From an uncultured Haliangium sp. (GTDB lineage: Bacteria > Pseudomonadota > Gammaproteobacteria > GCA-001735895): a DNA stretch of 64,000 nt. The stretch spans positions 1,503 to 65,502 of the forward strand of contig CAXMQY010000056.1 in the NCBI GenBank assembly GCA_964195735.1. The letters are read 5' to 3'. The notes under the pieces are model-generated. The model saw only the letters and a list, made by a program, of their open reading frames with translations, made no database searches and was not told the origin of the DNA. This document shows, in pieces, positions 1 through 64,000 of the stretch. Within the stretch, counting starts at the first letter, position 1. Every line of letters begins with the position of its first letter. The position numbers and the translations under genes are program-made.

Positions 1-414
1 TTGTTGTCGGCATCCGGCATACCCACGGCGGGCAAGATGGTGATCGGTACGGTCAAGGGCGATATCCACGATATCGGCAAGAACCTGGTGTGCATGATGA
101 TGGAAGGCGCTGGCTTCGAAGTCTTTGATCTCGGCATCAATACCCCGGTGGAAGATTTTCTCGCCGCGCTGGAAGAACACAAGCCCGAAATTCTTGGCAT
201 GTCGGCGCTGCTGACCACGACCATGCCCTACATGAAAGTCGTTATCGATACCATGAAAGAGCAGGGTATTCGTGACGATTACATCATCCTGGTCGGTGGC
301 GCACCACTCAACCAGGAATTCGGTGACGCCATCGGAGCCAATGCCTATTGCCGTGATGCCGCGGTTGCCGCCGACACCGCCAAGCAACTCGTCGCCGAGA
401 TGCGCGCCGGTTAG
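1..414 (+). CDS. B12-binding corrinoid protein, C-terminal part (5' end lies outside the window). Probably the cognate corrinoid protein of the MttB-family methyltransferase.
   Basis: The translation carries the cobalamin-binding Rossmann motif DIHDIGKNLV...ILGMSALLTTTM...ILVGGAPLN, typical of MtmC/MtbC/MtgC corrinoid proteins. The ORF is open at position 1. Confidence 0.85.
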   Translation: MLSASGIPTAGKMVIGTVKGDIHDIGKNLVCMMMEGAGFEVFDLGINTPVEDFLAALEEHKPEILGMSALLTTTMPYMKVVIDTMKEQGIRDDYIILVGGAPLNQEFGDAIGANAYCRDAAVAADTAKQLVAEMRAG

Positions 415-445
415 CACGCCGGGGACTGGCTGCTGGTGTCAATGC

Positions 446-1060
446 GTGGAAAATTCGGCCCCCATTCTGGTAATAACCTGCGCGGCGATTGCGCGCGAAG
501 TTAACGAGATCAAGAAGCTCGGGCAATGGTCGCAAATGGACTTGCAGGCGATCACCGCCGACCTGCACTCGCGCCCTGAGAAAATCGCACCTGCGGTTGC
601 CCGCAAGATCGATGAGGCACGCGACCAGTACGAGCACATCTTCGTCGCTTACGGCGATTGTGGCACCAGCGGCGAACTCGACAGGGTACTCGAGGAACGC
701 GGCGTCAAGCGCTTGCCCGGCGCACACTGCTACGATTTCCTGGCCGGACGCGAGCGCTATGAGCAAATGCAGGAAGAAGAACCCGGCAGTTTTTACCTGA
801 CCGATTTCCTGACCCAGCATTTCCAGCGGCTGGTCATCGAGATACTTGGCATCGACCGGCATCCGGAATTGCTGGAAATGTATTTCGGCAATTACACGCG
901 CCTGGTGTATCTCGCGCAAACCGATTCGCCGGAATTGACCGAGATGGCGCGCGCCGCGGCGGAGCAGCTGGGGTTGCGCTTCGAACGCGTGTTTACCGGC
1001 ATGGGCGAAATGGTGCCGGAACTGGGCGCGGCCATGCAGGAGGCGATGTGGCGCAGCTGA
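446..1060 (+). CDS. DUF1638 domain protein (commonly encoded beside corrinoid protein/methyltransferase genes)
   Basis: The ORF-track ORF 272..1060 overlaps the corrinoid gene in another frame. The first in-frame start after that gene's stop is GTG at 446, giving V/M-ENSAPILVITCAAIAREV, a DUF1638-like N-terminus. Confidence 0.65.
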   Translation: MENSAPILVITCAAIAREVNEIKKLGQWSQMDLQAITADLHSRPEKIAPAVARKIDEARDQYEHIFVAYGDCGTSGELDRVLEERGVKRLPGAHCYDFLAGRERYEQMQEEEPGSFYLTDFLTQHFQRLVIEILGIDRHPELLEMYFGNYTRLVYLAQTDSPELTEMARAAAEQLGLRFERVFTGMGEMVPELGAAMQEAMWRS

Positions 1061-1362
1061 GAATCGTCTACTGGCGCGATATTCCGGGGCGCGTGGTGAT
1101 CCGTGAAGGTCGTCGCAGCACCCGCCTGAACCTGTCAGCACGCTTCATGCATGCGATTGAGCGTGCCGCGTATCGCCTCAAGAAGCAGCAGAAAGATGCG
1201 ATGTTCGAGCCCTGGCACGATGTCAGTCAAGCCCTTGACGGCGACATTCGTGAACAGGCCCGGGCATTGTTGCTGCAGCTCGAGGAACACTACACGGAAG
1301 AAGTCCTGGAAACCCTGATTCGAGCCAGCGGTATCGATGAATCGCGTGGCCTTAGCCACTGA
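1048..1362 (+). CDS. hypothetical small protein (104 aa), overlapping the DUF1638 stop
   Basis: ORF in operon context with a 13-nt overlap of the upstream gene. I recognise no domain. Confidence 0.4.
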   Translation: MAQLRIVYWRDIPGRVVIREGRRSTRLNLSARFMHAIERAAYRLKKQQKDAMFEPWHDVSQALDGDIREQARALLLQLEEHYTEEVLETLIRASGIDESRGLSH

Positions 1363-1395
1363 TATAGAGCCACTGATATAGAGCCACTGAATAGA
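1353..1395. repeat. short tandem repeat, about 3 copies of GCCACTGATATAGA, in the intergenic region before metV
   Basis: Direct reading: ttagccactgatatagagccactgatatagagccactgaataga. Confidence 0.6.
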
Positions 1396-1399
1396 ACCC

Positions 1400-1870
1400 A
1401 TGTATATTATTCGTAAATGGTCGGTAACCCATTCGCGCAAGCTGGAAGCGCTGTACCGTAATTTCGAGCCGGCCTTGATGCGGCTGCACCCGCTGTTCAA
1501 GGCGCTCGGCTACGGGCGCCTTGAGACACCTGTGCGCGTGATCGAAAAAGCCGTCAAGAGCCTGATGTTCGATTGCCAGATGTGCGGTAAGTGCGCGCTC
1601 GGTTCCACCGGCATGTCCTGCCCGATGAACTGCCCGAAATCGATTCGCAACGGACCCTGTGGCGGCGTACGCCTGGACGGTCACTGCGAGGTCAAGCCGG
1701 AGATGCGTTGCGTCTGGGTCGAAGCCTGGCGCGGCAGTCAGCAGATGCGCGACTCGCAGGCCATCCGCCAGGTGCAAATACCGGTGGATAATCTGCTAAA
1801 GGGGAGTTCGTCGTGGTTGCGCGAGGTGCGTGAACAGCAGGCGGCACAGGAAACCGAGGCTAGTCAATGA
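1400..1870 (+). CDS. metV: MetV-like zinc-ribbon protein (methylene-THF reductase C-terminal-domain family, PF12225-like). Partner subunit of acetogen-type MetF.
   Basis: Cys-rich motifs CQMCGKCALGSTGMSCPMNCPKSIRNGPCGG. Its stop overlaps the start of the downstream metF (ATGA). Confidence 0.7.
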   Translation: MYIIRKWSVTHSRKLEALYRNFEPALMRLHPLFKALGYGRLETPVRVIEKAVKSLMFDCQMCGKCALGSTGMSCPMNCPKSIRNGPCGGVRLDGHCEVKPEMRCVWVEAWRGSQQMRDSQAIRQVQIPVDNLLKGSSSWLREVREQQAAQETEASQ

Positions 1871-2874
1871 ACGCGCCTTACGATCAGAATCCGGACAACC
1901 CGCTGCCGCAACTGGATGGGCATAGTTCGACCGGGCGACTCGAGCGCGTGTTGCGCGCCGGCCAATTCGTGGTCACCGCGGAGCTGGCGCCGCCGGATTC
2001 GGCGCTGGCCGCGGACGTCTACGAGCGCGCGCGCCTGTTCGACGGCTATGTCGATGGCATGAACGCTACCGACGGTTCGGGCGCACATTGCCACATGTCG
2101 AGTGTCGCCATGTGCGCGCTGCTGACCAACGTTGGTTACTCGCCGGTGCTGCAGATTTCCTGTCGCGACAAGAATCGCATCGCCATCCAGGGAGACGTGC
2201 TTGGCGCGGCGGCAATGGGCGTATCCAACGTGCTCTGCCTGAGCGGCGACGGCGTGCAGGTGGGTGACCACCCCGAGGCCAAGCCGGTGTTCGACCTGGA
2301 CAGCATGTCACTGCTCGAAACCATCCGCATCATGCGCGATGAATCGCGTTTTCTCAGCGGCCGACCGATTACCTCGCCGCCACAGATGTTTCTCGGTGCG
2401 GCCGAGAACCCGAGCGCGCCACCGATCGACTTTCGCCCCTACCGGCTGGCAAAAAAAATTGCCGCCGGTGCGCAGTTCATCCAGACCCAGTATATTTACG
2501 ATATCGAGCAGTTCCGCGATTTCATGGCGGCTGCGCGCGATCTCGGCTTACTGGAGCAGTGCTTCATATTGCCCGGTGTGGGACCGTTGGCGTCAGCGCG
2601 CACGGCCCTGTGGATTCGCAACAACGTACCCGGCATTCATATTCCTGACGCGGTAATCAAGCGACTGGAAGGTGCCGAGCAACCGAAGCTGGAGGGCCGC
2701 AAGATCTGTGTCGAACTGATCCAGCAGATTCGCGAGATCGAAGGGGTTAGTGGCGTACACATCATGGCCTATCGCCAGGAAGAGGCGGTCGGTGAAATCG
2801 TTCGGCAATCGGGCGTGCTGGCAGGGCGGACACCCTGGTACCCGGGTTGCGAGGTTCAGACCGGCGTTGCCTGA
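1867..2874 (+). CDS. metF: methylenetetrahydrofolate reductase (MetF, acetogen/methyltransferase-operon type)
   Basis: FVVTAELAPP...SCRDKNR...GVSNVLCLSGDG motifs of MTHFR. Translationally coupled to metV. Confidence 0.85.
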   Translation: MNAPYDQNPDNPLPQLDGHSSTGRLERVLRAGQFVVTAELAPPDSALAADVYERARLFDGYVDGMNATDGSGAHCHMSSVAMCALLTNVGYSPVLQISCRDKNRIAIQGDVLGAAAMGVSNVLCLSGDGVQVGDHPEAKPVFDLDSMSLLETIRIMRDESRFLSGRPITSPPQMFLGAAENPSAPPIDFRPYRLAKKIAAGAQFIQTQYIYDIEQFRDFMAAARDLGLLEQCFILPGVGPLASARTALWIRNNVPGIHIPDAVIKRLEGAEQPKLEGRKICVELIQQIREIEGVSGVHIMAYRQEEAVGEIVRQSGVLAGRTPWYPGCEVQTGVA

Positions 2875-2929
2875 GATGGCGCCGCTGCTGATTTTAATTT
2901 GCATTTAGAGAGATTGTGAGGAAATTACA

Positions 2930-3841
2930 ATGACCGAAACGGTTGTCAGCTCTGCCACCAGAGAACTCGTCATCGGATTCGAGCGCCCCTTCGTGCTGAT
3001 CGGGGAACGCATCAATCCCACTGGCCGCAAGATCATGGCCGAGGAAATGAAGGTCGGCGACTATAGTCGCGTACAAAGCGATGCGCTTGCACAGGTTGCG
3101 GCGGGTGCGCACATGCTCGATGTCAACGCCGGCATTCCGCTCGCGGACGAGCCGCGCATCCTGGCAGAAGCGATTCAGCTGGTGCAAAGCCTGACCGACG
3201 TGCCGCTCTCAATCGATTCGTCGATTATCGACGCGCTCGAAGCAGGCCTCGCCGTCTACCAGGGCAAGGCCCTGGTCAACTCGGTTACAGGCGAAGACGA
3301 AAGCCTCGACCGGGTACTGCCACTGGTGAAAAAGCACGGTGCCGCGGTGGTCGCCATATCGAACGACGAGACCGGTATATCCGAAGACATCAACGAGCGT
3401 TACAAGGTAGCGAAAAAGATTGTCGAACGCGCAGCCGACTACGGAATTCCGGCTTGCGACGTCGTCGTCGATCCGCTGGTCATGCCGATCGGCGCGATCA
3501 ACAGTGCCGGACGCGAAGTCCTCAAACTGATTCATCGCCTGCGCACCGAGCTCAAGGTCAACACCACCTGCGGTGCATCCAACGTCAGCTTCGGGCTGCC
3601 CAATCGTAACGGTTTCAACGGCGCCTTCATCAGTATGGCGATCCAGGCGGGCATGACTTCGGCGATTACCAACCCGCTGCACGCCGAGGTCGTCGCCGCC
3701 AGCCTGGGAGCGGATGTCATGCTCGGCAAGGACCCCGATTGCGCGCGCTGGATCAGGCAATTCCGCGAACCTGCGCCGGAAGGAACCCTTGCGCGCGGTA
3801 CCGGCCGTCGCGCCGGTCGTCGCCGTCGTCCCGCCGCGTGA
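2930..3841 (+). CDS. methyltetrahydrofolate:corrinoid methyltransferase (pterin-binding domain, MtgA/AcsE/MtrH-like)
   Basis: Pterin-binding fold motifs FVLIGERINPTGRK...MLDVNAG...NSV...TCGASNVSFGLP, as in the MetH pterin domain and AcsE. Confidence 0.8.
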   Translation: MTETVVSSATRELVIGFERPFVLIGERINPTGRKIMAEEMKVGDYSRVQSDALAQVAAGAHMLDVNAGIPLADEPRILAEAIQLVQSLTDVPLSIDSSIIDALEAGLAVYQGKALVNSVTGEDESLDRVLPLVKKHGAAVVAISNDETGISEDINERYKVAKKIVERAADYGIPACDVVVDPLVMPIGAINSAGREVLKLIHRLRTELKVNTTCGASNVSFGLPNRNGFNGAFISMAIQAGMTSAITNPLHAEVVAASLGADVMLGKDPDCARWIRQFREPAPEGTLARGTGRRAGRRRRPAA

Positions 3842-3850
3842 GGAAATAAC

Positions 3851-5890
3851 TTGGATTCCGAGCAGGCCAGTATCGAAGAAGTCAGCGTGCTGTTCATGCC
3901 CTCGGGCCTGCGCGGGCAAGTGCCGGTTGGCACCACGGTATTGCAGGCCGCGCAACGCCTCGGCGTCGATCTGGAATCGATTTGTGGCGGCCAGGGTAAA
4001 TGCCGCAAGTGCCAGGTACTGCCGCAGCAAGGCGAGTTCGCCAAGCACGGCATCGTTTCACGCGCCGAGCATCTTTCCGAACTGAGCGCGACCGAGTTGA
4101 TGCAGCAGTCGAAGAATCGCCTCAAGAACGGGCGTCGGCTGGGCTGCAACGCGCGTATTCTCGGCGACCTCGTGGTGGACGTACCCGAGGAAAGCCAGCA
4201 GCACAAACAGCACATCGCCAAGGCGATAACCGCCTACGATATCCAGGTGCAACCCGCGGTGCACCTGTACACGGTAACCCTGCCCGAACCCGACATGCAC
4301 TCGCCGATCTCGGATAAACGCCGCCTGCAACAGGCGCTGGTCGAGGATTTCGACCTGCCGGTGATGGATTGCGAGTTATCACAATTGCGACTGTTGCAAC
4401 CGGCGCTGGCGAAAGGCAAGCGTCAGATCACGGTCGCGGTTTACCAGTTCCAGCAAATTGTCGCCATCTGGCCGGGCGTCAGGAAGGAAGCATACGGGCT
4501 CGCGGTCGATCTCGGATCCACCACCATCGCGGCACAGCTGTGCAACCTGGTCACCGGGGAAGTGGTGGCCACCGCTGACACCATGAATCCGCAGATTCGC
4601 TTTGGCGAAGATTTGATGAGCCGCGTTTCCTACGTGATGATGAACGAAGGCGGCGATGTGGCGATGACGCAGGTGGTGCGTGAGGCCTTCAACCTACTCG
4701 CGAAACGCGCCGTGAAAAAGGCCGGAATTCAACTGGAAGACATTCTCGACATGGTCGTGGTCGCCAACCCGATCATGCACCACCTGTTTCTCGGTATCGA
4801 CCCGACTCCGCTGGGAACGGCCCCGTTTGCGTTGACCACCGACCAGATCCAGGTGCTGCGCGCGGCCGATATCGACATCCAGCTGCACGCGGAAGCCCGG
4901 ATCTGTACCTTGCCCTGTATCGCCGGTCACATCGGTGCCGATACCGCCGGCGTGATCCTGTCGGAGCGCCCGGATCTCGCCGAGGAACACGTGCTGCTGG
5001 TCGACGTTGGCACCAATGCCGAGATCGTGCTTGGTAACCGCAATCGCCTGCTGGCCGCGTCGAGCCCGACCGGGCCTGCATTCGAGGGTGCTCAGATCAG
5101 CGCCGGGCAACGCGCCGCTCCGGGCGCTATCGAACGCGTGCGCATTGATCCGGAAACTCTGGAACCGCGTTTTCGCGTCATCGGCTGCGAAGCCTGGTCG
5201 GACGATCCGGATTTCGCCGAAAAGAGCGCTCGCGTCGGTGTCAGCGGCATTTGCGGTTCGGGAATTATCGAAGTGATCGCGGAAATGTACCTCGCCAGGG
5301 TTATCGATGAGGATGGTGTTATCGGTCTGGTAGACGGCAAGCCCAGCGAGCGCATCGTCGCCGACGGCCGTACTTATTCCTATGTCATTCGCGAGGGCGA
5401 ACGCCCGATTCGAATTACGCAAAACGACGTGCGCGCTATTCAGCTGGGCAAGGCGGCGCTACATGCCGGCACGCGCCTGCTGCTCGATCACATGGGAATC
5501 GACAAGGTCGACCGCATCGGCCTGGCCGGCGCATTCGGCAGCCACATCGATGTCAAGTACGCGATGGTACTGGGCATGATTCCAGACTGTGACCTCGACA
5601 AGGTCGGTTCGGTTGGCAATGCCGCCGGCACCGGCGCGCGCATCGCCTTGCTGAACTTTCCGTCACGCCGCGAGATCTCTGAAATTTTGCCCAAGGTAGA
5701 AAAGATCGAAACCGCGATCGAGCCGAAATTCCAGGAGTACTTCATCGACGCCATGGCGATACCGCACAAGACCGACCGCTTCGAGGAATTGTCCCGCTTC
5801 GTCACGCTGCCCGCCCCGAAGCCAAAAGCGGAAACCAATCTCGGCGATGAACGGAAACGGCGTTCGCGTCGCCGGCGCAATAGAGCCTAG
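3851..5890 (+). CDS. corrinoid reductive activation enzyme (RamA-like). N-terminal 2Fe-2S ferredoxin domain plus ASKHA ATPase (DUF4445).
   Basis: N-terminal CGGQGKCRKC plant-type ferredoxin motif. The large C-terminal domain carries GxDxGTT (AVDLGSTTIAAQL) ASKHA signatures and the length is about 680 aa. Confidence 0.8.
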   Translation: MDSEQASIEEVSVLFMPSGLRGQVPVGTTVLQAAQRLGVDLESICGGQGKCRKCQVLPQQGEFAKHGIVSRAEHLSELSATELMQQSKNRLKNGRRLGCNARILGDLVVDVPEESQQHKQHIAKAITAYDIQVQPAVHLYTVTLPEPDMHSPISDKRRLQQALVEDFDLPVMDCELSQLRLLQPALAKGKRQITVAVYQFQQIVAIWPGVRKEAYGLAVDLGSTTIAAQLCNLVTGEVVATADTMNPQIRFGEDLMSRVSYVMMNEGGDVAMTQVVREAFNLLAKRAVKKAGIQLEDILDMVVVANPIMHHLFLGIDPTPLGTAPFALTTDQIQVLRAADIDIQLHAEARICTLPCIAGHIGADTAGVILSERPDLAEEHVLLVDVGTNAEIVLGNRNRLLAASSPTGPAFEGAQISAGQRAAPGAIERVRIDPETLEPRFRVIGCEAWSDDPDFAEKSARVGVSGICGSGIIEVIAEMYLARVIDEDGVIGLVDGKPSERIVADGRTYSYVIREGERPIRITQNDVRAIQLGKAALHAGTRLLLDHMGIDKVDRIGLAGAFGSHIDVKYAMVLGMIPDCDLDKVGSVGNAAGTGARIALLNFPSRREISEILPKVEKIETAIEPKFQEYFIDAMAIPHKTDRFEELSRFVTLPAPKPKAETNLGDERKRRSRRRRNRA

Positions 5891-5905
5891 CCCGCGAGGT
5901 CTCGC

Positions 5906-6913
5906 CTAGCTTGCGAGGTTAGAGTCTTCGCTTGCCGACTTGAGCTGCAGTTTGCGGCGTTCGTCGCGCGGTGGAATGCCGAACAGGTCGCGGTAGCACT
6001 TGCTGAAATGCGGCGCCGATATAAAGCCGCAGGCGAGTGCGATATCGACGATCGATTTACTGGTCTGCAACAACAACAGGCGCGCGCGGTTGAGGCGCAG
6101 GTTGAGGTAATAGCGTGTCGGCACGCAATTCAGATGTTTTTGAAACAGGCGTTCCAGCTGGCGCCTGGAAATGCCGACATAATTGGATAGCTCGTCGAGG
6201 CTGATCGGTTCTTCGATATTGGCCTCCATCAGGGTCACCGCCTCGGTCAACTTGGGCTGGTTCGATCCCAGCGCCAGGTGCAGCGGAATGCGCTGACGGT
6301 CATCCGAGCTGCGAATCCGCTCGCACATGAATTGCTCCGAGATATGCGTGACCATCTTGTTGCCATGGCGATCGTTGATCAGCTTCAGCATCATGTCCAT
6401 CGACGCTTGCCCACCGGCGCTGGTAATGCGATCGCGATCGATCAGGAACAAGTCGTCCGATACCTGGACCGACGGAAACTCTTCGCGCAGGCTGGCGATG
6501 TTCTCCCAGTGAATCGTGCACTTGTAACCGTCCAGCAGACCGGCACGCGCGAGCAGATAGCTGCCGGTACAGAGCGCTCCGAGTTTCACATTGTTGCGCT
6601 TGGCGATGCGTCGTAACGCAAATTGCAATTGTCGCGACCAGGCCTCGGCGATATCGGCGCCGCCACAGACGAACAGGATGTTGATGTCATTGGCGTTTTC
6701 GATACTGCCATCGGGCGTGATTTCGAGCCCGTTACTGGCTTTTTCGGCGAGGCCGTCAATGGTGTAAACACTCCATCGATAAAGCTCCCTGCCGGCATTG
6801 CGATTGGCCATGCGCAGGGGCTCGATGGCGGACGAGAACGCAATCATTGAGTAATTGGGAACCTGCAGGAAGCCAAAATGCTCAGGTTTGCTTGTGGAGT
6901 TTTCGTCACTCAT
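5906..6913 (-). CDS. GlxA/GbdR-family AraC-type transcriptional regulator (DJ-1/PfpI-like N-terminal domain plus AraC HTH)
   Basis: LFVCGG...GALCTGSYLLARAGLLDG..HW motif of the DJ-1-like domain. The C-terminal AraC HTH ends in RYYLNLRL..AR.LL. It resembles betaine/choline/carnitine-responsive GbdR/CdhR regulators. Confidence 0.85.
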   Translation of the reverse strand: MSDENSTSKPEHFGFLQVPNYSMIAFSSAIEPLRMANRNAGRELYRWSVYTIDGLAEKASNGLEITPDGSIENANDINILFVCGGADIAEAWSRQLQFALRRIAKRNNVKLGALCTGSYLLARAGLLDGYKCTIHWENIASLREEFPSVQVSDDLFLIDRDRITSAGGQASMDMMLKLINDRHGNKMVTHISEQFMCERIRSSDDRQRIPLHLALGSNQPKLTEAVTLMEANIEEPISLDELSNYVGISRRQLERLFQKHLNCVPTRYYLNLRLNRARLLLLQTSKSIVDIALACGFISAPHFSKCYRDLFGIPPRDERRKLQLKSASEDSNLAS

Positions 6914-7040
6914 AGGGCTGATTGTAGCGAAATGCGGGCAGCGAAGGGCTTCCCGAGTCCAATCGGCCAGAATACTAGACGCTAAACTTCACCAATGCAC
7001 GACATTTTTGGCCAGCAAAAAGCCAGTTACTGTCATTCCC

Positions 7041-7115
7041 GCGCACGCGGCCCACTGCGCGGGAACGACGCCTAATTCTGTCATTCCCGCGAAAGCGGGA
7101 ATCTCATAACAAGTT
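7041..7115. repeat. REP-like hairpin pair (family 2). TGTCATTCCCGCGCA-N10-TGCGCGGGAACGA and TGTCATTCCCGCG-AAAG-CGGGAATC.
   Basis: Two stem-loops share the 5' TGTCATTCCCGCG arm. They sit between the regulator and the MttB gene, and related copies occur at 23139-23228. Confidence 0.55.
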
Positions 7116-7218
7116 GATCACAGGTAGCACTGGGAATTTGTAAGATCCCCGTTTGCACGGCGGTCCGCCGAAGCGGGATGACTTTTTTGGGGTGGGGCGC
7201 TTTATGCGCCCAGATTGT

Positions 7219-8808
7219 TTATACCATTGAATCGGGCATGGAGGACTTGCGCTGATCGATGTAGGCGAGCAGGGCTTCATCGATGGCCGGGTCAATCGCG
7301 GGTGCCTGGTACTCGGCGAGCAGTTTCTTGTAACGCGCGTTGCAACGCTGCGCATGGTCGAGACTGCCTTCCGATTGCCATTGCTCGTAGCTGTTATTGT
7401 CGGTAATCGGCGAACGGTAAAACGCGGTCTTGAAATTATTCTGCGTGTGATTACAGCCGAGAAAATGCACCCCGGGGCCGACCTCGCGGATGGCATCCAT
7501 CGCCTGTCCGTTCTCGGACAAGTCGACGCCGCCCATCAGGATTTCCATCATCGCTGCCTGATCGGTGTCCATGATGAATTTTTCGTATCCCATGGAGAGC
7601 CCGCCTTCCAGCCAGCCAGCGGTGTGTAACACGAAATTGACCCCGGCCATGACTGCCGGCTGCAGCGTGGCCGCAGACTCGTAGGCCGCCTGCGCATCGG
7701 GCAGCTTGGAACCGCACAGGCCACCACCGGAGCGGAAGGGTACGCCAAGGCGGCGCGCCAGCGCGGCCATCACGTAGAGTACAAGTGCCGGTTCGGGCGT
7801 GCCGAAAGTGGGTGCGCCCGATTGCATGGACATCGAACTGGCGAAGCTGCCGAAGATAACCGGTGCACCCGGGTTGACCAGTTGTACGAAGGTTATGCCG
7901 GCGAGCGCCTCGGCGAGTGACTGCGCCGCGGTGCCTGCCACGGTCACCGGCGACATCGCGCCAGCCAGGATAAACGGGGTGATGATCGTCGCCTGGTTGT
8001 TCTCCGCGTAGACCTTGGCGGCGCCGAGCATGGTGTCGTCAAATGTCATCGGCGAATTAGCGTTGATCAGGCTGGTTGCGTAGGTACGTGGTCGCCCGGT
8101 AGCCGGGTCGAGGTAGTTTTCGCCGGCGAGGATTTTGATCATTTCGACGGTATCCTGCGCGCGCGCAGGCGCCGTCACCGAACCCATGAAAGCCTTGTCG
8201 GAGTACTTGATGTGCGAGTAAATCATGTCGAGGTGGCGCTTGTTCACCGGTACATCAACCGGTTCGCATATGGTGCCGCCGGAAAGGTGCATGCTTGGCG
8301 AAACGTAAGCCAGTTTGACGAAGTTCTGAAAGTCCTCCAGCGTCGCATAGCGGCGGCCCTTGTCGAGGTCGTAGACGAACGGGCTGCCGTAGGCCGGCAC
8401 GAAAACCGTGTTCTTGCCACCGATCTGGACATTGCGTTCTGCATTACGCGCGTGCTGGGTGTATTCGGCGGGCGCCGACGCCTGGATGATGGAGCGGCAC
8501 AGGCCGCGTGGAAAGCGCACCCGCACGCCGTCGATTTCGGCGCCGCCCTGCTTGAGGATATCCAGCGCTTCCGGCATATCGCGAAACTCGATACCGATCT
8601 CTTCCAGTATCGTGTCCGCGTTGTTTTCGATCAGTTGCAGCCCCTCCTCATCGAGCACTTCGAAGAAAGGTATCTTGCGCTTGACATAGGGTGCGCTTTT
8701 GGTGACCACGGTAACGCCAGCACGACGCGCATCGCGTCCGCCACGCCCGCGTCTGCCGCGTACTGATCGATTTTCTTGGCTCATTGGGAGCTCCTGGTAA
8801 GCTTGCAA
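7219..8808 (-). CDS. MttB-superfamily (non-pyrrolysine) methyltransferase. Glycine betaine/quaternary amine:corrinoid methyltransferase (MtgB/MtcB/MtpB-like).
   Basis: A 529-aa TIM-barrel MttB-family protein (COG5598-like) with no in-frame amber codon. It is co-localised with corrinoid protein, MtgA-like, RamA-like and MetFV genes. Confidence 0.9.
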   Translation of the reverse strand: MQAYQELPMSQENRSVRGRRGRGGRDARRAGVTVVTKSAPYVKRKIPFFEVLDEEGLQLIENNADTILEEIGIEFRDMPEALDILKQGGAEIDGVRVRFPRGLCRSIIQASAPAEYTQHARNAERNVQIGGKNTVFVPAYGSPFVYDLDKGRRYATLEDFQNFVKLAYVSPSMHLSGGTICEPVDVPVNKRHLDMIYSHIKYSDKAFMGSVTAPARAQDTVEMIKILAGENYLDPATGRPRTYATSLINANSPMTFDDTMLGAAKVYAENNQATIITPFILAGAMSPVTVAGTAAQSLAEALAGITFVQLVNPGAPVIFGSFASSMSMQSGAPTFGTPEPALVLYVMAALARRLGVPFRSGGGLCGSKLPDAQAAYESAATLQPAVMAGVNFVLHTAGWLEGGLSMGYEKFIMDTDQAAMMEILMGGVDLSENGQAMDAIREVGPGVHFLGCNHTQNNFKTAFYRSPITDNNSYEQWQSEGSLDHAQRCNARYKKLLAEYQAPAIDPAIDEALLAYIDQRKSSMPDSMV

Positions 8809-8949
8809 TAGGTCGGAACAATAGGCCAGTATGGTTTTAGGTGATTTCGCGAGCTAACCTAAGGGCGACTCTGAACTATTTGCCCGCGCCATCGGGTTTC
8901 GTGCGAATCGGCGTACTGGCAAGTTGTGCATGGAGGTTAATAAGTTAGA

Positions 8950-9957
8950 ATGAAGCGCGCAAAACCCGGTATCGAACCAGAGGAGCCACTAATAAAAGAC
9001 GATTCTGAAACCATCGGTATCCTGCTGATCGAAGGTTATCCGATTATTCCGTTCAGCTGCGTGGTCGACTCGATGCGTTCCGCCAACCGCCTGTCGGGAA
9101 AAACGCTGTATCGTTGGGAATACTTCGCGCCCGATGATGAGCCGGTATCGGCCTCTTGCGGTATCGAGGTGCCGACTCTGGCGCTCAACACCGCCAAACA
9201 ATTGACGACATTGATCATCGTTGCCCCCAACACGGCGCAAAACTTCGATCACGCCGGCACGCTCAAGTTTTTGCAATCCCTGGATCGGCAGGATGTCTGT
9301 CTCGGTTCGGCGAGTTCAGGGAGTTTTATTCTCGCGCGGGCAGGCCTGCTGGACCATTGCCGCTGCACCATACACTGGGAAAACATTCCGGTACTCAAGG
9401 AGTTGTACCCACAGCTCGATGTTGCTTTTACCCTCTATGAAATCGGCGATCGCCGCCTGACCTGCTCCGGGGGAACCGCGGCGCTCGACATGATGCTCAA
9501 ACTGATCGAGAACCAGCACGGCCGCCAGTTGGCGCAGCAGATTTCACAACAACACCAGCATGATCGTATCCGTACCGAGCTCGATTCGCAGCAAATGGCT
9601 GATCGCATCGACCTGGCGATGAGCGCACCCAGGCTGATCGATGTGATCAACCTGATGGAAAACAATATCGAGGTGCCCTTGACGCTGCCGTCGATCGCGC
9701 AAAAATGCAAGCTGTCGTTACGCCAGATCGAACGCCTGTTTCACAAGTATCGCGGGCTCACGCCGAGCCAATATTACCTGTCGCTGCGCCTGATGCACGC
9801 CAAGCAGCTGCTACTCAACACCAATCGCAGCGTGATCGATATATCCATCGCCACCGGTTTTGAAACCCAGTCTTACTTTACCGCCTGTTACCGCAAGCAC
9901 TTCGGTAGCTCACCGCGCAACCACCGCACGCAGGTGGCCACCGAGCGCAAGGCCTGA
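8950..9957 (+). CDS. second GlxA/GbdR-family AraC-type regulator, divergent from the MttB gene
   Basis: Same DJ-1-like plus AraC HTH architecture (CTIHWENIPVLKELYP...YYLSLRLMHAKQLL). Confidence 0.85.
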   Translation: MKRAKPGIEPEEPLIKDDSETIGILLIEGYPIIPFSCVVDSMRSANRLSGKTLYRWEYFAPDDEPVSASCGIEVPTLALNTAKQLTTLIIVAPNTAQNFDHAGTLKFLQSLDRQDVCLGSASSGSFILARAGLLDHCRCTIHWENIPVLKELYPQLDVAFTLYEIGDRRLTCSGGTAALDMMLKLIENQHGRQLAQQISQQHQHDRIRTELDSQQMADRIDLAMSAPRLIDVINLMENNIEVPLTLPSIAQKCKLSLRQIERLFHKYRGLTPSQYYLSLRLMHAKQLLLNTNRSVIDISIATGFETQSYFTACYRKHFGSSPRNHRTQVATERKA

Positions 9958-11199
9958 ATGAATAAGACGGTTACTGTGCTGGGCGCCGGAATTATCGGCA
10001 TTTGCTGCGCGCTGGAATTGCAGCGGCGTGGATTCGAAGTCAGGCTGATCGACCGTCGCGGCCCGGGCGAGGAAACCTCGTCGGGTAACGCCGGGATCCT
10101 GAGTTACAGTAATATCACCCCGCTTGCCGCCCCGGCGCTGTTGGCGCGATTGCATCGGCTGATACTGAACCGTGACGACGATTTCCTGTTGCACTACCCA
10201 CATTTGGTGTCGCTGCTGCCATGGTTTGCGCGATTCCTGCGGCGCTGCAAGCGCGAAACTTATCTGCGCGATGGCAATGCGATGAACCAGCTTACCAGTG
10301 CATCGGTAGCGCTACACAAGCAGTGGATCGAGCAGGCCGGGGCGCAGGACCTGTTGAACCGGGGGGGTGGGCTCAAGCTTTACCGCCGTCGCGAAACTTT
10401 CTTGCGCGACCAGCTCGAGCGAGACCTGTTGCAGCAGTGCGCGGTGCGACACCAGGTGCTGGATGCGCAGCAGGCCTATGAACTCGAGCCCGATCTGAAA
10501 AAGGTTTTCGTGCAGGCGGTGCTGATCGAAGAGTCGGTGTCGATTCGTAATCCCGAGAAACTGTGCAAACACTATGCCCGGATGTTCAGCGAAGCCGGCG
10601 GCCGGGTCGAGCAGGCCGCGGTGCAATCGCTGCGCGAGGCGCCGGACGGCTGGGAAGTGACGACCGACCAGGACGTATTGACCACGCCCCGGGTGGTAGT
10701 CTGCATGGGTGCCTGGACGCCCGAACTGATCGGTCCATTGGGTTACACCAACCCGCTTGCGATCGAGCGCGGCTACCATACGGTATTCGCGGCCGCGGGT
10801 GGTGTCAGCCTGTCGCGGCCGATCTTCGATGTCGATGCCAGTTACGTCATGGCGCCGATGGAGGCAGGATTGCGCGTGAGCACCGGAACCAACATGACCC
10901 GGCGCGAAACACGACCCGACCCGCGCCAGCTTGCGCGCGTCATCCCACGGGTGCGCGAGGCGTTCCCGGTCGAAGCGGAATTGCTGCGTGAGCCGTGGAT
11001 GGGCAGGCGTCCGACTGTACCCGATACCTTGCCGATCATCGGCCCGGCGCCGCGGCATGACGGCTTGTGGCTTGCGTTTGCGCACTCGCACATGGGCTTG
11101 ACCATGGGGCCGATCACGGGGCAGCTGATCGCTAATTCCATCAGCGGTTCCGCACAGCCGTTTTCGATGGACGCCTGCGCTCCGGCGCGTTACCTGTAA
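9958..11199 (+). CDS. FAD-dependent oxidoreductase, DAO/DadA family (candidate N-methyl amino acid or D-amino acid dehydrogenase)
   Basis: N-terminal VTVLGAGIIGICCALEL dinucleotide-binding motif and 413 aa. The start codon abuts the regulator's stop (TGAATG). Confidence 0.8.
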   Translation: MNKTVTVLGAGIIGICCALELQRRGFEVRLIDRRGPGEETSSGNAGILSYSNITPLAAPALLARLHRLILNRDDDFLLHYPHLVSLLPWFARFLRRCKRETYLRDGNAMNQLTSASVALHKQWIEQAGAQDLLNRGGGLKLYRRRETFLRDQLERDLLQQCAVRHQVLDAQQAYELEPDLKKVFVQAVLIEESVSIRNPEKLCKHYARMFSEAGGRVEQAAVQSLREAPDGWEVTTDQDVLTTPRVVVCMGAWTPELIGPLGYTNPLAIERGYHTVFAAAGGVSLSRPIFDVDASYVMAPMEAGLRVSTGTNMTRRETRPDPRQLARVIPRVREAFPVEAELLREPWMGRRPTVPDTLPIIGPAPRHDGLWLAFAHSHMGLTMGPITGQLIANSISGSAQPFSMDACAPARYL

Positions 11200-11238
11200 C
11201 GCAATCGACTGCGACCCTGGTTGGGTCCTGCAGGCGGG

Positions 11239-12153
11239 CTAGTTGAATTTGTTCAGGTTTCTGACCGCGCTGCTGCGCCCGATCAGCTTGCGGAAGTTCA
11301 TGATTTCGCTGCGTTTGTACTGCGTGGCCTCGTCCAGGGCGCCCTGGAACTCGTCCGATTTCAATATCGATACGTAACGGTCGACGACCTTGTTGAGCGG
11401 TTCGTAGGGCAGTTCGCAGGCGTGCGCATACTGCCGCGTCGCCTGCTCGGCGACTTCGCCGATCAGCGGCGTATTGTCGACCAGATCGAATGACATGTGC
11501 AGGCTATAAGGCGCGCTGGTGATACAGCGATGCGGCACACCGGCACGCAGGTAGATTGCATCGCCTGGACGCATGGTAAATTCCTGCATGACCGGCCCCA
11601 GTTGCTGATCGTCCAGGTTCTCGATGTCGGCATAGCGGCGTTGTTGCGGGGCAAACAGGTTCCAGGTTTTCTTGCCGGCGAGCTGCACCACCAGCACGTC
11701 ATCGGCATCGCAGTGGCCATCGTAGGCCTCGTTGTCCTGCTGCGAAAAAAAGGCCTCGGCGTTGGATAATGCGCAGGGCAAAGCGTCGTCGAGCCGGGCG
11801 ACGAACTCGTTGATACCCGCATCGAGCAGGTCGACACCTTCGAGCACGACCGCGGCGCCCTGGTTGATCTCGTCGTTGAGCACTTCCTTGTCGATAAATT
11901 GCAGCCGCTTGTTTTGCACGGTCTTGTAAAAGCAGGATTTTTCCAGTTCGACGCGATCGCCGTCCTTCTTGACGTAGAGCCACTCGGGCTGCAACAGCGG
12001 GTTGTTCAGGTGGCGCTGCAGATCGGCGACCGTAAAGAAGCTGGGTTTGTCGATCACTCCAGCCTTGTAGGTATAAGATTCGGGCAGGTTCTGGCGTTGT
12101 TTCAGGTAAAAGTCGAGCAGTGACTGGAGTTCTTTATGCAGCTTCTGTTTCAT
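11239..12153 (-). CDS. cupin-like/JmjC-domain protein (putative Fe(II)/2-oxoglutarate oxygenase)
   Basis: 304 aa with a JmjC/cupin_4-like core (HCDADDVLVVQLAGKKTWNLF...GDAIYLRAGVPH). Confidence 0.6.
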   Translation of the reverse strand: MKQKLHKELQSLLDFYLKQRQNLPESYTYKAGVIDKPSFFTVADLQRHLNNPLLQPEWLYVKKDGDRVELEKSCFYKTVQNKRLQFIDKEVLNDEINQGAAVVLEGVDLLDAGINEFVARLDDALPCALSNAEAFFSQQDNEAYDGHCDADDVLVVQLAGKKTWNLFAPQQRRYADIENLDDQQLGPVMQEFTMRPGDAIYLRAGVPHRCITSAPYSLHMSFDLVDNTPLIGEVAEQATRQYAHACELPYEPLNKVVDRYVSILKSDEFQGALDEATQYKRSEIMNFRKLIGRSSAVRNLNKFN

Positions 12154-12241
12154 GGTGGGGCCCTGTTTGATCGCGCGCTATTATCCACGATTCCGCGGTC
12201 CTGACCAAGTGCGCCGCCCTGGTGCAATATGCCGGCGGATT

Positions 12242-13975
12242 CTACTGGAAATGGAAACGGGCGAACTCGGCCGGCAACGGCGGCTTGCCGAGGATGAAAT
12301 CCGCCGCGCGCGCGGCGATCATCTGTGTCGGCGCGTTGAGGTTGCCGCTGATGATTCTGGGCATGACCGAGGCGTCCACTACGCGCAAGCCGTCGATACC
12401 ATGTACTTTCATCTCGGTATCCACTACCGAACCAGCGTCGTTGCCCATGCGGCAACTGCAGCTGGGATGAAAATCGGTGGAGGCGCTGGCGCGAATCCAG
12501 TTTTCGATGTCTGTCGTTGACTTGACGTCCGCCACCGGCTCGGTGCGCTCACCGCGCGAGGCGATGAATGCAGGCTGCGCAACCAGCTCCTGCATCTTGT
12601 GAAAGCCTTCGACCAGTTCGCGTAAATCATGCGCGTCGGCCAGGTAATTGAAGTGAACCGCCGGCCGGTCTGCCGGGTTGGCCGAAGTAAGTTCGATATT
12701 ACCCTTGCTGGCGGGGCGCAGTTGATCGACCTGCAGCGTAAAACCCTGCGACAACTTGATTCTACGGCCGACGTAAGTCGCCGCGATCGGGGCAAAATGG
12801 TATTGCAGGTTGGGATATTCGATCTCGTCGTTGCCGCGTATGAGACCGCCGGCCTCCCAGATGTTGGATGCGCCAAAGCCGTCGTGCGAGCTCAGCCAGC
12901 GCAGGCCGACTTTCAGTTTATTCCAGGGCCGCGTCATATGCTGGTAAGTGATCGGCCGGGTGCAGCGCCAGGTACAGTGTATTTTAAGGTGGTCCTGCAG
13001 GTTCTGACCAACCCCGGGCAGTTCCTGCTGAAGCGGCAGGCCGTGCTTTGCGAGTTCGGCGGCGGGGCCAATGCCGGACAGCATCAACAGTTGAGGCGAC
13101 TTGATCGCGCCGCAAGAGACGATGACTTCGCGCCGCGCGCGTATGACTTCGACCTTGCCGCGGTGTTGAAATCGGACCCCGGTTGCGCGCCTACCTTCCA
13201 GCAACACCTGCTCGACCAACGCGTGCGTCACCAACTCAAGGTTGGGTCGGGTCAGCGCCGGTTTTAGATGCGCTACCGCGGCGCTACAGCGCCTGCCGTC
13301 GCGAATAGTGCTGTCGAGGCGGGCGACCCCTTCGGGCTGAAACCCGTTCAGGTCCTGCGAAAGCCCCTGCCCGGCGCTTTCACCGGCCAGTAGAAACGCA
13401 TCGAACAGCGGATTCTCCAGCTTCGCGCGCGCGACCCCGAGCGGGCCTTTAGCGCCGCGCCATTCATCTTCACCGCGTTCCGAAGTCTCGCCGGCACGAA
13501 AGTAGGGCAGGCAATCCGCGTAACGCCACCCCTCGAGGCCGAGTTCATCGTTCCAGCGGTCGTAATCGCGCGGATGGCCGCGCATGTACACCATCGAGTT
13601 GATCGAGGATGAACCGCCCAGCACCTTGCCGCGTGGCAGTTCGATGTGGCGTTGCGCGAGATCGGCTTCCGACTCCGACTGGTAGTTCCAGTTGATCGAG
13701 GGGTCCTTGTAGACTGAGTGCACGCCGGCCGGGATGTGGATCAGCAGCTTGTCGTCCATCGGCCCGGCTTCGACTAAAAGCACGCTGTACTCGCCGCTCT
13801 CGCTGAGGCGATTGGCAAGTACGCAGCCGGCTGACCCGGCGCCGAGGATGATGTAGTCGTATTCGCGTTCCACGCGCGCAGCATCGCAATTGCAAATGCC
13901 GCGGTCAATCGCTTTTGCAACTGCGCTGTTGGCGGAATCCTGACAATACACTTGGTCATGGCAGGGGCTTGGCAT
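12242..13975 (-). CDS. GMC-family oxidoreductase (choline dehydrogenase-like paralogue). The true start is probably GTG at 13873, giving 543 aa.
   Basis: [19 protein letters not shown] ... GMC signatures. The longest ORF has a 34-aa N-terminal extension that no BetA homologue carries. Confidence 0.85.
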   Translation of the reverse strand: MPSPCHDQVYCQDSANSAVAKAIDRGICNCDAARVEREYDYIILGAGSAGCVLANRLSESGEYSVLLVEAGPMDDKLLIHIPAGVHSVYKDPSINWNYQSESEADLAQRHIELPRGKVLGGSSSINSMVYMRGHPRDYDRWNDELGLEGWRYADCLPYFRAGETSERGEDEWRGAKGPLGVARAKLENPLFDAFLLAGESAGQGLSQDLNGFQPEGVARLDSTIRDGRRCSAAVAHLKPALTRPNLELVTHALVEQVLLEGRRATGVRFQHRGKVEVIRARREVIVSCGAIKSPQLLMLSGIGPAAELAKHGLPLQQELPGVGQNLQDHLKIHCTWRCTRPITYQHMTRPWNKLKVGLRWLSSHDGFGASNIWEAGGLIRGNDEIEYPNLQYHFAPIAATYVGRRIKLSQGFTLQVDQLRPASKGNIELTSANPADRPAVHFNYLADAHDLRELVEGFHKMQELVAQPAFIASRGERTEPVADVKSTTDIENWIRASASTDFHPSCSCRMGNDAGSVVDTEMKVHGIDGLRVVDASVMPRIISGNLNAPTQMIAARAADFILGKPPLPAEFARFHFQ

Positions 13976-14010
13976 ATGATCGCCGCGAACGGGTAAATGA
14001 AGTGGTGGGC

Positions 14011-15159
14011 ATGAGCGAAGTATTCGATTTTGATCAGTTGCTGGATCGCGTCAACAGCGACAGCGTCAAGTGGGCAAAATACGCGGGCCGCGACATCCTG
14101 CCCATGTGGGTCGCGGATACTGATTTCGCGGTAGCCCCGCAGATCCAGCAGGCGCTGATACGCCGCGCCGGGCATCCCGTTTATGGTTACACGGAAGTTC
14201 GACAGGAATTGCTCGAGTTGCTGGTAGAGCGCATGCACAGGCTTTACCAATGGGACATCGAACCTGGCTGGATAGTGCCCCTGCCGAACGTCATCAGCGC
14301 TTTCTTCCTGGCCTGCCGCGCCACTGGCAAGGCCGGGGATGCCGTTTACCAGCCACAGGTGATTTATCCTCCGTTTGCCAAATCGGTTACTTTTCATGAC
14401 ATGGTCAAGCAACCCATACCCATGTGCAGTAGTGAAGGTCGCATGATCATCGATCTCGACTGGCTGGAAAAACAGCCGGCCCGCCCCGGCCAGCTGACCT
14501 TCTTCTGTAATCCGCAAAACCCCGGCGGCGCGGTGTATCGCCGCCACGAGCTCGAGCGCCTGGCGGACCTCGTCGAGCGCCAGGAGCTGATACTGGTTTC
14601 GGATGAAGTCCACTGCGATCTGCTTCTCGATGCGGACAAATCGCATTTGCCCATCGCTTCGTTGAACCCGCGCATCGAACAACGCAGCATTACCCTGATG
14701 GCGCCGAGCAAAACGTTCAACCTGGCCGGCCTCAGTTGCGCTTTCGCGATCATTGCTGATGCCAGCTTGCGGCGCCGCATGCGGGTAAATCCCTATATCG
14801 TCCCCCATGTGAACCTGATGGGGCTGGCGGCCGCGGAAGCGGCATACGAGTTTGGCGACGAATGGAACCGGCAGCAATGCGCCTACCTCGCCGCCAACCG
14901 CGACTACCTGGTCAGGGAAATCAACCGCATCCCCGGGTTGCGGCTCGATCCAGTCGAAGCGACTTACCTCGCCTGGATCGACGTCTCCGCGCTCGGACTT
15001 GACGATCCGCCCGGTTTCTTCGAAGCCGCCGGCGTCGGCATGTCGCCGGGATACGAATTCGGCGATTCCGGTTACATGCGGCTCAATTTCGGCTGTCCGC
15101 GTAGTCGCCTGGTGGAGGCCGTCGAGCGCATCCGCAGGGCCGTCGAGGCGATGGCCTGA
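14011..15159 (+). CDS. PatB/MalY-type C-S lyase (class I/II aminotransferase fold, cystathionine beta-lyase-like)
   Basis: MSEVFDFDQLLDRVNSDSVKW..., the PLP-lysine region SKTFNLAGL and 383 aa. The ORF-track start at 13915 would overlap the divergent GMC gene, so ATG 14011 is preferred. Confidence 0.8.
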   Translation: MSEVFDFDQLLDRVNSDSVKWAKYAGRDILPMWVADTDFAVAPQIQQALIRRAGHPVYGYTEVRQELLELLVERMHRLYQWDIEPGWIVPLPNVISAFFLACRATGKAGDAVYQPQVIYPPFAKSVTFHDMVKQPIPMCSSEGRMIIDLDWLEKQPARPGQLTFFCNPQNPGGAVYRRHELERLADLVERQELILVSDEVHCDLLLDADKSHLPIASLNPRIEQRSITLMAPSKTFNLAGLSCAFAIIADASLRRRMRVNPYIVPHVNLMGLAAAEAAYEFGDEWNRQQCAYLAANRDYLVREINRIPGLRLDPVEATYLAWIDVSALGLDDPPGFFEAAGVGMSPGYEFGDSGYMRLNFGCPRSRLVEAVERIRRAVEAMA

Positions 15160-15331
15160 ACGGATTTTATGCCGGTTCCGGGCATACCGGAGCATGTCGT
15201 TATTGTCTTCCGAATGGTCGTTCTAGTTCGGCGTCCCTGCTATCGATTCCGATATTCTTTTGCGACTCTATGGCGCGCGCCCTGTTAGTGGGTGCGCGAT
15301 TTATGATAACCAGAATAAAGTAGGTTGATCG

Positions 15332-16675
15332 ATGGCAATTCCCTCACACGTGAAGTACCTGATTATCGGCGCCGGCATTCATGGACTCTCCACCGCATAC
15401 CACCTCGCGCAACAATTGAAGGCGAAAGGCCGCGGCGACGGGCGTGACATCCTGGTGGTCGACAAGGGCGGCATTGCCGCGGGCGCCTCCGGCATTGCCT
15501 GTGGCGTGGTGCGCAACAATTATTTCCAGCCGGCGATGCGCGAACTGATGGCGCACAGTGTCGGCGTCTGGGAAACCGACCCCGAGGGCTATAGCTACCA
15601 CCCGGTCGGCTACATGCAGATCAGCCCGGAAAGCATGCACGAAGATGTCGCCAGCATCGCGCGCCAGCAAAAGGAAATCGGCTACGAGTCGGTTTTCATC
15701 GAGGGCGAAAAGGACTCCTCGGACTACATGAAAACCCTGTTCCACGACTGGCAGGCGAAGGGTATTACCTCGGTGTTGCACGAAAAGCGCGGCGGTTATG
15801 CCAACAACACCAAGGCAATGTACGCGCTCGCCTCCAAGGCCGAGAGCGAGGGTGTGCGCATACTCACCGGTTGCACCGTCACCGGCTTCAAGAGCGACTC
15901 CGCCGGCGGAGCGATCAAGGCGGTTGAAACCGATAAGGGCGACATCGGTTGCGACCAGGTCGTGATTGGCGCGGGCCCCTGGGCCAAGACCATCTGGGAT
16001 ATGCTTGAGCTACCCAGAACTATTTCCATCAAGGGTACCGATGGTGTCACGCATGACGATGTGCGCATGTGGATTTACTGGTCGCTGCAGGAAGGCACGC
16101 TCGGCGTCGATCCGGAACTGCAGAAGACCAACGACGGTAAATTTCCGCCGGTAATCCATGTCGACAGTAACGAACCGCTCTACTCGGATTACGATGGCAG
16201 CCTGATCACCGACCAGATGTGGGGAATTTACTACAAGCCCGATTTCCACTTCGGCGGGATCCAGGGCGGCGCCGCACCTTACACGGTCGATCGAGACCCG
16301 GACGACGTTGCCGTCGATCCCTACGGTGTGGATTCGCCGGACTTCGTCGTCGGCGAAGACTTCGCGCACATGTGGACCTCGGCGCTGGCGCATTGCCAGA
16401 AACGTTTCGAGGGGCAGTTCGAGTTTTACAAGAACGAGCCGTCGGGCGGCATCGGCTCCTTTACGCCGGACAGCTTTCCGGTGTTTGACGTATTTCGCGA
16501 GAATTGCTACCTGATCGCCGATTCCAACCACGGTTACAAGATGCTCGGCGTCGGCAAGCTGGTCGCCGAGGAACTCTGCGGCGACAAGAGTGCCTTGCTC
16601 GAACCCTTCCGTTTCTCACGCTACGCCGAAGGCAAGCTGCACCCGGTTTCCAAGAGCCCCTTCCCCTGGAGCTGA
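15332..16675 (+). CDS. FAD-dependent oxidoreductase, sarcosine oxidase beta-subunit-like (DAO family)
   Basis: N-terminal YLIIGAGIHGLSTAYHLA is a SoxB-like motif, and the protein is 447 aa. Confidence 0.75.
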   Translation: MAIPSHVKYLIIGAGIHGLSTAYHLAQQLKAKGRGDGRDILVVDKGGIAAGASGIACGVVRNNYFQPAMRELMAHSVGVWETDPEGYSYHPVGYMQISPESMHEDVASIARQQKEIGYESVFIEGEKDSSDYMKTLFHDWQAKGITSVLHEKRGGYANNTKAMYALASKAESEGVRILTGCTVTGFKSDSAGGAIKAVETDKGDIGCDQVVIGAGPWAKTIWDMLELPRTISIKGTDGVTHDDVRMWIYWSLQEGTLGVDPELQKTNDGKFPPVIHVDSNEPLYSDYDGSLITDQMWGIYYKPDFHFGGIQGGAAPYTVDRDPDDVAVDPYGVDSPDFVVGEDFAHMWTSALAHCQKRFEGQFEFYKNEPSGGIGSFTPDSFPVFDVFRENCYLIADSNHGYKMLGVGKLVAEELCGDKSALLEPFRFSRYAEGKLHPVSKSPFPWS

Positions 16676-16697
16676 CGTTCAAAATAGCGGATTGGGG

Positions 16698-17714
16698 TCA
16701 AGCAAATCGATGTCGTGTGCGATTCGCAAAAGCCACCAGCGACAGCATCACCGGCACTTCGACGAGCACACCGACCACGGTCGCGAGGGCCGCGCCTGAA
16801 TCGAGACCGAACAGTCCGATCGCCACGGCCACGGCCAGCTCGAAGAAGTTGGATGTACCGATCAGCGCCGCCGGTGCGGCGGTATCGAAGGGTACGCGCC
16901 ACAGGTAGGCCCAGCCGTAGGCGATGAAAAAAATTCCATAGCTCTGGATCATCAACGGAATCGCAATCAACACGATCACCAGTGGCTCGTCGATGATGGT
17001 TTGCGCCTGGAACCCGAACAGCAACACCACGGTCGCCAGCAGGCCTATGACCGAGAAGGGTTTGATGCGCGCGGTGAACTCGGCAATGTGTTCGTGTTGA
17101 CCTCGACTATCCAGCAGCTTGCGCGTGGCGTAACCGGCGGCGAGTGGAATCACTACGTAGAGCACCACGGACAGCAGCAGCGTTTCCCAGGGCACGACGA
17201 TGTCGGTGACACCCAGCAACAACGCCGCGAGCGGTGCGAACGCGAACACCATGATGATGTCATTGATCGAAACCTGCACCAGCGTATAGTTGGCATCCCC
17301 ACGCACCATCTGGCTCCATACGAACACCATCGCGGTGCAGGGTGCCACGCCGAGCAGTATCATGCCGGCGATGTATTCACGCGCAGTTTGCGGCTCCACC
17401 AGCCCGGCGAAAATATGCTCGAAAAAGAGAATGCCGAGTGCCGCCATGGTGAACGGCTTGATCAGCCAGTTGACTACCAGCGTGATGCACAGCCCGCGTG
17501 GTTTCCTGCCAACATCCTTGAGTGACGCAAAATCGACGTTGACCATCATCGGGTAAATCATGATCCAGATGAACACCGCCACCACCAGATTGACCTGGGC
17601 GTATTCGAGGCGCGCGATCCACTCGAAACTGACGGGAATCCACACGCCGAGCAAGACCCCTGCGACAATGCACAAACTCACCCAGACGGATAGATAGCGC
17701 TCAAACAATCCCAT
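16698..17714 (-). CDS. acr3: ACR3-family arsenite efflux transporter
   Basis: Ten-TM ACR3 profile ([16 protein letters not shown]...NFELAIAV-like motifs) and 338 aa. Confidence 0.9.
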
Positions 17715-17752
17715 CTGTTAACTCCTTGTTGCGTTAACGATCAGCAGCTGCA

Positions 17753-18211
17753 CTAGCAGCAACTGGAGCCGGGCCTGGCTGCGGCCATGGCGGGTGTGCA
17801 ACAGGCCGAATCCATCTTGCCATGCTTGATCAGATCGCTACCGTATACCGGGCTTTCGCCGCGTGTCAGGAAGGTTTCCCAGGCGATGCTGTCGGGGTCG
17901 AAGATCCAGCTCTTCTCAGACTCGGCGTAACAGCAGGTGGTGGCGCCTTCCTCGATTGTCTCCGCATCGGCGGTCTTCAGGCGTGCGTAGATTTCGTCGA
18001 GTTCACTGTCATTCTCGACCTGGATGCCGAGATGGTCGATACCCTTGCGCTCGCCGCGCGTGGTGATCGCGAAGTTGACGCGGGGGTCGTCCAGCATCCA
18101 CTTGGCGTAGTCTTCCTTGACGACCGTGGGCTCGTCGTCGAACAGTGCGTTATAGAACGCGATCGACGCATTCAGATCGCTGACCGAGACGTTAACGTGC
18201 ATTCGTTTCAT
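17753..18211 (-). CDS. ArsI/CadI-family VOC (glyoxalase/bleomycin-resistance fold) protein. Putative C-As lyase or metal(loid)-binding protein.
   Basis: Vicinal-Cys motif TTCCYAESEKSWIF (compare CadI TACCYAVQDKVWV) plus a Cys-rich C-terminus (ACC...SSCC). Confidence 0.7.
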   Translation of the reverse strand: MKRMHVNVSVSDLNASIAFYNALFDDEPTVVKEDYAKWMLDDPRVNFAITTRGERKGIDHLGIQVENDSELDEIYARLKTADAETIEEGATTCCYAESEKSWIFDPDSIAWETFLTRGESPVYGSDLIKHGKMDSACCTPAMAAARPGSSCC

Positions 18212-18572
18212 TGCTTTCTCCGATTGAGTTTGGTGTGACGGCGCATCCTGGCAGCAGGCTATCGAGCACAGGTGTGCAGAGTTCGGGCTGTCCCTGGCAG
18301 CAGTCTTCCATCAGGAAGGACAACAACTCGCGGGTGCCATCGAAATCGAGGTGGTAGATGATCGAGCGGCTTTCACGGTGTGAATTGACCAGCCCGGCAT
18401 TGCTCAGGATGGCGAGGTGCGACGACAGGGTGTTGTGCGGAATCGCCAGCTGGCGCGCGATTTCTCCGGCCGCGAGGCCGTCGGGACCGCTGTTCACCAG
18501 CAGGCGAAATGCTTTCAGGCGTGACTCCTGCGCGAGCGCGGAGAGCGCCTTGATGGTGATTGATAAATCCAT
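18192..18572 (-). CDS. arsR: ArsR-family metalloregulator, subtype with C-terminal arsenite-binding Cys triad
   Basis: wHTH region LAQESRLKAFRLL...GEIARQLAIPHNTLSSHL. The C-terminal EDCCQGQPELC is a Cys95/96/102-like motif of the A. ferrooxidans ArsR type. ATG at 18572 is preferred over the longer ORF start at 18617. Confidence 0.8.
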   Translation of the reverse strand: MDLSITIKALSALAQESRLKAFRLLVNSGPDGLAAGEIARQLAIPHNTLSSHLAILSNAGLVNSHRESRSIIYHLDFDGTRELLSFLMEDCCQGQPELCTPVLDSLLPGCAVTPNSIGESNETNAR

Positions 18573-18594
18573 ATGTCGACGATAATCGACATAT
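18571..18594. promoter_or_regulatory. candidate ArsR operator. Inverted repeat ATATGTCGA-N6-TCGACATAT overlapping the arsR start codon.
   Basis: A 9-bp perfect arms palindrome sits at the 5' end of arsR, in the divergent arsR/DUF411 intergenic region. Confidence 0.4.
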
Positions 18595-18691
18595 GAGCAA
18601 AGATCAACAGCTGACACGGATTAATTCGAAGCCCGGCGAAAGAATGCTAGCATTACGCTATTGTGATAAATGAATTTGAAGGTTTGCGACA

Positions 18692-19171
18692 ATGACGAAG
18701 CGACGAGTTACCGCCCTGCTAATCTTCCTTCTCGCCACGCCCTTGTGGGCGTCTAACCCGGTTTGGCTGGAAGGCAGGACAGCGGATCGCCACGAAATTA
18801 CGGTTTACCGGAACGCGTCATGCGGATGCTGCAAGGACTGGATAAAACACCTCGAGGCGCATCATTTCACGGTTACCGACGTAACAGTAGACGATGTCAA
18901 CAAGTTCAAACAGCAGTTCAACGTGCCCACCCAGGCCGCTTCCTGCCATACCGCCGTAGTTGACGGTGTCGTCATAGAAGGGCATGTCCCGGCGCAGGAT
19001 ATCAAGCGGTTACTGGCGGACAAGGGCGATATCCGCCTGTTAGCCGTTCCCGCCATGCCCTCGGGTACGCCGGGGATGGATCGTGGTGGCGCATCGAAAG
19101 ATGCGTTCCGAGTTTATGCTGTCAGCGAAGACGACCGCGTCGACGTGTTTCAAACCTATAGTGACTACTGA
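18692..19171 (+). CDS. DUF411 (CopG-like) periplasmic metal-binding protein
   Basis: Signal peptide (LLIFLLATPLWAS) and the conserved SCGCC motif of DUF411. Confidence 0.75.
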   Translation: MTKRRVTALLIFLLATPLWASNPVWLEGRTADRHEITVYRNASCGCCKDWIKHLEAHHFTVTDVTVDDVNKFKQQFNVPTQAASCHTAVVDGVVIEGHVPAQDIKRLLADKGDIRLLAVPAMPSGTPGMDRGGASKDAFRVYAVSEDDRVDVFQTYSDY

Positions 19172-19245
19172 CAGGCCTTTTTCGTCTGGAGCAGAATTGG
19201 GCTTATTTAACGGGCGGACCAGGGCAGCGGTCCAGGCGATGTCGT

Positions 19246-19434
19246 TCAGGCCTTCAGTGAAAGGTTTTGCAGTTCGGCGATTTGCGCATCGGTCAGCAGG
19301 TTGACAGCCTGCCCGCGCAACAGGAAGTTAAGCTTGGCGCTTTCCTCCAACTCCTCCATTGCGAACACCGCGTCGCGCAAGCTCTTGCCCGCGACCAGCA
19401 CCATTTCGTCTCTTAGTTGAGTGTCGGAACTCAC
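19246..19434 (-). CDS. hypothetical small protein (62 aa) overlapping the stop of the OtnK-like gene
   Basis: ORF with a 4-nt overlap of the upstream gene. I recognise no domain. Confidence 0.3.
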   Translation of the reverse strand: MSSDTQLRDEMVLVAGKSLRDAVFAMEELEESAKLNFLLRGQAVNLLTDAQIAELQNLSLKA

Positions 19435-20720
19435 GAGTCCTCCCTTTCGGGTGTTGCATCCAGAAGGGCGAAGGCCCGGCTGAAAAAATCGTCCCGACCG
19501 AAATTGCCAGATTTCAGCGCCAGTGCGAGCACGTGGTCATCGAGCGTGGTCGTCCAGGGCACCCCGGGATCGATTTGCGCGCCAATACGTAACGCCTTGA
19601 TGCCGAGCGACGTTATCACTGCGCCCGAGGTTTCGCCACCGGCGATGATGAGCCGGTCGAATCCGGCTGCGACCAGTTTGCGCGCTATCTCGGAAAGTGC
19701 GGACTCGACCATTTCTCCCGCGGCGTCGACTCCGAACTTGTGCTGCATCGCCGCGACTTCTTGCGGTGTTGACGAGGCGTAGATCAACACCGGTAGCTGT
19801 GCGTCCTGGTTGATGGCCCAGCTGACGATATCATCTATGCCCGACTTGCCGCGTTGCATTGCATCCGGGTCGATTTTCAGATGCGGCCAGCTGTCCTGCA
19901 CCGCTGCAATCTGGCGCCGGGTGGCCTCGGCGCAGCTGCCGGCAATTACCAGCGCGCGGCCCGTGAGCGCTGGCGGGGGTGAAGGTTTTTGTGTGCCCAG
20001 CAATCCGCGTATCCGCAGGTTCGAGGCCAGCCCCGTGGCGATTGCGGAGCCACCGGTAACCAACGTGTGTGTAGCGGCTGCCGAGCCGATAGCGAGCAAG
20101 TCATCGTTCGATATCGCGTCAACCACGCCGTAACGAACTCCTTGTGCGACCAACTCGTCGATGGCCCGCTTGATCGATTCAGTCCCCTTTCGGACCCGAT
20201 CATGAGGGATCAGCCCGACTCGCTTCGACGACTGCGCCTGCATCAGGCGCGGCAGGCTGGAATCGCGCATCGGTGTCAGTGGGTGCTCCTTCATCGAGGA
20301 TTCGGACAGCAGCTTATCGCCGACGAACAGATGTCCCTGGTAGATGCTACGCCCGTTGTCGGGAAACGCCGGGCAGACTAACGCGAAGCTGCACTCGAGA
20401 TCGTCCATCAATGCGTCCGCGACCGGGCCGATGTTGCCGGCGGCCGTGGAATCGAAGGTCGAGCAGTACTTGAAGACGATCTGCGTCGCGCCCTGCGCGC
20501 GTAACCAGCGCAGCGCCTCGCGCGACCAGCGCACCGCTTCGGCGGGTGGATTGGTGCGTGATTTCAGCGCGATAACGATCGCCTGCGCGTCGCCGCCGTC
20601 AAACGATTCGTCGGGCACTCCCAGCACCTGGGTGACGCGCATCCCCTGGTTTACGAGGGTGCTGGCAATGTCGGTTGCCCCGGTAAAGTCGTCCGCGATG
20701 ATGCCGAGCAGCAGTTTCAT
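19431..20720 (-). CDS. four-carbon acid sugar kinase family protein (OtnK/DUF1537 plus DUF2090 architecture)
   Basis: N-terminal LGIIADDFTGATD motif characteristic of 3-oxo-tetronate/threonate kinases, and 429 aa. Confidence 0.8.
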   Translation of the reverse strand: MKLLLGIIADDFTGATDIASTLVNQGMRVTQVLGVPDESFDGGDAQAIVIALKSRTNPPAEAVRWSREALRWLRAQGATQIVFKYCSTFDSTAAGNIGPVADALMDDLECSFALVCPAFPDNGRSIYQGHLFVGDKLLSESSMKEHPLTPMRDSSLPRLMQAQSSKRVGLIPHDRVRKGTESIKRAIDELVAQGVRYGVVDAISNDDLLAIGSAAATHTLVTGGSAIATGLASNLRIRGLLGTQKPSPPPALTGRALVIAGSCAEATRRQIAAVQDSWPHLKIDPDAMQRGKSGIDDIVSWAINQDAQLPVLIYASSTPQEVAAMQHKFGVDAAGEMVESALSEIARKLVAAGFDRLIIAGGETSGAVITSLGIKALRIGAQIDPGVPWTTTLDDHVLALALKSGNFGRDDFFSRAFALLDATPEREDS

Positions 20721-20786
20721 TCCAGCCTCAAAAAATAAATGTCAGCAGTATAGGTTCGCGTGGACGGGGTCGCCAGACCCTGACGC

Positions 20787-21293
20787 TCAGTCGCGGTGCT
20801 CGCCGGTGCGTTGAAAGTATCTTGCCTCGGCGGTCGAGCAGTTATCGACCGAGCGGTAGCCGTGATCGCGCCATTTCACGTCGCATAAATGATAAATCTC
20901 CTTCTCCACAGTTTCATCTTCTAGCTTGAGATTCAAATCCAGCCGCGTATACACACACTTGCTGACTCTCACCGCGCTGTTAACGGGATAGTAATCGAGG
21001 CAGTAGTCGTAGACGGCCTGTGCCAGCGAGTGCCTTCCGAGCTGCTCCAGCGCCTTCTTGAGGGCTCGCTTTTTTTGCCGGTCCTGTTTCGCCATGCAAC
21101 TGCCGGCCGCCCTGGCGACGGTGCCGTGTTTGCTTACGCAATAGTCGAAAATATCCGGGCTGTAGCTGAGCCGGTAGTGCTCCAGCAGGTAGTAGTCGTG
21201 CTCGAGGATTTCCAGGTCCTGTATTGCCGTCGCGCCGCGCACACCTGAAAGCGGTGCAGTTGAAAGTAAGGCGATCAAAATGAAGATTCGCAT
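20787..21293 (-). CDS. secreted hypothetical protein with a signal peptide (start probably at MRIFILIALL)
   Basis: N-terminal hydrophobic signal MRIFILIALLSTAPLSGVRG. I recognise no domain. The longer ORF starts at 21317. Confidence 0.5.
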   Translation of the reverse strand: MRIFILIALLSTAPLSGVRGATAIQDLEILEHDYYLLEHYRLSYSPDIFDYCVSKHGTVARAAGSCMAKQDRQKKRALKKALEQLGRHSLAQAVYDYCLDYYPVNSAVRVSKCVYTRLDLNLKLEDETVEKEIYHLCDVKWRDHGYRSVDNCSTAEARYFQRTGEHRD

Positions 21294-21425
21294 GCTGCAG
21301 TTTAACGTGAGATCCAAGCGCTAATTGTACACCAAACCGTTTTCGACCCGGTTGCTTGCCGTGTCGAGTTGACGGCCGCGCGAAAAAGGAATATGAAGGC
21401 GTCTCGGGATTCAGGACAATAAATC

Positions 21426-23093
21426 ATGTCAGAAACATTCGATTACGTCATTGTCGGCGCCGGTTCGGCCGGTTGCGTGCTTGCCAGCCGACTCACCGAG
21501 GATCCTGCGGTCACGGTGGCATTGCTCGAGTTCGGCGGTAGCGACAGCAGCGTCTTTATCCAGATGCCGACTGCCCTTTCGATCCCGATGAATATGAAGA
21601 AGTACAACTGGTTCTACGAGTCCGAACCAGAAGCATTCCTCGACAATCGACGCATGCATTGCCCGCGAGGCAAGGTGCTGGGGGGATCCTCGTCGATCAA
21701 CGGAATGGTCTACGTGCGCGGCCACGCGATGGATTTCGACGAATGGGAAACTCGCGGTGCGCGTGACTGGGGTTACCGTCACTGTCTACCATATTTCAAA
21801 AAGGCGGACGACTGGGTATTCGGCAGCGACGAATACCACAACCAGGGTGGCCCGCAGTCGGTGAACAACGGCAACAACATGAAGAACCCGCTGTATCGTG
21901 CCTTTATCGAGGCCGGCGAGCAGGCGGGTTACATGAGAACTGAGGACTATAACGGTCGCCAGCAGGAGGGATTCGGCCCGATGCACATGACGGTCAAAAA
22001 CGGTGTGCGCTGGTCGACCGCCAACGCCTACCTGAAACCAGCGCTGCAGCGTCCTAACCTTAAAGTGATCACCGGTGCGTTAAGCCAGCGCATCCTGCTC
22101 GACGGGCACCGCGCGACAGGCGTCGAATATGTTCGTGGCGGTGCTAAGCAAATTATCAATGCAAGCCGTGAAATCATCCTCAGCGCGGGTCCGATCGCAT
22201 CTCCGCACTTGTTGCAACTGTCGGGTATCGGCCCGGGCGCGGTATTGCAGCAGGCTGGTATCGAAGTAGTGCAGGATCTGCCTGGCGTCGGTGAAAACAT
22301 GCAGGACCACCTCGAGTTTTACTTTCAGTTTCGCTGCAACCAGCCAATAACGCTGAATGCCGAACTCAACCCCTGGCGCAAGTTCCTGATCGGCGCGCGC
22401 TGGTTATTGACGAAGAAAGGCCTGGGCGCGACCAACCATTTCGAATCCTGCGCCTTTATCCGCTCCAAACCCGGCGTCAAGTGGCCCGACATCCAGTATC
22501 ACTTCCTGCCCGGCGCAATGCGCTACGATGGTAATGCCGCATTCGATGGCCACGGTTTCCAGGTTCATGTCGGCCACAATAAACCGAGCAGCCGCGGCAC
22601 CATCCGAGTACGCACGCCAAGCGTGCAGGACAAGCCCGAGATTCGCTTCAATTACCTGCAGCACGAGGATGATATCGCGGGTTTTCGCGCCTGCGTGCGT
22701 CTGACCCGCGAAATCATCGGCCAGCAGGCGATGGATGCTTATCGCGGCTCCGAGATCCAGCCCGGCGAGGCGGTGCAGTCTGATGAAGAGATCGATGCCT
22801 TCGTGCGCGGCGCGGTCGAGTCGGCCTATCACCCGTCCTGTACCTGTCGCATGGGCGAAGACGACATGGCCGTGGTCGACTCAGAAACCCGGGTGCGCGG
22901 TATCGAGGCACTGCGACTGGTGGATTCTTCGATATTCCCGACCATTCCGAACGGCAACCTGAACTCGCCGACAATCATGCTCGCCGAGCGCGCCGCAGAC
23001 ATCATCAAGGGCAAGGGCATGCTCGACCCCAGCGAAGCCGACGTCGGCCTCGGCCTTGACTGGGAATCCCTGCAACGCTCGACCGCCACCTGA
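21426..23093 (+). CDS. betA: choline dehydrogenase (GMC family), canonical BetA
   Basis: [27 protein letters not shown]...[10 protein letters not shown]...[25 protein letters not shown] aligns closely with E. coli BetA, and the protein is 555 aa. Confidence 0.9.
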
Positions 23094-23138
23094 TAATCCG
23101 GGATATCTCGGGAACAGACTCCAGTTTTACACTATTTG

Positions 23139-23228
23139 TTGTCATCCCGCGGCGCGACCGCGGGATCCAGAGTCGAAGTCTTTTTCCACACAATACTGGA
23201 TACCGCGGTCAAGCCGCGGTATGACAAA
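23139..23228. repeat. pair of inverted REP-like hairpins (family 2). TTGTCATCCCGCGG-cgcga-CCGCGGGATCC and its inverse GGATACCGCGG-tcaag-CCGCGGTATGACAA.
   Basis: Two hairpins with 9-bp stems lie in opposite orientation, related to the TGTCATTCCCGCG hairpins at 7041-7115. Confidence 0.55.
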
Positions 23229-23250
23229 TCAGTTGGGATGCGTTCGGTCT

Positions 23251-23289
23251 GGTAGTGCTGGTGCTGGTGCTGGTGCTGGTGCTGGTGCT
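23251..23289. repeat. hexanucleotide microsatellite (GCTGGT)5 with degenerate flanking copies
   Basis: ggtagt gctggt gctggt gctggt gctggt gctggt gcta, intergenic between betA and the MOSC gene. Confidence 0.8.
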
Positions 23290-23492
23290 ATCGTAGCTGT
23301 GCAGCAAACCCGCGAGCTTGTCCCTATTCGAAGGAATTCGAAGGGGTAGACACCGTTTTCCTGGGGACACTTGCAACGCCCGGCTGCCACCTGAGTCTCG
23401 TGGTACGAATCGACCGATACTCGATAAGGGAGTAATATTCGTAACCCGCGGTCAGCTGGCGGTACCGGGCTGGCGCCGAACTTGGGAGAGAC

Positions 23493-24146
23493 ATGCGTAT
23501 AAAGTCGTTGAATGTCGCCGTGCCGAGACTCATCGAGTACAAGGGCGAGGAAATCTGGACCGGCATTCACAAGATTCCCACCGACGCTGCACTGATAGTG
23601 CGTAAACTAAATATCGACGGCGACGAACAGGCCGACTTAACCGTCCACGGCGGTGTCGACAAGGCTGTGTACGCGTTTCCGTCAGAACATTACACCTGGT
23701 ACCAGTCCGAACTCAAGCAGGGCGCATATGCGCCAGGCCAGTTCGGTGAAAACCTGACCACCGAGGGGATGCTGGAATCAGTTGTTCGCATCGGAGATCG
23801 TTACCGGGTCGGCGAGGTGTTGTTCGAGGTATCCCAGCCACGTTCCCCCTGTTACAAATTCGCGATCAAGATGGGCAGCGCCGAAGCGCTGGTAATCATG
23901 ATTAACAGTGCCAGGACCGGGTTTTACCTGCGCGTGCTGGAAGAGGGAGAGATTCAGGCAGGGGATAAGATTAAGGCAACCGAATCGAATCCCCTGGCGC
24001 CAACCGTCGAGGAAGTGCATCGCCTTTATTACCTGGATCGAAAAAATAGGGTCGGTCTGACGAGGGCATTGCAATGCGATCGCCTGAGCAAGGTGTTCAG
24101 CGACGAGTTCGCATTGCGGCTCGAAAAGCTGGAGGCGAAGCCATGA
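23493..24146 (+). CDS. MOSC domain-containing protein (YcbX/YiiM-like)
   Basis: 217 aa with a MOSC beta-barrel motif region (HGGVDKAVYAF...SPCYKF). Confidence 0.8.
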   Translation: MRIKSLNVAVPRLIEYKGEEIWTGIHKIPTDAALIVRKLNIDGDEQADLTVHGGVDKAVYAFPSEHYTWYQSELKQGAYAPGQFGENLTTEGMLESVVRIGDRYRVGEVLFEVSQPRSPCYKFAIKMGSAEALVIMINSARTGFYLRVLEEGEIQAGDKIKATESNPLAPTVEEVHRLYYLDRKNRVGLTRALQCDRLSKVFSDEFALRLEKLEAKP

Positions 24147-24149
24147 CAA

Positions 24150-24300
24150 CAGGATCCTGAGCAGGGACACACACTTTAGGCTAGTCCCTGAGCAGGGACA
24201 CACACTTTACGATAGGATCCTGAGCAGGAATCCTGAGCAGGGACACACACTTTAGGATAGGATCCTGAGCAGGGACACACGCTTTAGGATTGACATTGAT
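24150..24300. repeat. tandem array of REP elements (core CCTGAGCAGGGACACACACTTTAGG, 4 full copies plus 1 partial) immediately upstream of the RAYT-like gene
   Basis: Direct reading shows repeated cctgagcagggacacacacttta units at a period of about 32 bp. Confidence 0.7.
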
Positions 24301-24349
24301 TGGTTCCGAGGCGTAAGATTTGGGAATCTCAGACAAAAGGAATTGACTG

Positions 24350-25346
24350 ATGACCCGACCCAGAAAGGTTCTCATCTCGCTCGCAGATACCCAGTATTAC
24401 CACATCACCTCGCGTTGCGTACCCAAAACACTTCGTGGGGCAGGCTCTACGCCGTGCTTTTCTTTGCGGGGTAGATCATTACTCAGGCCAAAGTTACGAA
24501 CACCGGCGACAATGGGTCGTGGACCGGATACGGATACTCTCGTCTCTGTTTGCGATCGATGTCTGCGCCTATGCGGTGATGAGCAATCACTACCACCTGG
24601 TGCTCAAGCTTTGTCCGGACCAGCTGGACGATCTACCTGACGAGCAAATTATGGATCGGTGGTGCGCGATGTTCAAAGGTCCGTTGTTGGTCCAGCGTTA
24701 TCGAAGTGGAGAAGCCCTCTCGGCAGCCGAACGCTCAACGGTGTCCGATATAGTTAACGTCTGGCGTAACAAGCTCGCCAGCATCAGCTGGTTCATGCGC
24801 TGCCTGAACCAGCCCATTGCCCGACAGGCTAATATCGAAGACAAATGCACCGGCAAATTCTGGGAATCCCGATTCAAATCTCAAGCGCTCAAAACCGAGG
24901 AGGCGTTGTTGTCCTGTATGGCCTATGTCGACCTCAATCCCGTTCGTTCCGGGGAGGCAGCTAGCCCAGAGGGCTCAAGCTACACCAGCATTCAGGAACG
25001 GATCAAACCAAAATTTATCTTAGACCATGCGATTAACGACCAGCACCAATGCGGTGACCTGCTGGATTTCAATATGCCGCTCAAACCGTTGCGACACTTT
25101 GACGGGGATCTGACAGTTCGGTCTCAGAAGGGCATTTTCTTCGCCTTTCGAGATTACCTGGAGCTGGTGGATTGGAGCGGCCGATGTATTCGTGACGATA
25201 AGCGAGGCCATATCGCCAATGAATTGCCGACGATTTTGACCAGGCTACAGGTATCTCCAGAACGATGGCATCTCAGTACTACCCAGTTCGAAGTCATTCA
25301 CGCACATCGATTCAATCGAGTAACTCCCAGTATCGATACTGGATAG
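24350..25346 (+). pseudogene. REP-associated tyrosine transposase (RAYT; IS200/IS605-superfamily HUH Y1 transposase, long form), disrupted by a +1 frameshift near 24440-24470
   Basis: ORF 24350-24640 encodes MTRPRKVLISLADTQYYHITSRCV. The overlapping ORF 24435-25346 in another frame continues RRAFLCG...AYAVMSNHYHLVLK, which carries the HUH motif. Joining the two requires excising about 28 nt. REPs flank the gene in inverted orientation. Confidence 0.55.
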
Positions 25347-25524
25347 GTGCTCTCTACAAAACTGGATTTGCGAATAGATTATTTTCCAGATCGTTTACGG
25401 GCAGTTGATTTCAAAATCTGGCGATCTAGTTATTTAACTAAACTAAAAGCCAAAACCGACACATTCGTTATCGCAAATTGGAGGCTGAAACCTCCAGCCC
25501 GACGGGTAGCATAATCCTGCCATG

Positions 25525-25548
25525 TGGGTGTGTGTCCCATCTTAACCA
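25525..25548. repeat. REP copy in inverse orientation (TGGGTGTGTGTCCCATC) downstream of the RAYT-like gene
   Basis: Reverse complement of the GGGACACACAC core. Confidence 0.55.
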
Positions 25549-25579
25549 CCTTTAGCCAGCCTCGTCGAGGCGATAGTCG

Positions 25580-26713
25580 CTAGCCGATGACGGAGAGCAG
25601 CACACCTGCGGCGACGGCCGAGCCGATGACGCCAGCGACGTTAGGCCCCATCGCGTGCATCAGCAGGAAATTCTGCGGGTTGGCCTGCAGGCCAACCTTG
25701 TTGGCAACGCGCGCCGCCATCGGCACTGCGGAGACGCCGGCGGCGCCGATCAGCGGATTGACCGCCTTGCCAGTGACCCGGTACATGACTTTGCCCATCA
25801 GCAGGCCAGCCGCGGTGCCGATCGAAAACGCAACCATGCCGAGCAACAGGATGCCGAGGGTTTCGGCGGTCAGGAACTTGTCGGCGGCAAGCTTGGAGCC
25901 GACCGCGAGACCGAGAAAAATGGTGACGATATTGATCAGTTCATTCTGCGCCGTATTGCTTAGCCGGTCGACCACGCCGCATTCACGCAACAGATTGCCG
26001 AAACATAGCATACCGACCAGTGGAGTCGCGGAAGGCAGCAGCAGGATGGTGACCAGCAACAGGATCAGCGGGAACAGGATTTTTTCCAGCTTCGACACGC
26101 GGCGTAACTGCGTCATCTTGGTCTTGCGCTCTTCCTCGGTGGTCAGCGCCTTCATGATCGGCGGCTGGATGATCGGTACCAGCGCCATGTAGGAATAAGC
26201 GGCCACGGCGATGGCGCCGAGCAGGTCGGGCGCGAGGCGCGACGCCACGTATATCGCGGTCGGACCGTCGGCGCCGCCGATGATAGCGATGGCGGCAGCG
26301 TCGGCCATGCTGAATTCCATGCCCGGCACCAGGTTCATCGCAATGGCGCCAAATAGCGTGAAAAAGATACCGAACTGCGCAGCCGCGCCGAGGATCATCA
26401 GACTCGGCCGTGCCAGCAACGGGCCGAAGTCGGTCATCGCGCCGACACCCATGAAGATCAGCAATGGAAACACGCCGGTTTCGATACCCGCATGGTAGAG
26501 AATGCCGAGTAGCCCGTCGGGACCGGCAATCCCGGCAATCGGAATGTTGGCGAGGACGCCGCCGAAGCCGATCGGGATCAGCAGCAGTGGTTCGAATCCC
26601 TTTTTGATGGCCAGAAAAATCAGTAGCCCGCCGACCGTGATCATGACCAGTTGCCCGAGCGTGAAATTGTAGAGCCCGGTCGACGCCCAGAGCTGCAGCA
26701 AACCCTGTTCCAT
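25580..26713 (-). CDS. oadB: oxaloacetate decarboxylase (Na+-pumping) beta subunit
   Basis: 377-aa polytopic membrane protein of the OadB/GcdB/MmdB family, directly downstream of oadA. Confidence 0.9.
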
Positions 26714-26718
26714 ATGGC

Positions 26719-28521
26719 TTAACCGATTGCCATCAGGGATTGATCGGACTGGATGGAGTCACCCCTTTTCACCGAGATCGACTGAATCGTGCCGCTCGCA
26801 TTGGCGCGAATCTCGGTTTCCATTTTCATCGCCTCGATGACGATCACCGGATCGCCGTCATTGACTTTTTGGCCGACAGATACCAGCACCTCGATGACGC
26901 TTCCGGAAAGCGGCGCCTTGACTTCGGTGCTGGCGGCGGGAGCGGGTGTTTGGGTTACTGCCGCTGTCGCTGGTTTGATCTGGCTGATGTCGGTGTCGCC
27001 GGGGCCGACCACGACATCGTACTCGGTACCGTTGACGCTGACGCGGTAACTCTCGGCTTGACCGGGCGTAGCCTGTTGAGGCGCTGCCGCGACAGGTGAA
27101 GCCTGGCTCTCCGACGGCTCTGCTTTTGCTTCCTTACCGGGAGCAGGTTCAAACGCATCCGGGTTGCCGCGATTTTTAAGGAACTTCGTCCCCACCTGCT
27201 GAAACAGCGCGTAAATCAGTACGTCGTCGATCTCTTCGTCGACCAGTTTGATGTTTTCTTGTTTAGCAATATCCTTCAGTTCGGCGGTCAGCTTCTCCAT
27301 TTCGGGTTCGATCAGGTCAGCCGGCCGGCAGGTGATCGCTGCATCGCCAGCGAGCACGCGCGCCTGCAATTCCGCGTTCACGGGTGCGGCCGTCGCGCCG
27401 TACTCACCGCGCAATACGCCCGCGGTTTCCTTGCTAATGGATTTGTAACGTTCGCCGCTGAGCACGTTGATGACCGATTGTGAACCTACGATCTGCGAGT
27501 TCGGCGTGACCAGCGGCACGTAACCGAGGTCCTTGCGCACCGACGGGATCTCCTTCAGAACCTCGTCGAGCTTGTCGCTCGCGTTCTGGTCGCGCAACTG
27601 GTTTTCAAGATTAGTCAGCATGCCGCCGGGTACCTGCGCGGTCAGTATGCGCGGATCGACACCCTTCAGCGCGCCTTCGAACTTCGCGTACTTCTTGCGC
27701 ACATCGCGAAAATAAAGCGATATTTCCTCGAGCAGGTCGAGGTCCAGGCCGGTTGCACGCTCGCTTTCCTGCATAATCGCGACAAAGGTTTCGGTCGGTG
27801 AATGGCCATAGGTCAGGCTCATCGACGAAATCGAGGTGTCGATCATGTCGACGCCGGCATCGATGGCTTTCATCAGCGTGGCCGTGGAAAGGCCGGTGGT
27901 CGCGTGGCAGTGAATGCCGAGCGGTACCGCGCAGCTTTCTTTGATGCGGCCGACTATTTCTTCAGCGGTGTAGGGTTTCAGCAGGCCGGCCATGTCCTTG
28001 ATGCAAATCGAGTGGCAGCCCATGTCTTCGAGCTGTTTGGCCATGTCGACCCACAAATCGACGTTATGCACCGGGCTCAGGGTGTAGGAAAGCGCCCCCT
28101 GCGCGTGCTTGCCGACTGCAATAGTGGCCTTGACCGCCGTTTCGAAGTTACGCATATCGTTCATCGCGTCGAAGATGCGAAACACGTCCATGCCGTTAGC
28201 GGCGCAGCGTTCGACGAATTTCTCGATGACGTCATCGGCGTAGTGGCGGTAACCGAGCGCGTTCTGCCCGCGCAACAGCATTTGCATCGGCGTATTCGGC
28301 ATCGCTTTCTTCAGCTGGCGCAGGCGCTCCCAGGGGTCTTCGCCGAGATAGCGAATACAGGAGTCGAAGGTCGCGCCGCCCCAGGTTTCCAGCGACCAGA
28401 AGCCCACCTGATCGAGTTTCGCCGCAATCGGCAGCATGTCTTCGATGCGTACACGCGTCGCCAGCAACGACTGCGACGCGTCACGCAGCACCAGGTCGGT
28501 AATCAACAACGGTTTCGACAT
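26719..28521 (-). CDS. oadA: oxaloacetate decarboxylase alpha subunit (carboxyltransferase plus C-terminal biotinyl domain)
   Basis: N-terminal pyruvate-carboxyltransferase TIM barrel (LRDASQS...HCHATTGL). The C-terminal biotin attachment motif is EAMKMETEI, and the protein is 600 aa. Confidence 0.9.
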
Positions 28522-28527
28522 ATTCGG

Positions 28528-28749
28528 TTACCTGTTTTTGCGATGTAAATGGATAGCTGCGGTGATTGCCGCAATGTGCGCGGTATCAACTCCCTGCGAT
28601 TTTGCGACGGGCGGCGCAATGATCTCTTCCGGAACGATCTTCGATACGATCGTAATGATCACGATCAGCAAAGCCAGTATAATAAACACCGCGCCCATTC
28701 CGAGGCCCAGTAGCTGCACGCTCTGCAATAAAAGTGCTTCAATATCCAT
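28528..28749 (-). CDS. oadG: oxaloacetate decarboxylase gamma subunit
   Basis: 73-aa single-TM protein immediately upstream of oadA (G-A-B order). Confidence 0.75.
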   Translation of the reverse strand: MDIEALLLQSVQLLGLGMGAVFIILALLIVIITIVSKIVPEEIIAPPVAKSQGVDTAHIAAITAAIHLHRKNR

Positions 28750-28803
28750 CGTTTTCCCGTCAGTCGGCGAAGACGCCGAGTTATATTCTACAGGCCCCGT
28801 CCG

Positions 28804-30480
28804 TTATTTCACGCTCACGCGCAAGCTGTCAACTGTCGCGGTCGGTGTCAGTATGTTGGCATCGAGCCGCACTTCGATCAATGCGGGCTTGTCCACAGCC
28901 AGGCAGCGCACGAACGCCGCCTCGAACTCCTCGGTTTTGACTATGCGTTCAGCGTGTGCGCCGTGGGCTTGCGCAAGCGCCACAAAATCGGGATTGATCA
29001 TGTCGGTGCCGATGACGCGGCCTGGATACTCGCTTTCCTGGTGCATGCGAATGGTGGCGTAGATACCGTTGTTGACAACGATGACAATGATGTTCGCCCG
29101 GTATTGCATGGCGGTTGCGAACTCCTGCCCGGTCATCATGAAGTCGCCGTCACCGGTCACCGCGATAACGCAGCGTTCGGGATGGCTCAGCTTCGCTGCA
29201 ACCGCCGCCGGCAAGCCGTAACCCATGGTGCCACTGGTCGGCGCCAACTGGTTTCGATACTGGCGATAGCGAAAGAACCGGTGCAGCCAGCTGGTATTGT
29301 TGCCGGCGCCATTGCAGAGAATGGCGTCGCTATCTGTGTGTTCGCGGATGCTGTGGATGATCTCGGAAAACTGAACTTCCCCTGGCACCGTGATCGAGCG
29401 GTTCCAGTCCAGGTATTGTTGGTGCGTCGAACTGACCCGTTGCTGCCTTTTTGTCGAAGGGGCGGACTCGAGTTCGATTTCGGCCAGCGCCGCGACGAAA
29501 GGCTGCGAGCCGGCGTTTATCGCGAGATCGGGCTGGTAGACGTGGCCGAGTTCGTCGGCCCCCGAGTGTACGTGAATCAGGCTTTGCCGCGGGCAAGGAA
29601 TATCGATCAGGCTAAAACCGGCGGTGGTCATCTCACCGAGGCGCGCGCCGATTACCAATAGGCAGTCGGCGTCCCTCACCAGCTGATGCAAGTCTGGATT
29701 GACGCCGATGCCGAGATCGCCGGCATAGTTCGGATGCTCGTTGTCGATGAAATCCTGGCATCGAAACGAGTTCAGCAAGGGAATGCCGCTGGTTGTCGCG
29801 AACTGTTGCAGCTGCTGGCGTGTCGCCTCGCTCCAGCCGCTGCCGCCGACGATAATCAGCGGTCGCTCAGCCTCGGTTAGTAGTGTACAGGTCTGTTGCA
29901 TCTGCTCAGAGGAAGGACTGATCGGCACTGGTTGTGTAGGACGGGCATCCTTTGCCGTGGTTAGATCGGTCAGCATGTCTTCCGGCAGTGCCAGCACCAC
30001 CGGGCCGGGCCGGCCGCTGGTGGCGACGCTGAAAGCGCGGTTCAGGTATTCGGGTATGCGCGCAGCGTCGTCAATTTGCGCGACCCACTTGGTGACCTCG
30101 GAAAACATGCGCCGGTAATCGATTTCCTGGAAGGCTTCGCGATCAATATCCTTGCGCGCAATCTGCCCGATCAGCAGTATCATCGGGGTCGAATCCTGCA
30201 ACGCGACGTGTAGGCCGCCGCTGGCATTGGTGGCGCCCGGGCCGCGCGTGACGAAGCAAATGCCGGGTTTGCCGCTGAGCTTGCCCTCGGCCTCGGCCAT
30301 GAAAGCCGCGCCACCCTCGTTGCGGCACACGATCAGCGAAATTTCGCTACGATCGTACAGTGCATCCAGCGCTGCCAGGTAACTTTCGCCGGGTATACAG
30401 TAGATGCGCTCTACCCCATTGATTTTGAGGGCGTCGACCAGAACTTCGGCGCCGCTTCGGGTTTCGTTGTGTTCGTTCAA
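28804..30480 (-). CDS. thiamine pyrophosphate-dependent enzyme, acetolactate synthase/sulfoacetaldehyde acetyltransferase-like family
   Basis: 558 aa. The N-terminal Pyr domain is GAEVLVDALKINGVERIYCIPGESY, and the C-terminal TPP-binding domain carries GDGDFMM...N motifs. Confidence 0.8.
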   Translation of the reverse strand: MNEHNETRSGAEVLVDALKINGVERIYCIPGESYLAALDALYDRSEISLIVCRNEGGAAFMAEAEGKLSGKPGICFVTRGPGATNASGGLHVALQDSTPMILLIGQIARKDIDREAFQEIDYRRMFSEVTKWVAQIDDAARIPEYLNRAFSVATSGRPGPVVLALPEDMLTDLTTAKDARPTQPVPISPSSEQMQQTCTLLTEAERPLIIVGGSGWSEATRQQLQQFATTSGIPLLNSFRCQDFIDNEHPNYAGDLGIGVNPDLHQLVRDADCLLVIGARLGEMTTAGFSLIDIPCPRQSLIHVHSGADELGHVYQPDLAINAGSQPFVAALAEIELESAPSTKRQQRVSSTHQQYLDWNRSITVPGEVQFSEIIHSIREHTDSDAILCNGAGNNTSWLHRFFRYRQYRNQLAPTSGTMGYGLPAAVAAKLSHPERCVIAVTGDGDFMMTGQEFATAMQYRANIIVIVVNNGIYATIRMHQESEYPGRVIGTDMINPDFVALAQAHGAHAERIVKTEEFEAAFVRCLAVDKPALIEVRLDANILTPTATVDSLRVSVK

Positions 30481-30639
30481 AATAATCTGTGCTTGCTCTT
30501 CGCTGTTGATTGATCTTCGGTTAGTGCTGCCCTTTTTATTCCGAGCCGTGCAAGACGGCGCGTCGTGCCGCTATCTTTACCGTGATGCGATAAAAAAGCA
30601 ATGCCGGTGACTCCCGAAAAAAACCGGTCTTTTGACTGT

Positions 30640-30830
30640 TTTCAGGGCCGTGTATGCCCACTGGTAAGTGTGTGTCCCATGGGTGCCCCGCTGGCGGTCG
30701 CACTCGTGCGACTCGTGCGACAAGGCGTGTGTCCCACTGGTGCCTCCACCCACTGGTGCTCCACTGGATTCAGGAGTGTGTGTCCCACGGGTGGGATGGT
30801 GAGCCACTGGTGATATCCAGGTGGTCAGCG
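30640..30830. repeat. composite REP/BIME-like repeat zone. At least 3 copies of GTGTGTGTCCCAYGGGTG plus repeated CCACTGGTG motifs and a GTCGCAC-TC-GTGCGAC palindrome.
   Basis: Direct reading. The same GGGACACAC core flanks the RAYT-like gene. Confidence 0.55.
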
Positions 30831-30913
30831 ATAAGGAGCGGATGCTCTGAGGTTACCGGGCGGAGCAAGATCTGGTGGCGAGGATGGGGCTGCCAGCGTT
30901 GCTGGAATAGAAC

Positions 30914-31873
30914 TCAGCGCTGATTGGAACGGCGATTGAAACTCAGCGCGCCGCGCGCTCGCAACTCGAGTGAGCGCAGGCTGTAAAGGAAAAAGCGATT
31001 GAGCGGTGCATCGAAGCCGATTTCGTAGGCGAGACGCACCACGGCGCCATTTTGCGCATCGAGTTCAGATGGCCGCCCGCGCACCAGGTCGCGTTGCATC
31101 GAGGTTGTCGAGTTGGGTGGAATTTCTTGCAGCGTCGCCATGGTCCTGTCGACGCTGTCCGCAGGCAGGGCAACGCCCCTGGCGAGACCAAGCCGGTAAA
31201 TTTCGTCGGTCGCCTGGATCAGCAGATCGCAGGTCTCGGGTTGTTCCAGCAATACGCCGAGAGGTGCGCGTGACACGGCGCCCAGGCCGCTCCAGGGCGT
31301 AATCAGCATGAACTTCAACCACATCGCGACCAATACGTCATCCGGAATGCTCGATTTGACGCCGCTGCAATGGTTGAAAATCTCCGACAGGGCGTTGACC
31401 CGTGGATCCGGGCGATTGTCGAGGTGGCCGAAGCGTATCAGTGGATTGGCGCCGCTGTGCTTGATGTGGCCAGGGCTTGCCTGGAACGCGACGATCGCAC
31501 AAAGTCCGCCGAGCACATTTGACGGATCGAGTATTGCGGCGAGCTGGTCGGGCGCCTCGACTCCATTCTGCAGCGGCACGACAAGCGTATCGGGGCCCAC
31601 CATGGGCAGGATGGCGCGCGCTGCGGCGGTCACCTGCCAGGCCTTGACGCAACACAACACATAATCGACGATGCCGACATCGACCGGGTTATTGGTCACC
31701 TTGACGCGGTCGATAATAAAGTCACCCGCGATGCTGCCGACCTTGAGGCCCTGCGTTCGTAATGCCGAGAGATTCTCGTTGCGCGCGATAAAGGTCACGT
31801 CCTGGCCGATTTGCGCCAGTCGCCCACCAAAATAAGCGCCGACACCGCCGCAGCCATATACCGCTATTCGCAT
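30914..31873 (-). CDS. 2-dehydropantoate 2-reductase family protein (PanE/ApbA-like ketopantoate reductase)
   Basis: MRIAVYGCGGVGAYFGGRLA is a Rossmann N-terminus. The protein is 319 aa with the PanE/ApbA C-terminal domain. Confidence 0.8.
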   Translation of the reverse strand: MRIAVYGCGGVGAYFGGRLAQIGQDVTFIARNENLSALRTQGLKVGSIAGDFIIDRVKVTNNPVDVGIVDYVLCCVKAWQVTAAARAILPMVGPDTLVVPLQNGVEAPDQLAAILDPSNVLGGLCAIVAFQASPGHIKHSGANPLIRFGHLDNRPDPRVNALSEIFNHCSGVKSSIPDDVLVAMWLKFMLITPWSGLGAVSRAPLGVLLEQPETCDLLIQATDEIYRLGLARGVALPADSVDRTMATLQEIPPNSTTSMQRDLVRGRPSELDAQNGAVVRLAYEIGFDAPLNRFFLYSLRSLELRARGALSFNRRSNQR

Positions 31874-31989
31874 TCCGTCTCCGTAAAACTTAACTGTGAC
31901 ATCATATTATGGCGCAGTGTCATTGATTTGTAAGAATATTTCGTGGACATATTTCACTCCGACCGGTGCTTGGGCGTGAAGCCGATAGA

Positions 31990-32222
31990 TCCACCAGCAG
32001 TCCTTGATCAATAGAGAAGTGTGCTTTACTATTTCATTTATCTAATAAATGGTAAATATTTCCATTTTAATTAATAAGATGGAATGACTGAACAAAATGT
32101 TAAATATCAATAATATATAGATTAAAGTGTTAATGAAATAAATGTAATGGAATACATTTCTAAAACAAAATATGTCGCTTTTGAGCATGTTTTAACCCCG
32201 CTATACTGCTAAATTTCGCACC
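31990..32222. promoter_or_regulatory. AT-rich (about 75% A+T over about 190 bp) divergent intergenic region between the panE-like and iclR genes. Probable shared promoter/operator region.
   Basis: Sharp compositional contrast with the about 62% GC flanks. The region is rich in AATAA/TAAAT words. Confidence 0.4.
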
Positions 32223-33056
32223 ATGTCTAGTCCAGTAACACCAATTACCCGCAAACGCGGCCGTCCGCCGGGCCCGAACAGTCGTGCCGGCGATGGAAAG
32301 AATCAATCGCTTTCGCGTGCGCTGAATCTGCTGCAACGCCTGGCGGAAACACCGTCCGGATTGAGCCTGACCGACCTGTCGTACCAGTTGGGCATACCTA
32401 CCGCGACCGTGCACCGGATGCTGAATACCTTCGAGGAACAGGATTTTGTCGAGCAGGATGTGGAGCAGGGACTGTGGTTCGTCGGTCTGAAGGCGTTTAC
32501 GATCGGCAATGCTTTCCTCGGCCGACGCGATTTTGTCGCCAGCGCACGCTCGCATATGCACAACCTGGTCGAGCAATGTGGCGAAACCGCCAATCTCGGG
32601 GTGATCGACGACGGCGAAGTCGTGTTCATCAGCCAGGTCGAGTCGCCTGAAGTGATGCGCATGATCGTGCGCCTCGGCAGCCGCTCGCCGATTCACGCCT
32701 CGGGCGTCGGCAAGGCCTTGCTCGCTTACCTGCCGGAACAACGCTTTGCGCGAATTTTGCAGCAGCGCGGCCTGGCGCATTATACCGAGAAGACTATCGA
32801 TAACCCGACGCGGTTGCGTGACGAGCTGGACCATGTCAGGCAGCTCGGATACGCGCTCGATGATGAAGAGCACGCGATTGGGCTGCGTTGTGTGGCCTCG
32901 GCGATATTTGATCAAAACGGCCAGGCGCTGGCGGCGATTTCACTGTCGGGTCCGAAGGCGCGTGTGACCGATGCCCGCCTTGACGAACTGGGCATTGCGG
33001 TGCGCCAGACCGCCGATGAAATTACCCAGGCCCTGGGTGGCCATCGACCCGTTTGA
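32223..33056 (+). CDS. IclR-family transcriptional regulator
   Basis: N-terminal wHTH (LSLTDLSYQLGIPTATVHRML) plus C-terminal IclR effector domain, 277 aa. Confidence 0.85.
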   Translation: MSSPVTPITRKRGRPPGPNSRAGDGKNQSLSRALNLLQRLAETPSGLSLTDLSYQLGIPTATVHRMLNTFEEQDFVEQDVEQGLWFVGLKAFTIGNAFLGRRDFVASARSHMHNLVEQCGETANLGVIDDGEVVFISQVESPEVMRMIVRLGSRSPIHASGVGKALLAYLPEQRFARILQQRGLAHYTEKTIDNPTRLRDELDHVRQLGYALDDEEHAIGLRCVASAIFDQNGQALAAISLSGPKARVTDARLDELGIAVRQTADEITQALGGHRPV

Positions 33057-33116
33057 ATTAACTTCCGCCACCTCAGATGGTGGCGAGCGAAGAATTAATT
33101 ACAGGAGCAACGAATC

Positions 33117-34385
33117 ATGTCAGCACAAATCGACTTTAACGACAACCCCGCGGAGAAATCCGAAATGTTTGCACAACTTGAAATCCCCCATACGCTGGCG
33201 GCAGGCCCAGGCCCCGGCAACACAGATCCGCGCGTACTCGAGCGCTTCGCGGCGGCCGGCGTCGCCGATCACATGCAGGCCGACGTGGTACGCGGCATGA
33301 AGGAAGCCAAGTTCATGCTGCGTGAAGTCTTCGGAACCAAAAATGCCTACACTTTCGGCGTTTGCGGCACCGGCTGGGATGGCCTTGACTGTGCCTTTTC
33401 ACCGATCCTGCCCGGCGACAACGTGGTCAGTTTTGTTAACGGTACTTTCAGCGGCCTCGACGATTTCAATATTCGCCTGAAAGCATCTTCTCCAGAGGAC
33501 CTGGCGAAGGATCCGATGAACCCGAAGCCTGCCAACGTGGTCACGGTAAGCGTTGCGCACGGCGAGTCGGTGACCGGCGACGTCATCGAAGCGGCACTGG
33601 CCGAGCACAAACCGATGTGGGCCTTCATGGCGCACTGGGAAACCGGTAGCGGCCGGATCAACGATCTCCAGGGTTTTAACGACGCCTGCGCGCGCCACGG
33701 TGTGATGGGCATCGTCGATGCGGTATCGAGCCTCGGCATCAGCTACTTCAGCATCGACGACTACCCGGCGATCACCAGCTGGGCTTCCTGTCCGCAGAAA
33801 GGCATTCTCGGTCTGCCGCTGACCTATGCACCGGTCAGCTTCAACGAAAAGGTCATCGATCTGTTGCGCAAGCGCGGTTGTCATACCTACGTACACCATC
33901 CGATCCTGGAAGCGCGTCACTGGTGTATCGCCGACGGTGCGGACGTCGACACCGCGGCTTACCACCGCACCCATTCGGGCTACGCGGTCGCGTCTTTCCA
34001 CGAAGCGCTGCGCCTGTTGCTGCAACACGGCCGCGAGCAGAAGGCTGCCGACTACGCATTTTATGAAAAGGGCTTGCGTAACGCGATCGAGGCGATGGGT
34101 TGCAAGATCACCTCGAACATGACCAGCCTGTTGGTTTTCGATCTGCCGGAAGCTTTCACGGGCAAGGAAAAGGAACTGGTGAACGGTTGCCGCGCCGCCG
34201 GTTTCGCGATCTGGAACACGCTCTCCGAGCCCGCGCAGATTCGTATCGGTATACTCAACCAGCTGACCGTTCCCGCCATCAACGACATTGTCGGCCGTTA
34301 CGCCGACGCGATGATCGAGATGGGCGCCGCGGTCGACAAGACCGGTATCCTCAGCGATCTGAACGCCTACCTGGCAACGAGATAG
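33117..34385 (+). CDS. class V (fold-type I) pyridoxal-phosphate aminotransferase (serine/alanine-glyoxylate or AEP-pyruvate aminotransferase-like)
   Basis: 422 aa with an AGT/PhnW-like architecture. Confidence 0.75.
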   Translation: MSAQIDFNDNPAEKSEMFAQLEIPHTLAAGPGPGNTDPRVLERFAAAGVADHMQADVVRGMKEAKFMLREVFGTKNAYTFGVCGTGWDGLDCAFSPILPGDNVVSFVNGTFSGLDDFNIRLKASSPEDLAKDPMNPKPANVVTVSVAHGESVTGDVIEAALAEHKPMWAFMAHWETGSGRINDLQGFNDACARHGVMGIVDAVSSLGISYFSIDDYPAITSWASCPQKGILGLPLTYAPVSFNEKVIDLLRKRGCHTYVHHPILEARHWCIADGADVDTAAYHRTHSGYAVASFHEALRLLLQHGREQKAADYAFYEKGLRNAIEAMGCKITSNMTSLLVFDLPEAFTGKEKELVNGCRAAGFAIWNTLSEPAQIRIGILNQLTVPAINDIVGRYADAMIEMGAAVDKTGILSDLNAYLATR

Positions 34386-34454
34386 TTAACAAAGGTCTCC
34401 TCCAGGCTTAGCGCCGGCCTTCGAGCCGGCGTTTTTTTGTCTGGATAGGCGGTG

Positions 34455-35609
34455 CTAGAACGCCTTGCCGCGCGCGCTCACTGGCCACAGGCATTCGACC
34501 CTGTCGGCGCGAATGCCAACATACCAGTCGTGCAGGTTGCAGGTCGGGTCACAGTGTCCTGGCACCAGTTTCAATTTCTGGTTAAGACGCAGACGGTTGT
34601 GCGGGTCCGCAATGTTACCATGCTCATCGGAGCAACTGACGTACTCGACATCGTCGCGTTCGAAAACCCGGGGTAATCCCGAGTCGACCGACTGCACCTT
34701 GAGCCCGGCATCACAAATCGCGAGATCGAGCTTCGTCTTCGACATGATCGAAGTCCACAGGAACAGGCTGTTGCGAAACTCCGAGATCGGCTGGCCGGAC
34801 TGGTCGAGCACGCGCTGGTAGTCGGCGTCCATGAAGACGTAGGAACCACACTGCAGTTCGTTGTAAAGACCAGAAGCGGCCTCGAAGTGATAGGAGCCGG
34901 TACCGGCCCCGGCGACGATATCGCAGTGCAGACCGGCCGCGACGAGATCGCTCACGGTCGCCTGCGTCTGCGAGACAGCCAGCGCGATGGCCATGCCACG
35001 CTCGCCGTGGTCGCGAATGTGCTGGGCGTTGCCCTGGTAGGCTTGCAGACCGGCGAAGCGCAAGCCCGGACTGCGGGCCACGCGTTGCGCGAGTGCGAGT
35101 GCCGGCTGACCCGGAGCCACACCACAACGACCCGCACCGCAGTCGATTTCGACCAGGCATTCGATGCTCGCGCCGTGACGGACCGCGGCTTCAGACAACT
35201 GGTCGATATTGCCGGCATCGTCAACACAGACGAGCAGGCGCGCGCGCAGCGCCAATTGAGCCAGGCGCTCGACTTTTACAGGATCGGCAACCTGGTTTGA
35301 AATCAGCACGTCGTCGATACCGCCTGCCACCATGACCTCGGCCTCCGACAGTTTCTGGCAACAAATTCCGCAGGCGCCGCCCTGTTCCATCTGGTAACGC
35401 GCGATGTCGACAGACTTGTGCGTCTTCGCATGTGCGCGCAAGCGCACTCCGGCGCGTTCGATCTGTGCGCGCAGTTCCCGGACATTGTGTTCGAAGGCTT
35501 CGAGGTCGACGATCAACGCCGGCGTGACGACATCGGCAAGCGACATGCCGACCTGGGCCGGAATGTCGAGGCCGACGACGAGATGACTGTAATCAGCGGT
35601 TACCTTCAT
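34455..35609 (-). CDS. DSD1-family PLP-dependent enzyme (alanine-racemase-like N-terminal domain; D-serine deaminase/D-threonine aldolase-like)
   Basis: LRAHAKTHKS is a PLP-Lys motif, and the protein is 384 aa. The start is preceded by AGGAGGAG as an RBS. Confidence 0.75.
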   Translation of the reverse strand: MKVTADYSHLVVGLDIPAQVGMSLADVVTPALIVDLEAFEHNVRELRAQIERAGVRLRAHAKTHKSVDIARYQMEQGGACGICCQKLSEAEVMVAGGIDDVLISNQVADPVKVERLAQLALRARLLVCVDDAGNIDQLSEAAVRHGASIECLVEIDCGAGRCGVAPGQPALALAQRVARSPGLRFAGLQAYQGNAQHIRDHGERGMAIALAVSQTQATVSDLVAAGLHCDIVAGAGTGSYHFEAASGLYNELQCGSYVFMDADYQRVLDQSGQPISEFRNSLFLWTSIMSKTKLDLAICDAGLKVQSVDSGLPRVFERDDVEYVSCSDEHGNIADPHNRLRLNQKLKLVPGHCDPTCNLHDWYVGIRADRVECLWPVSARGKAF

Positions 35610-36688
35610 TTCTCCTCCTTTACCCTAGAATCCTCAGTAGGTTTAACTGAGGATTCTAGGGTTACCCGTGGACAGCCCGGACAGCTGTGCAGATCGACGT
35701 TGCCGCCGGTGATAATCACACCGATGCGCTGGCCGTGAAAACGTTCGCGATTCTTCAGCAATACTGCTAATGGCACCGCCGAGGAAGGTTCAATGATCAA
35801 CTTCATGCGCTCCCAGGTCAGGTACATCGCATCCAGAATTTCCTTTTCGCTGGCGAGTAGTATGTCCTCTACGAAGCTGGATATGAAATGCCATGTGCGC
35901 GGTTTCAGGTTGGTATTGAGTCCGTCTGCCACCGAATGCTGGCCGTCGCGTAAAACGATACGGCCTGACTGCAACGAGCGATGGGCGTCGTCGGCGCTTG
36001 CCGGTTCGGCGCCATAAACGCGCGTGTTCGGGGAGACTTGCGACAGGCTCAGACAACTGCCGGAAATCAGACCGCCGCCACCGACCGGCGCGATGACGCA
36101 GTCGAGATCGTCGATCTGGCGTTGCAATTCGAGCGCGCAGGTTGCCTGACCTGCGATCACGCGCGCGTCGTCGTAAGGGTGTACCGGGTCGGCGCCGGTT
36201 TCGGCAACGACCTGTTCCAGCATGGCTTCGCGCGCGGCCTGTGTGGGTTCGCACTCGATAATCCTGCCTCCGTAGCCTCGCACCGCCGCCTTCTTCGCTC
36301 GCGGCGCAGTGCGCGGCATAACTACGGTCGCGGGGATGCCGCGCTGTGCGGCGGCGTAGCTGAGCGCGCCGGCGTGATTGCCTGAAGAGTGCGTTGCAAC
36401 ACCCCTGGCCGCGGTGGCGTCGTCGAGGCTAAACACCGCGTTGGTCGCGCCGCGGGCCTTGAAGGCGCCCACTTTTTGCAGGTTTTCGCACTTGAAAAAG
36501 AGTTCGGCGCCGCACAGGCCGTTCAGGTAACTCGAGGTCATGACAGGCGTTTCATGGATATAGGGGGCGATGCGCGCCTCGGCAGCGAGCACGTCGTCGA
36601 AAGTCGGAATATCCATGGGCGCGGCCTCGTCGCATTGAGCAATCACAAAGCGCAATGATGCCATAGAATTCAGGCACTCTGATTCCAA
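35606..36688 (-). CDS. threonine/serine dehydratase-like PLP enzyme (fold-type II). The start is uncertain and the C-terminal 27 aa are encoded by a palindromic insert.
   Basis: FKCENLQKVGAFKARGA is a PLP-Lys motif, and ...GGGG is the glycine-rich loop. The probable true start is MDIPTFDDV at 36616. Confidence 0.8.
   Translation of the reverse strand: MESECLNSMASLRFVIAQCDEAAPMDIPTFDDVLAAEARIAPYIHETPVMTSSYLNGLCGAELFFKCENLQKVGAFKARGATNAVFSLDDATAARGVATHSSGNHAGALSYAAAQRGIPATVVMPRTAPRAKKAAVRGYGGRIIECEPTQAAREAMLEQVVAETGADPVHPYDDARVIAGQATCALELQRQIDDLDCVIAPVGGGGLISGSCLSLSQVSPNTRVYGAEPASADDAHRSLQSGRIVLRDGQHSVADGLNTNLKPRTWHFISSFVEDILLASEKEILDAMYLTWERMKLIIEPSSAVPLAVLLKNRERFHGQRIGVIITGGNVDLHSCPGCPRVTLESSVKPTEDSRVKEEK
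35615..35655. repeat. perfect 17-bp inverted repeat ACCCTAGAATCCTCAGT-aggttta-ACTGAGGATTCTAGGGT
   Basis: Read directly. It lies between the conserved end of the dehydratase-like ORF and the RBS/start of the downstream gene, and is translated in-frame as a tail. Confidence 0.8.
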
Positions 36689-36802
36689 AATTTCCGGGTC
36701 GAAGTTGGATGTTGTTTATACTGACGGTATCGCATGCGCGGAGGAGCGACAATTAGTGTGAAGTCCGTCGAAACAGCCAACTTTCCGACCGCCAGGTGGC
36801 AA

Positions 36803-37573
36803 CTATTGCAGCGTTTTGGCCGCCATGGATTCATTTGCTGGAAGATCTGCGTTGGTCTGTGTCCTCAATTTATCGGTGAGTTGCTTTTGTAGCCGGAGCC
36901 ATCGCGGTGTGTTGCCGACCCAGGGTTGTATGCTCTGCTGTCTTCGCAGCGCGCTGCGGTAGTCCCCACGAGTCATGTCGTAGCCAATCGCAACATGTTG
37001 CAGGCTGACCAACGGGCCCAACCTGTCGATTCCGTGATCCAGTGATTTTAAAGCCCGTTCGAGACCATTCGCTTCGATGGTCGCTTCGATAGCAGCCAGT
37101 TCGAGGTAGTAATCGGGTGAGGGCTTTTGGCTGATTCCAATCAAGGTCTGGTAGTCATCGATTGCCTGTTTGGTGAATTGCAGATCTCTATAGGTGATGG
37201 CTCGCTTGTGGAGGGAAGGAATATGGTCTGGATAGCGTCGCAGGTATTCGCCGAAGGCCTCGATTGCGGCTGGATAATCATTCTTTGCCAGGTGATACAG
37301 TCCTGCTACATAAGCCGCTTCCTGATCGCCGCCAAGCATTTCTGCAGTTTCGATATCGGCCACTGCCAGATCCAGGTCGCCGTGCTCCAGATAGAGGCTG
37401 GCGCGTTCGAGCCTTACCGCCTGGTCGAGCGGGTTTAGTGAAAGCTCATTCGACGCTTGCCGTAGCCTTTCGTCAATCGTCTCGTTTGCCTGGACCGTAA
37501 CATTGCATGACATGCAGAGCAGCAGGGCAATAGTCGCTATAAAGCCGAAGCTGTAATGTCGAGAATTGATCAA
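36803..37573 (-). CDS. secreted TPR-repeat protein
   Basis: Signal peptide FGFIATIALLLCMSCNVTVQA followed by TPR-like helical repeats. Confidence 0.65.
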   Translation of the reverse strand: MINSRHYSFGFIATIALLLCMSCNVTVQANETIDERLRQASNELSLNPLDQAVRLERASLYLEHGDLDLAVADIETAEMLGGDQEAAYVAGLYHLAKNDYPAAIEAFGEYLRRYPDHIPSLHKRAITYRDLQFTKQAIDDYQTLIGISQKPSPDYYLELAAIEATIEANGLERALKSLDHGIDRLGPLVSLQHVAIGYDMTRGDYRSALRRQQSIQPWVGNTPRWLRLQKQLTDKLRTQTNADLPANESMAAKTLQ

Positions 37574-37596
37574 CTGATTTCCCCGCTTTCCGGCGT

Positions 37597-38907
37597 TTAG
37601 ATACCCTGCTTTGCCACGGTGTAATAATCGATTGCCTCGGGGTTCGGGCTGACAAAGGTGACATCCAGGATGTCATCGTCGAAATCAAGCACAACTGAAC
37701 CAAGCTGGCTCATCGCCACGAAATGCACGGGATGGTTCAGTGGCGCCGCACTTGTCTTACCCGCGCTTCCGGCTACCGTATAAATGACGCCGTGATCTGT
37801 GCCGTGTAAAGGATTCAGGTAATTGCCGTCACCGTCTCTGCGACCATCCCCGGAATCAGTTTTCATCGACGGCAAAAAAGTGTCGGATCTTCCGCGATGC
37901 CCCCTGATTGGAAATGAGCGTTCATAGCTATGGCTATGCCCGGAAAACACCAGGTCGACGCCATACATTTCAAAGACAGCGGTGAAATGTTGACGAAAAT
38001 CTGACATCGCGGTATTGCTCGCATCGGAATTATGGCTTCCCTTGGAGTATGGGGGCTGGTGAAAGAACACGATTGTCCAGTCCTGGGTATTGGCTTCCAG
38101 GTCGGTCATAAGCCAGCCATACATGGCACCCGTAGGCGACCGGTTTGAAACCTCGCTATCCAGCGACACGAAATGAATATTGGCATAGTTGAACGAGTAA
38201 TAGGCCTCGGTTCCACTTGGAACTCCCCCTGCTCTTCCGTCCTCGGGCAAGGCGAAAATATCAAAATAGGTCGCACCACCTTCCCTGGCAACGTCGTGAT
38301 TGCCAATCGTGGAGAAAACCGGAGTGCCATACAGCGAAGGAGAAAATACGTTGAAAAATGCATCCTGGTACTCGCGATCGGAACCGTAGCCGTAGGCATT
38401 GTCACCCAACATGATCATGAGATCGGTACTAGTGCCCTTGTTGAACCGGTAAAAAGCGTCTCTCACCCTATCCGCGTTTGCGTCGGCGGTTCCCGCGTCA
38501 CCCAGGATCCAGACGCGAGTCGGTCGCGCGACGCCTTCCTCCGGGGGGGTTCTGAAACTGAACTCGCTATCATTGGCGCCATTTACCCGGTAGTAGTAAA
38601 CGGTATCGGGCAACAGATTTTCGAGTAATACCTCATGATCGCGAGTACTGGTTTTCTCCACAACCCGTTCAAACAGTTGCCCCGGTTGCGTGCCATAGAA
38701 GACTTTACCTGTATAGTCGCCAGCATTACGCCATTTGTCGCCAGCATTACGCCATTTTATGACTAAAGAGGTAGGTGTCGGGCTCTGTAAGTAAGGACCG
38801 CGCTCGCCACTGGAATCGGCGCAGGCTACGATCGACAGTAGCAAGTAAATCAGCATTAAGCTCCGAGCGCCCACTTCCCTGTAGTTTCCTATCCCTTTAA
38901 TGCTCAT
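37597..38907 (-). CDS. metallophosphoesterase (purple acid phosphatase-like), probably a lipoprotein
   Basis: GDxGY...GNHD...GHSHSYER calcineurin-like motifs. An alternative GTG start at 38874 yields the classic lipobox signal MGARSLMLIYLLLSIVAC. Confidence 0.8.
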   Translation of the reverse strand: MSIKGIGNYREVGARSLMLIYLLLSIVACADSSGERGPYLQSPTPTSLVIKWRNAGDKWRNAGDYTGKVFYGTQPGQLFERVVEKTSTRDHEVLLENLLPDTVYYYRVNGANDSEFSFRTPPEEGVARPTRVWILGDAGTADANADRVRDAFYRFNKGTSTDLMIMLGDNAYGYGSDREYQDAFFNVFSPSLYGTPVFSTIGNHDVAREGGATYFDIFALPEDGRAGGVPSGTEAYYSFNYANIHFVSLDSEVSNRSPTGAMYGWLMTDLEANTQDWTIVFFHQPPYSKGSHNSDASNTAMSDFRQHFTAVFEMYGVDLVFSGHSHSYERSFPIRGHRGRSDTFLPSMKTDSGDGRRDGDGNYLNPLHGTDHGVIYTVAGSAGKTSAAPLNHPVHFVAMSQLGSVVLDFDDDILDVTFVSPNPEAIDYYTVAKQGI

Positions 38908-39012
38908 CCGATTTTGCTCAACTTCTGTATGTAGTCACTAGTGAGTGTAGTTTCCTATCCCTTTAATGCTCATCCGATTTTGCTCAACTTCTGTATGTAG
39001 TCACGGTGAGTG
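38881..39012. repeat. tandem direct duplication (2 x about 66 bp) spanning the annotated ATG/5' region of the phosphatase gene
   Basis: gtagtttcctatccctttaatgctcatccgattttgctcaacttctgtatgtagtcac occurs twice, 66 bp apart. Confidence 0.8.
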
Positions 39013-39269
39013 ACGGGTTAACAATCAGCCGCCCTATCTTGAATTCAAAATATTGATAACGAATTGGTCAGTTCGAAACGAGGATAGAAAGGTATACCTG
39101 GGATTTACTGAAGATTGAAAAACTTGTTCCTAGAGCACCGACTGCGACACACTTTCAGCTTTCTTCACCGAATTATTGGGGCGGGGCTGGTATGCCCTGT
39201 CAAGCAATGGCAAAGTTCGCCACTCGATTAAATGACAGTTGAATGCGGACCTGGTTGTTCGACCACTAG

Positions 39270-40064
39270 CTACCGGTTCGGATGGGTTGCGATAACGGGA
39301 TCGCGCTTGCGCAGCGGTGTCAGTTCCGCAAACAGCGCCAGCATTTGCGGGTTGTCGATGAAGGACAGGTTGTAGGGGTGTTCGCAAACCAGCTTGCGAT
39401 ACTCTTTGCTCGCCGATATAGCATCGACCTGTTGTGCGATTTTTCCCCATAGCAGGAGAGTGATCGACCCCGGGGCCGGATCGGCAATCGAGCCGAGTAG
39501 TTTTTCGAGAAAGGCCTGCCAGTAGCGTGCTTCCAGCGCCGGCTTGCGCTCAGCGTGCAGCACCGGGGTAGCGTTCAGCATCAGGAAACCTGCCTGTTGC
39601 AGGTTGGCAAACAGTTCATCCAGGGTCTGGATCAGCGCGCGCTTGTCGATGCCGGCAATCATCGCCTGCGGGATCTTGCCATCACTATCTTTGCGCAAAT
39701 GTCCTTCGGCGAGCAAAGCGGTCTTGACGATATTGCGCAACGAAGTGGCGCGATTCACGGGTTTGCTCAAGCCCTGCTCGCTCCACAGATCGCCAACCGT
39801 GGCATCGTAAAAAGCGATGCCATTCGCAGATTCGCGGCGTGGGTAGGGCGATTCGCCGATCAACAGGTAGTGCAGGCCCACCCGGTCTCGTCTGAAAGCG
39901 GCCAGCAGCTTATCGCTACCGGGCAGCCAGTTGTCATCGCGCAGCAGCGATTTCAGGTAGCCGGTATCGACGCTGGCCAGCGCGTCGGCGAGGATTTCGT
40001 ACCATTCGGGGTGAACGCACCCGCGCCGCATTAAATCGTCGATGTCACTCACGGATGAGTGCAT
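39270..40064 (-). CDS. uracil-DNA glycosylase superfamily protein (divergent family-1-like; Asp replaced by Glu in the water-activating motif)
   Basis: Blocks YLLIGESPYP...NGIAF, GFLMLNATPVL, ITLLLWGKIAQ and CEHPYNLSF parallel UDG GQDPYH...HGLAF, LLLNTVLTV, VFLLWGSHAQ and APHPSPLSA. Confidence 0.6.
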   Translation of the reverse strand: MHSSVSDIDDLMRRGCVHPEWYEILADALASVDTGYLKSLLRDDNWLPGSDKLLAAFRRDRVGLHYLLIGESPYPRRESANGIAFYDATVGDLWSEQGLSKPVNRATSLRNIVKTALLAEGHLRKDSDGKIPQAMIAGIDKRALIQTLDELFANLQQAGFLMLNATPVLHAERKPALEARYWQAFLEKLLGSIADPAPGSITLLLWGKIAQQVDAISASKEYRKLVCEHPYNLSFIDNPQMLALFAELTPLRKRDPVIATHPNR

Positions 40065-40572
40065 CGAGCCGGATCAACCCGATTTTTTCAACTTCGGCGA
40101 TGGCGGTTACAAATTCCTCATCGGTCGAATGCCCGAGACGGAGCTGCATTGCAGCGATGATTTGATGCTTGTCGAGCCCGGTCACCGCGATGATGAACGG
40201 AAATCCGAACCTGTCCCGATAGCTTTGATTCAAGTGCTTGATGCGAAGCAGCTCGTCGGCGCTGCACTGGTTTAACCCGGCGCCCGCCTGTTCCTGTTGC
40301 GACGCTATGGTCAGGCTGCCGGCGTCTGCCTCCTTGCCGGCGAGTTCGGGGTGCTGGCAAAGCAGGTCCAGTTGCCGACCCGGCGAGGCAGCCCTGACCT
40401 GGTTGGACATCTTTCGATGCAGATCGGCAATCGATTTGAATGGGCGCAGCGCGTAGCTGCGCTCGGCAACCCAGGGTGAATGTTCGAAGATGCCGCCGAG
40501 CAGCTCGATAAAACGCTTCGCGTCGCAACCATTGATGTCGTCGATGTTGATATTGTTGATGTTGATAGGCAT
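40045..40572 (-). CDS. uraD: OHCU decarboxylase (2-oxo-4-hydroxy-4-carboxy-5-ureidoimidazoline decarboxylase)
   Basis: FIELLGGIFEHSPWVAE...FPFIIAV...LDKH...RL OHCU-decarboxylase motifs. Start ATG at 40572, 5 nt after the puuE stop. The ORF-track ORF 40045-40902 is an out-of-frame fusion. Confidence 0.8.
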   Translation of the reverse strand: MPININNINIDDINGCDAKRFIELLGGIFEHSPWVAERSYALRPFKSIADLHRKMSNQVRAASPGRQLDLLCQHPELAGKEADAGSLTIASQQEQAGAGLNQCSADELLRIKHLNQSYRDRFGFPFIIAVTGLDKHQIIAAMQLRLGHSTDEEFVTAIAEVEKIGLIRLDALIRE

Positions 40573-40579
40573 CGCGCGA

Positions 40580-41503
40580 TTATGCGGCCGGCGCCGGGTG
40601 TCTGGCAATCCAGTGACGCGCGATGTCGATGCGCCGGCAGATCCAGACCCGCTCGTGCTGCTGCACGTGGTCGAGAAAGCGTTGCAGCGCGCGGAAGCGG
40701 CCGGGCCTGCCGACCAGGCGACAGTGCAGGCCGATCGACAGCATCTTCGGGCGCTGTTCGCCCTCGGCGTAGAGCACGTCGAAGCTGTCGCGCAGGTACT
40801 GGTAGAATTGCTCGCCGCTGTTGAACCCTTGCGCACTGGCAAAGCGCATGTCATTGGTGTCGAGCGTGTAGGGAACCACCAGGTGCGCCTTACGCTTGCC
40901 ATCGCCAGTTTCTACCGATTGCCATAGCGGCAGGTCGTCGCCGTAGTAGTCGGAGTCGTACAGCAAGCCCCCCTGTTCGACCACCAGGCGGCGCGTATTC
41001 GGGCTGTCGCGACCGGTATACCAGCCCTCGGGCCGGATAGCGGTCAAACTTTCGAGAATGTCGAGGGCCTGCTGCATGTGTTCGCGCTCGACCGCCTCGT
41101 CGACCTGCTGGTAGTGAATCCAGCGCAAGCCGTGACAGGCGATTTCATGCCCGAGGCGCACCAGTTCAGCTGCCAATGGCGGATTGCGTTGCAGCGCCAT
41201 CGCCACCGCAAATACGGTCAACGGCAGCCCGCGCGCTTCGAATTCGCGCAACAATCGCCAAACGCCAGCGCGTGAACCGTATTCGTAGATCGATTCCATG
41301 CTCATGTGGCGCGCCGGGTAGGCCTCGGCGCCGATGATCTCCGACAGGAACCGTTCCGAGCCGGGGTCGCCATGCAGCACGTTGTTCTCGCCACCCTCCT
41401 CGTAATTGAGCACGAACTGCAACGCGATGCGCGCATCGCCAGGCCAGTCGGCCCGTGGTGGCTGGCTACCGTATCCGATCATGTCGCGTGGGTAATCGTT
41501 CAT
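40580..41503 (-). CDS. puuE: allantoinase PuuE (polysaccharide-deacetylase fold)
   Basis: 307 aa with characteristic PuuE sequence (IALQFVLNYEEGGE...HGLRW). Confidence 0.85.
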   Translation of the reverse strand: MNDYPRDMIGYGSQPPRADWPGDARIALQFVLNYEEGGENNVLHGDPGSERFLSEIIGAEAYPARHMSMESIYEYGSRAGVWRLLREFEARGLPLTVFAVAMALQRNPPLAAELVRLGHEIACHGLRWIHYQQVDEAVEREHMQQALDILESLTAIRPEGWYTGRDSPNTRRLVVEQGGLLYDSDYYGDDLPLWQSVETGDGKRKAHLVVPYTLDTNDMRFASAQGFNSGEQFYQYLRDSFDVLYAEGEQRPKMLSIGLHCRLVGRPGRFRALQRFLDHVQQHERVWICRRIDIARHWIARHPAPAA

Positions 41504-42282
41504 TAAGTGCCCTCGACAGCTTCCAGGCGCAGCAGGTTGGCGAGGTCGGTCTGTTGCTGCTCGGGTTTGTGCTGGATCTTGCTTTCGATCTGCATCAGGT
41601 GCTGGTGCATCACCGCAACCGCGGTTTTGACATCGCGCTGGGCAATCGCATCGACAATGGTTTCATGCTCCTGGTTGCGGCAGCGATTTTGCTCGTCATC
41701 GCCGAGATGCGCGAGGATTACCAGCGGAGTGCGCCGGATGATGTCGTTCAGGTAAGTTTCGAGCACGCTGTTGCCGGCCATGCGCGCGAGTTGCCGGTGA
41801 AAATCGACCGATAACGCGAGTGCATGTGCCGTATCGCCCTGCTGGTAGGCTTGCCGTTCGCGCTGCAGCATATCCGCCAACAGTTGCAAGTCCTGCGCGT
41901 CGATTTTCGCGATCAGGGTTTCCAGTATTGCTGCTTCGATGACGCGTCGCGTGGCGAACAAATCGCGCCCTTCCTTAACTGATGGGCTGGCGACCGTCGC
42001 GCCGCGGTTAGGGGTTTGCTCGACCAACCGGGAATGCGCCAGCCGTGTCAGCACCTTGCGAATCAGCCCGCGCTTGACACCGAACAGGTTGGCCAGCTGT
42101 ACCTCTTTCAGCTTGGTGCCCGGCGCCAGTCGATGGTCGAGCACTGCTTGTTCGATGCGGCGCAACACCTCGTCCTCGTTGAACGGGGTCTTTGCGGTGG
42201 TATCGATTTGCGCTGACACGTTGCTGTGATCGCCTGCCTGGTATTGAGCGGCAGTGTAACACGAGTTTAAAATTGTTAACAA
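41503..42282 (-). CDS. GntR-family transcriptional regulator (FadR/FCD subfamily), probable purine-catabolism regulator
   Basis: wHTH GTKLKEVQLANLFGVKRGLIRKVLTRL plus an FCD domain. The start may be downstream of the longest ORF. Confidence 0.8.
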   Translation of the reverse strand: MLTILNSCYTAAQYQAGDHSNVSAQIDTTAKTPFNEDEVLRRIEQAVLDHRLAPGTKLKEVQLANLFGVKRGLIRKVLTRLAHSRLVEQTPNRGATVASPSVKEGRDLFATRRVIEAAILETLIAKIDAQDLQLLADMLQRERQAYQQGDTAHALALSVDFHRQLARMAGNSVLETYLNDIIRRTPLVILAHLGDDEQNRCRNQEHETIVDAIAQRDVKTAVAVMHQHLMQIESKIQHKPEQQQTDLANLLRLEAVEGT

Positions 42283-42354
42283 TGCATTGCCAAAGTGTTG
42301 ACAATTTTAATGAATAATGCGACTTTACCGGCTCTACTGACGAGGGGGGTAGAG

Positions 42355-42720
42355 ATGGGGAGGCTGACGACACATGTTCTCGACACGGCGCAGGGCATGC
42401 CTGCGCACGGGGTCGAAATTGTGCTTTACCGGGTTCATCCGGAGTTGCATGAACTGGCGCGCGCCGTCACCAACGCCGACGGCCGCCTGGATCAGCCCAT
42501 CCTCGAAGGCGACGATTTCACGGTCGGCACCTACGAATTACACTTCCGGGCCGGCGATTATTTTCGCGCCCAATCCATCGGCCTGCATTCACTCGATCTG
42601 ATTGAACCGCTGTTTGTCGACGAAGTCGTGTTGCGCTTCGGCATCAACCGACCCGACCAGCATTACCACGTGCCGTTACTGGTTTCCCCGTTTTCCTACT
42701 CGACATACCGGGGATCCTGA
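42355..42720 (+). CDS. hiuH: 5-hydroxyisourate hydrolase (transthyretin-like)
   Basis: LTTHVLDTAQG ... C-terminal YRGS signature. Start at ATG 42355 within the longer ORF. Confidence 0.85.
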   Translation: MGRLTTHVLDTAQGMPAHGVEIVLYRVHPELHELARAVTNADGRLDQPILEGDDFTVGTYELHFRAGDYFRAQSIGLHSLDLIEPLFVDEVVLRFGINRPDQHYHVPLLVSPFSYSTYRGS

Positions 42721-44177
42721 TGTCGGCGATTCGCTTTCTGCTCGATGGTATAAGGATCGACGTCACGGATGTAGAGCCGACGCGCAGCTTGCTGCAATAC
42801 CTGCGTGAAGACCTGCGCCGTGTCGGTAGCAAGGAAGGCTGCGCCGAAGGCGATTGCGGTGCCTGTACCGTGGTTGTAGCGGAACTGGTCGGTGACGGTT
42901 TGCAATACCGTGCGGTCAACGCCTGCATCCAGTTCCTGCCGACGTTGGACGGCAAGGCCCTGTTTACCGTCGAGTCATTGAAAAGCGCCGATGGCAAACT
43001 AAACCCCGTGCAACAAAGCCTGGTCGACCATCACGGCTCGCAATGCGGTTTTTGCACGCCCGGATTCGTCATGTCGATGTTCGCGCTCTACCTGAACAAC
43101 CCGTCGCCGACGCGCGCCGAGATAGACGATGCACTGTCGGGCAACCTGTGCCGTTGCACCGGTTACCGACCCATCGTCGATGCCTGCCAGCATATGTACA
43201 CCGATTACGAACGCGTGACGCCGGACGAGGCCGGTCTGGCAGCGGAATTGCGCGATTTGCAGCGCAAGCATGGCCTGTGGCTGGAGCTTGAGCAGGGGCG
43301 ATACCACGCGCCGCTTACTGTTGAAGGGTTGGCGGAGCTGTACCTGCAAGATCCCGACGCAAAGATTCTCGCCGGCGGCACCGATGTCGGCCTGTGGGTG
43401 ACCAAGCAATTGCGCGAGCTGCCAGCATTGATATACCTCGGCAATGTCGCCGAACTCAAGCGCATCGAGGTGACCCCGGAGGGCATCGAGGTGGGCGCGG
43501 CGGTAACGCTGACCGACGCTTTCGACGCCATCCTGCCGCAGTATCCCGAATTCGGCGAAATGTTTCGCCGCTTCGCCTCCGTGCCGGTGCGCAACGCGGG
43601 CACCCTGGTCGGTAATGTCGCCAATGGTTCACCGATCGGTGACTCGATGCCGGCGCTGATCGCGGTCGGCACCCGCGTGCGTTTGCGCCGCGGCGATGAA
43701 CAACGGGAAATGGCGCTGGAAGACCTTTACCTGGATTACATGAAGAACGCACTGCAGTCGGGCGAATTTGTCGAATCGATCTGTGTGCCCGCGCGTGATG
43801 AGACCTTGCTGTTGCGCTGCTACAAGCTGAGCAAGCGCTTCGACCAGGATATCTCCGCGGTGTGCGCGGCCTTCGCGCTGCATCTTGACGGTGAGCAGGT
43901 TAGCGGCATTCGCATCGTGCTCGGAGGAATGGCCGCAATACCGAAGACCGCGCCGCAAACCGAGCAGTTGTTGCTGGGGAAGCCGTGGAACGAGGCCAAT
44001 GTCGGTGCGGCCATGAATGAACTGCGCGCGGAATTTGCGCCCATGTCCGACATGCGCGCAAGCGCGGGCTATCGCAGTCGAGCCAGCGCCAATCTGCTGT
44101 ATCGCTTTTACCTCGAAACCCGGCCGGGCCAGGCGCTCGACAATGCCGCGGTCAATGTCTTCGCGGTGGGCGCCTGA
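42720..44177 (+). CDS. xdhA: xanthine dehydrogenase small subunit (2Fe-2S plus FAD-binding)
   Basis: The two [2Fe-2S] motifs are CAEGDCGACTV and CGFCTPGFVMS. FAD-binding CO-dehydrogenase flavoprotein domain, 485 aa. Confidence 0.9.
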   Translation: MSAIRFLLDGIRIDVTDVEPTRSLLQYLREDLRRVGSKEGCAEGDCGACTVVVAELVGDGLQYRAVNACIQFLPTLDGKALFTVESLKSADGKLNPVQQSLVDHHGSQCGFCTPGFVMSMFALYLNNPSPTRAEIDDALSGNLCRCTGYRPIVDACQHMYTDYERVTPDEAGLAAELRDLQRKHGLWLELEQGRYHAPLTVEGLAELYLQDPDAKILAGGTDVGLWVTKQLRELPALIYLGNVAELKRIEVTPEGIEVGAAVTLTDAFDAILPQYPEFGEMFRRFASVPVRNAGTLVGNVANGSPIGDSMPALIAVGTRVRLRRGDEQREMALEDLYLDYMKNALQSGEFVESICVPARDETLLLRCYKLSKRFDQDISAVCAAFALHLDGEQVSGIRIVLGGMAAIPKTAPQTEQLLLGKPWNEANVGAAMNELRAEFAPMSDMRASAGYRSRASANLLYRFYLETRPGQALDNAAVNVFAVGA

Positions 44178-46498
44178 TGGAGCAGCGCGCGCGTCAGCAG
44201 GCCAGGGAGACCGCCCCGGGAACGTCGATTCCGCATGAATCCGCAGCCCTGCACGTGACGGGCGATGCGACTTATGTCGACGATATCGCCGAGCTCGCGG
44301 GGACGCTGTATGTCGCGCTCGGCCTCAGCAGCGAAGCGCACGCGCGAATCGGCAAAATCGATCTCGACGCGGTGCGCGCCGCGCCCGGCGTGGTCGCGGT
44401 AATCACCGCGGATGACATCCCCGGCCACAACGATTGTGGCCCGATCCTCCACGATGATCCGATCCTCGCCGATGGCCTGGTGGAATTTATCGGTCAACCG
44501 ATATTTGCCGCGGTAGCCGAGACTTTCACGGCGGCGCGCAAGGCGGTACGACTCGCCGACATTGAATACGTACCACTGCCCGCGGTGCTCGACATTGCCA
44601 CAGGCCAGCAGCAGCAATCCTGGGTGCTGCCGCCGATGCAGTTGCGGCGCGGCGATGCCGTCGGCGCGCTTGCGGCCTCACCGCGGCGCCAGCAGGGCGA
44701 GATCTCGGTCGGCGGGCAGGAACAGTTTTACCTGGAAGGACAGATCTCCTACGTCGCACCGAAAGAAGACGGCTGTTTCCACCTGTGGTGCTCGACCCAG
44801 CATCCGACCGAGATGCAGCAGGTGGTCGCGCATGCGCTCGGCATCGATTTCAACCAGGTGGTGGTCGAAATGCGTCGCATGGGCGGTGGTTTTGGCGGCA
44901 AGGAATCGCAATCGGCAATCTTCGCCTGCATTGCCGCGGTCGCGGCCCACAAGCTCAACCGACCGGTCAAGCTACGTCTCGATCGCGACGACGACATGTC
45001 GATTACCGGCAAGCGTCACGGTTTCGAATTTTCCTATGACGTCGGCTACGACGACGATGGCCTGATCCATGCGGCCCATGTCGAGATGGCCGCGCAGGCA
45101 GGGTTTTCCGCCGACCTGACTGGCCCGGTGGTCACACGCGCGGTCTGTCATTTCGACAATGCCTATTACCTCGGCGACGTCGCCATCGACGCCTACAGTG
45201 TCAAGACCAACACCCAGTCGAATACCGCCTTCCGTGGTTTCGGCGGGCCGCAGGGCGCGATTGCGATCGAATACATTATTGACGATATCGCGCGCGAGCT
45301 GGGCGTGGATCCACTCGAACTGCGCAAGCTCAACTTTTATGGCAAGGACGAGCGCAACACCACGCCATACGGCCAAACAGTGCGCGACAATGTCATACAC
45401 GAACTGGTAGCCGAGCTCGAGACCAGCAGCGATTACCAGGCCCGGCGCACCGCGGTCGCGGAATTCAACCGCGATAGCCTGGTACTGCGCAAGGGCCTCG
45501 CGCTGACACCGCTCAAATTCGGCATTTCCTTCAACGTGGTGCACTTCAACCAGGCCGGTGCTTTGGTGCACGTCTATACCGACGGCAGTGTGCTGGTCAA
45601 CCACGGTGGCACCGAGATGGGCCAGGGATTGCACACCAAGGTGTCGCAGGTGGTTGCGCTGGAGCTCGGTATTAGCGTTTCGCGCGTGCGCGCGACCGCC
45701 AACGACACCAGCAAGGTTGCCAATACCTCGGCCACGGCGGCGTCGACCGGCAGCGATCTGAACGGCAAGGCGGCGCAGGACGCCGCGCGCCAGGTGCGCG
45801 ACCGACTGGCGCGTTTGGTGGCTGATTTGCACGATACCGAGGCATCTGGGGTCGAGTTCGCTGATGACCGCGTGCGCTGGGAAGGAGGCGAGACAAGCTT
45901 CGCGGAACTGGTGGTTGAGGCCTACCAAAACCGGGTACAGCTCTGGTCCGACGGGTTCTACAAGACGCCTGGACTGAGTTGGGATCGCGACAAGATGCAG
46001 GGCAGCCCGTTTTACTACTTCGCCTACGGCGCTGCGGTGTCCGAAGTGATCGTCGACACACTGACTGGCGAATGGAAGCTGCTGCGCGCCGACATCCTGC
46101 ACGACGCCGGCAACTCGATCAATCCGGCGATCGACATCGGCCAGATCGAGGGCGCCTTTATCCAGGGCATGGGCTGGCTCACCAGCGAAGAACTGTGCTG
46201 GAACGAACAGGGTCGCCTGACCACACACGCGCCCTCGACCTACAAAATTCCGACGATCACCGATTGCCCGCAAGAATTCACCACGCGGCTGTTTCAAAAT
46301 CACAATGTCGAAGACACGATACTGCGCTCCAAGGCGGTCGGCGAACCGCCGCTGCTGCTGCCCTTCTCGGTCTTCTTCGCAATCCGCGACGCAATCGCAA
46401 GCCTCGCCGATAATCGGTTGAATCCATCGCTGCGCGCGCCGGCAACGCCGGAAGCGATTCTCGACGCGATCGATGCGCTGCGAGGTGGCGAGGCATGA
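44177..46498 (+). CDS. xdhB: xanthine dehydrogenase molybdopterin-binding subunit
   Basis: 773 aa. The aldehyde oxidase/XDH a/b hammerhead and MoCo-binding domains are present (GGGFGGKE). Confidence 0.9.
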   Translation: MEQRARQQARETAPGTSIPHESAALHVTGDATYVDDIAELAGTLYVALGLSSEAHARIGKIDLDAVRAAPGVVAVITADDIPGHNDCGPILHDDPILADGLVEFIGQPIFAAVAETFTAARKAVRLADIEYVPLPAVLDIATGQQQQSWVLPPMQLRRGDAVGALAASPRRQQGEISVGGQEQFYLEGQISYVAPKEDGCFHLWCSTQHPTEMQQVVAHALGIDFNQVVVEMRRMGGGFGGKESQSAIFACIAAVAAHKLNRPVKLRLDRDDDMSITGKRHGFEFSYDVGYDDDGLIHAAHVEMAAQAGFSADLTGPVVTRAVCHFDNAYYLGDVAIDAYSVKTNTQSNTAFRGFGGPQGAIAIEYIIDDIARELGVDPLELRKLNFYGKDERNTTPYGQTVRDNVIHELVAELETSSDYQARRTAVAEFNRDSLVLRKGLALTPLKFGISFNVVHFNQAGALVHVYTDGSVLVNHGGTEMGQGLHTKVSQVVALELGISVSRVRATANDTSKVANTSATAASTGSDLNGKAAQDAARQVRDRLARLVADLHDTEASGVEFADDRVRWEGGETSFAELVVEAYQNRVQLWSDGFYKTPGLSWDRDKMQGSPFYYFAYGAAVSEVIVDTLTGEWKLLRADILHDAGNSINPAIDIGQIEGAFIQGMGWLTSEELCWNEQGRLTTHAPSTYKIPTITDCPQEFTTRLFQNHNVEDTILRSKAVGEPPLLLPFSVFFAIRDAIASLADNRLNPSLRAPATPEAILDAIDALRGGEA

Positions 46499-47346
46499 CC
46501 GACTGGCAGCAGGCCGTCGTGTCCTTGCGACAACGGCAGGCGCCGGCGGTGCTGGTCAGCGTCGATTCCATCGTCGGCTCGACGCCGCGCGAGCCGGGTG
46601 CCCGCATGATCGTTACCGCGGATCGCATTTACGGCACCATTGGTGGCGGTAACCTGGAATTCCAGGCCTGTCGCATTGCGCGCAATCAACTGGAACAGGG
46701 CGCAGATGATGGCTTGCAGCGTTTTCCGCTCGGCGCCGGGCTTGGACAGTGTTGCGGGGGCCTGGTGAACCTGATGTTCGAACGCCTCGGCGTCGATAGC
46801 GACTGGGCAGGTCTCGCGCGCGAAGATGCACCCATCGAACTCTACCTGTTCGGCGCGGGGCATGTCGGCAGCGCGCTGGTAAGCGCGCTACGCGATCTGC
46901 CGGTGGAGATTAACTGGATCGATACGCGCGACGACATGCTGCCGAAATCGGCGCGCGCCGGGGTAACCACGATTTGCAGCGACACGCCCGAGGCGGAAAT
47001 CGATGCCGCGCCCGCGGGCAGTTACTTCCTGGTGATGACGCACGACCACGCGCTCGATCAACGCCTCTGCGAACAGGTTCTAAAGCGCGACGATTTCGCC
47101 TACTTCGGCCTGATCGGATCGCTGTCGAAACGTCGTAACTTCGAAACCCGCATGCGCCGACGCGGCATCGACGCACACAGGTTCGAAGGCATGATCTGCC
47201 CGATCGGCATCGGCGGCATCACCAGCAAGCAACCGGCGCAAATCGCAATTTCAGTTGCTGCCGAAATCCTGCAGGTATACGATCAGGCGCAGCGCTACCT
47301 GCAAGACAATAATAAAGCGGTCCATCAACGGGGAGGGAGAGCATGA
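46495..47346 (+). CDS. xdhC: xanthine dehydrogenase accessory protein XdhC
   Basis: 283 aa XdhC/CoxI family. Translationally coupled to xdhB. Confidence 0.85.
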   Translation: MTDWQQAVVSLRQRQAPAVLVSVDSIVGSTPREPGARMIVTADRIYGTIGGGNLEFQACRIARNQLEQGADDGLQRFPLGAGLGQCCGGLVNLMFERLGVDSDWAGLAREDAPIELYLFGAGHVGSALVSALRDLPVEINWIDTRDDMLPKSARAGVTTICSDTPEAEIDAAPAGSYFLVMTHDHALDQRLCEQVLKRDDFAYFGLIGSLSKRRNFETRMRRRGIDAHRFEGMICPIGIGGITSKQPAQIAISVAAEILQVYDQAQRYLQDNNKAVHQRGGRA

Positions 47347-48899
47347 CGTCGGCAGCAAATGGCGACCAGACCCTGCGGCTCGAGCTGAACGGGATTACCA
47401 AGATCTATCCATCGGTAATCGCCAACGAAGACGTGTCGCTGTCGGTCAAACGCGGTGAAATCCACGCGGTACTGGGCGAAAACGGCGCCGGTAAGTCGAC
47501 GCTGATGAAGATGATTTACGGCGTGACGCACCCGGACGCCGGCCAGATGAAATGGGAAGGCGAGCCAGTGCATGTAGAAAACCCGGCGCATGCGCGCAGT
47601 CTCGGCATCGGCATGGTGTTTCAACACTTCTCGCTGTTCGAAACGCTGAACGTGGTCGAGAATGTCGCGCTCGCGCTGCCGGGCAACCCGGATCTCAATG
47701 AACTCGCCAGCCAGATCACCGAGGTGTCGAACCGTTACGGCCTGCCGGTCGATCCCGGGCGCCTGGTGCATGCGCTCTCGGTGGGCGAACGCCAGCGTGT
47801 CGAAATCATTCGCTGCCTGTTGCAGAACCCGAAGTTGCTGATCATGGACGAGCCGACCTCGGTATTGACGCCGCAGGCGGTGCGCAAGTTGTTCGATACC
47901 CTGCGGCAGCTCGCCGAAGAGGGTTGTAGCATTCTCTACATCAGTCACAAACTCGACGAAATTCAGGAACTCTGCCACGTCGCCACGGTGTTGCGCGACG
48001 GCAAGGTGACCGGCCACTGTATCCCCGCCGAGGAAACGCCCAAATCGATGGCGAGCCTGATGATCGGTAAGGAGCTGCCGGTGCCGGAACGCGGTGAGCC
48101 GGCCGAGCTTGGCGAGATTCGACTGCAGTTAAACAGCTTGTCGAAGTCGTCTGACGATCCCTTCGGCACCGATTTGAAGGCGATCGACATCGAGGTTCGT
48201 TCCGGTGAGATCTTAGGGATTGCCGGCGTGTCCGGTAACGGACAGCAGGAACTGTTGTATGCGCTGTCGGGCGAGGAACTGGTCGACAACGCCGATGCGA
48301 TCCATGTCTGCGGCAAGGCTTCGGGACGCGACATGCCCGGCCAGCGGCGCCTGCTGGGCATGGGGTTCGTTCCGGAGGAGCGACTCGGTCGCGGCGCGGT
48401 GCCGCGCATGTCGCTCACCGAAAATGCATTGCTGACGGCCTACCACGCCGACATGTTGCGCCTTGGCATGATCCAGTTCGAGCGTATCTCGGCATTCGCG
48501 CGCAAATGCATCGAGGATTTCAACGTCAAATGCGGTGGCGAAGACCACGCCGCCAACTCGCTGTCGGGCGGCAACCTGCAGAAATTCATCATGGGCCGCG
48601 AGATTCTGCTGGCGCCGAAATTACTGGTGGTAGCGCAACCCACCTGGGGCGTTGATGTCGGCGCGGCCGCTTTCATTCGTCAGCGACTGATCGATTTACG
48701 TGACCAGGGTACCGCGATTCTGGTGATTTCCGAGGAGCTCGAGGAGCTGTTTGAAATCTCGGACCGCATCGCGGTCATCGCCGATGGGCGCCTGTCGCCC
48801 GCGAAAATGCTTGCGGATACGAGTATCGACGAAATCGGTGTGTGGATGAGCGGAATGTGGGAAACCCCCGCTGCCGCGGGAGTAGACGCCAATGCTTAG
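47343..48899 (+). CDS. ABC transporter ATP-binding protein with two ABC domains (CUT2/nucleoside-type)
   Basis: Two Walker A motifs (GENGAGKST and GVSGNGQ), an LSGGNLQK signature, and 518 aa. Confidence 0.9.
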   Translation: MTSAANGDQTLRLELNGITKIYPSVIANEDVSLSVKRGEIHAVLGENGAGKSTLMKMIYGVTHPDAGQMKWEGEPVHVENPAHARSLGIGMVFQHFSLFETLNVVENVALALPGNPDLNELASQITEVSNRYGLPVDPGRLVHALSVGERQRVEIIRCLLQNPKLLIMDEPTSVLTPQAVRKLFDTLRQLAEEGCSILYISHKLDEIQELCHVATVLRDGKVTGHCIPAEETPKSMASLMIGKELPVPERGEPAELGEIRLQLNSLSKSSDDPFGTDLKAIDIEVRSGEILGIAGVSGNGQQELLYALSGEELVDNADAIHVCGKASGRDMPGQRRLLGMGFVPEERLGRGAVPRMSLTENALLTAYHADMLRLGMIQFERISAFARKCIEDFNVKCGGEDHAANSLSGGNLQKFIMGREILLAPKLLVVAQPTWGVDVGAAAFIRQRLIDLRDQGTAILVISEELEELFEISDRIAVIADGRLSPAKMLADTSIDEIGVWMSGMWETPAAAGVDANA

Positions 48900-49956
48900 G
48901 CTGGAACGACGCCCCGAAGCCTCGCAGATGATGTCTTACCTGTCGCCGCTGATCGCCATCGTGTTGATGTTGATCGGAGGCCTGCTGTTGTTTACCGCGC
49001 TGGGCAAGGATCCGATCGAAGGGTTTAAGGTGTTTTTCATCTACCCGATCAGTGATTCCTACGGGGTTTCCGAACTGTTTTTAAAGGCCACGCCATTGAT
49101 GCTGATCGCCATCGGTCTTGCTGTAGGCTTTCGCGCCAACGTGTGGAACATCGGCGCCGAGGGGCAGTTGATCGCCGGCGCGATCGCTGCGAGCGCGGTT
49201 GCGCTTTACTTTTACGAGGACGAGGGCGCGCATATATTGATCCTGATGGTCATCGCCGGGGCCATCGGCGGCATGTTGTGGGCCAGCATACCCGCCTTCC
49301 TGAAAACCCGCTTCAATACCAACGAGATCCTGGTGTCGCTGATGCTGGTTTACGTCGCGCAGTTGCTGGTGTCCTGGCTGGTGCACGGGCCGATGATGGA
49401 TCCGGACGGTTTCAATTTTCCACAGTCGCGCCTGTTCGATGAACCGGCGTTGTTGCCGATACTGGTCGAGGGCACGCGTTTGAACCTGGCCTTTAGTTTC
49501 GCCGTCAGTGCGCTGCTGGTCGGCTACATCTTCATGTACCGCAGCTTCGCCGGATTCCAGATGCAGGTGGCTGGCTTTGCCAAAGATGCGGCGCGTTACG
49601 CCGGTTTTTCGGCGAAACGCATGATCTGGATTGGCTTGTTGAGCGGTGGCGGAATGGCCGGTCTCGCGGGCATGTCCGAGGTGGCCGGGCCGATGGGCCA
49701 GATCACCGAGCACGTTTCCAATAACTACGGATTCGCCGCCATCATCGTCGCCTTTGTCGCGCGCCTGAACCCGATCGGTATTTTCTTCGCCAGCCTGTTG
49801 ATGGCGCTGCTCTACCTCGGCGGTGAACAGGCACAGCAATACCTGGCGCTGCCGTCATCGATCTCCAACGTGTTCCAGGGCATGCTGCTGATGTTCCTGC
49901 TGGGCTCGGACGTCTTTATCAATTATCGCGTTCGCTGGAAGGAGGCCATTGCCTGA
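48892..49956 (+). CDS. ABC transporter permease
   Basis: Polytopic permease of the BMP/nucleoside ABC type. Confidence 0.85.
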   Translation: MLRLERRPEASQMMSYLSPLIAIVLMLIGGLLLFTALGKDPIEGFKVFFIYPISDSYGVSELFLKATPLMLIAIGLAVGFRANVWNIGAEGQLIAGAIAASAVALYFYEDEGAHILILMVIAGAIGGMLWASIPAFLKTRFNTNEILVSLMLVYVAQLLVSWLVHGPMMDPDGFNFPQSRLFDEPALLPILVEGTRLNLAFSFAVSALLVGYIFMYRSFAGFQMQVAGFAKDAARYAGFSAKRMIWIGLLSGGGMAGLAGMSEVAGPMGQITEHVSNNYGFAAIIVAFVARLNPIGIFFASLLMALLYLGGEQAQQYLALPSSISNVFQGMLLMFLLGSDVFINYRVRWKEAIA

Positions 49957-50888
49957 TGGAAACCTCGATCCTGAGTTCGATTCTTTTTGCCACCATCGTT
50001 GCCGGTACACCGTTGATTATTGTCGCGCTCGGCCAGTTGATCGCCGAGAAAGCCGGCGTTCTCAATCTCGGTGCCGAAGGCATGATGGCGATGGGCGCTA
50101 TCGCCGGTTTCGCGGTTACCCTGCACAGCGGTAATCCGTGGCTGGGCGTGCTCGCCGGTATGCTCGCCGGTGCTGCCATGTCGTTCATATTCGCCGTGGT
50201 GGTGTTGACGCTGATGGGTAACCAGGTCGCGAGCGGGCTGGCGCTGTCCATTCTCGGCGTCGGACTGTCTGCCTTCATCGGCAAGCCTTACGAATCCGAT
50301 ATCCTGCCGACCGTCGGCGCGCTGCGCATTCCGCTACTCGCCGATCTGCCGATCATCGGTGATGCTTTGTTCAACCAGCAGGCGCTGGTGTACTTTTCCT
50401 GGGCACTGTTTGCGGGCATCGCCTGGTTCCTGTATCGCAGCCGTACAGGCCTGGTATTACGCGCGGTTGGCGAATCACCCTCGTCGGCGCATTCAATCGG
50501 TTACCCGGTGATTCGCATTCGCTACCTGGCGACGATTTTCGGCGGTGCCATGGCGGGTATCGGCGGTTCCTTCCTGTCGGTTTTCTATACGCCGCTGTGG
50601 GTCGAGGGCATGGTTTCGGGGCGTGGCTGGATCGCCATCGCACTGGTGGTATTTGCAACCTGGCGACCGTTTCGCGTGCTGGTCGGCGCTTATTTGTTCG
50701 GCGGTGTCATGGTCGCGCAGCTATTCGTGCAAGGTTCCGATCTTGATATTAATATACCGTCCCAGTTGCTGTCGGCGCTGCCTTACCTGGCGACGATTAT
50801 CGTGCTGGTCATTATTTCGCGCGATCAGAACACGGTGCGTCTGAACGCGCCGGTATCGCTCGGCCAACCCTATCGGCCGGAAGCGTAA
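49956..50888 (+). CDS. ABC transporter permease
   Basis: Second permease; its start overlaps the upstream stop. Confidence 0.85.
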   Translation: METSILSSILFATIVAGTPLIIVALGQLIAEKAGVLNLGAEGMMAMGAIAGFAVTLHSGNPWLGVLAGMLAGAAMSFIFAVVVLTLMGNQVASGLALSILGVGLSAFIGKPYESDILPTVGALRIPLLADLPIIGDALFNQQALVYFSWALFAGIAWFLYRSRTGLVLRAVGESPSSAHSIGYPVIRIRYLATIFGGAMAGIGGSFLSVFYTPLWVEGMVSGRGWIAIALVVFATWRPFRVLVGAYLFGGVMVAQLFVQGSDLDINIPSQLLSALPYLATIIVLVIISRDQNTVRLNAPVSLGQPYRPEA

Positions 50889-50973
50889 ACAGCGCTTAAG
50901 CCTGCGTTAACAAGCAAAGACATATAAACAGGGGCAAACCCCTCAACATAAACCTGAAAAGCCCGGGAGGGTT

Positions 50974-52056
50974 GTGAAAATGACAATAACCAATATATCG
51001 ATCAAGAAACTGGCGCTGGTGCTGCTTGCCTGTGCGCTATCCGGCACCAGCCTGGCGGCCGAAGACTTTAACGTAGGCTTTGTCTACGTCAGCCCCATCG
51101 GTGATGCCGGTTGGACATACCAGCATGACCTCGGCCGGCTGCAGCTGGAAAAGGAAACCGGTGTCACCACCAGTTATGTTGAAAACGTATCCGAAGGCGC
51201 CGATGCCGAGCGTGTCATCCGCGAGATGGCCAAGCGTGGCGACAAGGTCATCTTCGCGACCAGCTTCGGCTACATGAACTATGCGCTCAAGGTGTCGAAA
51301 AGCTTCAAGAACACCGCCTTCGTGCACGTCACCGGCTACAAGCTCGGTAAAAACATGGGTTTGGTGAATGCGCGTTTCTACGAAGGCCGTTACCTGACCG
51401 GCGTCATTGCCGGCGAAATGACCAAGTCGAACGTGCTTGGTTACGTTGCTGCATTCCCGATCCCGGAAGTGCTGCAAGGCATCAACGCCTTCATCAAGGG
51501 CGCGCGCAGCGTCAATCCAAAGGCCGAGCTGCGCGTCATCTGGGTTAACTCCTGGTATGACCCGGGCAAGGAGCGGCAGGCGGCTATGACATTGATCTCG
51601 CAGGGCGCCGACATGATCACGCATCACACCGATTCCACCGCGGTGGTTCAGGCAGCCGAGGAAGAGGGCGTGTATGCCTTCGGTTATCACTCCGACATGT
51701 CCAAGTACGGACCGAAAGCGCACCTGACGGCGACTACTCACCAATGGGGCGATTATTACGTCAAGACGATTAAGGAAGTTCAGGCTGGCACCTGGGCGCC
51801 GATCAGCGTCTGGGGCGGCTATCCGCGTGGCATGATCAAACTGGCGCCGTTGAATGACGCCATCCCGGCCGATCTGCAGGCGCGTATTGGCGACATGGAG
51901 AAACAACTGACGGCGCGTGAGTTGCATCCCTTCTCCGGTCCGGTGATCGACCAGTCCGGCAAGACCATCGTTGCCGAGGGTAAGCACATGTCGGATGAGC
52001 AGCTCAGCAAGATGAATTACTACCTGCAGGGCGTGGTCAGCAAGATTCCGAACTGA
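50974..52056 (+). CDS. BMP-family ABC transporter substrate-binding protein (purine/nucleoside-binding lipoprotein family)
   Basis: Signal peptide followed by a Bmp/PnrA-like fold (FNVGFVYVSPIGDAGWTYQHD). Confidence 0.85.
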   Translation: MKMTITNISIKKLALVLLACALSGTSLAAEDFNVGFVYVSPIGDAGWTYQHDLGRLQLEKETGVTTSYVENVSEGADAERVIREMAKRGDKVIFATSFGYMNYALKVSKSFKNTAFVHVTGYKLGKNMGLVNARFYEGRYLTGVIAGEMTKSNVLGYVAAFPIPEVLQGINAFIKGARSVNPKAELRVIWVNSWYDPGKERQAAMTLISQGADMITHHTDSTAVVQAAEEEGVYAFGYHSDMSKYGPKAHLTATTHQWGDYYVKTIKEVQAGTWAPISVWGGYPRGMIKLAPLNDAIPADLQARIGDMEKQLTARELHPFSGPVIDQSGKTIVAEGKHMSDEQLSKMNYYLQGVVSKIPN

Positions 52057-52184
52057 TGCGTAGCGTCATTGCGAGGCGCGTTGGCGCCTTTAGGCCCTTT
52101 TGGGTCGCGGCAATCTCCCGAGCAGCTACCACCTTCGGGAGATTGCTTCGTCGCTTTGCGACTCGCAATGACAGAGTATAGATT

Positions 52185-53372
52185 ATGGAAGCATATCTAC
52201 TCGACTGGGCGAGTTTACTGGTACGTTGGCTGCACCTGATCGCCGGCGTTGCCTGGATCGGCGCCTCGTTTTACTTTGTCATGCTCGACAGTTCGCTGAG
52301 CCCGCCTGCGCGTGATCAGGACCAGGCGCGTGGCGTCAGCGGCGAGCTGTGGGCGGTGCACGGCGGCGGTGTTTACCAGAGCCAGAAATTCCTGCTCGGG
52401 CCGATCGGCGAGCCGCTTGCCGAGAACCTGCACTGGTCCAAATGGGAAGCCTATACCACCTGGCTGTCGGGCATGGGTCTGCTCGCAATAATTTACTGGT
52501 TTGGTGCCAGTACCTACCTGATCGACCAGCAGGTGATGGCTTTGTCACCGGCTATCGCGATCGCGATCAGCATCGCCTTTCTCGTCGGTGGTTGGGTTAT
52601 CTACAACACGCTGTGCAAGATGCTGCGTGGTCGCGATAACCTGCTTGCCGGAATTATCTTCGTGCTGGTCTCGCTGTCGGCCTGGGTGCTGTTCCAGTTG
52701 TTCAGCGCGCGCGCCGCCTACCTGCACGTCGGCGCGATCATGGGTACCATCATGGCAGCCAACGTCTTCTTCCAGATCATACCGGGACAGAAGCGGGTCG
52801 TGGCACAGATACGTGCTGGCGAAACGCCCGACACTGAGCCCGGCATCATCGGAAAACAGCGCTCGGTGCATAACACTTATTTCACCCTGCCGGTGCTGTT
52901 CATCATGATCAGCAATCACTACCCGATGACTTACAGCCATCCACAGGGTTGGCTGGTGCTGATTTTCATCATGCTCGCCGGCGTGCTGATCCGTCAGTAT
53001 TTCGTGATGCGTCACTCGCACAAGGCCAGCCCGATGCTGCCGGCGATCGCGGTTGTGCTGCTAGTGGCAGTGGTCTGGTACCTGCGCCCCGGGCCACCGA
53101 TGGCAACGGGGGGGGAGCAGGTCAGCGGCGCGCAGATTGCTGAAATCATCAACAGTCGTTGTGTCGCCTGTCATGCCAGCGAACCAGGCCAACCGGGGTT
53201 TGCGAAAGCGCCACTCGGTATCCTGCTGGAGACGCCGCAACAGGTTCGGGCGCGAGCCGAGCGAATCGCTTTCACCGTGCAGTCCCGCTATATGCCGATC
53301 GGCAACCTCACCGGCATGACCGACGCGGAACGCGCCACGGTGGCGAGCTGGTACGCGCAACTTAAGCCCTGA
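52185..53372 (+). CDS. puuD: urate hydroxylase PuuD (membrane-bound cytochrome c urate oxidase)
   Basis: Multi-TM N-terminal region and a C-terminal CxxCH haem c motif (NSRCVACHAS), located within the purine-catabolism cluster. Confidence 0.8.
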   Translation: MEAYLLDWASLLVRWLHLIAGVAWIGASFYFVMLDSSLSPPARDQDQARGVSGELWAVHGGGVYQSQKFLLGPIGEPLAENLHWSKWEAYTTWLSGMGLLAIIYWFGASTYLIDQQVMALSPAIAIAISIAFLVGGWVIYNTLCKMLRGRDNLLAGIIFVLVSLSAWVLFQLFSARAAYLHVGAIMGTIMAANVFFQIIPGQKRVVAQIRAGETPDTEPGIIGKQRSVHNTYFTLPVLFIMISNHYPMTYSHPQGWLVLIFIMLAGVLIRQYFVMRHSHKASPMLPAIAVVLLVAVVWYLRPGPPMATGGEQVSGAQIAEIINSRCVACHASEPGQPGFAKAPLGILLETPQQVRARAERIAFTVQSRYMPIGNLTGMTDAERATVASWYAQLKP

Positions 53373-53377
53373 AATTC

Positions 53378-54712
53378 ATGTCCGTAGTTCCCTCAGTGCT
53401 GGACAACGACAGCTGCGATACCGCGATTCGCGCGAGCTTCCTGCATTTTCACTCCGACCCCGATTTATCGGGCGATTCCTTCGAGTATCTCGAAGACGGC
53501 CTGCTGATTCTTAAGCAGGGGCGGGTTCAGCAACTGGTCAACGCGCTCGACTGGATCGACCATCTGCCCGACGGGTCCGCGCTCTACGATTACTCGGGCT
53601 GCCTCGTCATGCCCGGCTTTATCGATACGCACAGCCATTATCCGCAGACCGAGATGATCGCCAGTTACGGACTGCAACTGCTGGACTGGCTAAACCAGTA
53701 CACCTTTCCGACCGAGGAGAAATTCGCGGAACGTGACTACGCAGATCGGATTGCCGAGTTCTACTGCGAGCAGATGATGCGCAACGGCACCACCACCAGC
53801 GCCGTGTTTGCGACCGTACACAGCGAATCGGTGGACGCGATTTTCGAAGCCGCGCAGCGGCGCGACCTGTGCCTGATATCTGGCAAGGTGATGATGGATC
53901 GAAACGCGCCTGCCAGCCTGCTGGACGATCCTGAGCAGAGTTACCGGCAAAGCGAGGAACTGATCCAGCGCTGGCATTTACAGGGGCGTTTGCATTATGG
54001 GGTGACGCCGCGTTTCGCGCCCTGTTGCAGCCCAAGACAGCTTGAACTCTGCGGGCAGCTGCTCGATGAACACCCCGACCTCTACCTGCAGTCTCACGTC
54101 GCCGAAAACGTCGACGAAGTGCGCTGGGTGGCAGAACTGTTTCCCGACAGCCGCAGTTATCTGGACGTATATGATCGATTTGGGCTGCTCGGGCCGCGCT
54201 CGGTATACGCGCACTGTATCCATCTTGACGAGGCTGATCGCGAGCGCATGGCGGATAGCGGCGCCGCAATCGCGTTCTGCCCGACCTCAAACTTGTTTCT
54301 CGGCAGCGGCCTGTTCAGCCTCGACGCCGCGCGCGGCCACGACATTCGTGTCGGGCTCGCCACCGATGTCGGCGCCGGCACCAGCTTTAGCCAGTTGCAG
54401 ACACTGAACGAAGCTTACAAGGTGTGCCAGATGGGCGGGCACAGCCTGACGCCGTTGAAGGCGTTTTACCTGGCGACGCTGGGCGCGGCCGAGTCGCTTT
54501 ACCTCGACCACCGCATCGGTAGTTTCGCAGTCGGCAAGGAAGCGGATTTCGTCGTCCTCGACCTGCAGGCAACGGAGTTGATGAAACTGCGGATGCAAAA
54601 CGCGCAGACCCTTGATGACAAGTTGTTCGCATTGATGATGCTTGGCGACGACCGATGCGTGCAGGCCACCCACGTGATGGGTCGGCGCCAGTACTTGCGA
54701 GCGCGCGCATGA
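53378..54712 (+). CDS. guaD: guanine deaminase
   Basis: PGFIDTHSHYPQTEM metal-binding motif of amidohydrolase guanine deaminases, 444 aa. Confidence 0.85.
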   Translation: MSVVPSVLDNDSCDTAIRASFLHFHSDPDLSGDSFEYLEDGLLILKQGRVQQLVNALDWIDHLPDGSALYDYSGCLVMPGFIDTHSHYPQTEMIASYGLQLLDWLNQYTFPTEEKFAERDYADRIAEFYCEQMMRNGTTTSAVFATVHSESVDAIFEAAQRRDLCLISGKVMMDRNAPASLLDDPEQSYRQSEELIQRWHLQGRLHYGVTPRFAPCCSPRQLELCGQLLDEHPDLYLQSHVAENVDEVRWVAELFPDSRSYLDVYDRFGLLGPRSVYAHCIHLDEADRERMADSGAAIAFCPTSNLFLGSGLFSLDAARGHDIRVGLATDVGAGTSFSQLQTLNEAYKVCQMGGHSLTPLKAFYLATLGAAESLYLDHRIGSFAVGKEADFVVLDLQATELMKLRMQNAQTLDDKLFALMMLGDDRCVQATHVMGRRQYLRARA

Positions 54713-56115
54713 AGCTGCTGCTGGTCGAAAATGCCGAGGTGCTGGTCACCATGGACGCCGAGCGCCGTGAGATTGAAAATGGCGCCGTGCTGATCCGTGA
54801 TAATCGCGTCGAGTCGATCGGCACTACCGCGGAGTTGAGCGCCGAGCTCGAATCGAATGGCCTGCAACCCGGAAGGCGTATCGATGCCACCGGCTGTATC
54901 GTTATGCCGGGTCTGGTCAACTGCCACCATCACCTGTACCAGACGCTGACGCGCAGCATCGGCACCGCCGAGGGGAAGTCACTGTTCGACTGGTTGCAGA
55001 CGCTATACCCGGTGTGGGGGCAAATGGACGCGGAGGCGGTTTACATCAGCGCACGCCTGGGATTGGCCGAACTGATGCTGTCGGGTGCGACCACGGTCGC
55101 CGATCACCTTTACCTGTTTCCGAACGGCGCTCGACTCGACGACGAGATACGTGCTGCGCGCGAACTCGGCGTGCGCTTCCACCCGACCCGCGGCAGCATG
55201 AGCCTGGGGCAGAGCCAGGGGGGGCTGCCGCCGGATAGTGTCTGCGAGAACGAGGCTGATATTCTCGCCGACTGCGAGCGCGTCATTGCAGAATTCCACG
55301 ATCCCGAACCGCTGTCGATGCTGCGCATCGGGCTCGCCCCCTGTTCGCCATTCAGCGTAACACCCGAGCTAATGCGCGAGACCGCCGAGCTGGCGCGCCG
55401 CCACGCGGGCGTGCGCCTGCACACGCATCTCGCCGAAACCATCGATGAGAATCGTTTTTGCGAAGAGCAGTTCGGCCAGCGCCCATTGCCCTATCTGCAG
55501 AGTCTCGGATGGACCGGGGATGATGTCTGGTTCGCGCACATGGTGCATCCGAACAGTGACGAGATCGGCCTGTTGGCCGAGACCCTGAGCGGTGTCTGTC
55601 ACTGCCCGAGCAGCAACATGATCCTCGCGTCGGGCATCGCGCCGGTACGCGAGATGTGCGACCGCGGTGTGCGTGTCGGCCTCGGTGTCGACGGTTCCGC
55701 CAGCAACGATTCCAACCAGTTACTCGGCGAGGCGCGCCAGGCGATGCTGTTGCAGCGCGTCGGCTGGCCCGGATTCGAATCCCGTGCCGACCGCTTTTCC
55801 GCACGCGAGGCGCTCGAGCTTGCCACTCGTGGCGGCGCGAAAGTGCTAGGACGCGACGATATCGGCAGCCTTGAGCCGAGCATGGCTGCCGACCTCGTTG
55901 CTTACCGAATCGATGGCATTCAGCATGCTGGCGCGGGCGGTGATCGCGTCGCCGGTTTGCTGACCTGTGCGCCGGTGAACGCCTGGTGTTCCATCATCAA
56001 TGGACGCGTGGTGATCGAGCAGGGTGAAATCACCGGGCTGGATCTGCCGGCATTGATCCAGCAACATAACCAACAGGCACAGCGCCTTGTGCGCAAAGCC
56101 TCCGCTTCAAGGTAA
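54709..56115 (+). CDS. amidohydrolase, 8-oxoguanine deaminase/hydroxyatrazine-hydrolase-like (SsnA/AtzB-like)
   Basis: PGLVNCHHHLYQT metal-binding motif. Start ATG at 54709 overlaps the guaD stop (ATGA). Confidence 0.75.
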   Translation: MKLLLVENAEVLVTMDAERREIENGAVLIRDNRVESIGTTAELSAELESNGLQPGRRIDATGCIVMPGLVNCHHHLYQTLTRSIGTAEGKSLFDWLQTLYPVWGQMDAEAVYISARLGLAELMLSGATTVADHLYLFPNGARLDDEIRAARELGVRFHPTRGSMSLGQSQGGLPPDSVCENEADILADCERVIAEFHDPEPLSMLRIGLAPCSPFSVTPELMRETAELARRHAGVRLHTHLAETIDENRFCEEQFGQRPLPYLQSLGWTGDDVWFAHMVHPNSDEIGLLAETLSGVCHCPSSNMILASGIAPVREMCDRGVRVGLGVDGSASNDSNQLLGEARQAMLLQRVGWPGFESRADRFSAREALELATRGGAKVLGRDDIGSLEPSMAADLVAYRIDGIQHAGAGGDRVAGLLTCAPVNAWCSIINGRVVIEQGEITGLDLPALIQQHNQQAQRLVRKASASR

Positions 56116-56120
56116 TCAAG

Positions 56121-57116
56121 ATGACAGAAAGTACTCCCGAATTTATCGACCAGTGGATCAACCTGGCGCAACCGCGCCTTGGTGCCGAGATCGTCAGCTG
56201 CAGCGACGATTTTTTCGCCGAGTGCAGCCGCATGCTGAATCCCGAAGCTCCGCAGTTTATCGTCGGCAAGTTCGACGATAACGGCAAGTGGATGGATGGC
56301 TGGGAGACGCGCCGGCGGCGTAACGGCGGCTATGACCACGCCATCGTCAAGCTGGGCCTGCCCGGGGCAATCAAGGGCATCGATATCGATACCAGCCACT
56401 TTACCGGTAATTATGCGCCGGCTGCGTCACTCGAAGCCTGTTACAGCACTACTCGCGCAGACGAAGACAGTGACTGGCAGACCCTGATTCCGTCAACCAG
56501 CCTGCGGGGTGACAGTCATCATTATTTCGACATCGACAATCTGGCCTGTTTCACGCACATACGCCTGAACCTCTATCCGGACGGTGGTGTCGCCCGGCTG
56601 CGAGTGCACGGCCGGGTGATCAGCGATGCGGCAACCCTGGATAAGACTGCGCAGCACGATCTGGCAGCGGTCGAGCTCGGCGCTCGTGCGATCGCGTGGA
56701 ATGATGCGCATTTCGGTGCTGTCGAAAACCTGCTGAACCCGGGTAAGGGGATTAACATGGGCGATGGCTGGGAAACCCGCAGGCGTCGTGAACCCGGCTA
56801 TGACTGGTGCATCATCGAGCTGGGGCATCCGGGTCGTGTCGAGGCGGTGAACCTGGATACGGCTTTCTTTAAAGGTAACTATCCCGACCGCTGTTCGATT
56901 CAGGCAGCGCGAGTTGGTGCTGGAACCAAGGAATCCATTATCACGCAAAGCCAGTTCTGGGAGGAGTTGCTGCCACCGCAGAAACTGGAGATGGATCAGG
57001 AGCACGAGTTTCAGGCGCAAGTACAGGATATCGGCCCGGTCAGCCATGTGCGCATCAATATATTCCCGGACGGTGGCCTCAGCCGGGTGCGGCTACTGGG
57101 AAAGATCGATGGCTGA
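56121..57116 (+). CDS. alc: allantoicase
   Basis: Two allantoicase repeats with GWETRRRR motifs, 331 aa. Confidence 0.85.
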   Translation: MTESTPEFIDQWINLAQPRLGAEIVSCSDDFFAECSRMLNPEAPQFIVGKFDDNGKWMDGWETRRRRNGGYDHAIVKLGLPGAIKGIDIDTSHFTGNYAPAASLEACYSTTRADEDSDWQTLIPSTSLRGDSHHYFDIDNLACFTHIRLNLYPDGGVARLRVHGRVISDAATLDKTAQHDLAAVELGARAIAWNDAHFGAVENLLNPGKGINMGDGWETRRRREPGYDWCIIELGHPGRVEAVNLDTAFFKGNYPDRCSIQAARVGAGTKESIITQSQFWEELLPPQKLEMDQEHEFQAQVQDIGPVSHVRINIFPDGGLSRVRLLGKIDG

Positions 57117-57612
57117 ATCCTTGACCATACAGGCACTAACAAGCGAAGCCTTTGCTCCTTTCGGCGAGGTTGTCGAGTTTGAGGGGCGGGATTTCTTCCC
57201 GATCAACAACGGTATGGCGGATCGCTATCACGCACTCGCCAACGTGGAACTGGGTGGAGAAGAATCGCGCGGCATCATCAGTCTCGTCGCCAGTCGCCAG
57301 TTCGACATGCCTCGCAAGGTTGATCATCTAGAGTACCATCCGCTCGGCAGCCAGGCTTTCCTGCCGCTCGATGCCAGCCAGTTTATCGTTGTTGTCTGCC
57401 CCGCTGCCGATTCACCCAACCTCTCCGAGCTGCAAGCCTTCGTCACCAATGGCCAGCAGGGCATCAATTACCACCTCGGCACCTGGCACCACGTGCTGCT
57501 GACGCCATACGCGCCCATGCGCTTCATCTGCATCGACCGCGCCGGCCCCGGCCACAACTGCACCGACTATCACATCGCAGAACCCGATCAACCGTTGCTC
57601 CACCTCCCCTGA
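57109..57612 (+). CDS. allA: ureidoglycolate lyase
   Basis: MAESLTIQALTSEAFAPFGEV...HPLGSQAF is an AllA cupin. Start ATG at 57109 overlaps the alc stop. Confidence 0.85.
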   Translation: MAESLTIQALTSEAFAPFGEVVEFEGRDFFPINNGMADRYHALANVELGGEESRGIISLVASRQFDMPRKVDHLEYHPLGSQAFLPLDASQFIVVVCPAADSPNLSELQAFVTNGQQGINYHLGTWHHVLLTPYAPMRFICIDRAGPGHNCTDYHIAEPDQPLLHLP

Positions 57613-57729
57613 GTCAGTCGCCTTGCGGTTGGCCCCAAGTCTGCTACTCGCTTATGCTTAAGTAATTGGCATTCTGGTCTGCTCCCGTTTTTCATGACAG
57701 AATTGCCGCTGGTTTAGGAGGGGAAATAC

Positions 57730-58287
57730 GTGGACAAGGTTTACATTACCGCGCAGGAGTTGCTGGAAGATTCGTTCCGGCTCGCGCACAAGATTTACGC
57801 GGACGGGTTTCACCCGCAATTTATTATTGGTATCTGGCGTGGTGGCACGCCGGTCGGCATCGCGGTGCAGGAATATTTCGAGTTCCGCAAGCTCGAAACC
57901 GACCACATCTCGGTGCGCACCTCGTCCTACTACGGCATCAACAAGCAGGCCAAGGAAATCCGCGTACACGGGCTGCACTACCTGATCGAGAACGCCAACG
58001 CAGAAGACAAGTTGCTGATCGTCGATGACGTGTTTGACTCAGGGCGCAGTGTCGATGCGCTGATCAAGGCTATTCGCAAGCAGTCACGCCTGAACACACC
58101 TTCGGATATCCGCGTCGCATGCCCGTGGTACAAGCCATCCAAGAACAGCGTCAAATTCGAACCGGACTACTACCTGAACGAAAGCGAGGAATGGCTTGTG
58201 TTCCCGCACGAACTTGACGGACTCGAAATCGACGAGATCGGCGAAGGCAAGAAAGACCTCGCCAACATCCTCGATCTGTTCGAATAG
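57730..58287 (+). CDS. phosphoribosyltransferase-family protein, xanthine-guanine PRTase (Gpt)-like
   Basis: PRPP-binding motif LLIVDDVFDSGRS. The SSYYGINKQAKEIRV block parallels Gpt SSYDHDNQRELKV. GTG start preceded by a GGAGG RBS. Confidence 0.7.
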   Translation: MDKVYITAQELLEDSFRLAHKIYADGFHPQFIIGIWRGGTPVGIAVQEYFEFRKLETDHISVRTSSYYGINKQAKEIRVHGLHYLIENANAEDKLLIVDDVFDSGRSVDALIKAIRKQSRLNTPSDIRVACPWYKPSKNSVKFEPDYYLNESEEWLVFPHELDGLEIDEIGEGKKDLANILDLFE

Positions 58288-58317
58288 CTGGAAAAGGGGA
58301 CGGCCTTATTCCTCCTG

Positions 58318-58350
58318 CGAAAGTGTGTGTCCCTTCATCATGTGTCCCTT
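58318..58350. repeat. REP copies (inverse orientation), GAAAGTGTGTGTCCCTTCATCATGTGTCCCTTCATCATT
   Basis: Same GGGACACAC core as the RAYT-flanking REPs. Confidence 0.55.
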
Positions 58351-58557
58351 CATCATTCCGAATGGTTGAATAGCCAATACCTGTCAAATTGATGACCTCC
58401 GTCAACGGATAAATAAAAGCCGCGATTACATTATGGTGATGGGCTTATTACACGCCACCTATGGATCAGTTCGTTCAACCATGAACCAGAGCAGCGCAAT
58501 CGCCGATGATGTTGTGACGATTGTCGACGCCGTTCAAATCCCGCTGGAGGAGGAACG

Positions 58558-59469
58558 ATGGTAAGCAACACTCCCTCGATATCGACAGAACCCGCAATTC
58601 GGAATGTACAGATTCTGTCGACCGGATCTGGTGAACAACACAAAGAGCACCGTTACGGTAGCCTACTTCCCACAATAGCCTGGGTGCTCATGTCTCGTAG
58701 CTGGATCGAAATCCCGATTCATGTTTTTGTTATCGAGCATCGCGATGGTTTGGTGTTGTTCGATACGGGTCTGGATCCGGCGATCGTCTCGAACCCAACT
58801 TATATAGACTCGGTAATCGGCCGGTTCTTCATGAAGCGTATTTTTCGCTTGCACATTGGCCCGACCGATACCCTCGCCCATAAGCTCAACGCCATCGGTT
58901 ACGCCGCCAGCGACGTGTGCAAGGTCGTCGTCTCGCATCTGCACTTTGATCATATTGGTGGCATTGGAGACGTGCCACAGGCCGACCTGTTAGTGAGTCG
59001 AAACGAATGGCGCCAACTTTCACAAGCGCATCCCGAGCGCGACTACATATTTCGTGAACACATTGAATTGCCCGGCACCAAATGGATGCCATTTGATTTT
59101 GTTGCAACCGATGATCCACTGCTTGGACCCTTCGGCAGTTGCTACGATGTGATGGGGGATGGTTCAATCGTGTTGATCCCGACTCCCGGGCACACGGTCG
59201 GGTCTTTGTCCATGCTAGTGCGAACCGACAACTATCCCCCACTTCTGCTGATCGGTGATCTTGCGTATGATGTTGACCTGCTCATGCGCGATCAGCTTCC
59301 TGGCGTTTACGCCAACAAAACTCAGTTGCAGTCGTCCTTTGCGAAAGTTCGTGGCCTCAAAGCCCAATTACCGGACTTGCTTATTCTCGGAAGCCACGAT
59401 CCCGCAGCGGTTAGCGCACTGAACTCGGTCACCGGTTCGGCAAAGAGGAAAACTAATGTCAAAGGATAA
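58558..59469 (+). CDS. MBL-fold metallo-hydrolase (N-acyl-homoserine-lactonase-like)
   Basis: HLHFDHIGG zinc-binding motif, 303 aa. Confidence 0.7.
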   Translation: MVSNTPSISTEPAIRNVQILSTGSGEQHKEHRYGSLLPTIAWVLMSRSWIEIPIHVFVIEHRDGLVLFDTGLDPAIVSNPTYIDSVIGRFFMKRIFRLHIGPTDTLAHKLNAIGYAASDVCKVVVSHLHFDHIGGIGDVPQADLLVSRNEWRQLSQAHPERDYIFREHIELPGTKWMPFDFVATDDPLLGPFGSCYDVMGDGSIVLIPTPGHTVGSLSMLVRTDNYPPLLLIGDLAYDVDLLMRDQLPGVYANKTQLQSSFAKVRGLKAQLPDLLILGSHDPAAVSALNSVTGSAKRKTNVKG

Positions 59470-59607
59470 CCAATACCGTGCCATCGTCATCGGATCTGGC
59501 ATGGGCGGCATGACGACAGCTACGGCATTGTCACGATTGGACCACAATGTCTTGCTGAGGCATGTGGGATGAATCATGGCGATTAGCAGCCCCCCGCCAG
59601 GTAGAGG

Positions 59608-60606
59608 TTGACCTTGAAAGCGATCGTCAACACCCGCTACGGATCGCCTGATGTCCTGGCGATACAAGAAGTGCCGAAGCCGGAACCGAAAGCAGACGAA
59701 GTACTGATCAGAGTTCATGCGACGACGGTTAGCCGAACCGATAGCGGTAACCTTCGCGCCCAACCACCTTTGATCGGCCGCTTATCTATGGGTCTGCTGC
59801 GACCGAAGTACACTATCCTCGGCATGGATTTTGCGGGAATAGTGGAAGTCGTTGGTGCGGGCGTCACGTTGTTCAAGCCGGGTGATCGGGTTTTTGGAAT
59901 GTCGCCGGATCATTACGGTGCTCATGCGGATTACCTCTGCATGCCTGAAACGGGGACAATAGTAACGATGCCAGGGGGCATAGAGTTTAACGAAGCCGTG
60001 GTCTGCGAGGGCGCCTGGTATGCCCATACTAATCTTCACGAATTCGGCCTGAAGCCCGGCCACAAGATCCTGATCTACGGCGCGTCCGGTGCTATCGGCA
60101 CGGCGGCGGTGCAGCTCGCGAAATTCTATGGCGCCGAGGTAACGGCAGTGGTCGCAACCCGGCATCTGGATATCGTCAAATCGCTCGGTGCGGACAACAT
60201 GGTCGACTATACGGTCGAGGATTTTACGCAAATCGGTGAGACCTTCGATTGCATATTGGATGCCGTCGGAAAAACAACGTACTTCCAATGTCGAAGGTTG
60301 CTGAAACCACATGGGGTCTTTGCCGCGACCGATCTCGGGCCGTGGTGGCAAAACCTCTTGCTCGCGGCCTGGTCGTCGGTCACCGGGAACAACAGGGTAG
60401 TACTTCCAATGCCGAAAGGCAGCAGGACCTTTGTGGACTGGTTGAAAAGCCGCATGGAAGCGGGTGAATTCCGCGCGGTGATCGATCGAGAATATTCTTT
60501 CGATGCGATCGTTGATGCCTATCGCTTTGTGGAAACCGCGCAGAAGACCGGGATTGTGGTCATCAACGTGGTGCCGGTCAACGAGAGCACAGCAGTAGAA
60601 TCATGA
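59608..60606 (+). CDS. NAD(P)-dependent medium-chain dehydrogenase/reductase (zinc-type alcohol dehydrogenase/quinone oxidoreductase-like)
   Basis: GroES-like N-terminal domain plus a Rossmann GASGAIGTAAVQLAK motif. Confidence 0.8.
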   Translation: MTLKAIVNTRYGSPDVLAIQEVPKPEPKADEVLIRVHATTVSRTDSGNLRAQPPLIGRLSMGLLRPKYTILGMDFAGIVEVVGAGVTLFKPGDRVFGMSPDHYGAHADYLCMPETGTIVTMPGGIEFNEAVVCEGAWYAHTNLHEFGLKPGHKILIYGASGAIGTAAVQLAKFYGAEVTAVVATRHLDIVKSLGADNMVDYTVEDFTQIGETFDCILDAVGKTTYFQCRRLLKPHGVFAATDLGPWWQNLLLAAWSSVTGNNRVVLPMPKGSRTFVDWLKSRMEAGEFRAVIDREYSFDAIVDAYRFVETAQKTGIVVINVVPVNESTAVES

Positions 60607-61574
60607 AAGCAATCGTGTTTACACGCTATGGATCGCCGAATGGCCTTGAGCTAAAAGACGTCGCAAAACCCAGGCCGGCAGACGACGAAGTTCTGGTCAG
60701 GGTTCGTGCCTCCTCTATTAACTCGTGGGACTGGGAGTTCTTAAACGGCACACCGTTTGTAAACCGTCTGATGTTTGGTCTTCTCAGGCCAAAACCGGGT
60801 AAGCAGAAACTCGGCGCTGATATAGCCGGGACGATCGAGGCGATCGGTGCAAACGTTACGCGATTTCAACCGGGTGATGAGGTGTTCGGGGATCTATGGA
60901 ATGGCTGGGGTGGTTTTGCCGAATTCGTTTGTGCGAAAGAAACCTCCGTGGAACCGAAACCAGCCAATGTAACGTTTGAGGAAGCTGCCGCCGTGCCTCA
61001 AGCCGGTGTCCTGGCTCTGCAAGGGCTTCGCAAAGGCGGTGATCTGCAGCGGGGACAGAAGGTATTGGTTAACGGAGCAGGTGGTGGTGTCGGTACATTT
61101 GCGATTCAACTTGCCAAGCTCTCCGGGGCTGAAGTCACTGGAGTCGATGCCTCACATAAGCTTGATGTCGTTCGCTCGGTTGGTGCAGACCACGTCATCG
61201 ACTACGCCAAAGAAGACTTCACAAAAAACAGTGAAGGTTACGACCTGATCATTGATTGTCAGAATTTTCGGTCGATGTTCGATAACAGGCGCGCGCTAAA
61301 TCCTGAGGGAACCTACGCCATGATCGGCGGTTCGATGCTGCGCGTCTTGCAGCTCTGGTTCCTGAGCCTGATAGCCTGGTTCACTCGCGATGATAAGACG
61401 CTTTGTCTGGTTGCAGATGGGCCCAACATCGGGTTGGATTATTTACGGGAGTTGCTCGAGGCCGGAAAGCTCGTCCCCAGCATTGACAGGACCTATCCAT
61501 TGAGCGAAGTGCCTGAGGCGTTGCGCTATTTCGGAGAAGGTCGTCACAAAGGAAAAATCGTCATCACCATGTGA
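60603..61574 (+). CDS. MDR-family dehydrogenase, tandem paralogue of the upstream gene
   Basis: Same architecture (GAGGGVGTFAIQLAK). 4-nt start/stop overlap (ATGA). Confidence 0.8.
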   Translation: MKAIVFTRYGSPNGLELKDVAKPRPADDEVLVRVRASSINSWDWEFLNGTPFVNRLMFGLLRPKPGKQKLGADIAGTIEAIGANVTRFQPGDEVFGDLWNGWGGFAEFVCAKETSVEPKPANVTFEEAAAVPQAGVLALQGLRKGGDLQRGQKVLVNGAGGGVGTFAIQLAKLSGAEVTGVDASHKLDVVRSVGADHVIDYAKEDFTKNSEGYDLIIDCQNFRSMFDNRRALNPEGTYAMIGGSMLRVLQLWFLSLIAWFTRDDKTLCLVADGPNIGLDYLRELLEAGKLVPSIDRTYPLSEVPEALRYFGEGRHKGKIVITM

Positions 61575-61720
61575 CAACCCGGGTCGACAATGTCGGTGAT
61601 TCAAAGAACCCAGGGACCAGCGGAGTTGTGGAAAACACTTCACATCGTGATTGTTCGCTTGCTGGCGTAGTGAAAACAGGGTGTTTATACTTGCAGCATC
61701 TCGTCGTGGTTACCGATCGC

Positions 61721-63310
61721 ATGGCTCTACCGACAACGACTGCAAGGCTCGCGTTCACGGTGTGCCTGGCATTTTTTATCTGCTCTTGCTCTTACCTCGA
61801 GGGCAGCTTCGTGCAGGCAGAATATAAGCGCATTCAGAATGCCGAGCCGGGGCAGCTCAATGCCAAGCACATGATCGACAGGGAGAGTTATTTTATAAAT
61901 GGGCGCAGCGTTGATGTCACCGGTAAATACTCTGGATTGCCCAAGGCGATTGCTGCGTTTTCCAGCAAATACCAGGCTAATGAGCGTGTTGACACCATGC
62001 ATTTTGAACTGGCTGGATCGCACTTCGGGCTGAATCTGCCGGAAGGCCATTACGATCTGCTCGTCTTTGCCGATATCGACGGTAACGGTGTTCTCGAGTC
62101 GTCAGAAGTTGTCGGCAAGCGGTCGATCGAATTAAACAGTTCGCTGGTGCCGGAAAAAGTGCTTGGCCAGGTGGATCTGCAATTGACCGAGCCCGTCACC
62201 ATCGATTGGCATGTTTCAATCGACCTGCCCGATTCAAGCGAACGACCTGTATCACTGTTTTTCCCTTCCGGGACTATCCGAAAGCTGGACGATCCCATAT
62301 TCGATAGCAGCTTTTCAACAATGGGCATGTACGATCCTGCCTCGTTTCTCGAACAGGCGCCGACCATGTTTTATGCCCTGGAGGAAGATCTCGGTTACAA
62401 GATTCCTGTCGTTTTCGTGCATGGCATTGACGGCAGCGCGCGCGATTTTGAGAATTTAGTCGATAAACTCGATCGGAGCCGCTACAAGCCGTGGTTTTTT
62501 TACTATCCCTCCGGCGGCGATCTCGAGCAGATGGCCGAGCTTTTTTATCAGATATTCCTCTCTGGAAATGTCTATCGGGGACCCGATATGCCAATCATTA
62601 TCGTCGCTCACAGCATGGGCGGACTGATTGTCAGAGAAGCAATCAATCGGTACAAAGGAAAAGCGGATGAGAATCAGATCCACTTGTTCATATCAATGGC
62701 AACCCCTTTTGGCGGGCACGCCGCGGCAGCGACCGGCGAAAAACACGGCCTGATCGTGTTGCCTTCGTGGCGGGATTTGAATCCGGAGAATCCGTTCATT
62801 GGTAACCTGTACCGAAATCCGTTAGCGGATTTCGTCCACCATGAATTGATTTATGCCTACAACAATTCCGATACCATCAAGATAGGCGAGAACAGTGATG
62901 GTGTGGTAGCGCTCGCCAGTCAACTGCATCAGCCGGCACAACGCCAGGCAAGTGGACAATTCGGCTTTAACAACACACATACAAATATTCTCGACAGTGA
63001 TGCGGTGGCCGAGCACATTCGAATCCGTATGGCGACGGTGAAGACAGTATTTCCGGAAACACATCTTCGTTTGTTGCAACAGGGCGGCTACGAAGTGACG
63101 CTCGGGGACGCCTACTCGGCAAAGGCGCAGTATGCGATCCGATCCTATGGGAAATACCTGATGGCTTTATCTCAAGACAGGCTCATGCCTGTTCATCCCG
63201 AGGAGGTTCGGTTCGTCGCCGTAGTCAATGGAGAGCAAGCGCCTAAAGACGATGCGGAAAAGGGCTGGCTGCGATTCCTCCGCGAACATCCTGAATTCAA
63301 AGACGACTAA
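61721..63310 (+). CDS. alpha/beta-hydrolase (PGAP1/DUF676 lipase-like), secreted or lipoprotein
   Basis: Nucleophile elbow AHSMGG. The probable start is MALPTTTARLAFTVCLAFFICSC within the longer ORF that begins at 61571. Confidence 0.7.
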   Translation: MALPTTTARLAFTVCLAFFICSCSYLEGSFVQAEYKRIQNAEPGQLNAKHMIDRESYFINGRSVDVTGKYSGLPKAIAAFSSKYQANERVDTMHFELAGSHFGLNLPEGHYDLLVFADIDGNGVLESSEVVGKRSIELNSSLVPEKVLGQVDLQLTEPVTIDWHVSIDLPDSSERPVSLFFPSGTIRKLDDPIFDSSFSTMGMYDPASFLEQAPTMFYALEEDLGYKIPVVFVHGIDGSARDFENLVDKLDRSRYKPWFFYYPSGGDLEQMAELFYQIFLSGNVYRGPDMPIIIVAHSMGGLIVREAINRYKGKADENQIHLFISMATPFGGHAAAATGEKHGLIVLPSWRDLNPENPFIGNLYRNPLADFVHHELIYAYNNSDTIKIGENSDGVVALASQLHQPAQRQASGQFGFNNTHTNILDSDAVAEHIRIRMATVKTVFPETHLRLLQQGGYEVTLGDAYSAKAQYAIRSYGKYLMALSQDRLMPVHPEEVRFVAVVNGEQAPKDDAEKGWLRFLREHPEFKDD

Positions 63311-63397
63311 CGCTCGAGATAATCCCTTAACTGTGCTGGGAAAACGCCCGGAAAAACGGGGCACACCTGTGCCTCACCGTATTCAATATAAGGGCTT

Positions 63398-63560
63398 AAT
63401 GGAGTCACGACCAGGCAACCACGACCAGGGACACACGCTTTACTGGCACGACCAGCGTACGACCGGCACGACCAGGGACACACGCTTTACTAGTCACGAC
63501 CAGGGACACACGCTTTACTCGTCCTGCGAAAATGTGTATCCCTTCGAGATTTTGTATGGA
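63398..63560. repeat. tandem REP array, 3 copies of CACGACCAGGGACACACGCTTTACT plus one degenerate inverse copy
   Basis: Read directly. Same core as the RAYT-flanking REPs. Confidence 0.6.
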
Positions 63561-63723
63561 GCAAGATCGGAGTTTTCTGCCTGGTCGATACTGAAAATAC
63601 CAGGCGACACGCTGTAGCGAAATCCACATCGATATAAACATTTTCGCATTCGCGTAATTGAGTGGGAGAGTGGCTTTTAGCTCGTCTATACTCCCTCTAT
63701 ATAAATGGATACCAGAGGGAAGA

Positions 63724-64000
63724 ATGACGCAGGAATCTGAATTGAATTTGCTGGTTAGAGCGATGTCATTTGCAGCGCATAAACATAAGAATCAGCGGCG
63801 CAAGGGTAAGGATGCGTCACCCTATATCAATCACCCGATCGGCCTTGTTGAGGTGCTCGTTGACGTGGGCAACGTTACCGATATCAATGCGATCTGCGCG
63901 GCGTTACTGCATGATACCGTCGAAGACACCAAAACAACTCGAGAAGAGTTGACTGAAACCTTTGGCGCCGAGATCAGCGCCATCGTTATGGAAGTGACGG
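63724..64000 (+). CDS. HD-domain protein, SpoT/RelA-hydrolase-domain-like (small alarmone hydrolase), truncated by the window end
   Basis: Not in the ORF track because it has no stop. Translated from ATG 63724 it reads MTQESELNLLVRAMSFAAHKHKNQRRKGKDASPYINHPIGLVEVL...LLHDTVEDT, which matches the ppGpp-hydrolase HD motif. Confidence 0.6.
   Translation, partial: MTQESELNLLVRAMSFAAHKHKNQRRKGKDASPYINHPIGLVEVLVDVGNVTDINAICAALLHDTVEDTKTTREELTETFGAEISAIVMEVT

Follow-up and report, generated by a model that had tools for sequence, protein, structure and literature searches.

A gammaproteobacterial MtgBCD-type module, probably for cobalamin-dependent glycine betaine demethylation, with a candidate GbdR-type operator

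Which compound is demethylated by a corrinoid-dependent module encoded beside two AraC-type regulators, where does the methyl group go, and do the regulators control it? These questions are raised by positions 1-9957 of a 64 kb window (the whole stretch of DNA that was analysed), studied here through profile searches on domains and families. The original prediction placed in this region six linked components, a methyltransferase of the MttB superfamily on the opposite strand and two flanking regulators. The observation is real, and every component named was recovered in its place with a strong profile match. It is likely that the region encodes the MtgBCD cobalamin-dependent glycine betaine demethylase in a gammaproteobacterial form, along with the functions that support it.

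Gene content and conservation of the module

The genes of the module are as follows.

1..414, plus strand: mtgC-like corrinoid protein (PF02310, 8.8e-27; best NCBIfam match 'glycine betaine-specific corrinoid protein MtgC')
446..1060, plus strand: DUF1638 protein, 204 aa (PF07796, 2.7e-31)
1048..1362, plus strand: PF13769 ('Virulence_fact') protein, 104 aa (2.8e-14)
1400..1870, plus strand: MetV-like small subunit of a MetFV-type methylene-THF reductase (PF12225, MTHFR_C, 7e-27)
1867..2874, plus strand: MetF2-type methylene-THF reductase (PF02219, 9.5e-36)
2930..3841, plus strand: pterin-binding methyl-THF:corrinoid methyltransferase, MtgD (PF00809, 6e-31; PRK07535, 345 bits, cut-off 259)
3851..5890, plus strand: RACo-type ATP-dependent reductive activase of corrinoid proteins (RACo_C_ter, 1.3e-87; Raco_middle, 1.4e-47; RACo_linker, 1.7e-21; Fer2)
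7219..8784, minus strand: mtgB-like non-pyrrolysine MttB-superfamily methyltransferase, 521 aa (PF06253, 753 bits, model positions 3-500 of 500)

The plus-strand genes are tightly spaced or overlapping, and the series corrinoid protein (Cob)-DUF1638-PF13769-MetV-MetF-MtgD-RACo is therefore consistent with a single operon. The predicted six components were an undercount, as the seventh gene, encoding the PF13769 protein, had been missed. Among the related loci, 36 have MetF and MetV, and 32 of these also carry this gene, which in Sinorhizobium meliloti is kept together with MetV-MetF-MtgD-RACo.

The window edge removes the 5′ end of the mtgC-like gene, leaving the C-terminal 137 of 235 aa, within which the DxHxxG motif is present as GDIHDIG. 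The full gene, including the B12-binding cap domain, lies at 2206-2913 of a 99.7% identical metagenome scaffold (L083). With its start at 446, the DUF1638 protein is 100% identical to P0241. The MetV-like protein is cysteine-rich, with the cluster CQMCGKC...CPMNC...C, and MetF2 is nearest to the MTHFR domain of clostridial type (PRK08645, 207 bits), scoring 24 bits with E. coli MetF. The name MtgD is that of the proteobacterial protein, the functional equivalent of MtgA in Desulfitobacterium hafniense. The activase had been described as RamA-type; it is indeed an ATP-dependent corrinoid activase, but its type is that of the bacterial RACo/AcsV proteins (AcsV model, 386 bits) rather than methanogen RamA (116 bits), with three RACo domains following an N-terminal 2Fe-2S ferredoxin domain.

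The MttB homologue was first called as an ORF at 7219-8808 on the minus strand, and is free of in-frame stops, as predicted. Its length of 529 aa is corrected to 521 aa, the most likely start being the ATG at 8784, which is preceded by AGGAG. The same gene call is present in the near-identical scaffold.

Orthologues of MttB were found in 80 genomes, mostly of Gamma- and Betaproteobacteria. At least 27 of the 80 related loci showed all six of Cob, DUF1638, MetV, MetF, MtgD and RACo, and many of these loci lie on truncated contigs. The gene order beside MttB recurs in both classes, including cultured Pseudomonas, Halomonas and Denitromonas.

The wider betaine/choline island that had been proposed is looser than claimed. 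The window encodes two GMC oxidoreductases, of which only that at 21426-23093 passes the BetA equivalog cut-off, and two DAO-family proteins, whose likeness to sarcosine oxidase is at the superfamily level only (SoxB, 73 bits, cut-off 529). No dimethylglycine dehydrogenase, SoxBDAG, BetB or BetI was found in the 64 kb. Past ~17 kb, the content is arsenic resistance, oxaloacetate decarboxylase and purine catabolism. The window also encodes O2-linked enzymes, urate oxidase among them, which makes an aerobic host probable.

Substrate and fate of the methyl group

The MttB homologue has 66% identity to the S. meliloti protein of PDB 4YYC and 49% to D. hafniense MtgB. Neither value fixes the substrate, since MtyB and MtcB, MttB paralogues with 53% identity, differ in their preferred substrates and 4YYC is uncharacterised. 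Three of the four residues that contact glycine betaine in D. hafniense MtgB (Picking et al. 2026, PMC13080624; PDB 2QNE, 9YCE) are kept, Y132, R351 and H387 corresponding to Y97, R312 and H348. The fourth, F356, is replaced by G395. An invariant Trp four residues upstream, at the place of MtgB I352, may stand in for the lost F356.

Orthologues of 67-92% identity have as their neighbours dimethylglycine-dehydrogenase-like genes (14+6 loci) and genes for SoxB (11), SoxA (10), SoxG (6), a BetA-like protein (13), a BetB-like aldehyde dehydrogenase (7), an MtgE-like protein (8), serine dehydratase (7), FolD (6) and BCCT (5). As orthologues so often adjoin genes of the betaine, dimethylglycine and sarcosine pathway, glycine betaine is the likely substrate; the question left by the original prediction is narrowed in this way, though not proven.

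It is improbable that the same chemistry serves another methylated amine (proline betaine, carnitine, gamma-butyrobetaine, choline/phosphocholine or trimethylamine), with glycine betaine handled elsewhere in the genome. The loss of F356 from the glycine betaine cage would fit such a role, as would the divergent preferences of 53%-identical MttB members and the presence in Proteobacteria of as many as seven MttB paralogues whose specificity is uncharacterised (PMC12478193). In this lineage the gene is also adjoined by a second, divergent GbdR paralogue and an uncharacterised block (DAO, JmjC, GMC, PatB, DAO). Against this, the 67-92% identical orthologues lie beside the mtgC operon and genes for the conversion of dimethylglycine to serine via sarcosine and glycine. 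The S. meliloti gene in synteny belongs to a cluster assigned to glycine betaine, the first aromatic residue, Y, is kept along with the carboxylate-binding R and H, and the neighbouring regulator is nearest to GbdR, for which glycine betaine and dimethylglycine are the known ligands.

With glycine betaine as substrate, MtgB (7219-8784), a probable glycine betaine:corrinoid methyltransferase, would transfer an N-methyl group to the Co(I) corrinoid of MtgC (1-414), giving dimethylglycine and methyl-Co(III). The pterin-binding MtgD (2930-3841) would pass the methyl group to tetrahydrofolate (THF). The methyl-THF would then be oxidised to methylene-THF by MetF2 and MetV (1400-2874), perhaps with the PF13769 protein, for use in C1 oxidation or assimilation. 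Any Co(II) arising from adventitious oxidation would be brought back to Co(I) by the RACo-type activase (3851-5890) and DUF1638 at the expense of ATP. A route of this kind, with its substrate left open, had been predicted, and is upheld by the domain content and a gene order shared with the S. meliloti mtg cluster. The oxidative direction of MetF2 (1867-2874) is that proposed here; in Ruegeria pomeroyi growing on N-osmolytes, MetF2 was the most strongly induced protein (PMC12478193). In Phaeobacter inhibens, DUF1638 and the RamA-like activase are both genetically required (PMC5764234).

The original prediction held that the methyl group is oxidised and not used to methylate homocysteine. Oxidation is retained, but the claim was too exclusive, as MtgC and MtgD of Ruegeria and Phaeobacter also act with MtgE in a split methionine synthase. 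The operon could be mainly a split cobalamin-dependent methionine synthase, moving methyl groups from methyl-THF via the corrinoid to homocysteine with MtgE encoded elsewhere and MttB as an optional add-on. MtgC, MtgD, the RamA-like activase and DUF1638 are needed to make methionine in P. inhibens and R. pomeroyi (PMC5764234; PMC12478193), and an MtgE homologue adjoins mtgB in ~10 related loci. The 64 kb window contains no MtgE, however, MetF2 and MetV sit inside the operon, and the GbdR-type candidate site that precedes the mtgC operon in 17 related loci, as well as in the near-identical scaffold, points to catabolic induction. It is accordingly very unlikely that methionine synthesis is the primary role. 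The two roles are not exclusive, and a dual function in demethylation and methionine synthesis is plausible, if somewhat less than an even prospect.

Regulators and candidate operator

The regulatory features beside mtgB are as follows.

5906..6913, minus strand: GbdR-like regulator 1, DJ-1_PfpI and HTH_18 (AraC) domains (GbdR equivalog model, 472 bits, slightly below the cut-off of 480)
8828..8833, minus strand: -10-like hexamer CATACT of the mtgB promoter, invariant in 7/7 aligned promoters
8865..8891, minus strand: candidate operator of GbdR/CdhR (GATR) type, TGGCGC-N15-AGTCGC, 107 nt upstream of the mtgB ATG
8950..9957, plus strand: GbdR-like regulator 2, divergent from mtgB (GbdR model, 315 bits)
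9958..11199, plus strand: DAO-family FAD oxidoreductase (PF01266, 2.7e-63)

Both flanking regulators match the GbdR model, as had been predicted, and are paralogues with 39% identity. In 30 of the 80 related loci, no detected cluster gene lies closer to the MttB orthologue than a homologue of regulator 1. Regulator 2 occurs only in the closest relatives (L001-L006). The DAO-family gene abuts its 3′ end with no gap and is probably co-transcribed with it; the best NCBIfam match of this oxidoreductase is a D-amino-acid dehydrogenase subfamily (188 bits, against a 383-bit cut-off), and it is possibly an accessory gene, not part of the core of the module.

When seven otherwise diverged promoter regions are aligned, the candidate operator stands out as an island of invariant columns. 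The conserved direct repeat has the consensus TGnCGC-N15-nGTCGC. It precedes MttB orthologues at more than 40 loci and the mtgC operon at 17, lying 80-180 nt upstream of the start codon and beside a conserved -10 element. Relative to other genes, mtgB, the mtgC operon and genes for dimethylglycine dehydrogenase are enriched for the repeat in their upstream regions (odds ratio 22, p = 1e-19). Its half-sites and 15-nt spacer match the published architecture of GbdR/CdhR/SouR family sites, that of CdhR being GGTCGC-N15-GGTCGC (PMC5806209).

In GC-rich DNA the bare pattern is unspecific: the window has 10 matches where 3.2 would be expected. The argument for an operator therefore rests on position and conservation. 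The excess of matches, together with rhizobial glycine-betaine-responsive promoters that lack GbdR-like sites, would suit a repeat that is the site of another factor or a conserved promoter element, the AraC genes regulating something else. This is unlikely given the family half-sites and spacing, the placement beside a conserved -10, the enrichment before mtgB, mtgC and dimethylglycine dehydrogenase genes and not before other genes, and the proximity of a GbdR-like gene to the MttB orthologue in 30 of the 80 loci.

The predicted GbdR-type control is probable. The GbdR-family regulator at 5906-6913, and possibly also that at 8950-9957, would bind the repeat just upstream of weak promoters and probably activate transcription of mtgB and the mtgC operon, the signal being glycine betaine or dimethylglycine. 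Wargo in 2008 and Hampel in 2014 are said to have identified these two compounds as the ligands of GbdR. A weak -35-like TTAGCT is found 18 nt upstream of CATACT in the mtgB promoter, which was below threshold in a generic sigma-70 scan, as would be expected of an activator-dependent promoter.

Comparison with known systems

The MtgBCD-type system is not new: it is known from aerobic Alphaproteobacteria and has been noted in Gammaproteobacteria (PMC12478193; bioRxiv 10.64898/2025.12.19.695462). Mausz et al. (2025, PNAS, PMC12478193) described MtgB, MtgC, MtgD, MetF2, a RamA-like activase and DUF1638 as a cobalamin-dependent glycine betaine demethylase of aerobic Proteobacteria, with MetF2, RamA and DUF1638 induced. 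A Phaeobacter mtgB1 knock-out has since been reported, and a P. inhibens mtgB1 gbcAB double mutant does not grow on glycine betaine. The present module shares the non-Pyl MttB, separate corrinoid protein, MtgD, MetF2, RamA/RACo-like activase and DUF1638 with MtgBCD(E) of R. pomeroyi, P. inhibens and S. meliloti (PMC12478193; PMC5764234). The S. meliloti cluster, named mtgBCDE by Mausz et al. (PMC12478193), has the same gene order and includes bmt/mtgE; its MttB is 100% identical to 4YYC, and identities to the present proteins are 48-79% for six and 35% for PF13769. Support genes scattered in Ruegeria and Phaeobacter are here in one operon, and the carrier, unlike the published hosts, is an uncultured gammaproteobacterium with no mtgE nearby.

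In MtgABC of D. hafniense (Ticak et al. 2014), the methyl group also passes from glycine betaine via a corrinoid to THF. Apart from the changes at F356 and I352, the differences are a corrinoid protein of a phylogenetically distinct lineage, according to Mausz et al. (PMC12478193), a host that is probably aerobic and the proposed oxidation of methyl-THF in place of its entry into the acetyl-CoA pathway. In Eubacterium limosum, one corrinoid protein (MtqC) and one THF methyltransferase (MtqA) similarly serve the substrate-specific MttB paralogues MtpB, MtcB, MtyB and MthB, with a RamA-type activase, but those systems are described from strict anaerobes/acetogens and have other substrate cages. 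The activase shares four domains (2Fe-2S, linker, middle and ASKHA ATPase) with RACo of Carboxydothermus hydrogenoformans and AcsV, whereas its client is a small MtgC-type corrinoid protein rather than the corrinoid iron-sulfur protein, CoFeSP; in Proteobacteria the activase comes together with DUF1638.

Only the apparent GbdR-type regulation of mtg genes, through the repeat that precedes mtgB, the mtgC operon and genes for dimethylglycine dehydrogenase, seems to be new. The literature searched yielded no link between GbdR and MtgB, and neither the flanking pair of regulators nor the conserved candidate operator is mentioned in PMC12478193 or PMC5764234. The GbdR regulon of Pseudomonas aeruginosa (gbcAB, dgcAB, soxBDAG and others; paralogues CdhR and SouR; PMC5806209) has in common with this locus a DJ-1/PfpI-AraC regulator, a direct repeat of GnCGC half-sites 15 nt apart and, as targets, genes of glycine betaine catabolism, here the probable ones. 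It differs in that the first demethylation there is carried out by the Rieske oxygenase GbcAB, and here would fall to the B12-dependent MtgBCD beside an adjacent second regulator paralogue.

The corrinoid operon and its conservation

The genes at 1-5890 are all encoded on the plus strand and are tightly packed, with gaps of 9-55 nt or overlaps of 4-13 nt.

Genes of the corrinoid operon
1-414, plus strand: B12-binding corrinoid protein MtgC, also called Cob (PF02310), with a GDIHDIG motif
446-1060, plus strand: DUF1638 protein (PF07796)
1048-1362, plus strand: PF13769 'Virulence_fact' protein of 104 aa
1400-1870, plus strand: MetV (PF12225), cysteine-rich
1867-2874, plus strand: MetF (PF02219)
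2930-3841, plus strand: pterin-binding methyl-THF:corrinoid methyltransferase MtgD (PRK07535, 345 bits; cut-off 259)
3851-5890, plus strand: RACo-type activase of four domains, with an N-terminal 2Fe-2S domain

Domain matches bear out the module that had been proposed, consisting of a corrinoid protein, DUF1638, MetV, MetF, a pterin-binding methyltransferase and an activase. All six of these components were found, but a seventh gene, that of the PF13769 protein between DUF1638 and MetV, had been overlooked. The ATP-dependent corrinoid activase is of the RACo type and not of the RamA type of methanogens. The corrinoid gene is cut by the start of the window. It is complete in L083, a metagenome scaffold 99.7% identical to the window, where it encodes a stand-alone corrinoid protein of 235 aa with a B12 cap (PF02607), a B12-binding domain (PF02310) and the His-on motif DxHxxG. 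The DUF1638 start at 446 also matches the gene call on L083. The gene for the cysteine-rich PF12225 subunit overlaps the start of the PF02219 MTHFR gene, which is the MetFV-type arrangement, and this MTHFR gene lies directly upstream of MtgD in the same operon, as an adjacent MetF2 paralogue does. The RACo domains and PF07796 are found together in one operon.

Relatives of the MttB methyltransferase, which is encoded beside the operon, were sought by a scan of one genome per species. This returned 577, and the loci of the best 80 were studied. These 80 are 67-92% identical to the window MttB and belong mostly to Gamma- and Betaproteobacteria, mostly as MAGs; the cultured carriers among them are Pseudomonas sp. 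sp1636, Halomonas lysinitropha and Denitromonas iodatirespirans. Cob, DUF1638, MetV, MetF, MtgD and RACo were all detected in at least 27 of the 80 loci, a set with many truncated contigs. Among the cluster genes detected, the one closest to MttB belongs to the corrinoid operon in 33/80 loci and encodes a GbdR-like regulator in 30/80.

The PF13769 gene is present in 32 of the 36 related loci that have both MetF and MetV. In Sinorhizobium meliloti it keeps with MetV-MetF-MtgD-RACo, and Cob-DUF1638 is separate from these. As PF13769 stays with MetV-MetF where the S. meliloti cluster is split, we infer that it is a functional partner of MetFV. AlphaFold models of DUF1638 (pLDDT 61) and PF13769 (pLDDT 70) were built from shallow alignments of 73-100% identity and are of low confidence. 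Foldseek searches of both models against the PDB gave no match at E <= 0.001 and no TM-score > 0.28, and are uninformative.

No cobalamin riboswitch or other Rfam family was detected, either in the window or in the L083 sequence preceding mtgC, and there is no tRNA in the window. Two proteins are encoded ahead of mtgC in L083 (1-2205 of that scaffold, within the 2.5 kb that precede the window start), namely a TPR protein and one of 313 aa whose N-terminus is a flavin-reductase domain (PF01613). The flavin-reductase protein is confined to the closest relatives (L003, L083 and L084), with a remnant in the related locus L004. This protein may supply electrons to the module or have nothing to do with it.

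The MttB methyltransferase and its candidate substrate

The methyltransferase gene mtgB is encoded opposite to the corrinoid operon.

Methyltransferase gene
7219-8784, minus strand: MttB-superfamily methyltransferase (PF06253, 753 bits, full model coverage)

The expectation of an amber-free gene on the opposite strand is confirmed, as the ORF contains no internal stop; with full coverage of PF06253, this places the protein among the non-pyrrolysine members of the MttB superfamily. The pyrrolysine-dependent trimethylamine methyltransferase MttB was considered as an alternative identity and was ruled out by the 521 codons without an in-frame stop. The Pyl-type model TIGR02369 scores 269 bits, against a cut-off of 525 bits. 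The length of 529 aa first assigned to the protein has to be revised to 521 aa. Judged from the sequence, the most likely start is the ATG at 8784, which has AGGAG in front of it, and this start matches the gene call on L083. No exact match to the MttB sequence turned up for either start, and L083 was reached by way of DUF1638.

The substrate was approached by residue mapping, through alignment to the Desulfitobacterium hafniense MtgB structure 9YCE, and by genomic context. The PDB structures found for comparison were 4YYC, 2QNE/9YCE and Pyl-MttB. The best match of the window protein is 4YYC, to which S. meliloti MttB is 100% identical; the ligand in this deposited structure is listed as unknown. 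In D. hafniense MtgB, glycine betaine makes cation-pi contacts with Y97 and F356, and its carboxylate is bound by R312 and H348 (Picking 2026, PMC13080624). Three of these residues are conserved in the window protein, as Y132 (Y97), R351 (R312) and H387 (H348). The full cage is absent, as F356 aligns with G395. A Gly at the F356 position and an invariant Trp (W391) at the I352 position occur in 74/74 aligned proteobacterial sequences, the set comprising the window MttB, S. meliloti 4YYC and the related loci. Identity of the window protein to its D. hafniense counterpart MtgB is 49%. As MtyB and MtcB differ in preferred substrate at 53% identity, identity alone does not settle the substrate.

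Glycine betaine is named as the substrate mainly because the flanking genes make up a set leading from glycine betaine to serine by way of dimethylglycine, sarcosine and glycine. The ORFs flanking the related loci were clustered and the recurrent clusters annotated. These include dimethylglycine-dehydrogenase-type DAO-FAO_M-GCV_T proteins (two clusters, in 14 and 6 loci), SoxB (11 loci), SoxA (10), SoxG (6), L-serine dehydratase (7), FolD (6), a BCCT transporter (5), GMC/BetA-like proteins (13) and a BetB-like aldehyde dehydrogenase (7). The MttB copy on an Azoarcus plasmid, 77% identical, has folD/ETF-QO on one side and, on the other, a choline-binding protein together with betA and betB. On this genomic context, it is fairly probable that the substrate is glycine betaine.

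In three Steroidobacteraceae-type loci (L041, L046 and L051), the same corrinoid operon carries at its far end a second MttB paralogue with 37-38% identity to the window MttB. Both aligned copies (L041 and L046) have Ser in place of the Y97-equivalent. This arrangement suggests that a second substrate may be served by the same MtgC and MtgD.

GbdR-like regulators and a candidate operator

Two regulator genes and a candidate operator are associated with mtgB.

Regulatory features
5906-6913, minus strand: GbdR-like regulator 1 (NF052371, 472 bits; cut-off 480), with PF01965 and PF12833
8950-9957, plus strand: GbdR-like regulator 2 (NF052371, 315 bits), divergent from the MttB gene and followed without a gap by a DAO-family gene
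8865-8891, minus strand: candidate operator, direct repeat TGGCGC-N15-AGTCGC, 107 nt upstream of the mtgB ATG

The two GbdR-like AraC regulators expected to flank MttB are present. Regulator 1 falls narrowly below the GbdR equivalog cut-off and has the domain structure of GbdR, the GATase1-AraC regulator through which P. aeruginosa responds to glycine betaine and dimethylglycine, namely a DJ-1/PfpI-like N-terminus (PF01965) and a C-terminal AraC HTH (PF12833). Regulator 2 is also below the cut-off; it aligns with the whole of the GbdR model and has no Pfam DJ-1 match. Of the relatives, only the six closest have regulator 2 with its DAO gene. The two proteins are 39% identical to each other, which resembles the 44% identity reported for GbdR and CdhR; regulators 1 and 2 therefore probably respond to different ligands.

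The promoter regions of the seven closest mtgB genes have diverged except for the island ATGrCGCnnGnnAAAyAGTTCnnnGTCGCnC...TnAGC...AAAAyCATACT. In the mtgB promoter the direct repeat is followed by a weak -35-like hexamer and then by the invariant CATACT. The CdhR site, GGTCGC-N15-GGTCGC, has been described as very similar to the sites of GbdR, SouR and ArgR, and binding of GbdR requires the CG of the GCCGC half-site (PMC5806209). The candidate at 8865-8891 has this layout, with CGC-containing half-sites about 15 nt apart.

The pattern TGnCGC-N15-nGnCGC was found 80-180 nt upstream of the MttB orthologues in more than 40 related loci, upstream of the mtgC operon in 17 and upstream of 7/14 dimethylglycine-dehydrogenase-like genes. 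In L083, mtgC is preceded by a repeat with one mismatch (TGTCGT-N15-AGTCGC) at about -112. Compared with all other ORFs of the same loci, the repeat is enriched with an odds ratio of 22 (27/71 vs 24/887, p = 1e-19); upstream of mtgC the odds ratio is 19. The bare pattern is unspecific in the GC-rich window (10 matches, 3.2 expected), and weight is therefore placed on position, conservation and enrichment. A generic scan of 1-11500 for sigma-70 promoters and terminators gave hits no more numerous than in shuffled sequence.

A rhizobial preprint on glycine betaine and B12 describes glycine-betaine-responsive promoters without GbdR-like sites, and the candidate operator is therefore possibly confined to Gamma- and Betaproteobacteria. 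None of the papers searched names GbdR together with MttB, MtgB or mtgBCD, and GbdR-type control of the B12-dependent route appears to be undescribed so far.

Among the cultured carriers, Denitromonas iodatirespirans IR-12 has the candidate operator. Two loci with cultured hosts have another layout. In L009 (Pseudomonas sp. sp1636) and L019 (Halomonas lysinitropha), a FolD-like coding sequence occupies the region about 400 nt upstream of MttB and runs directly up to mttB, so that no operator stands immediately in front of the gene. In both, mttB is probably co-transcribed with folD and not transcribed from a GbdR-type promoter of its own.

The spacer between the mtgB stop and the start of regulator 1 (7032-7110) contains a palindromic unit, GTCATTCCCGCG...CGCGGGAA(T/C)GAC, in two to three copies; the unit occurs nowhere else in the 64 kb. 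These palindromes look like REP-type hairpins, or a terminator or stabiliser between mtgB and the regulator gene.

Genomic surroundings and comparison with known systems

The genes behind regulator 2 include several oxidoreductases.

Oxidoreductases and neighbouring genes
9958-11199: DAO-family protein, similar to SoxB at superfamily level only
11239-12153, minus strand: JmjC-like protein
12242-13975, minus strand: choline-dehydrogenase-like GMC oxidoreductase, passing only the subfamily model
13915-15159, plus strand: PatB-type C-S lyase (family match, 386 bits)
15332-16675: second DAO-family protein, similar to SoxB at superfamily level only
21426-23093: GMC oxidoreductase, passing the BetA equivalog cut-off

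The betaine/choline island is looser than stated: one of the two GMC oxidoreductases qualifies as BetA, and the two DAO proteins resemble SoxB at superfamily level only. No dimethylglycine dehydrogenase and no SoxBDAG genes were found in the 64-kb window. The block at 9958-16675 (DAO, JmjC-like, GMC, PatB, DAO) begins directly behind regulator 2, is whole only in the related locus L003 and is partial in L001, L002, L004 and L006. It may catabolise another methylated amine or a sulfonium compound. A 473-aa minus-strand ORF at 13774-15195 was set aside as probably spurious, the family match lying only on the opposing plus-strand ORF at 13915-15159.

The part of the window from about 16.7 kb on encodes arsenic resistance, a 3-oxo-tetronate kinase, oxaloacetate decarboxylase and, in a large cluster, purine/urate catabolism. 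The arsenic-resistance cluster (16698-18617) encodes ACR3 arsenite efflux (414 bits), a glyoxalase-fold protein and an ArsR-type regulator, and lies between the betaine-related block and the BetA gene. The purine/urate cluster (39270-57116) encodes a GntR regulator, OHCU decarboxylase, a PuuE-like deacetylase-fold protein, XdhABC, a nucleoside-type ABC transporter, a membrane urate oxidase (PF06181), two amidohydrolases and allantoicase.

The MtgBCD pathway has been recognised as one of the major routes by which glycine betaine is turned over and as a major vitamin B12 sink in the ocean. The overall reading of the original prediction was right: the parts list and its conservation are read directly from the sequence, and the steps are those of published orthologous systems. 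By analogy with these systems, MtgB would methylate Co(I)-MtgC with glycine betaine, the putative substrate here, and MtgD would hand the methyl group to THF. Co(I) would be restored by RACo and ATP, with DUF1638 taking part, and methyl-THF would be oxidised by MetF2. A GbdR-family activator would switch on both promoters, those of mtgB and of the mtgC operon. The statement that the methyl group goes to oxidation and not to homocysteine was too strong, since published systems do both and MtgE-like genes stand beside mtgB in about ten related loci. An S-methyl_trans protein of the MtgE/Bhmt type also forms one of the recurrent flanking clusters (8 loci); no such MtgE-type homocysteine methyltransferase gene was found in the 64-kb window.

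A wider reading is offered tentatively, at somewhat less than an even chance. In many Gamma- and Betaproteobacteria, GbdR-family regulons may have exchanged the O2-dependent GbcAB for the B12-dependent MtgBCD, with control exerted through TGnCGC-N15-nGTCGC upstream of mtgB, the mtgC operon and dimethylglycine dehydrogenase genes. MetF2, MetV and PF13769 would form a dedicated methyl-THF-oxidising unit, and regulator 2, with the DAO-JmjC-GMC-PatB block, would sense a further methylated compound.

This compact, fully operonic gammaproteobacterial version is a convenient template for annotation, as public records still carry the labels 'trimethylamine methyltransferase family protein' and 'virulence factor' for such proteins. 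It adds comparative evidence for GbdR-type control of the B12-dependent route, which would tie the well-studied Pseudomonas regulon to a different enzymology, and the repeat motif could help to predict which genes of uncultured bacteria respond to glycine betaine. Two conserved proteins, DUF1638 and the MetFV companion PF13769, mark biochemical gaps in corrinoid reactivation and in the electron acceptor of methyl-THF oxidation.

The module has been described before. Phaeobacter inhibens makes methionine by a three-part synthase, which needs separate B12-binding, pterin-binding, RamA-like DUF4445 and DUF1638 proteins (Price 2018, PMC5764234), and its mtgB1 gbcAB double mutant does not grow on glycine betaine (2025 preprint, bioRxiv 10.64898/2025.12.19.695462). 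N-osmolytes induce MttB-family proteins, MetF2, RamA and DUF1638 (Mausz 2025, PMC12478193). According to the same paper, Alpha-, Gamma- and Deltaproteobacteria have mtgBCD homologues, which are often organised as operons adjoining genes for downstream demethylation, and mtgBCDE are co-localised in S. meliloti. A glycine betaine requirement or induction for the window system is a candidate role suggested by its genomic context. Relative to this literature, what would be new is limited to the conserved candidate operator of GbdR-family type and its linkage to the regulators.

In S. meliloti, the MttB-family gene is divergent from the genes for the cobalamin-binding protein and DUF1638. There follow 'virulence factor' (PF13769), MTHFR_C, MTHFR, the methyl-THF cobalamin methyltransferase, a hypothetical gene and ASKHA (RACo), with bmt and a glycine betaine ABC transporter nearby.

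Identity of the window proteins to S. meliloti
Cob: 79%
MetF: 70%
MttB: 66%
MtgD: 61%
MetV: 59%
RACo: 57%
DUF1638: 48%
PF13769: 35%

The window has the same gene order as S. meliloti mtgBCDE (Mausz 2025), and the two are orthologous and syntenic. The window system is of the kind published in 2025, in a copy that is gammaproteobacterial and fully operonic.

Follow-up and report, generated by a model that had tools for sequence, protein, structure and literature searches.

A recurrent 28-nt insertion splits the transposase gene of a probable IS-like element of TnpA_Y1 subclass 2.3

Transposition by the HUH/Y1 enzymes of the IS200/IS605 family takes place on single-stranded DNA and leaves recognisable hallmarks. 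There is no target-site duplication, orientation is strict, and insertion happens 3' of a fixed base. The TnpA proteins of this family (which includes IS608 and ISDra2) are about 150 aa long, and are often accompanied by tnpB. The ends of the elements are subterminal hairpins, and the target is a defined tetra- or pentanucleotide. We know of no mobile IS200/IS605 derivative that is not far longer than 28 nt.

REPtrons combine a Y1 enzyme with short dispersed inverted repeats, the REPs, which are hairpins with a GT[AG]G foot. In subclass 2.4, REPs have landed inside their own tnpA_REP gene, in frame, between HUH and Y and at variable places (PMC6006769). TIRtrons hold a RAYT-like gene, the TIRYT, between terminal inverted repeats and not REPs; the TIRs are also moderately abundant as singles, dimers and clusters (Di Nocera, De Gregorio and Rocco 2013, PMC3733652). 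TIRYTs mostly belong to subclass 2.1, whose proteins are shorter than the one described here and carry an HTH tail.

No branch of the RAYT/IS200 superfamily is longer or less well understood than subclass 2.3. Its members have a median length of about 325 aa, the motifs NHYH, WE and YVDLNP, core insertions, and gammaproteobacterial hosts. The sole systematic study found no DNA partner for them: neither automatic nor manual searching turned up associated repeats (Quentin, Siguier, Chandler and Fichant 2018, PMC6006769). Our literature search found no paper on the subclass later than 2018.

The locus described here is part of a 64-kb stretch of DNA, called the window below. Its features are as follows.

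24152..24289, + strand: left-end array built from units of flank GGATCCTGAGCA, core GGGACACAC(A/G)C and TTTAGG, four of them full and one truncated
24164-24174, 24195-24205, 24240-24250 and 24272-24282, + strand: full cores of the left array
24219-24231, + strand: truncated unit of the left array
24290..24319, + strand: sigma-70-like promoter TTGACA-18-TAAGAT of tnpA, 10/12 matches
24338-24341, + strand: RBS AGGA of tnpA, downstream of the promoter
24350..24420, + strand: 5' part of tnpA, codons 1-23 and the GT of Val24
24421..24448, + strand: 28-nt insert ACCCAAAACACTTCGTGGGGCAGGCTCT (equal to RCCCAAAACACTTCGTGGGGCAGGCTCY), between the second and third base of Val24, no target-site duplication
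24449..25346, + strand: 3' part of tnpA, starting at the third base of Val24 and running through R25-G322 to the stop, otherwise intact
25347..25527, + strand: 3' non-coding interior, about 180 nt, holding a short conserved ACGGGCAG(T/G)T block (by eye)
25528..25538, - strand: right-end inverted core GGGACACACAC, one copy, 11-nt exact match

The tnpA gene has 322 codons (24350-25346, + strand) and is interrupted by exactly 28 nt between V24 and R25. An earlier note on this DNA had already described it as split over two frames by a +1-frame insertion of about 28 nt, which is correct. According to that note, the first ORF (24350-24640) ends in ...YHITSRCV. The homologous part, 24 native codons (MTRPRKVLISLADTQYYHITSRCV), does end there, but the ORF itself runs on out of frame. 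The second ORF (24435-25346) picks up with RRAFLCG...NHYHLVLK, as described. Removing 24421-24448 restores a 322-aa product; 24422-24449 is an equivalent choice, because there is an A on both sides. The restored product has the length of all top homologues (75-80% identity), among which its junction of SRCV with RRAFLCG is invariant. The leader TTGACA...TAGGAT...ATTCTCAGACAAA.GGAATTGACTGATG is kept in L001-L005 and L007.

The earlier note left it to be checked if the indel was real or an assembly error. It is real: an independent assembly of the same locus, from another ENA sample (L115), has the insert at the same place. A further assembly, L116, breaks 3 nt into it. In L102, comparison of an empty with a filled site fixes the limits of the insert at 28 nt, with no target duplication.

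With its length and its NHYHLV (NHYH at residues 70-73), KFWESRF and AYVDLNP (YVDLNP at 183-188), the predicted protein falls in TnpA_Y1 subclass 2.3 when held against Table 1 of PMC6006769. The HUH motif (H71-Y72-H73, at 24588-24596) and the catalytic Tyr motif (Y183, at 24924-26) occur in the right order. Pfam Y1_Tnp matched 18 of 20 diverse family members (best E 4.3e-5); the window protein alone reaches E 0.085, under the gathering score. Against NCBIfam REP_Tyr_transpos (NF047646) it scores 43.7 bits (E=2.5e-11), over the C-terminal half of the model only and short of the curated equivalog cutoff of 80 bits. Homology to RAYT and Y1_Tnp is, by these profile scores, weak but significant. 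The long-form RAYT-like HUH/Y1 gene of the earlier note is thus borne out, and the match to a RAYT model holds as homology, but not at the level of the cutoff. An AlphaFold model built from 11 sequences was poor (pLDDT 41), and sequence searches of the PDB gave no match for the transposase.

Homologues were found in Marinobacter, Shewanella, Psychromonas, Ectothiorhodospira and others. The family here resembles the published subclass 2.3 in size, motifs, gammaproteobacterial hosts, a long C-terminal tail, several diverged copies per genome and the lack of REP hairpins (PMC6006769). Unlike in the published description, there is a conserved inverted terminal core, with flank-duplication arrays and solo arrays across the subclass, and also a recurrent insertion in the gene.

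The core, GACA[CG][CGA]CA, points inward on both sides of the gene in more than 70 homologous loci. Upstream, the + orientation prevails by 77:5 (53/74 loci), and downstream the - orientation by 104:5 (49/71 loci). In relatives, arrays of the inverted core lie 150-250 nt past the stop codon. One MAG has two copies that are 97% identical, where homology begins exactly at GGACACCCA, just after a T, and ends exactly with TGGGTGTCTATTAT. The limits of copy-to-copy homology therefore coincide with the core. In other strains, with identical neighbouring proteins, the element is absent at its junctions. Partial tandem copies also exist, as N-terminal gene fragments (L012, L042, L048, L063, L072). Because the family is multicopy and behaves like an IS, the suggestion that this is a domesticated RAYT is unsupported.

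The left array does contain four full units and one truncated unit, and an exact 11-nt inverted copy does lie downstream, as the earlier note had it; the units are not REPs, however. They are best described as the terminal inverted-repeat core of an IS-like unit. This is much like a TIRtron, in that an 11-nt perfect inverted core bounds a RAYT-like gene and marks the limit of homology. The motif GGGGWSAS, present in many TIRs, matches (N)GGGACAC here at 7/8 positions (PMC3733652). Unlike in TIRtrons, the repeat is only 11-15 nt long, the arrays hold locus-specific flank DNA and truncated cores, and there is an intragenic mini-insert, of which none is described for TIRYTs (PMC3733652). IS200/IS605 elements share the HUH/Y1 chemistry; the window element differs in its 322-aa TnpA, its inverted repeats in place of significant hairpins, and the absence of a second ORF between its ends. 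By eye, the outer left and right flanks differ in the window, L001 and L003, which means that no target-site duplication of the whole element was seen there.

Each repeat unit consists of the non-palindromic core plus a locus-specific flank, and the bases preceding the core differ between loci (CAG, GTG, ATG, AAG). The copy number of the left array is polymorphic at the same locus between samples: L115 has two units, while the window and L116 have five. L118, a contig that ends in the second unit, agrees with the five-unit array as far as it can be read. The 8-mer flank is duplicated in 21 of 56 loci, versus 0.8% of random positions, and the same 'restart' duplication is seen at a 345-nt scale in Aeromonas and in the N-terminal gene fragments named above. 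The arrays are irregular local duplications of flank and core. Of four close relatives whose upstream region was read, L001, L003 and L007 have the proximal core a constant 7 nt ahead of the -35 hexamer; in L002 the gap has grown to 17 nt through a duplication.

The 64 kb of the window contain 12 core sites, all intergenic, versus 0.94 expected. Three solo locations are found away from the element.

30668..30786, - strand: solo intergenic array of three cores with its own flank, CACC[C/A][G/A]T
58323..58350, - strand: solo intergenic site, GATGAA and a partial core, then GATGAA and a full core
63428..63513, + strand: solo intergenic array of three cores with flank CACGACCA, and truncated units

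The 28-mer has no stop codon in six frames and no terminal inverted repeats, and it folds no better than shuffles (z about 0). It does not look like a MITE, as it lacks TIRs, and duplications are absent at L102 and at the ORFs restored by its removal. There is no second or partial copy in the window at up to 5 mismatches, ruling out a local origin. In the 0.8 Mb of loci fetched, neither half was found without the other, which rules out a scar left by a larger element. Rfam, viral contigs and plasmids gave no match. A literature search did not find the 28-mer either, and matches to the core sequence were irrelevant. A restriction or adapter artefact at GTAC was rejected, because the base after the insert varies, following the Val wobble base.

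An exact 25-mer of the insert is carried by 32 metagenome stretches. In 16 of these it sits at the same tnpA codon of diverged homologues, from at least 12 sequencing projects. Flank identity among the inserted homologues is 0.50 at the median and reaches 0.88 at most, on contigs of 37-58% GC. The gene of the window is more similar to a homologue free of the insert (0.84) than to the closest inserted gene (0.76), and the insertion is therefore polyphyletic. This tnpA codon accounts for 17 of about 30 distinct sites, with the orientation fixed in all 17. The base before the insert is T in 13/13 sites outside tnpA and in 15/17 within it (28/30 overall).

The search for the 28-mer was exact, so the identity of the 25-mer among the matches is partly by construction; diverged copies (L085, L088, L122, L123) turned up only incidentally. 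A short-query protein search returned only short ORFs; it added insertion-bearing fragments and is not a full census.

For the earlier note, the 28-nt insert was no more than an ordinary inactivating indel. Its presence at one and the same codon in at least 16 diverged relatives from other metagenomes makes it look instead like an undescribed tiny mobile element, and not like a random frameshift. It differs from the REP insertions of subclass 2.4 in being out of frame, always at the same codon and upstream of HUH. In being orientation-specific, 3' of a short target and free of target-site duplication, it is more like IS200/IS605.

Outside tnpA, removing the 28-mer restores the ORFs of an IS256/Mutator transposase and of an rve transposase. 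Other copies lie in intergenic hairpins, and in L095 a terminator loop holds three of them in tandem. Hairpin folding is strong in the intergenic targets (z -3 to -6) but absent from the tnpA target (z about 0.4), so no single simple structural rule covers all sites. Enrichment of the 28-mer in transposase genes may mean no more than that dispensable genes tolerate frameshifts.

The explanation that we consider reasonably probable is that the locus is a TIRtron-like, IS-like element of subclass 2.3, whose tnpA was silenced by a separate 28-nt miniature element, with a transposase of the same family acting in trans. The larger element consists of promoter, 322-codon HUH/Y1 gene and about 180 nt of 3' sequence. 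It is bounded by the inverted core, GGGACACAC(A/G)C in the window and GACA[C/G]NCA family-wide. Breakpoints clustering a few bases outside the core produce irregular tandem duplications of flank and part or all of the core, which make up the arrays, and solo core sites elsewhere in the genome show the same duplications.

The miniature element, in turn, goes in 3' of a T without target duplication, and has struck the same position, inside the Val codon between SRC and RRAFLCG, in many diverged family members. The lack of target duplication, the fixed orientation in tnpA and the T before the insert are indirect signs that an HUH/Y1 enzyme may mobilise it. If a transposase of the same family cuts and rejoins single-stranded DNA at short sequences in trans, this would account both for the arrays and for the spread of the 28-mer. 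The anatomy, the conserved ends, the polymorphism and the precise recurrence of the 28-mer are observed, while we infer this enzyme, its single-strand mechanism and the reason for the site preference. The tnpA copy of the window would then be a recently inactivated pseudogene.

Alternatively, some unrelated enzyme or process may move the 28-mer, whose recurrence in tnpA would then be a coincidence of sequence at the protein-constrained block CGN TGY GT^N CGN CGN GCN, combined with frameshifts persisting only in dispensable genes. We regard this as possible, if on the unlikely side. The IS256-type, rve-type and intergenic sites fit it, and the left flank of the tnpA site, ACGCYGCGT^, is common to three unrelated sites (L102, L110, L111). 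No protein other than tnpA recurs near the 28-mer in the 32 contigs, yet nothing ties the two functionally. The likeness of the 28-mer to the core is also loose (GGGGCAGGCTCT versus GGGACAGACACTCT); by our estimate, about 5% of random 28-mers would hold a 9-mer that departs from the core pattern at no more than one position. Still, over half of the distinct sites are one codon of one gene family, the hallmarks are those of HUH/Y1, the very family at hand, and the 32 contigs show no alternative enzyme.

In the classical REPtron reading, which follows the earlier note, the gene would be a domesticated, single-copy RAYT with cognate REP hairpins, inactivated by an ordinary frameshift. The protein is indeed RAYT-like, the repeats are dispersed outside genes and flank the gene in inverted orientation, and JGI labels homologues 'REP element-mobilizing transposase RayT'. 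Two-unit stretches, however, fold with only -5.2 and -5.5 kcal/mol (z -1.35 and -2.09), at or marginally beyond shuffles, and the pairing is between duplicated flanks, not within a unit. There is no GTAG by the repeats. On hairpin and foot, the REPtron reading is already contradicted. The NCBIfam score, the absence of REPs in subclass 2.3 as published (PMC6006769), the near-identical and partly duplicated copies of a multicopy family, and a 'frameshift' that is a recurrent discrete element all argue against it too, and we judge it improbable.

The insert might also be a form of recoding or a switch. A +1 shift at CCC-AAA-A (24422-24428) would give V-PKHFVGQAL-RR, a 9-aa loop insertion, or precise excision of the 28-mer would turn the gene back on. 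The insert's freedom from stop codons agrees with this, and with any wobble base the +1 path gives Leu (CTN) ahead of R25. There is also a 27-nt in-frame variant (P0129 / L122), which encodes exactly SRCV-PKHFVGQAL-RRAFLCG. The window gene is otherwise intact, and an insertion between beta1 and alphaA is already accommodated in subclass 2.3 (PMC6006769). We nevertheless hold it to be very improbable. CCC-AAA-A is no known efficient +1 site, and most inserted tnpA genes, the in-frame variant included, are truncated or otherwise defective, with further stops or deletions. No uninterrupted allele of the window tnpA was found among database homologues, the next best being 80%, so a recent insertion or excision at this locus is undocumented. 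Translational bypass is ruled out separately, since its take-off and landing codons are unmatched (GTA versus CTN).

A private indel or assembly artefact, to which the reading of just one window and the sole recorded protein of this allele, the truncated 275-aa call P0001, might have pointed, is refuted by the same insertion in L115 and in 16 other homologues.

A bolder version of the preferred explanation can be put forward as a tentative and rather unlikely proposal. The subclass 2.3 HUH transposases could have in the 28-mer a miniature substrate of their own, dedicated and self-targeting. They would cut and paste it as a single-strand unit of 28 nt, with no duplication of the target, and it would home to codon 24 of the family's own tnpA. 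It might then keep transposase copy number in check, as a built-in brake or as an off-switch that can be reversed. If this is true, no smaller autonomous-looking mobile DNA unit has been described in bacteria, and the same reaction would have left the flank-plus-core arrays at the element ends as its footprints.

For subclass 2.3, the window locus and its relatives provide candidate ends in the form of the inverted 9-15-nt core, signs of ongoing rearrangement there, and a candidate minimal substrate. Short oligonucleotides are thereby enough for a direct test of the enzyme's biochemistry. The inserts also split transposase genes into small ORFs that are annotated as separate proteins, like P0001. 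A 28-nt insert that duplicates no target and is found repeatedly in the same transposase codon, in hosts of very different base composition, is unusual under any explanation. Either a tiny element chooses its target with great precision, or a short sequence within the gene is under strong selection.

The tnpA gene, a long RAYT-like HUH/Y1 transposase gene, was described in the earlier note as split over two frames, and this description holds. ORF 24350-24640 begins MTRPRKVLISLADTQYYHITSRCV and is out of frame thereafter, and ORF 24435-25346 holds RRAFLCG...NHYHLVLK. Deleting 28 nt (24422-24449, equivalently 24421-24448) restores a 322-aa protein. A search with this protein yields thousands of homologues; the best 120 are almost all exactly 322 aa long, at 75-80% identity. 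Since the junction between SRCV and RRAFLCG is almost invariant in the alignment with these homologues, the frameshift is fixed to a single base.

Pfam Y1_Tnp matches the window protein weakly (E 0.085), and matches 18 of 20 diverse members of the family. NCBIfam REP_Tyr_transpos scores 43.7 bits (E 2.5e-11), where the cutoff is 80. By its length and the motifs NHYH, WE and YVDLNP, the protein fits TnpA_Y1 subclass 2.3. This subclass has a median length of 325 aa, occurs in Chromatiales and Alteromonadales with several copies per genome, roots inside subclass 2.1, and showed no REP-like sequences in automatic or manual searches (Quentin et al. 2018, PMC6006769). According to the same authors, subclass 2.1 corresponds to the TIRYTs of Di Nocera et al. 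2013 (PMC3733652), where the inverted repeats at both flanks carry GGGGWSAS.

The exact central 25-mer of the insert is found in 32 metagenome stretches, which come from a dozen projects or more, and in 16 of these stretches it sits at the same place in a tnpA homologue. The search was exact, so identity among the matches follows from the search. Diverged copies do occur in the fetched loci, with 2 mismatches in L085 and L088, 2 changes in L123, and a length of 27 nt, in frame, in L122. The sites are parsed best as a 28-nt element, RCCCAAAACACTTCGTGGGGCAGGCTCY, that splits a Val codon (codon 24) after its second base. What follows the insert is the codon's own wobble base (A, G, C or T), and removal of 28 nt restores V-R(R/C/Q/G)AFLCG in every inserted tnpA homologue. 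Within a tandem repeat in L102, the neighbouring unit is the empty site gacgccgcgt^ttgctttgc, which shows that the 28 nt were inserted cleanly and no target bases were duplicated. Of 30 distinct sites, 28 have a T directly before the insert.

The gene sequences around the insert have a median pairwise identity of 0.50 (maximum 0.88), and the host contigs range over 37-58% GC. The window copy and L099 each resemble genes that lack the insertion more closely than any gene that has it, and the insertion is therefore polyphyletic. Apart from the 28-mer the window gene is intact, so it would be a young pseudogene, or be expressed still in some way. The 28-mer is also found elsewhere.

Sites of the 28-mer outside tnpA
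IS256/Mutator transposase gene: two inverted copies 53 nt apart; removal restores the ORF
rve-type transposase gene: removal restores the ORF
C-terminal end of one ORF: L084, L086 and L109
Several intergenic hairpins or terminators: three tandem copies in one loop in L095

DNA folding gives strong hairpins at the intergenic targets (z -3 to -6) but not at the tnpA target. The inverted pair in an IS256-family gene (L085 3552-3661, L088 125-234; one copy with 2 mismatches) forms a REPIN-like dimer. The 27-nt variant ACCAAAACACTTCGTTGGGCAGGCTCT (L122 2060-2100) encodes SRCV-PKHFVGQAL-RRAFLCG, in a gene truncated after 71 codons. At window 24434-24460, pairing of the 28-mer's 3' part with the CG of Arg25 gives a hairpin that resembles a terminator, CGTGGGG-CAGG-CTCTACG, ahead of the T-rich RAFLC codons; such hairpins are not in excess over shuffles there (1 found, 1.4 expected). 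Several 28-mer-bearing tnpA copies are truncated at one point, between AYAVM and KT, just before HUH (L123 1-420; protein records P0121-P0123). In L123, a gene for a 699-aa large serine recombinase (Resolvase + Recombinase + Zn_ribbon_recom) lies directly past this break, so an integrative element seems to use tnpA as its attachment site.

The repeats around the gene are where the earlier note had placed them. Upstream are four full units and a truncated one with the core GGGACACAC(A/G)C, and the inverted core downstream is an exact 11-nt match at 25528-25538. The window holds 12 cores, against 0.94 expected, the remaining sites forming three intergenic clusters at 30.7, 58.3 and 63.4 kb. Between clusters only the 11-15-nt core is common; the 6-13 nt on its outer side vary between clusters and repeat within each. 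The intact homologues L001-L003 share the layout of the window. In the window, 7 nt separate the core from the conserved TTGACA promoter that follows it. Of four close relatives whose upstream sequence was read, L001, L003 and L007 have the same spacing, and L002 has 17 nt owing to a duplication.

The core was surveyed family-wide in 79 loci from named genomes. In nearly every gene surveyed, GACA[CG][CGA]CA lies some 80 nt 5' of the ATG. Upstream matches, in 53 of 74 loci, are 77 forward versus 5 reverse; downstream, in 49 of 71 loci, they are 104 reverse versus 5 forward. One MAG has two copies that share 97% identity across 1307 nt; the homologous stretch begins exactly at GGACACCCA, after a T, and stops with the last base of TGGGTGTCTATTAT. 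This makes the core the terminal inverted repeat of an IS-like unit some 1.3 kb long.

Contigs from other samples with identical MOSC and OadB neighbours diverge from the window right after 24152 and right after the oadB stop, which is consistent with strains lacking the element at these junctions. Two that lack the right end beside oadB (L119 4135-4209, L120 3729-3803) keep GGCAGGATAATGC some 50 nt past the stop. It comes close to GGCAGGATTATGC, which the window has just within the right end (25500-25525), and is perhaps a remnant, perhaps a coincidence.

In 21 of 56 loci, the 60 nt upstream contain a further copy of the 8-mer that borders the left core on its outer side; at random positions the figure is 0.8%. 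A typical array unit is flank plus a variable length of core, then flank plus full core. In Aeromonas caviae, AAATCT, left end and codons 1-115 directly precede AAATCT, left end and the full gene. N-terminal fragments of 36-115 codons, each having its own left end, likewise stand directly ahead of full copies in L012, L042, L048, L063, L072 and L121. Many short N-terminal ORFs of the family are on record, and P0125-P0160 group with these fragments. Full copies are followed by C-terminal fragments in L016, L031, L034, L057 and L071. Thus, of the two breakpoints, one has a fixed place, a few bases beyond the core, and the other varies. Such arrays could arise if the element end is repeatedly broken and repaired, or if copying aborts there. 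In other samples' assemblies of the window locus, L115 has 2 units and L116 has 5, as does the window; L118 agrees with the window until its contig stops in the second unit. Judging by these assemblies, the arrays are dynamic.

Two things are seen directly: an IS-like unit with inverted terminal cores and breakpoints clustered at its ends, and an orientation-specific 28-nt insert, 3' of T, that makes no target duplication and recurs at one codon. Enzymes of the HUH/Y1 type work on single-stranded DNA, which they cut and rejoin with no duplication of the target, as established for IS200/IS605. This chemistry makes the subclass 2.3 transposase the obvious candidate, and we infer that it would both rearrange the ends and move the 28-mer. 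As a lead only, the 3' half of the 28-mer, GGGGCAGGCTCT^AC, loosely resembles core plus tail (GGGACAGACACTCT^ACC in L003, GGGACACACGCTTT^AC in the window). Codon 24 might be preferred through recognition of the protein-constrained block CGN-TGY-GT^N-CGN-CGN, which L102, L110 and L111 partly share; another candidate reason is cis action on the enzyme's own gene.

An unrelated enzyme could instead mobilise the 28-mer, with insertions surviving only in dispensable genes; this is plausible, though we consider it less likely. It is a possible but weak reading that inserted tnpA is still read or switchable: a +1 shift at CCC-AAA-A would yield a 9-aa insertion, and an in-frame 27-nt variant exists, but inserted genes decay generally, most inserted tnpA copies having additional stops or deletions. 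Assembly error is excluded, as L115, an independent assembly of the same locus, carries the insert; the indel is real. The L116 contig breaks 3 nt into the 28-mer. That these short-read contigs end at or within the 28-mer is expected if it is multicopy in those communities.

The classic REPtron of the earlier note, a RAYT with cognate REP elements, fails: two-unit stretches fold no better than shuffles, or marginally better, and GTAG is absent, so the repeats were rejected as REPs. The betA-MOSC spacer (window 23140-23230) does have two true palindromes, TCCCGCGG-cgcga-CCGCGGGA and ATACCGCGG-tcaag-CCGCGGTAT. They seem to be genuine REP-type hairpins belonging to this genome, and have no relation to the GGGACACAC core. 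L111 has a similar repeat, GTCATTCCCGCG...CGGGAATCC. The same spacer holds a hexanucleotide microsatellite, (GCTGGT)x6, at 23254-23290.

Both the gene and its TIR-type arrangement vary on what is already known, namely TnpA_Y1 2.3 and TIRtron. The literature searched has no mention of the 28-mer, and the searches found no paper reporting ends for subclass 2.3. Beside this overall assessment there is a more striking reading, which is less likely. We believe three features to be undescribed so far: the terminal core common to the family, the arrays built of flank plus core and, most importantly, the 28-nt insert with its recurrence at a single codon.
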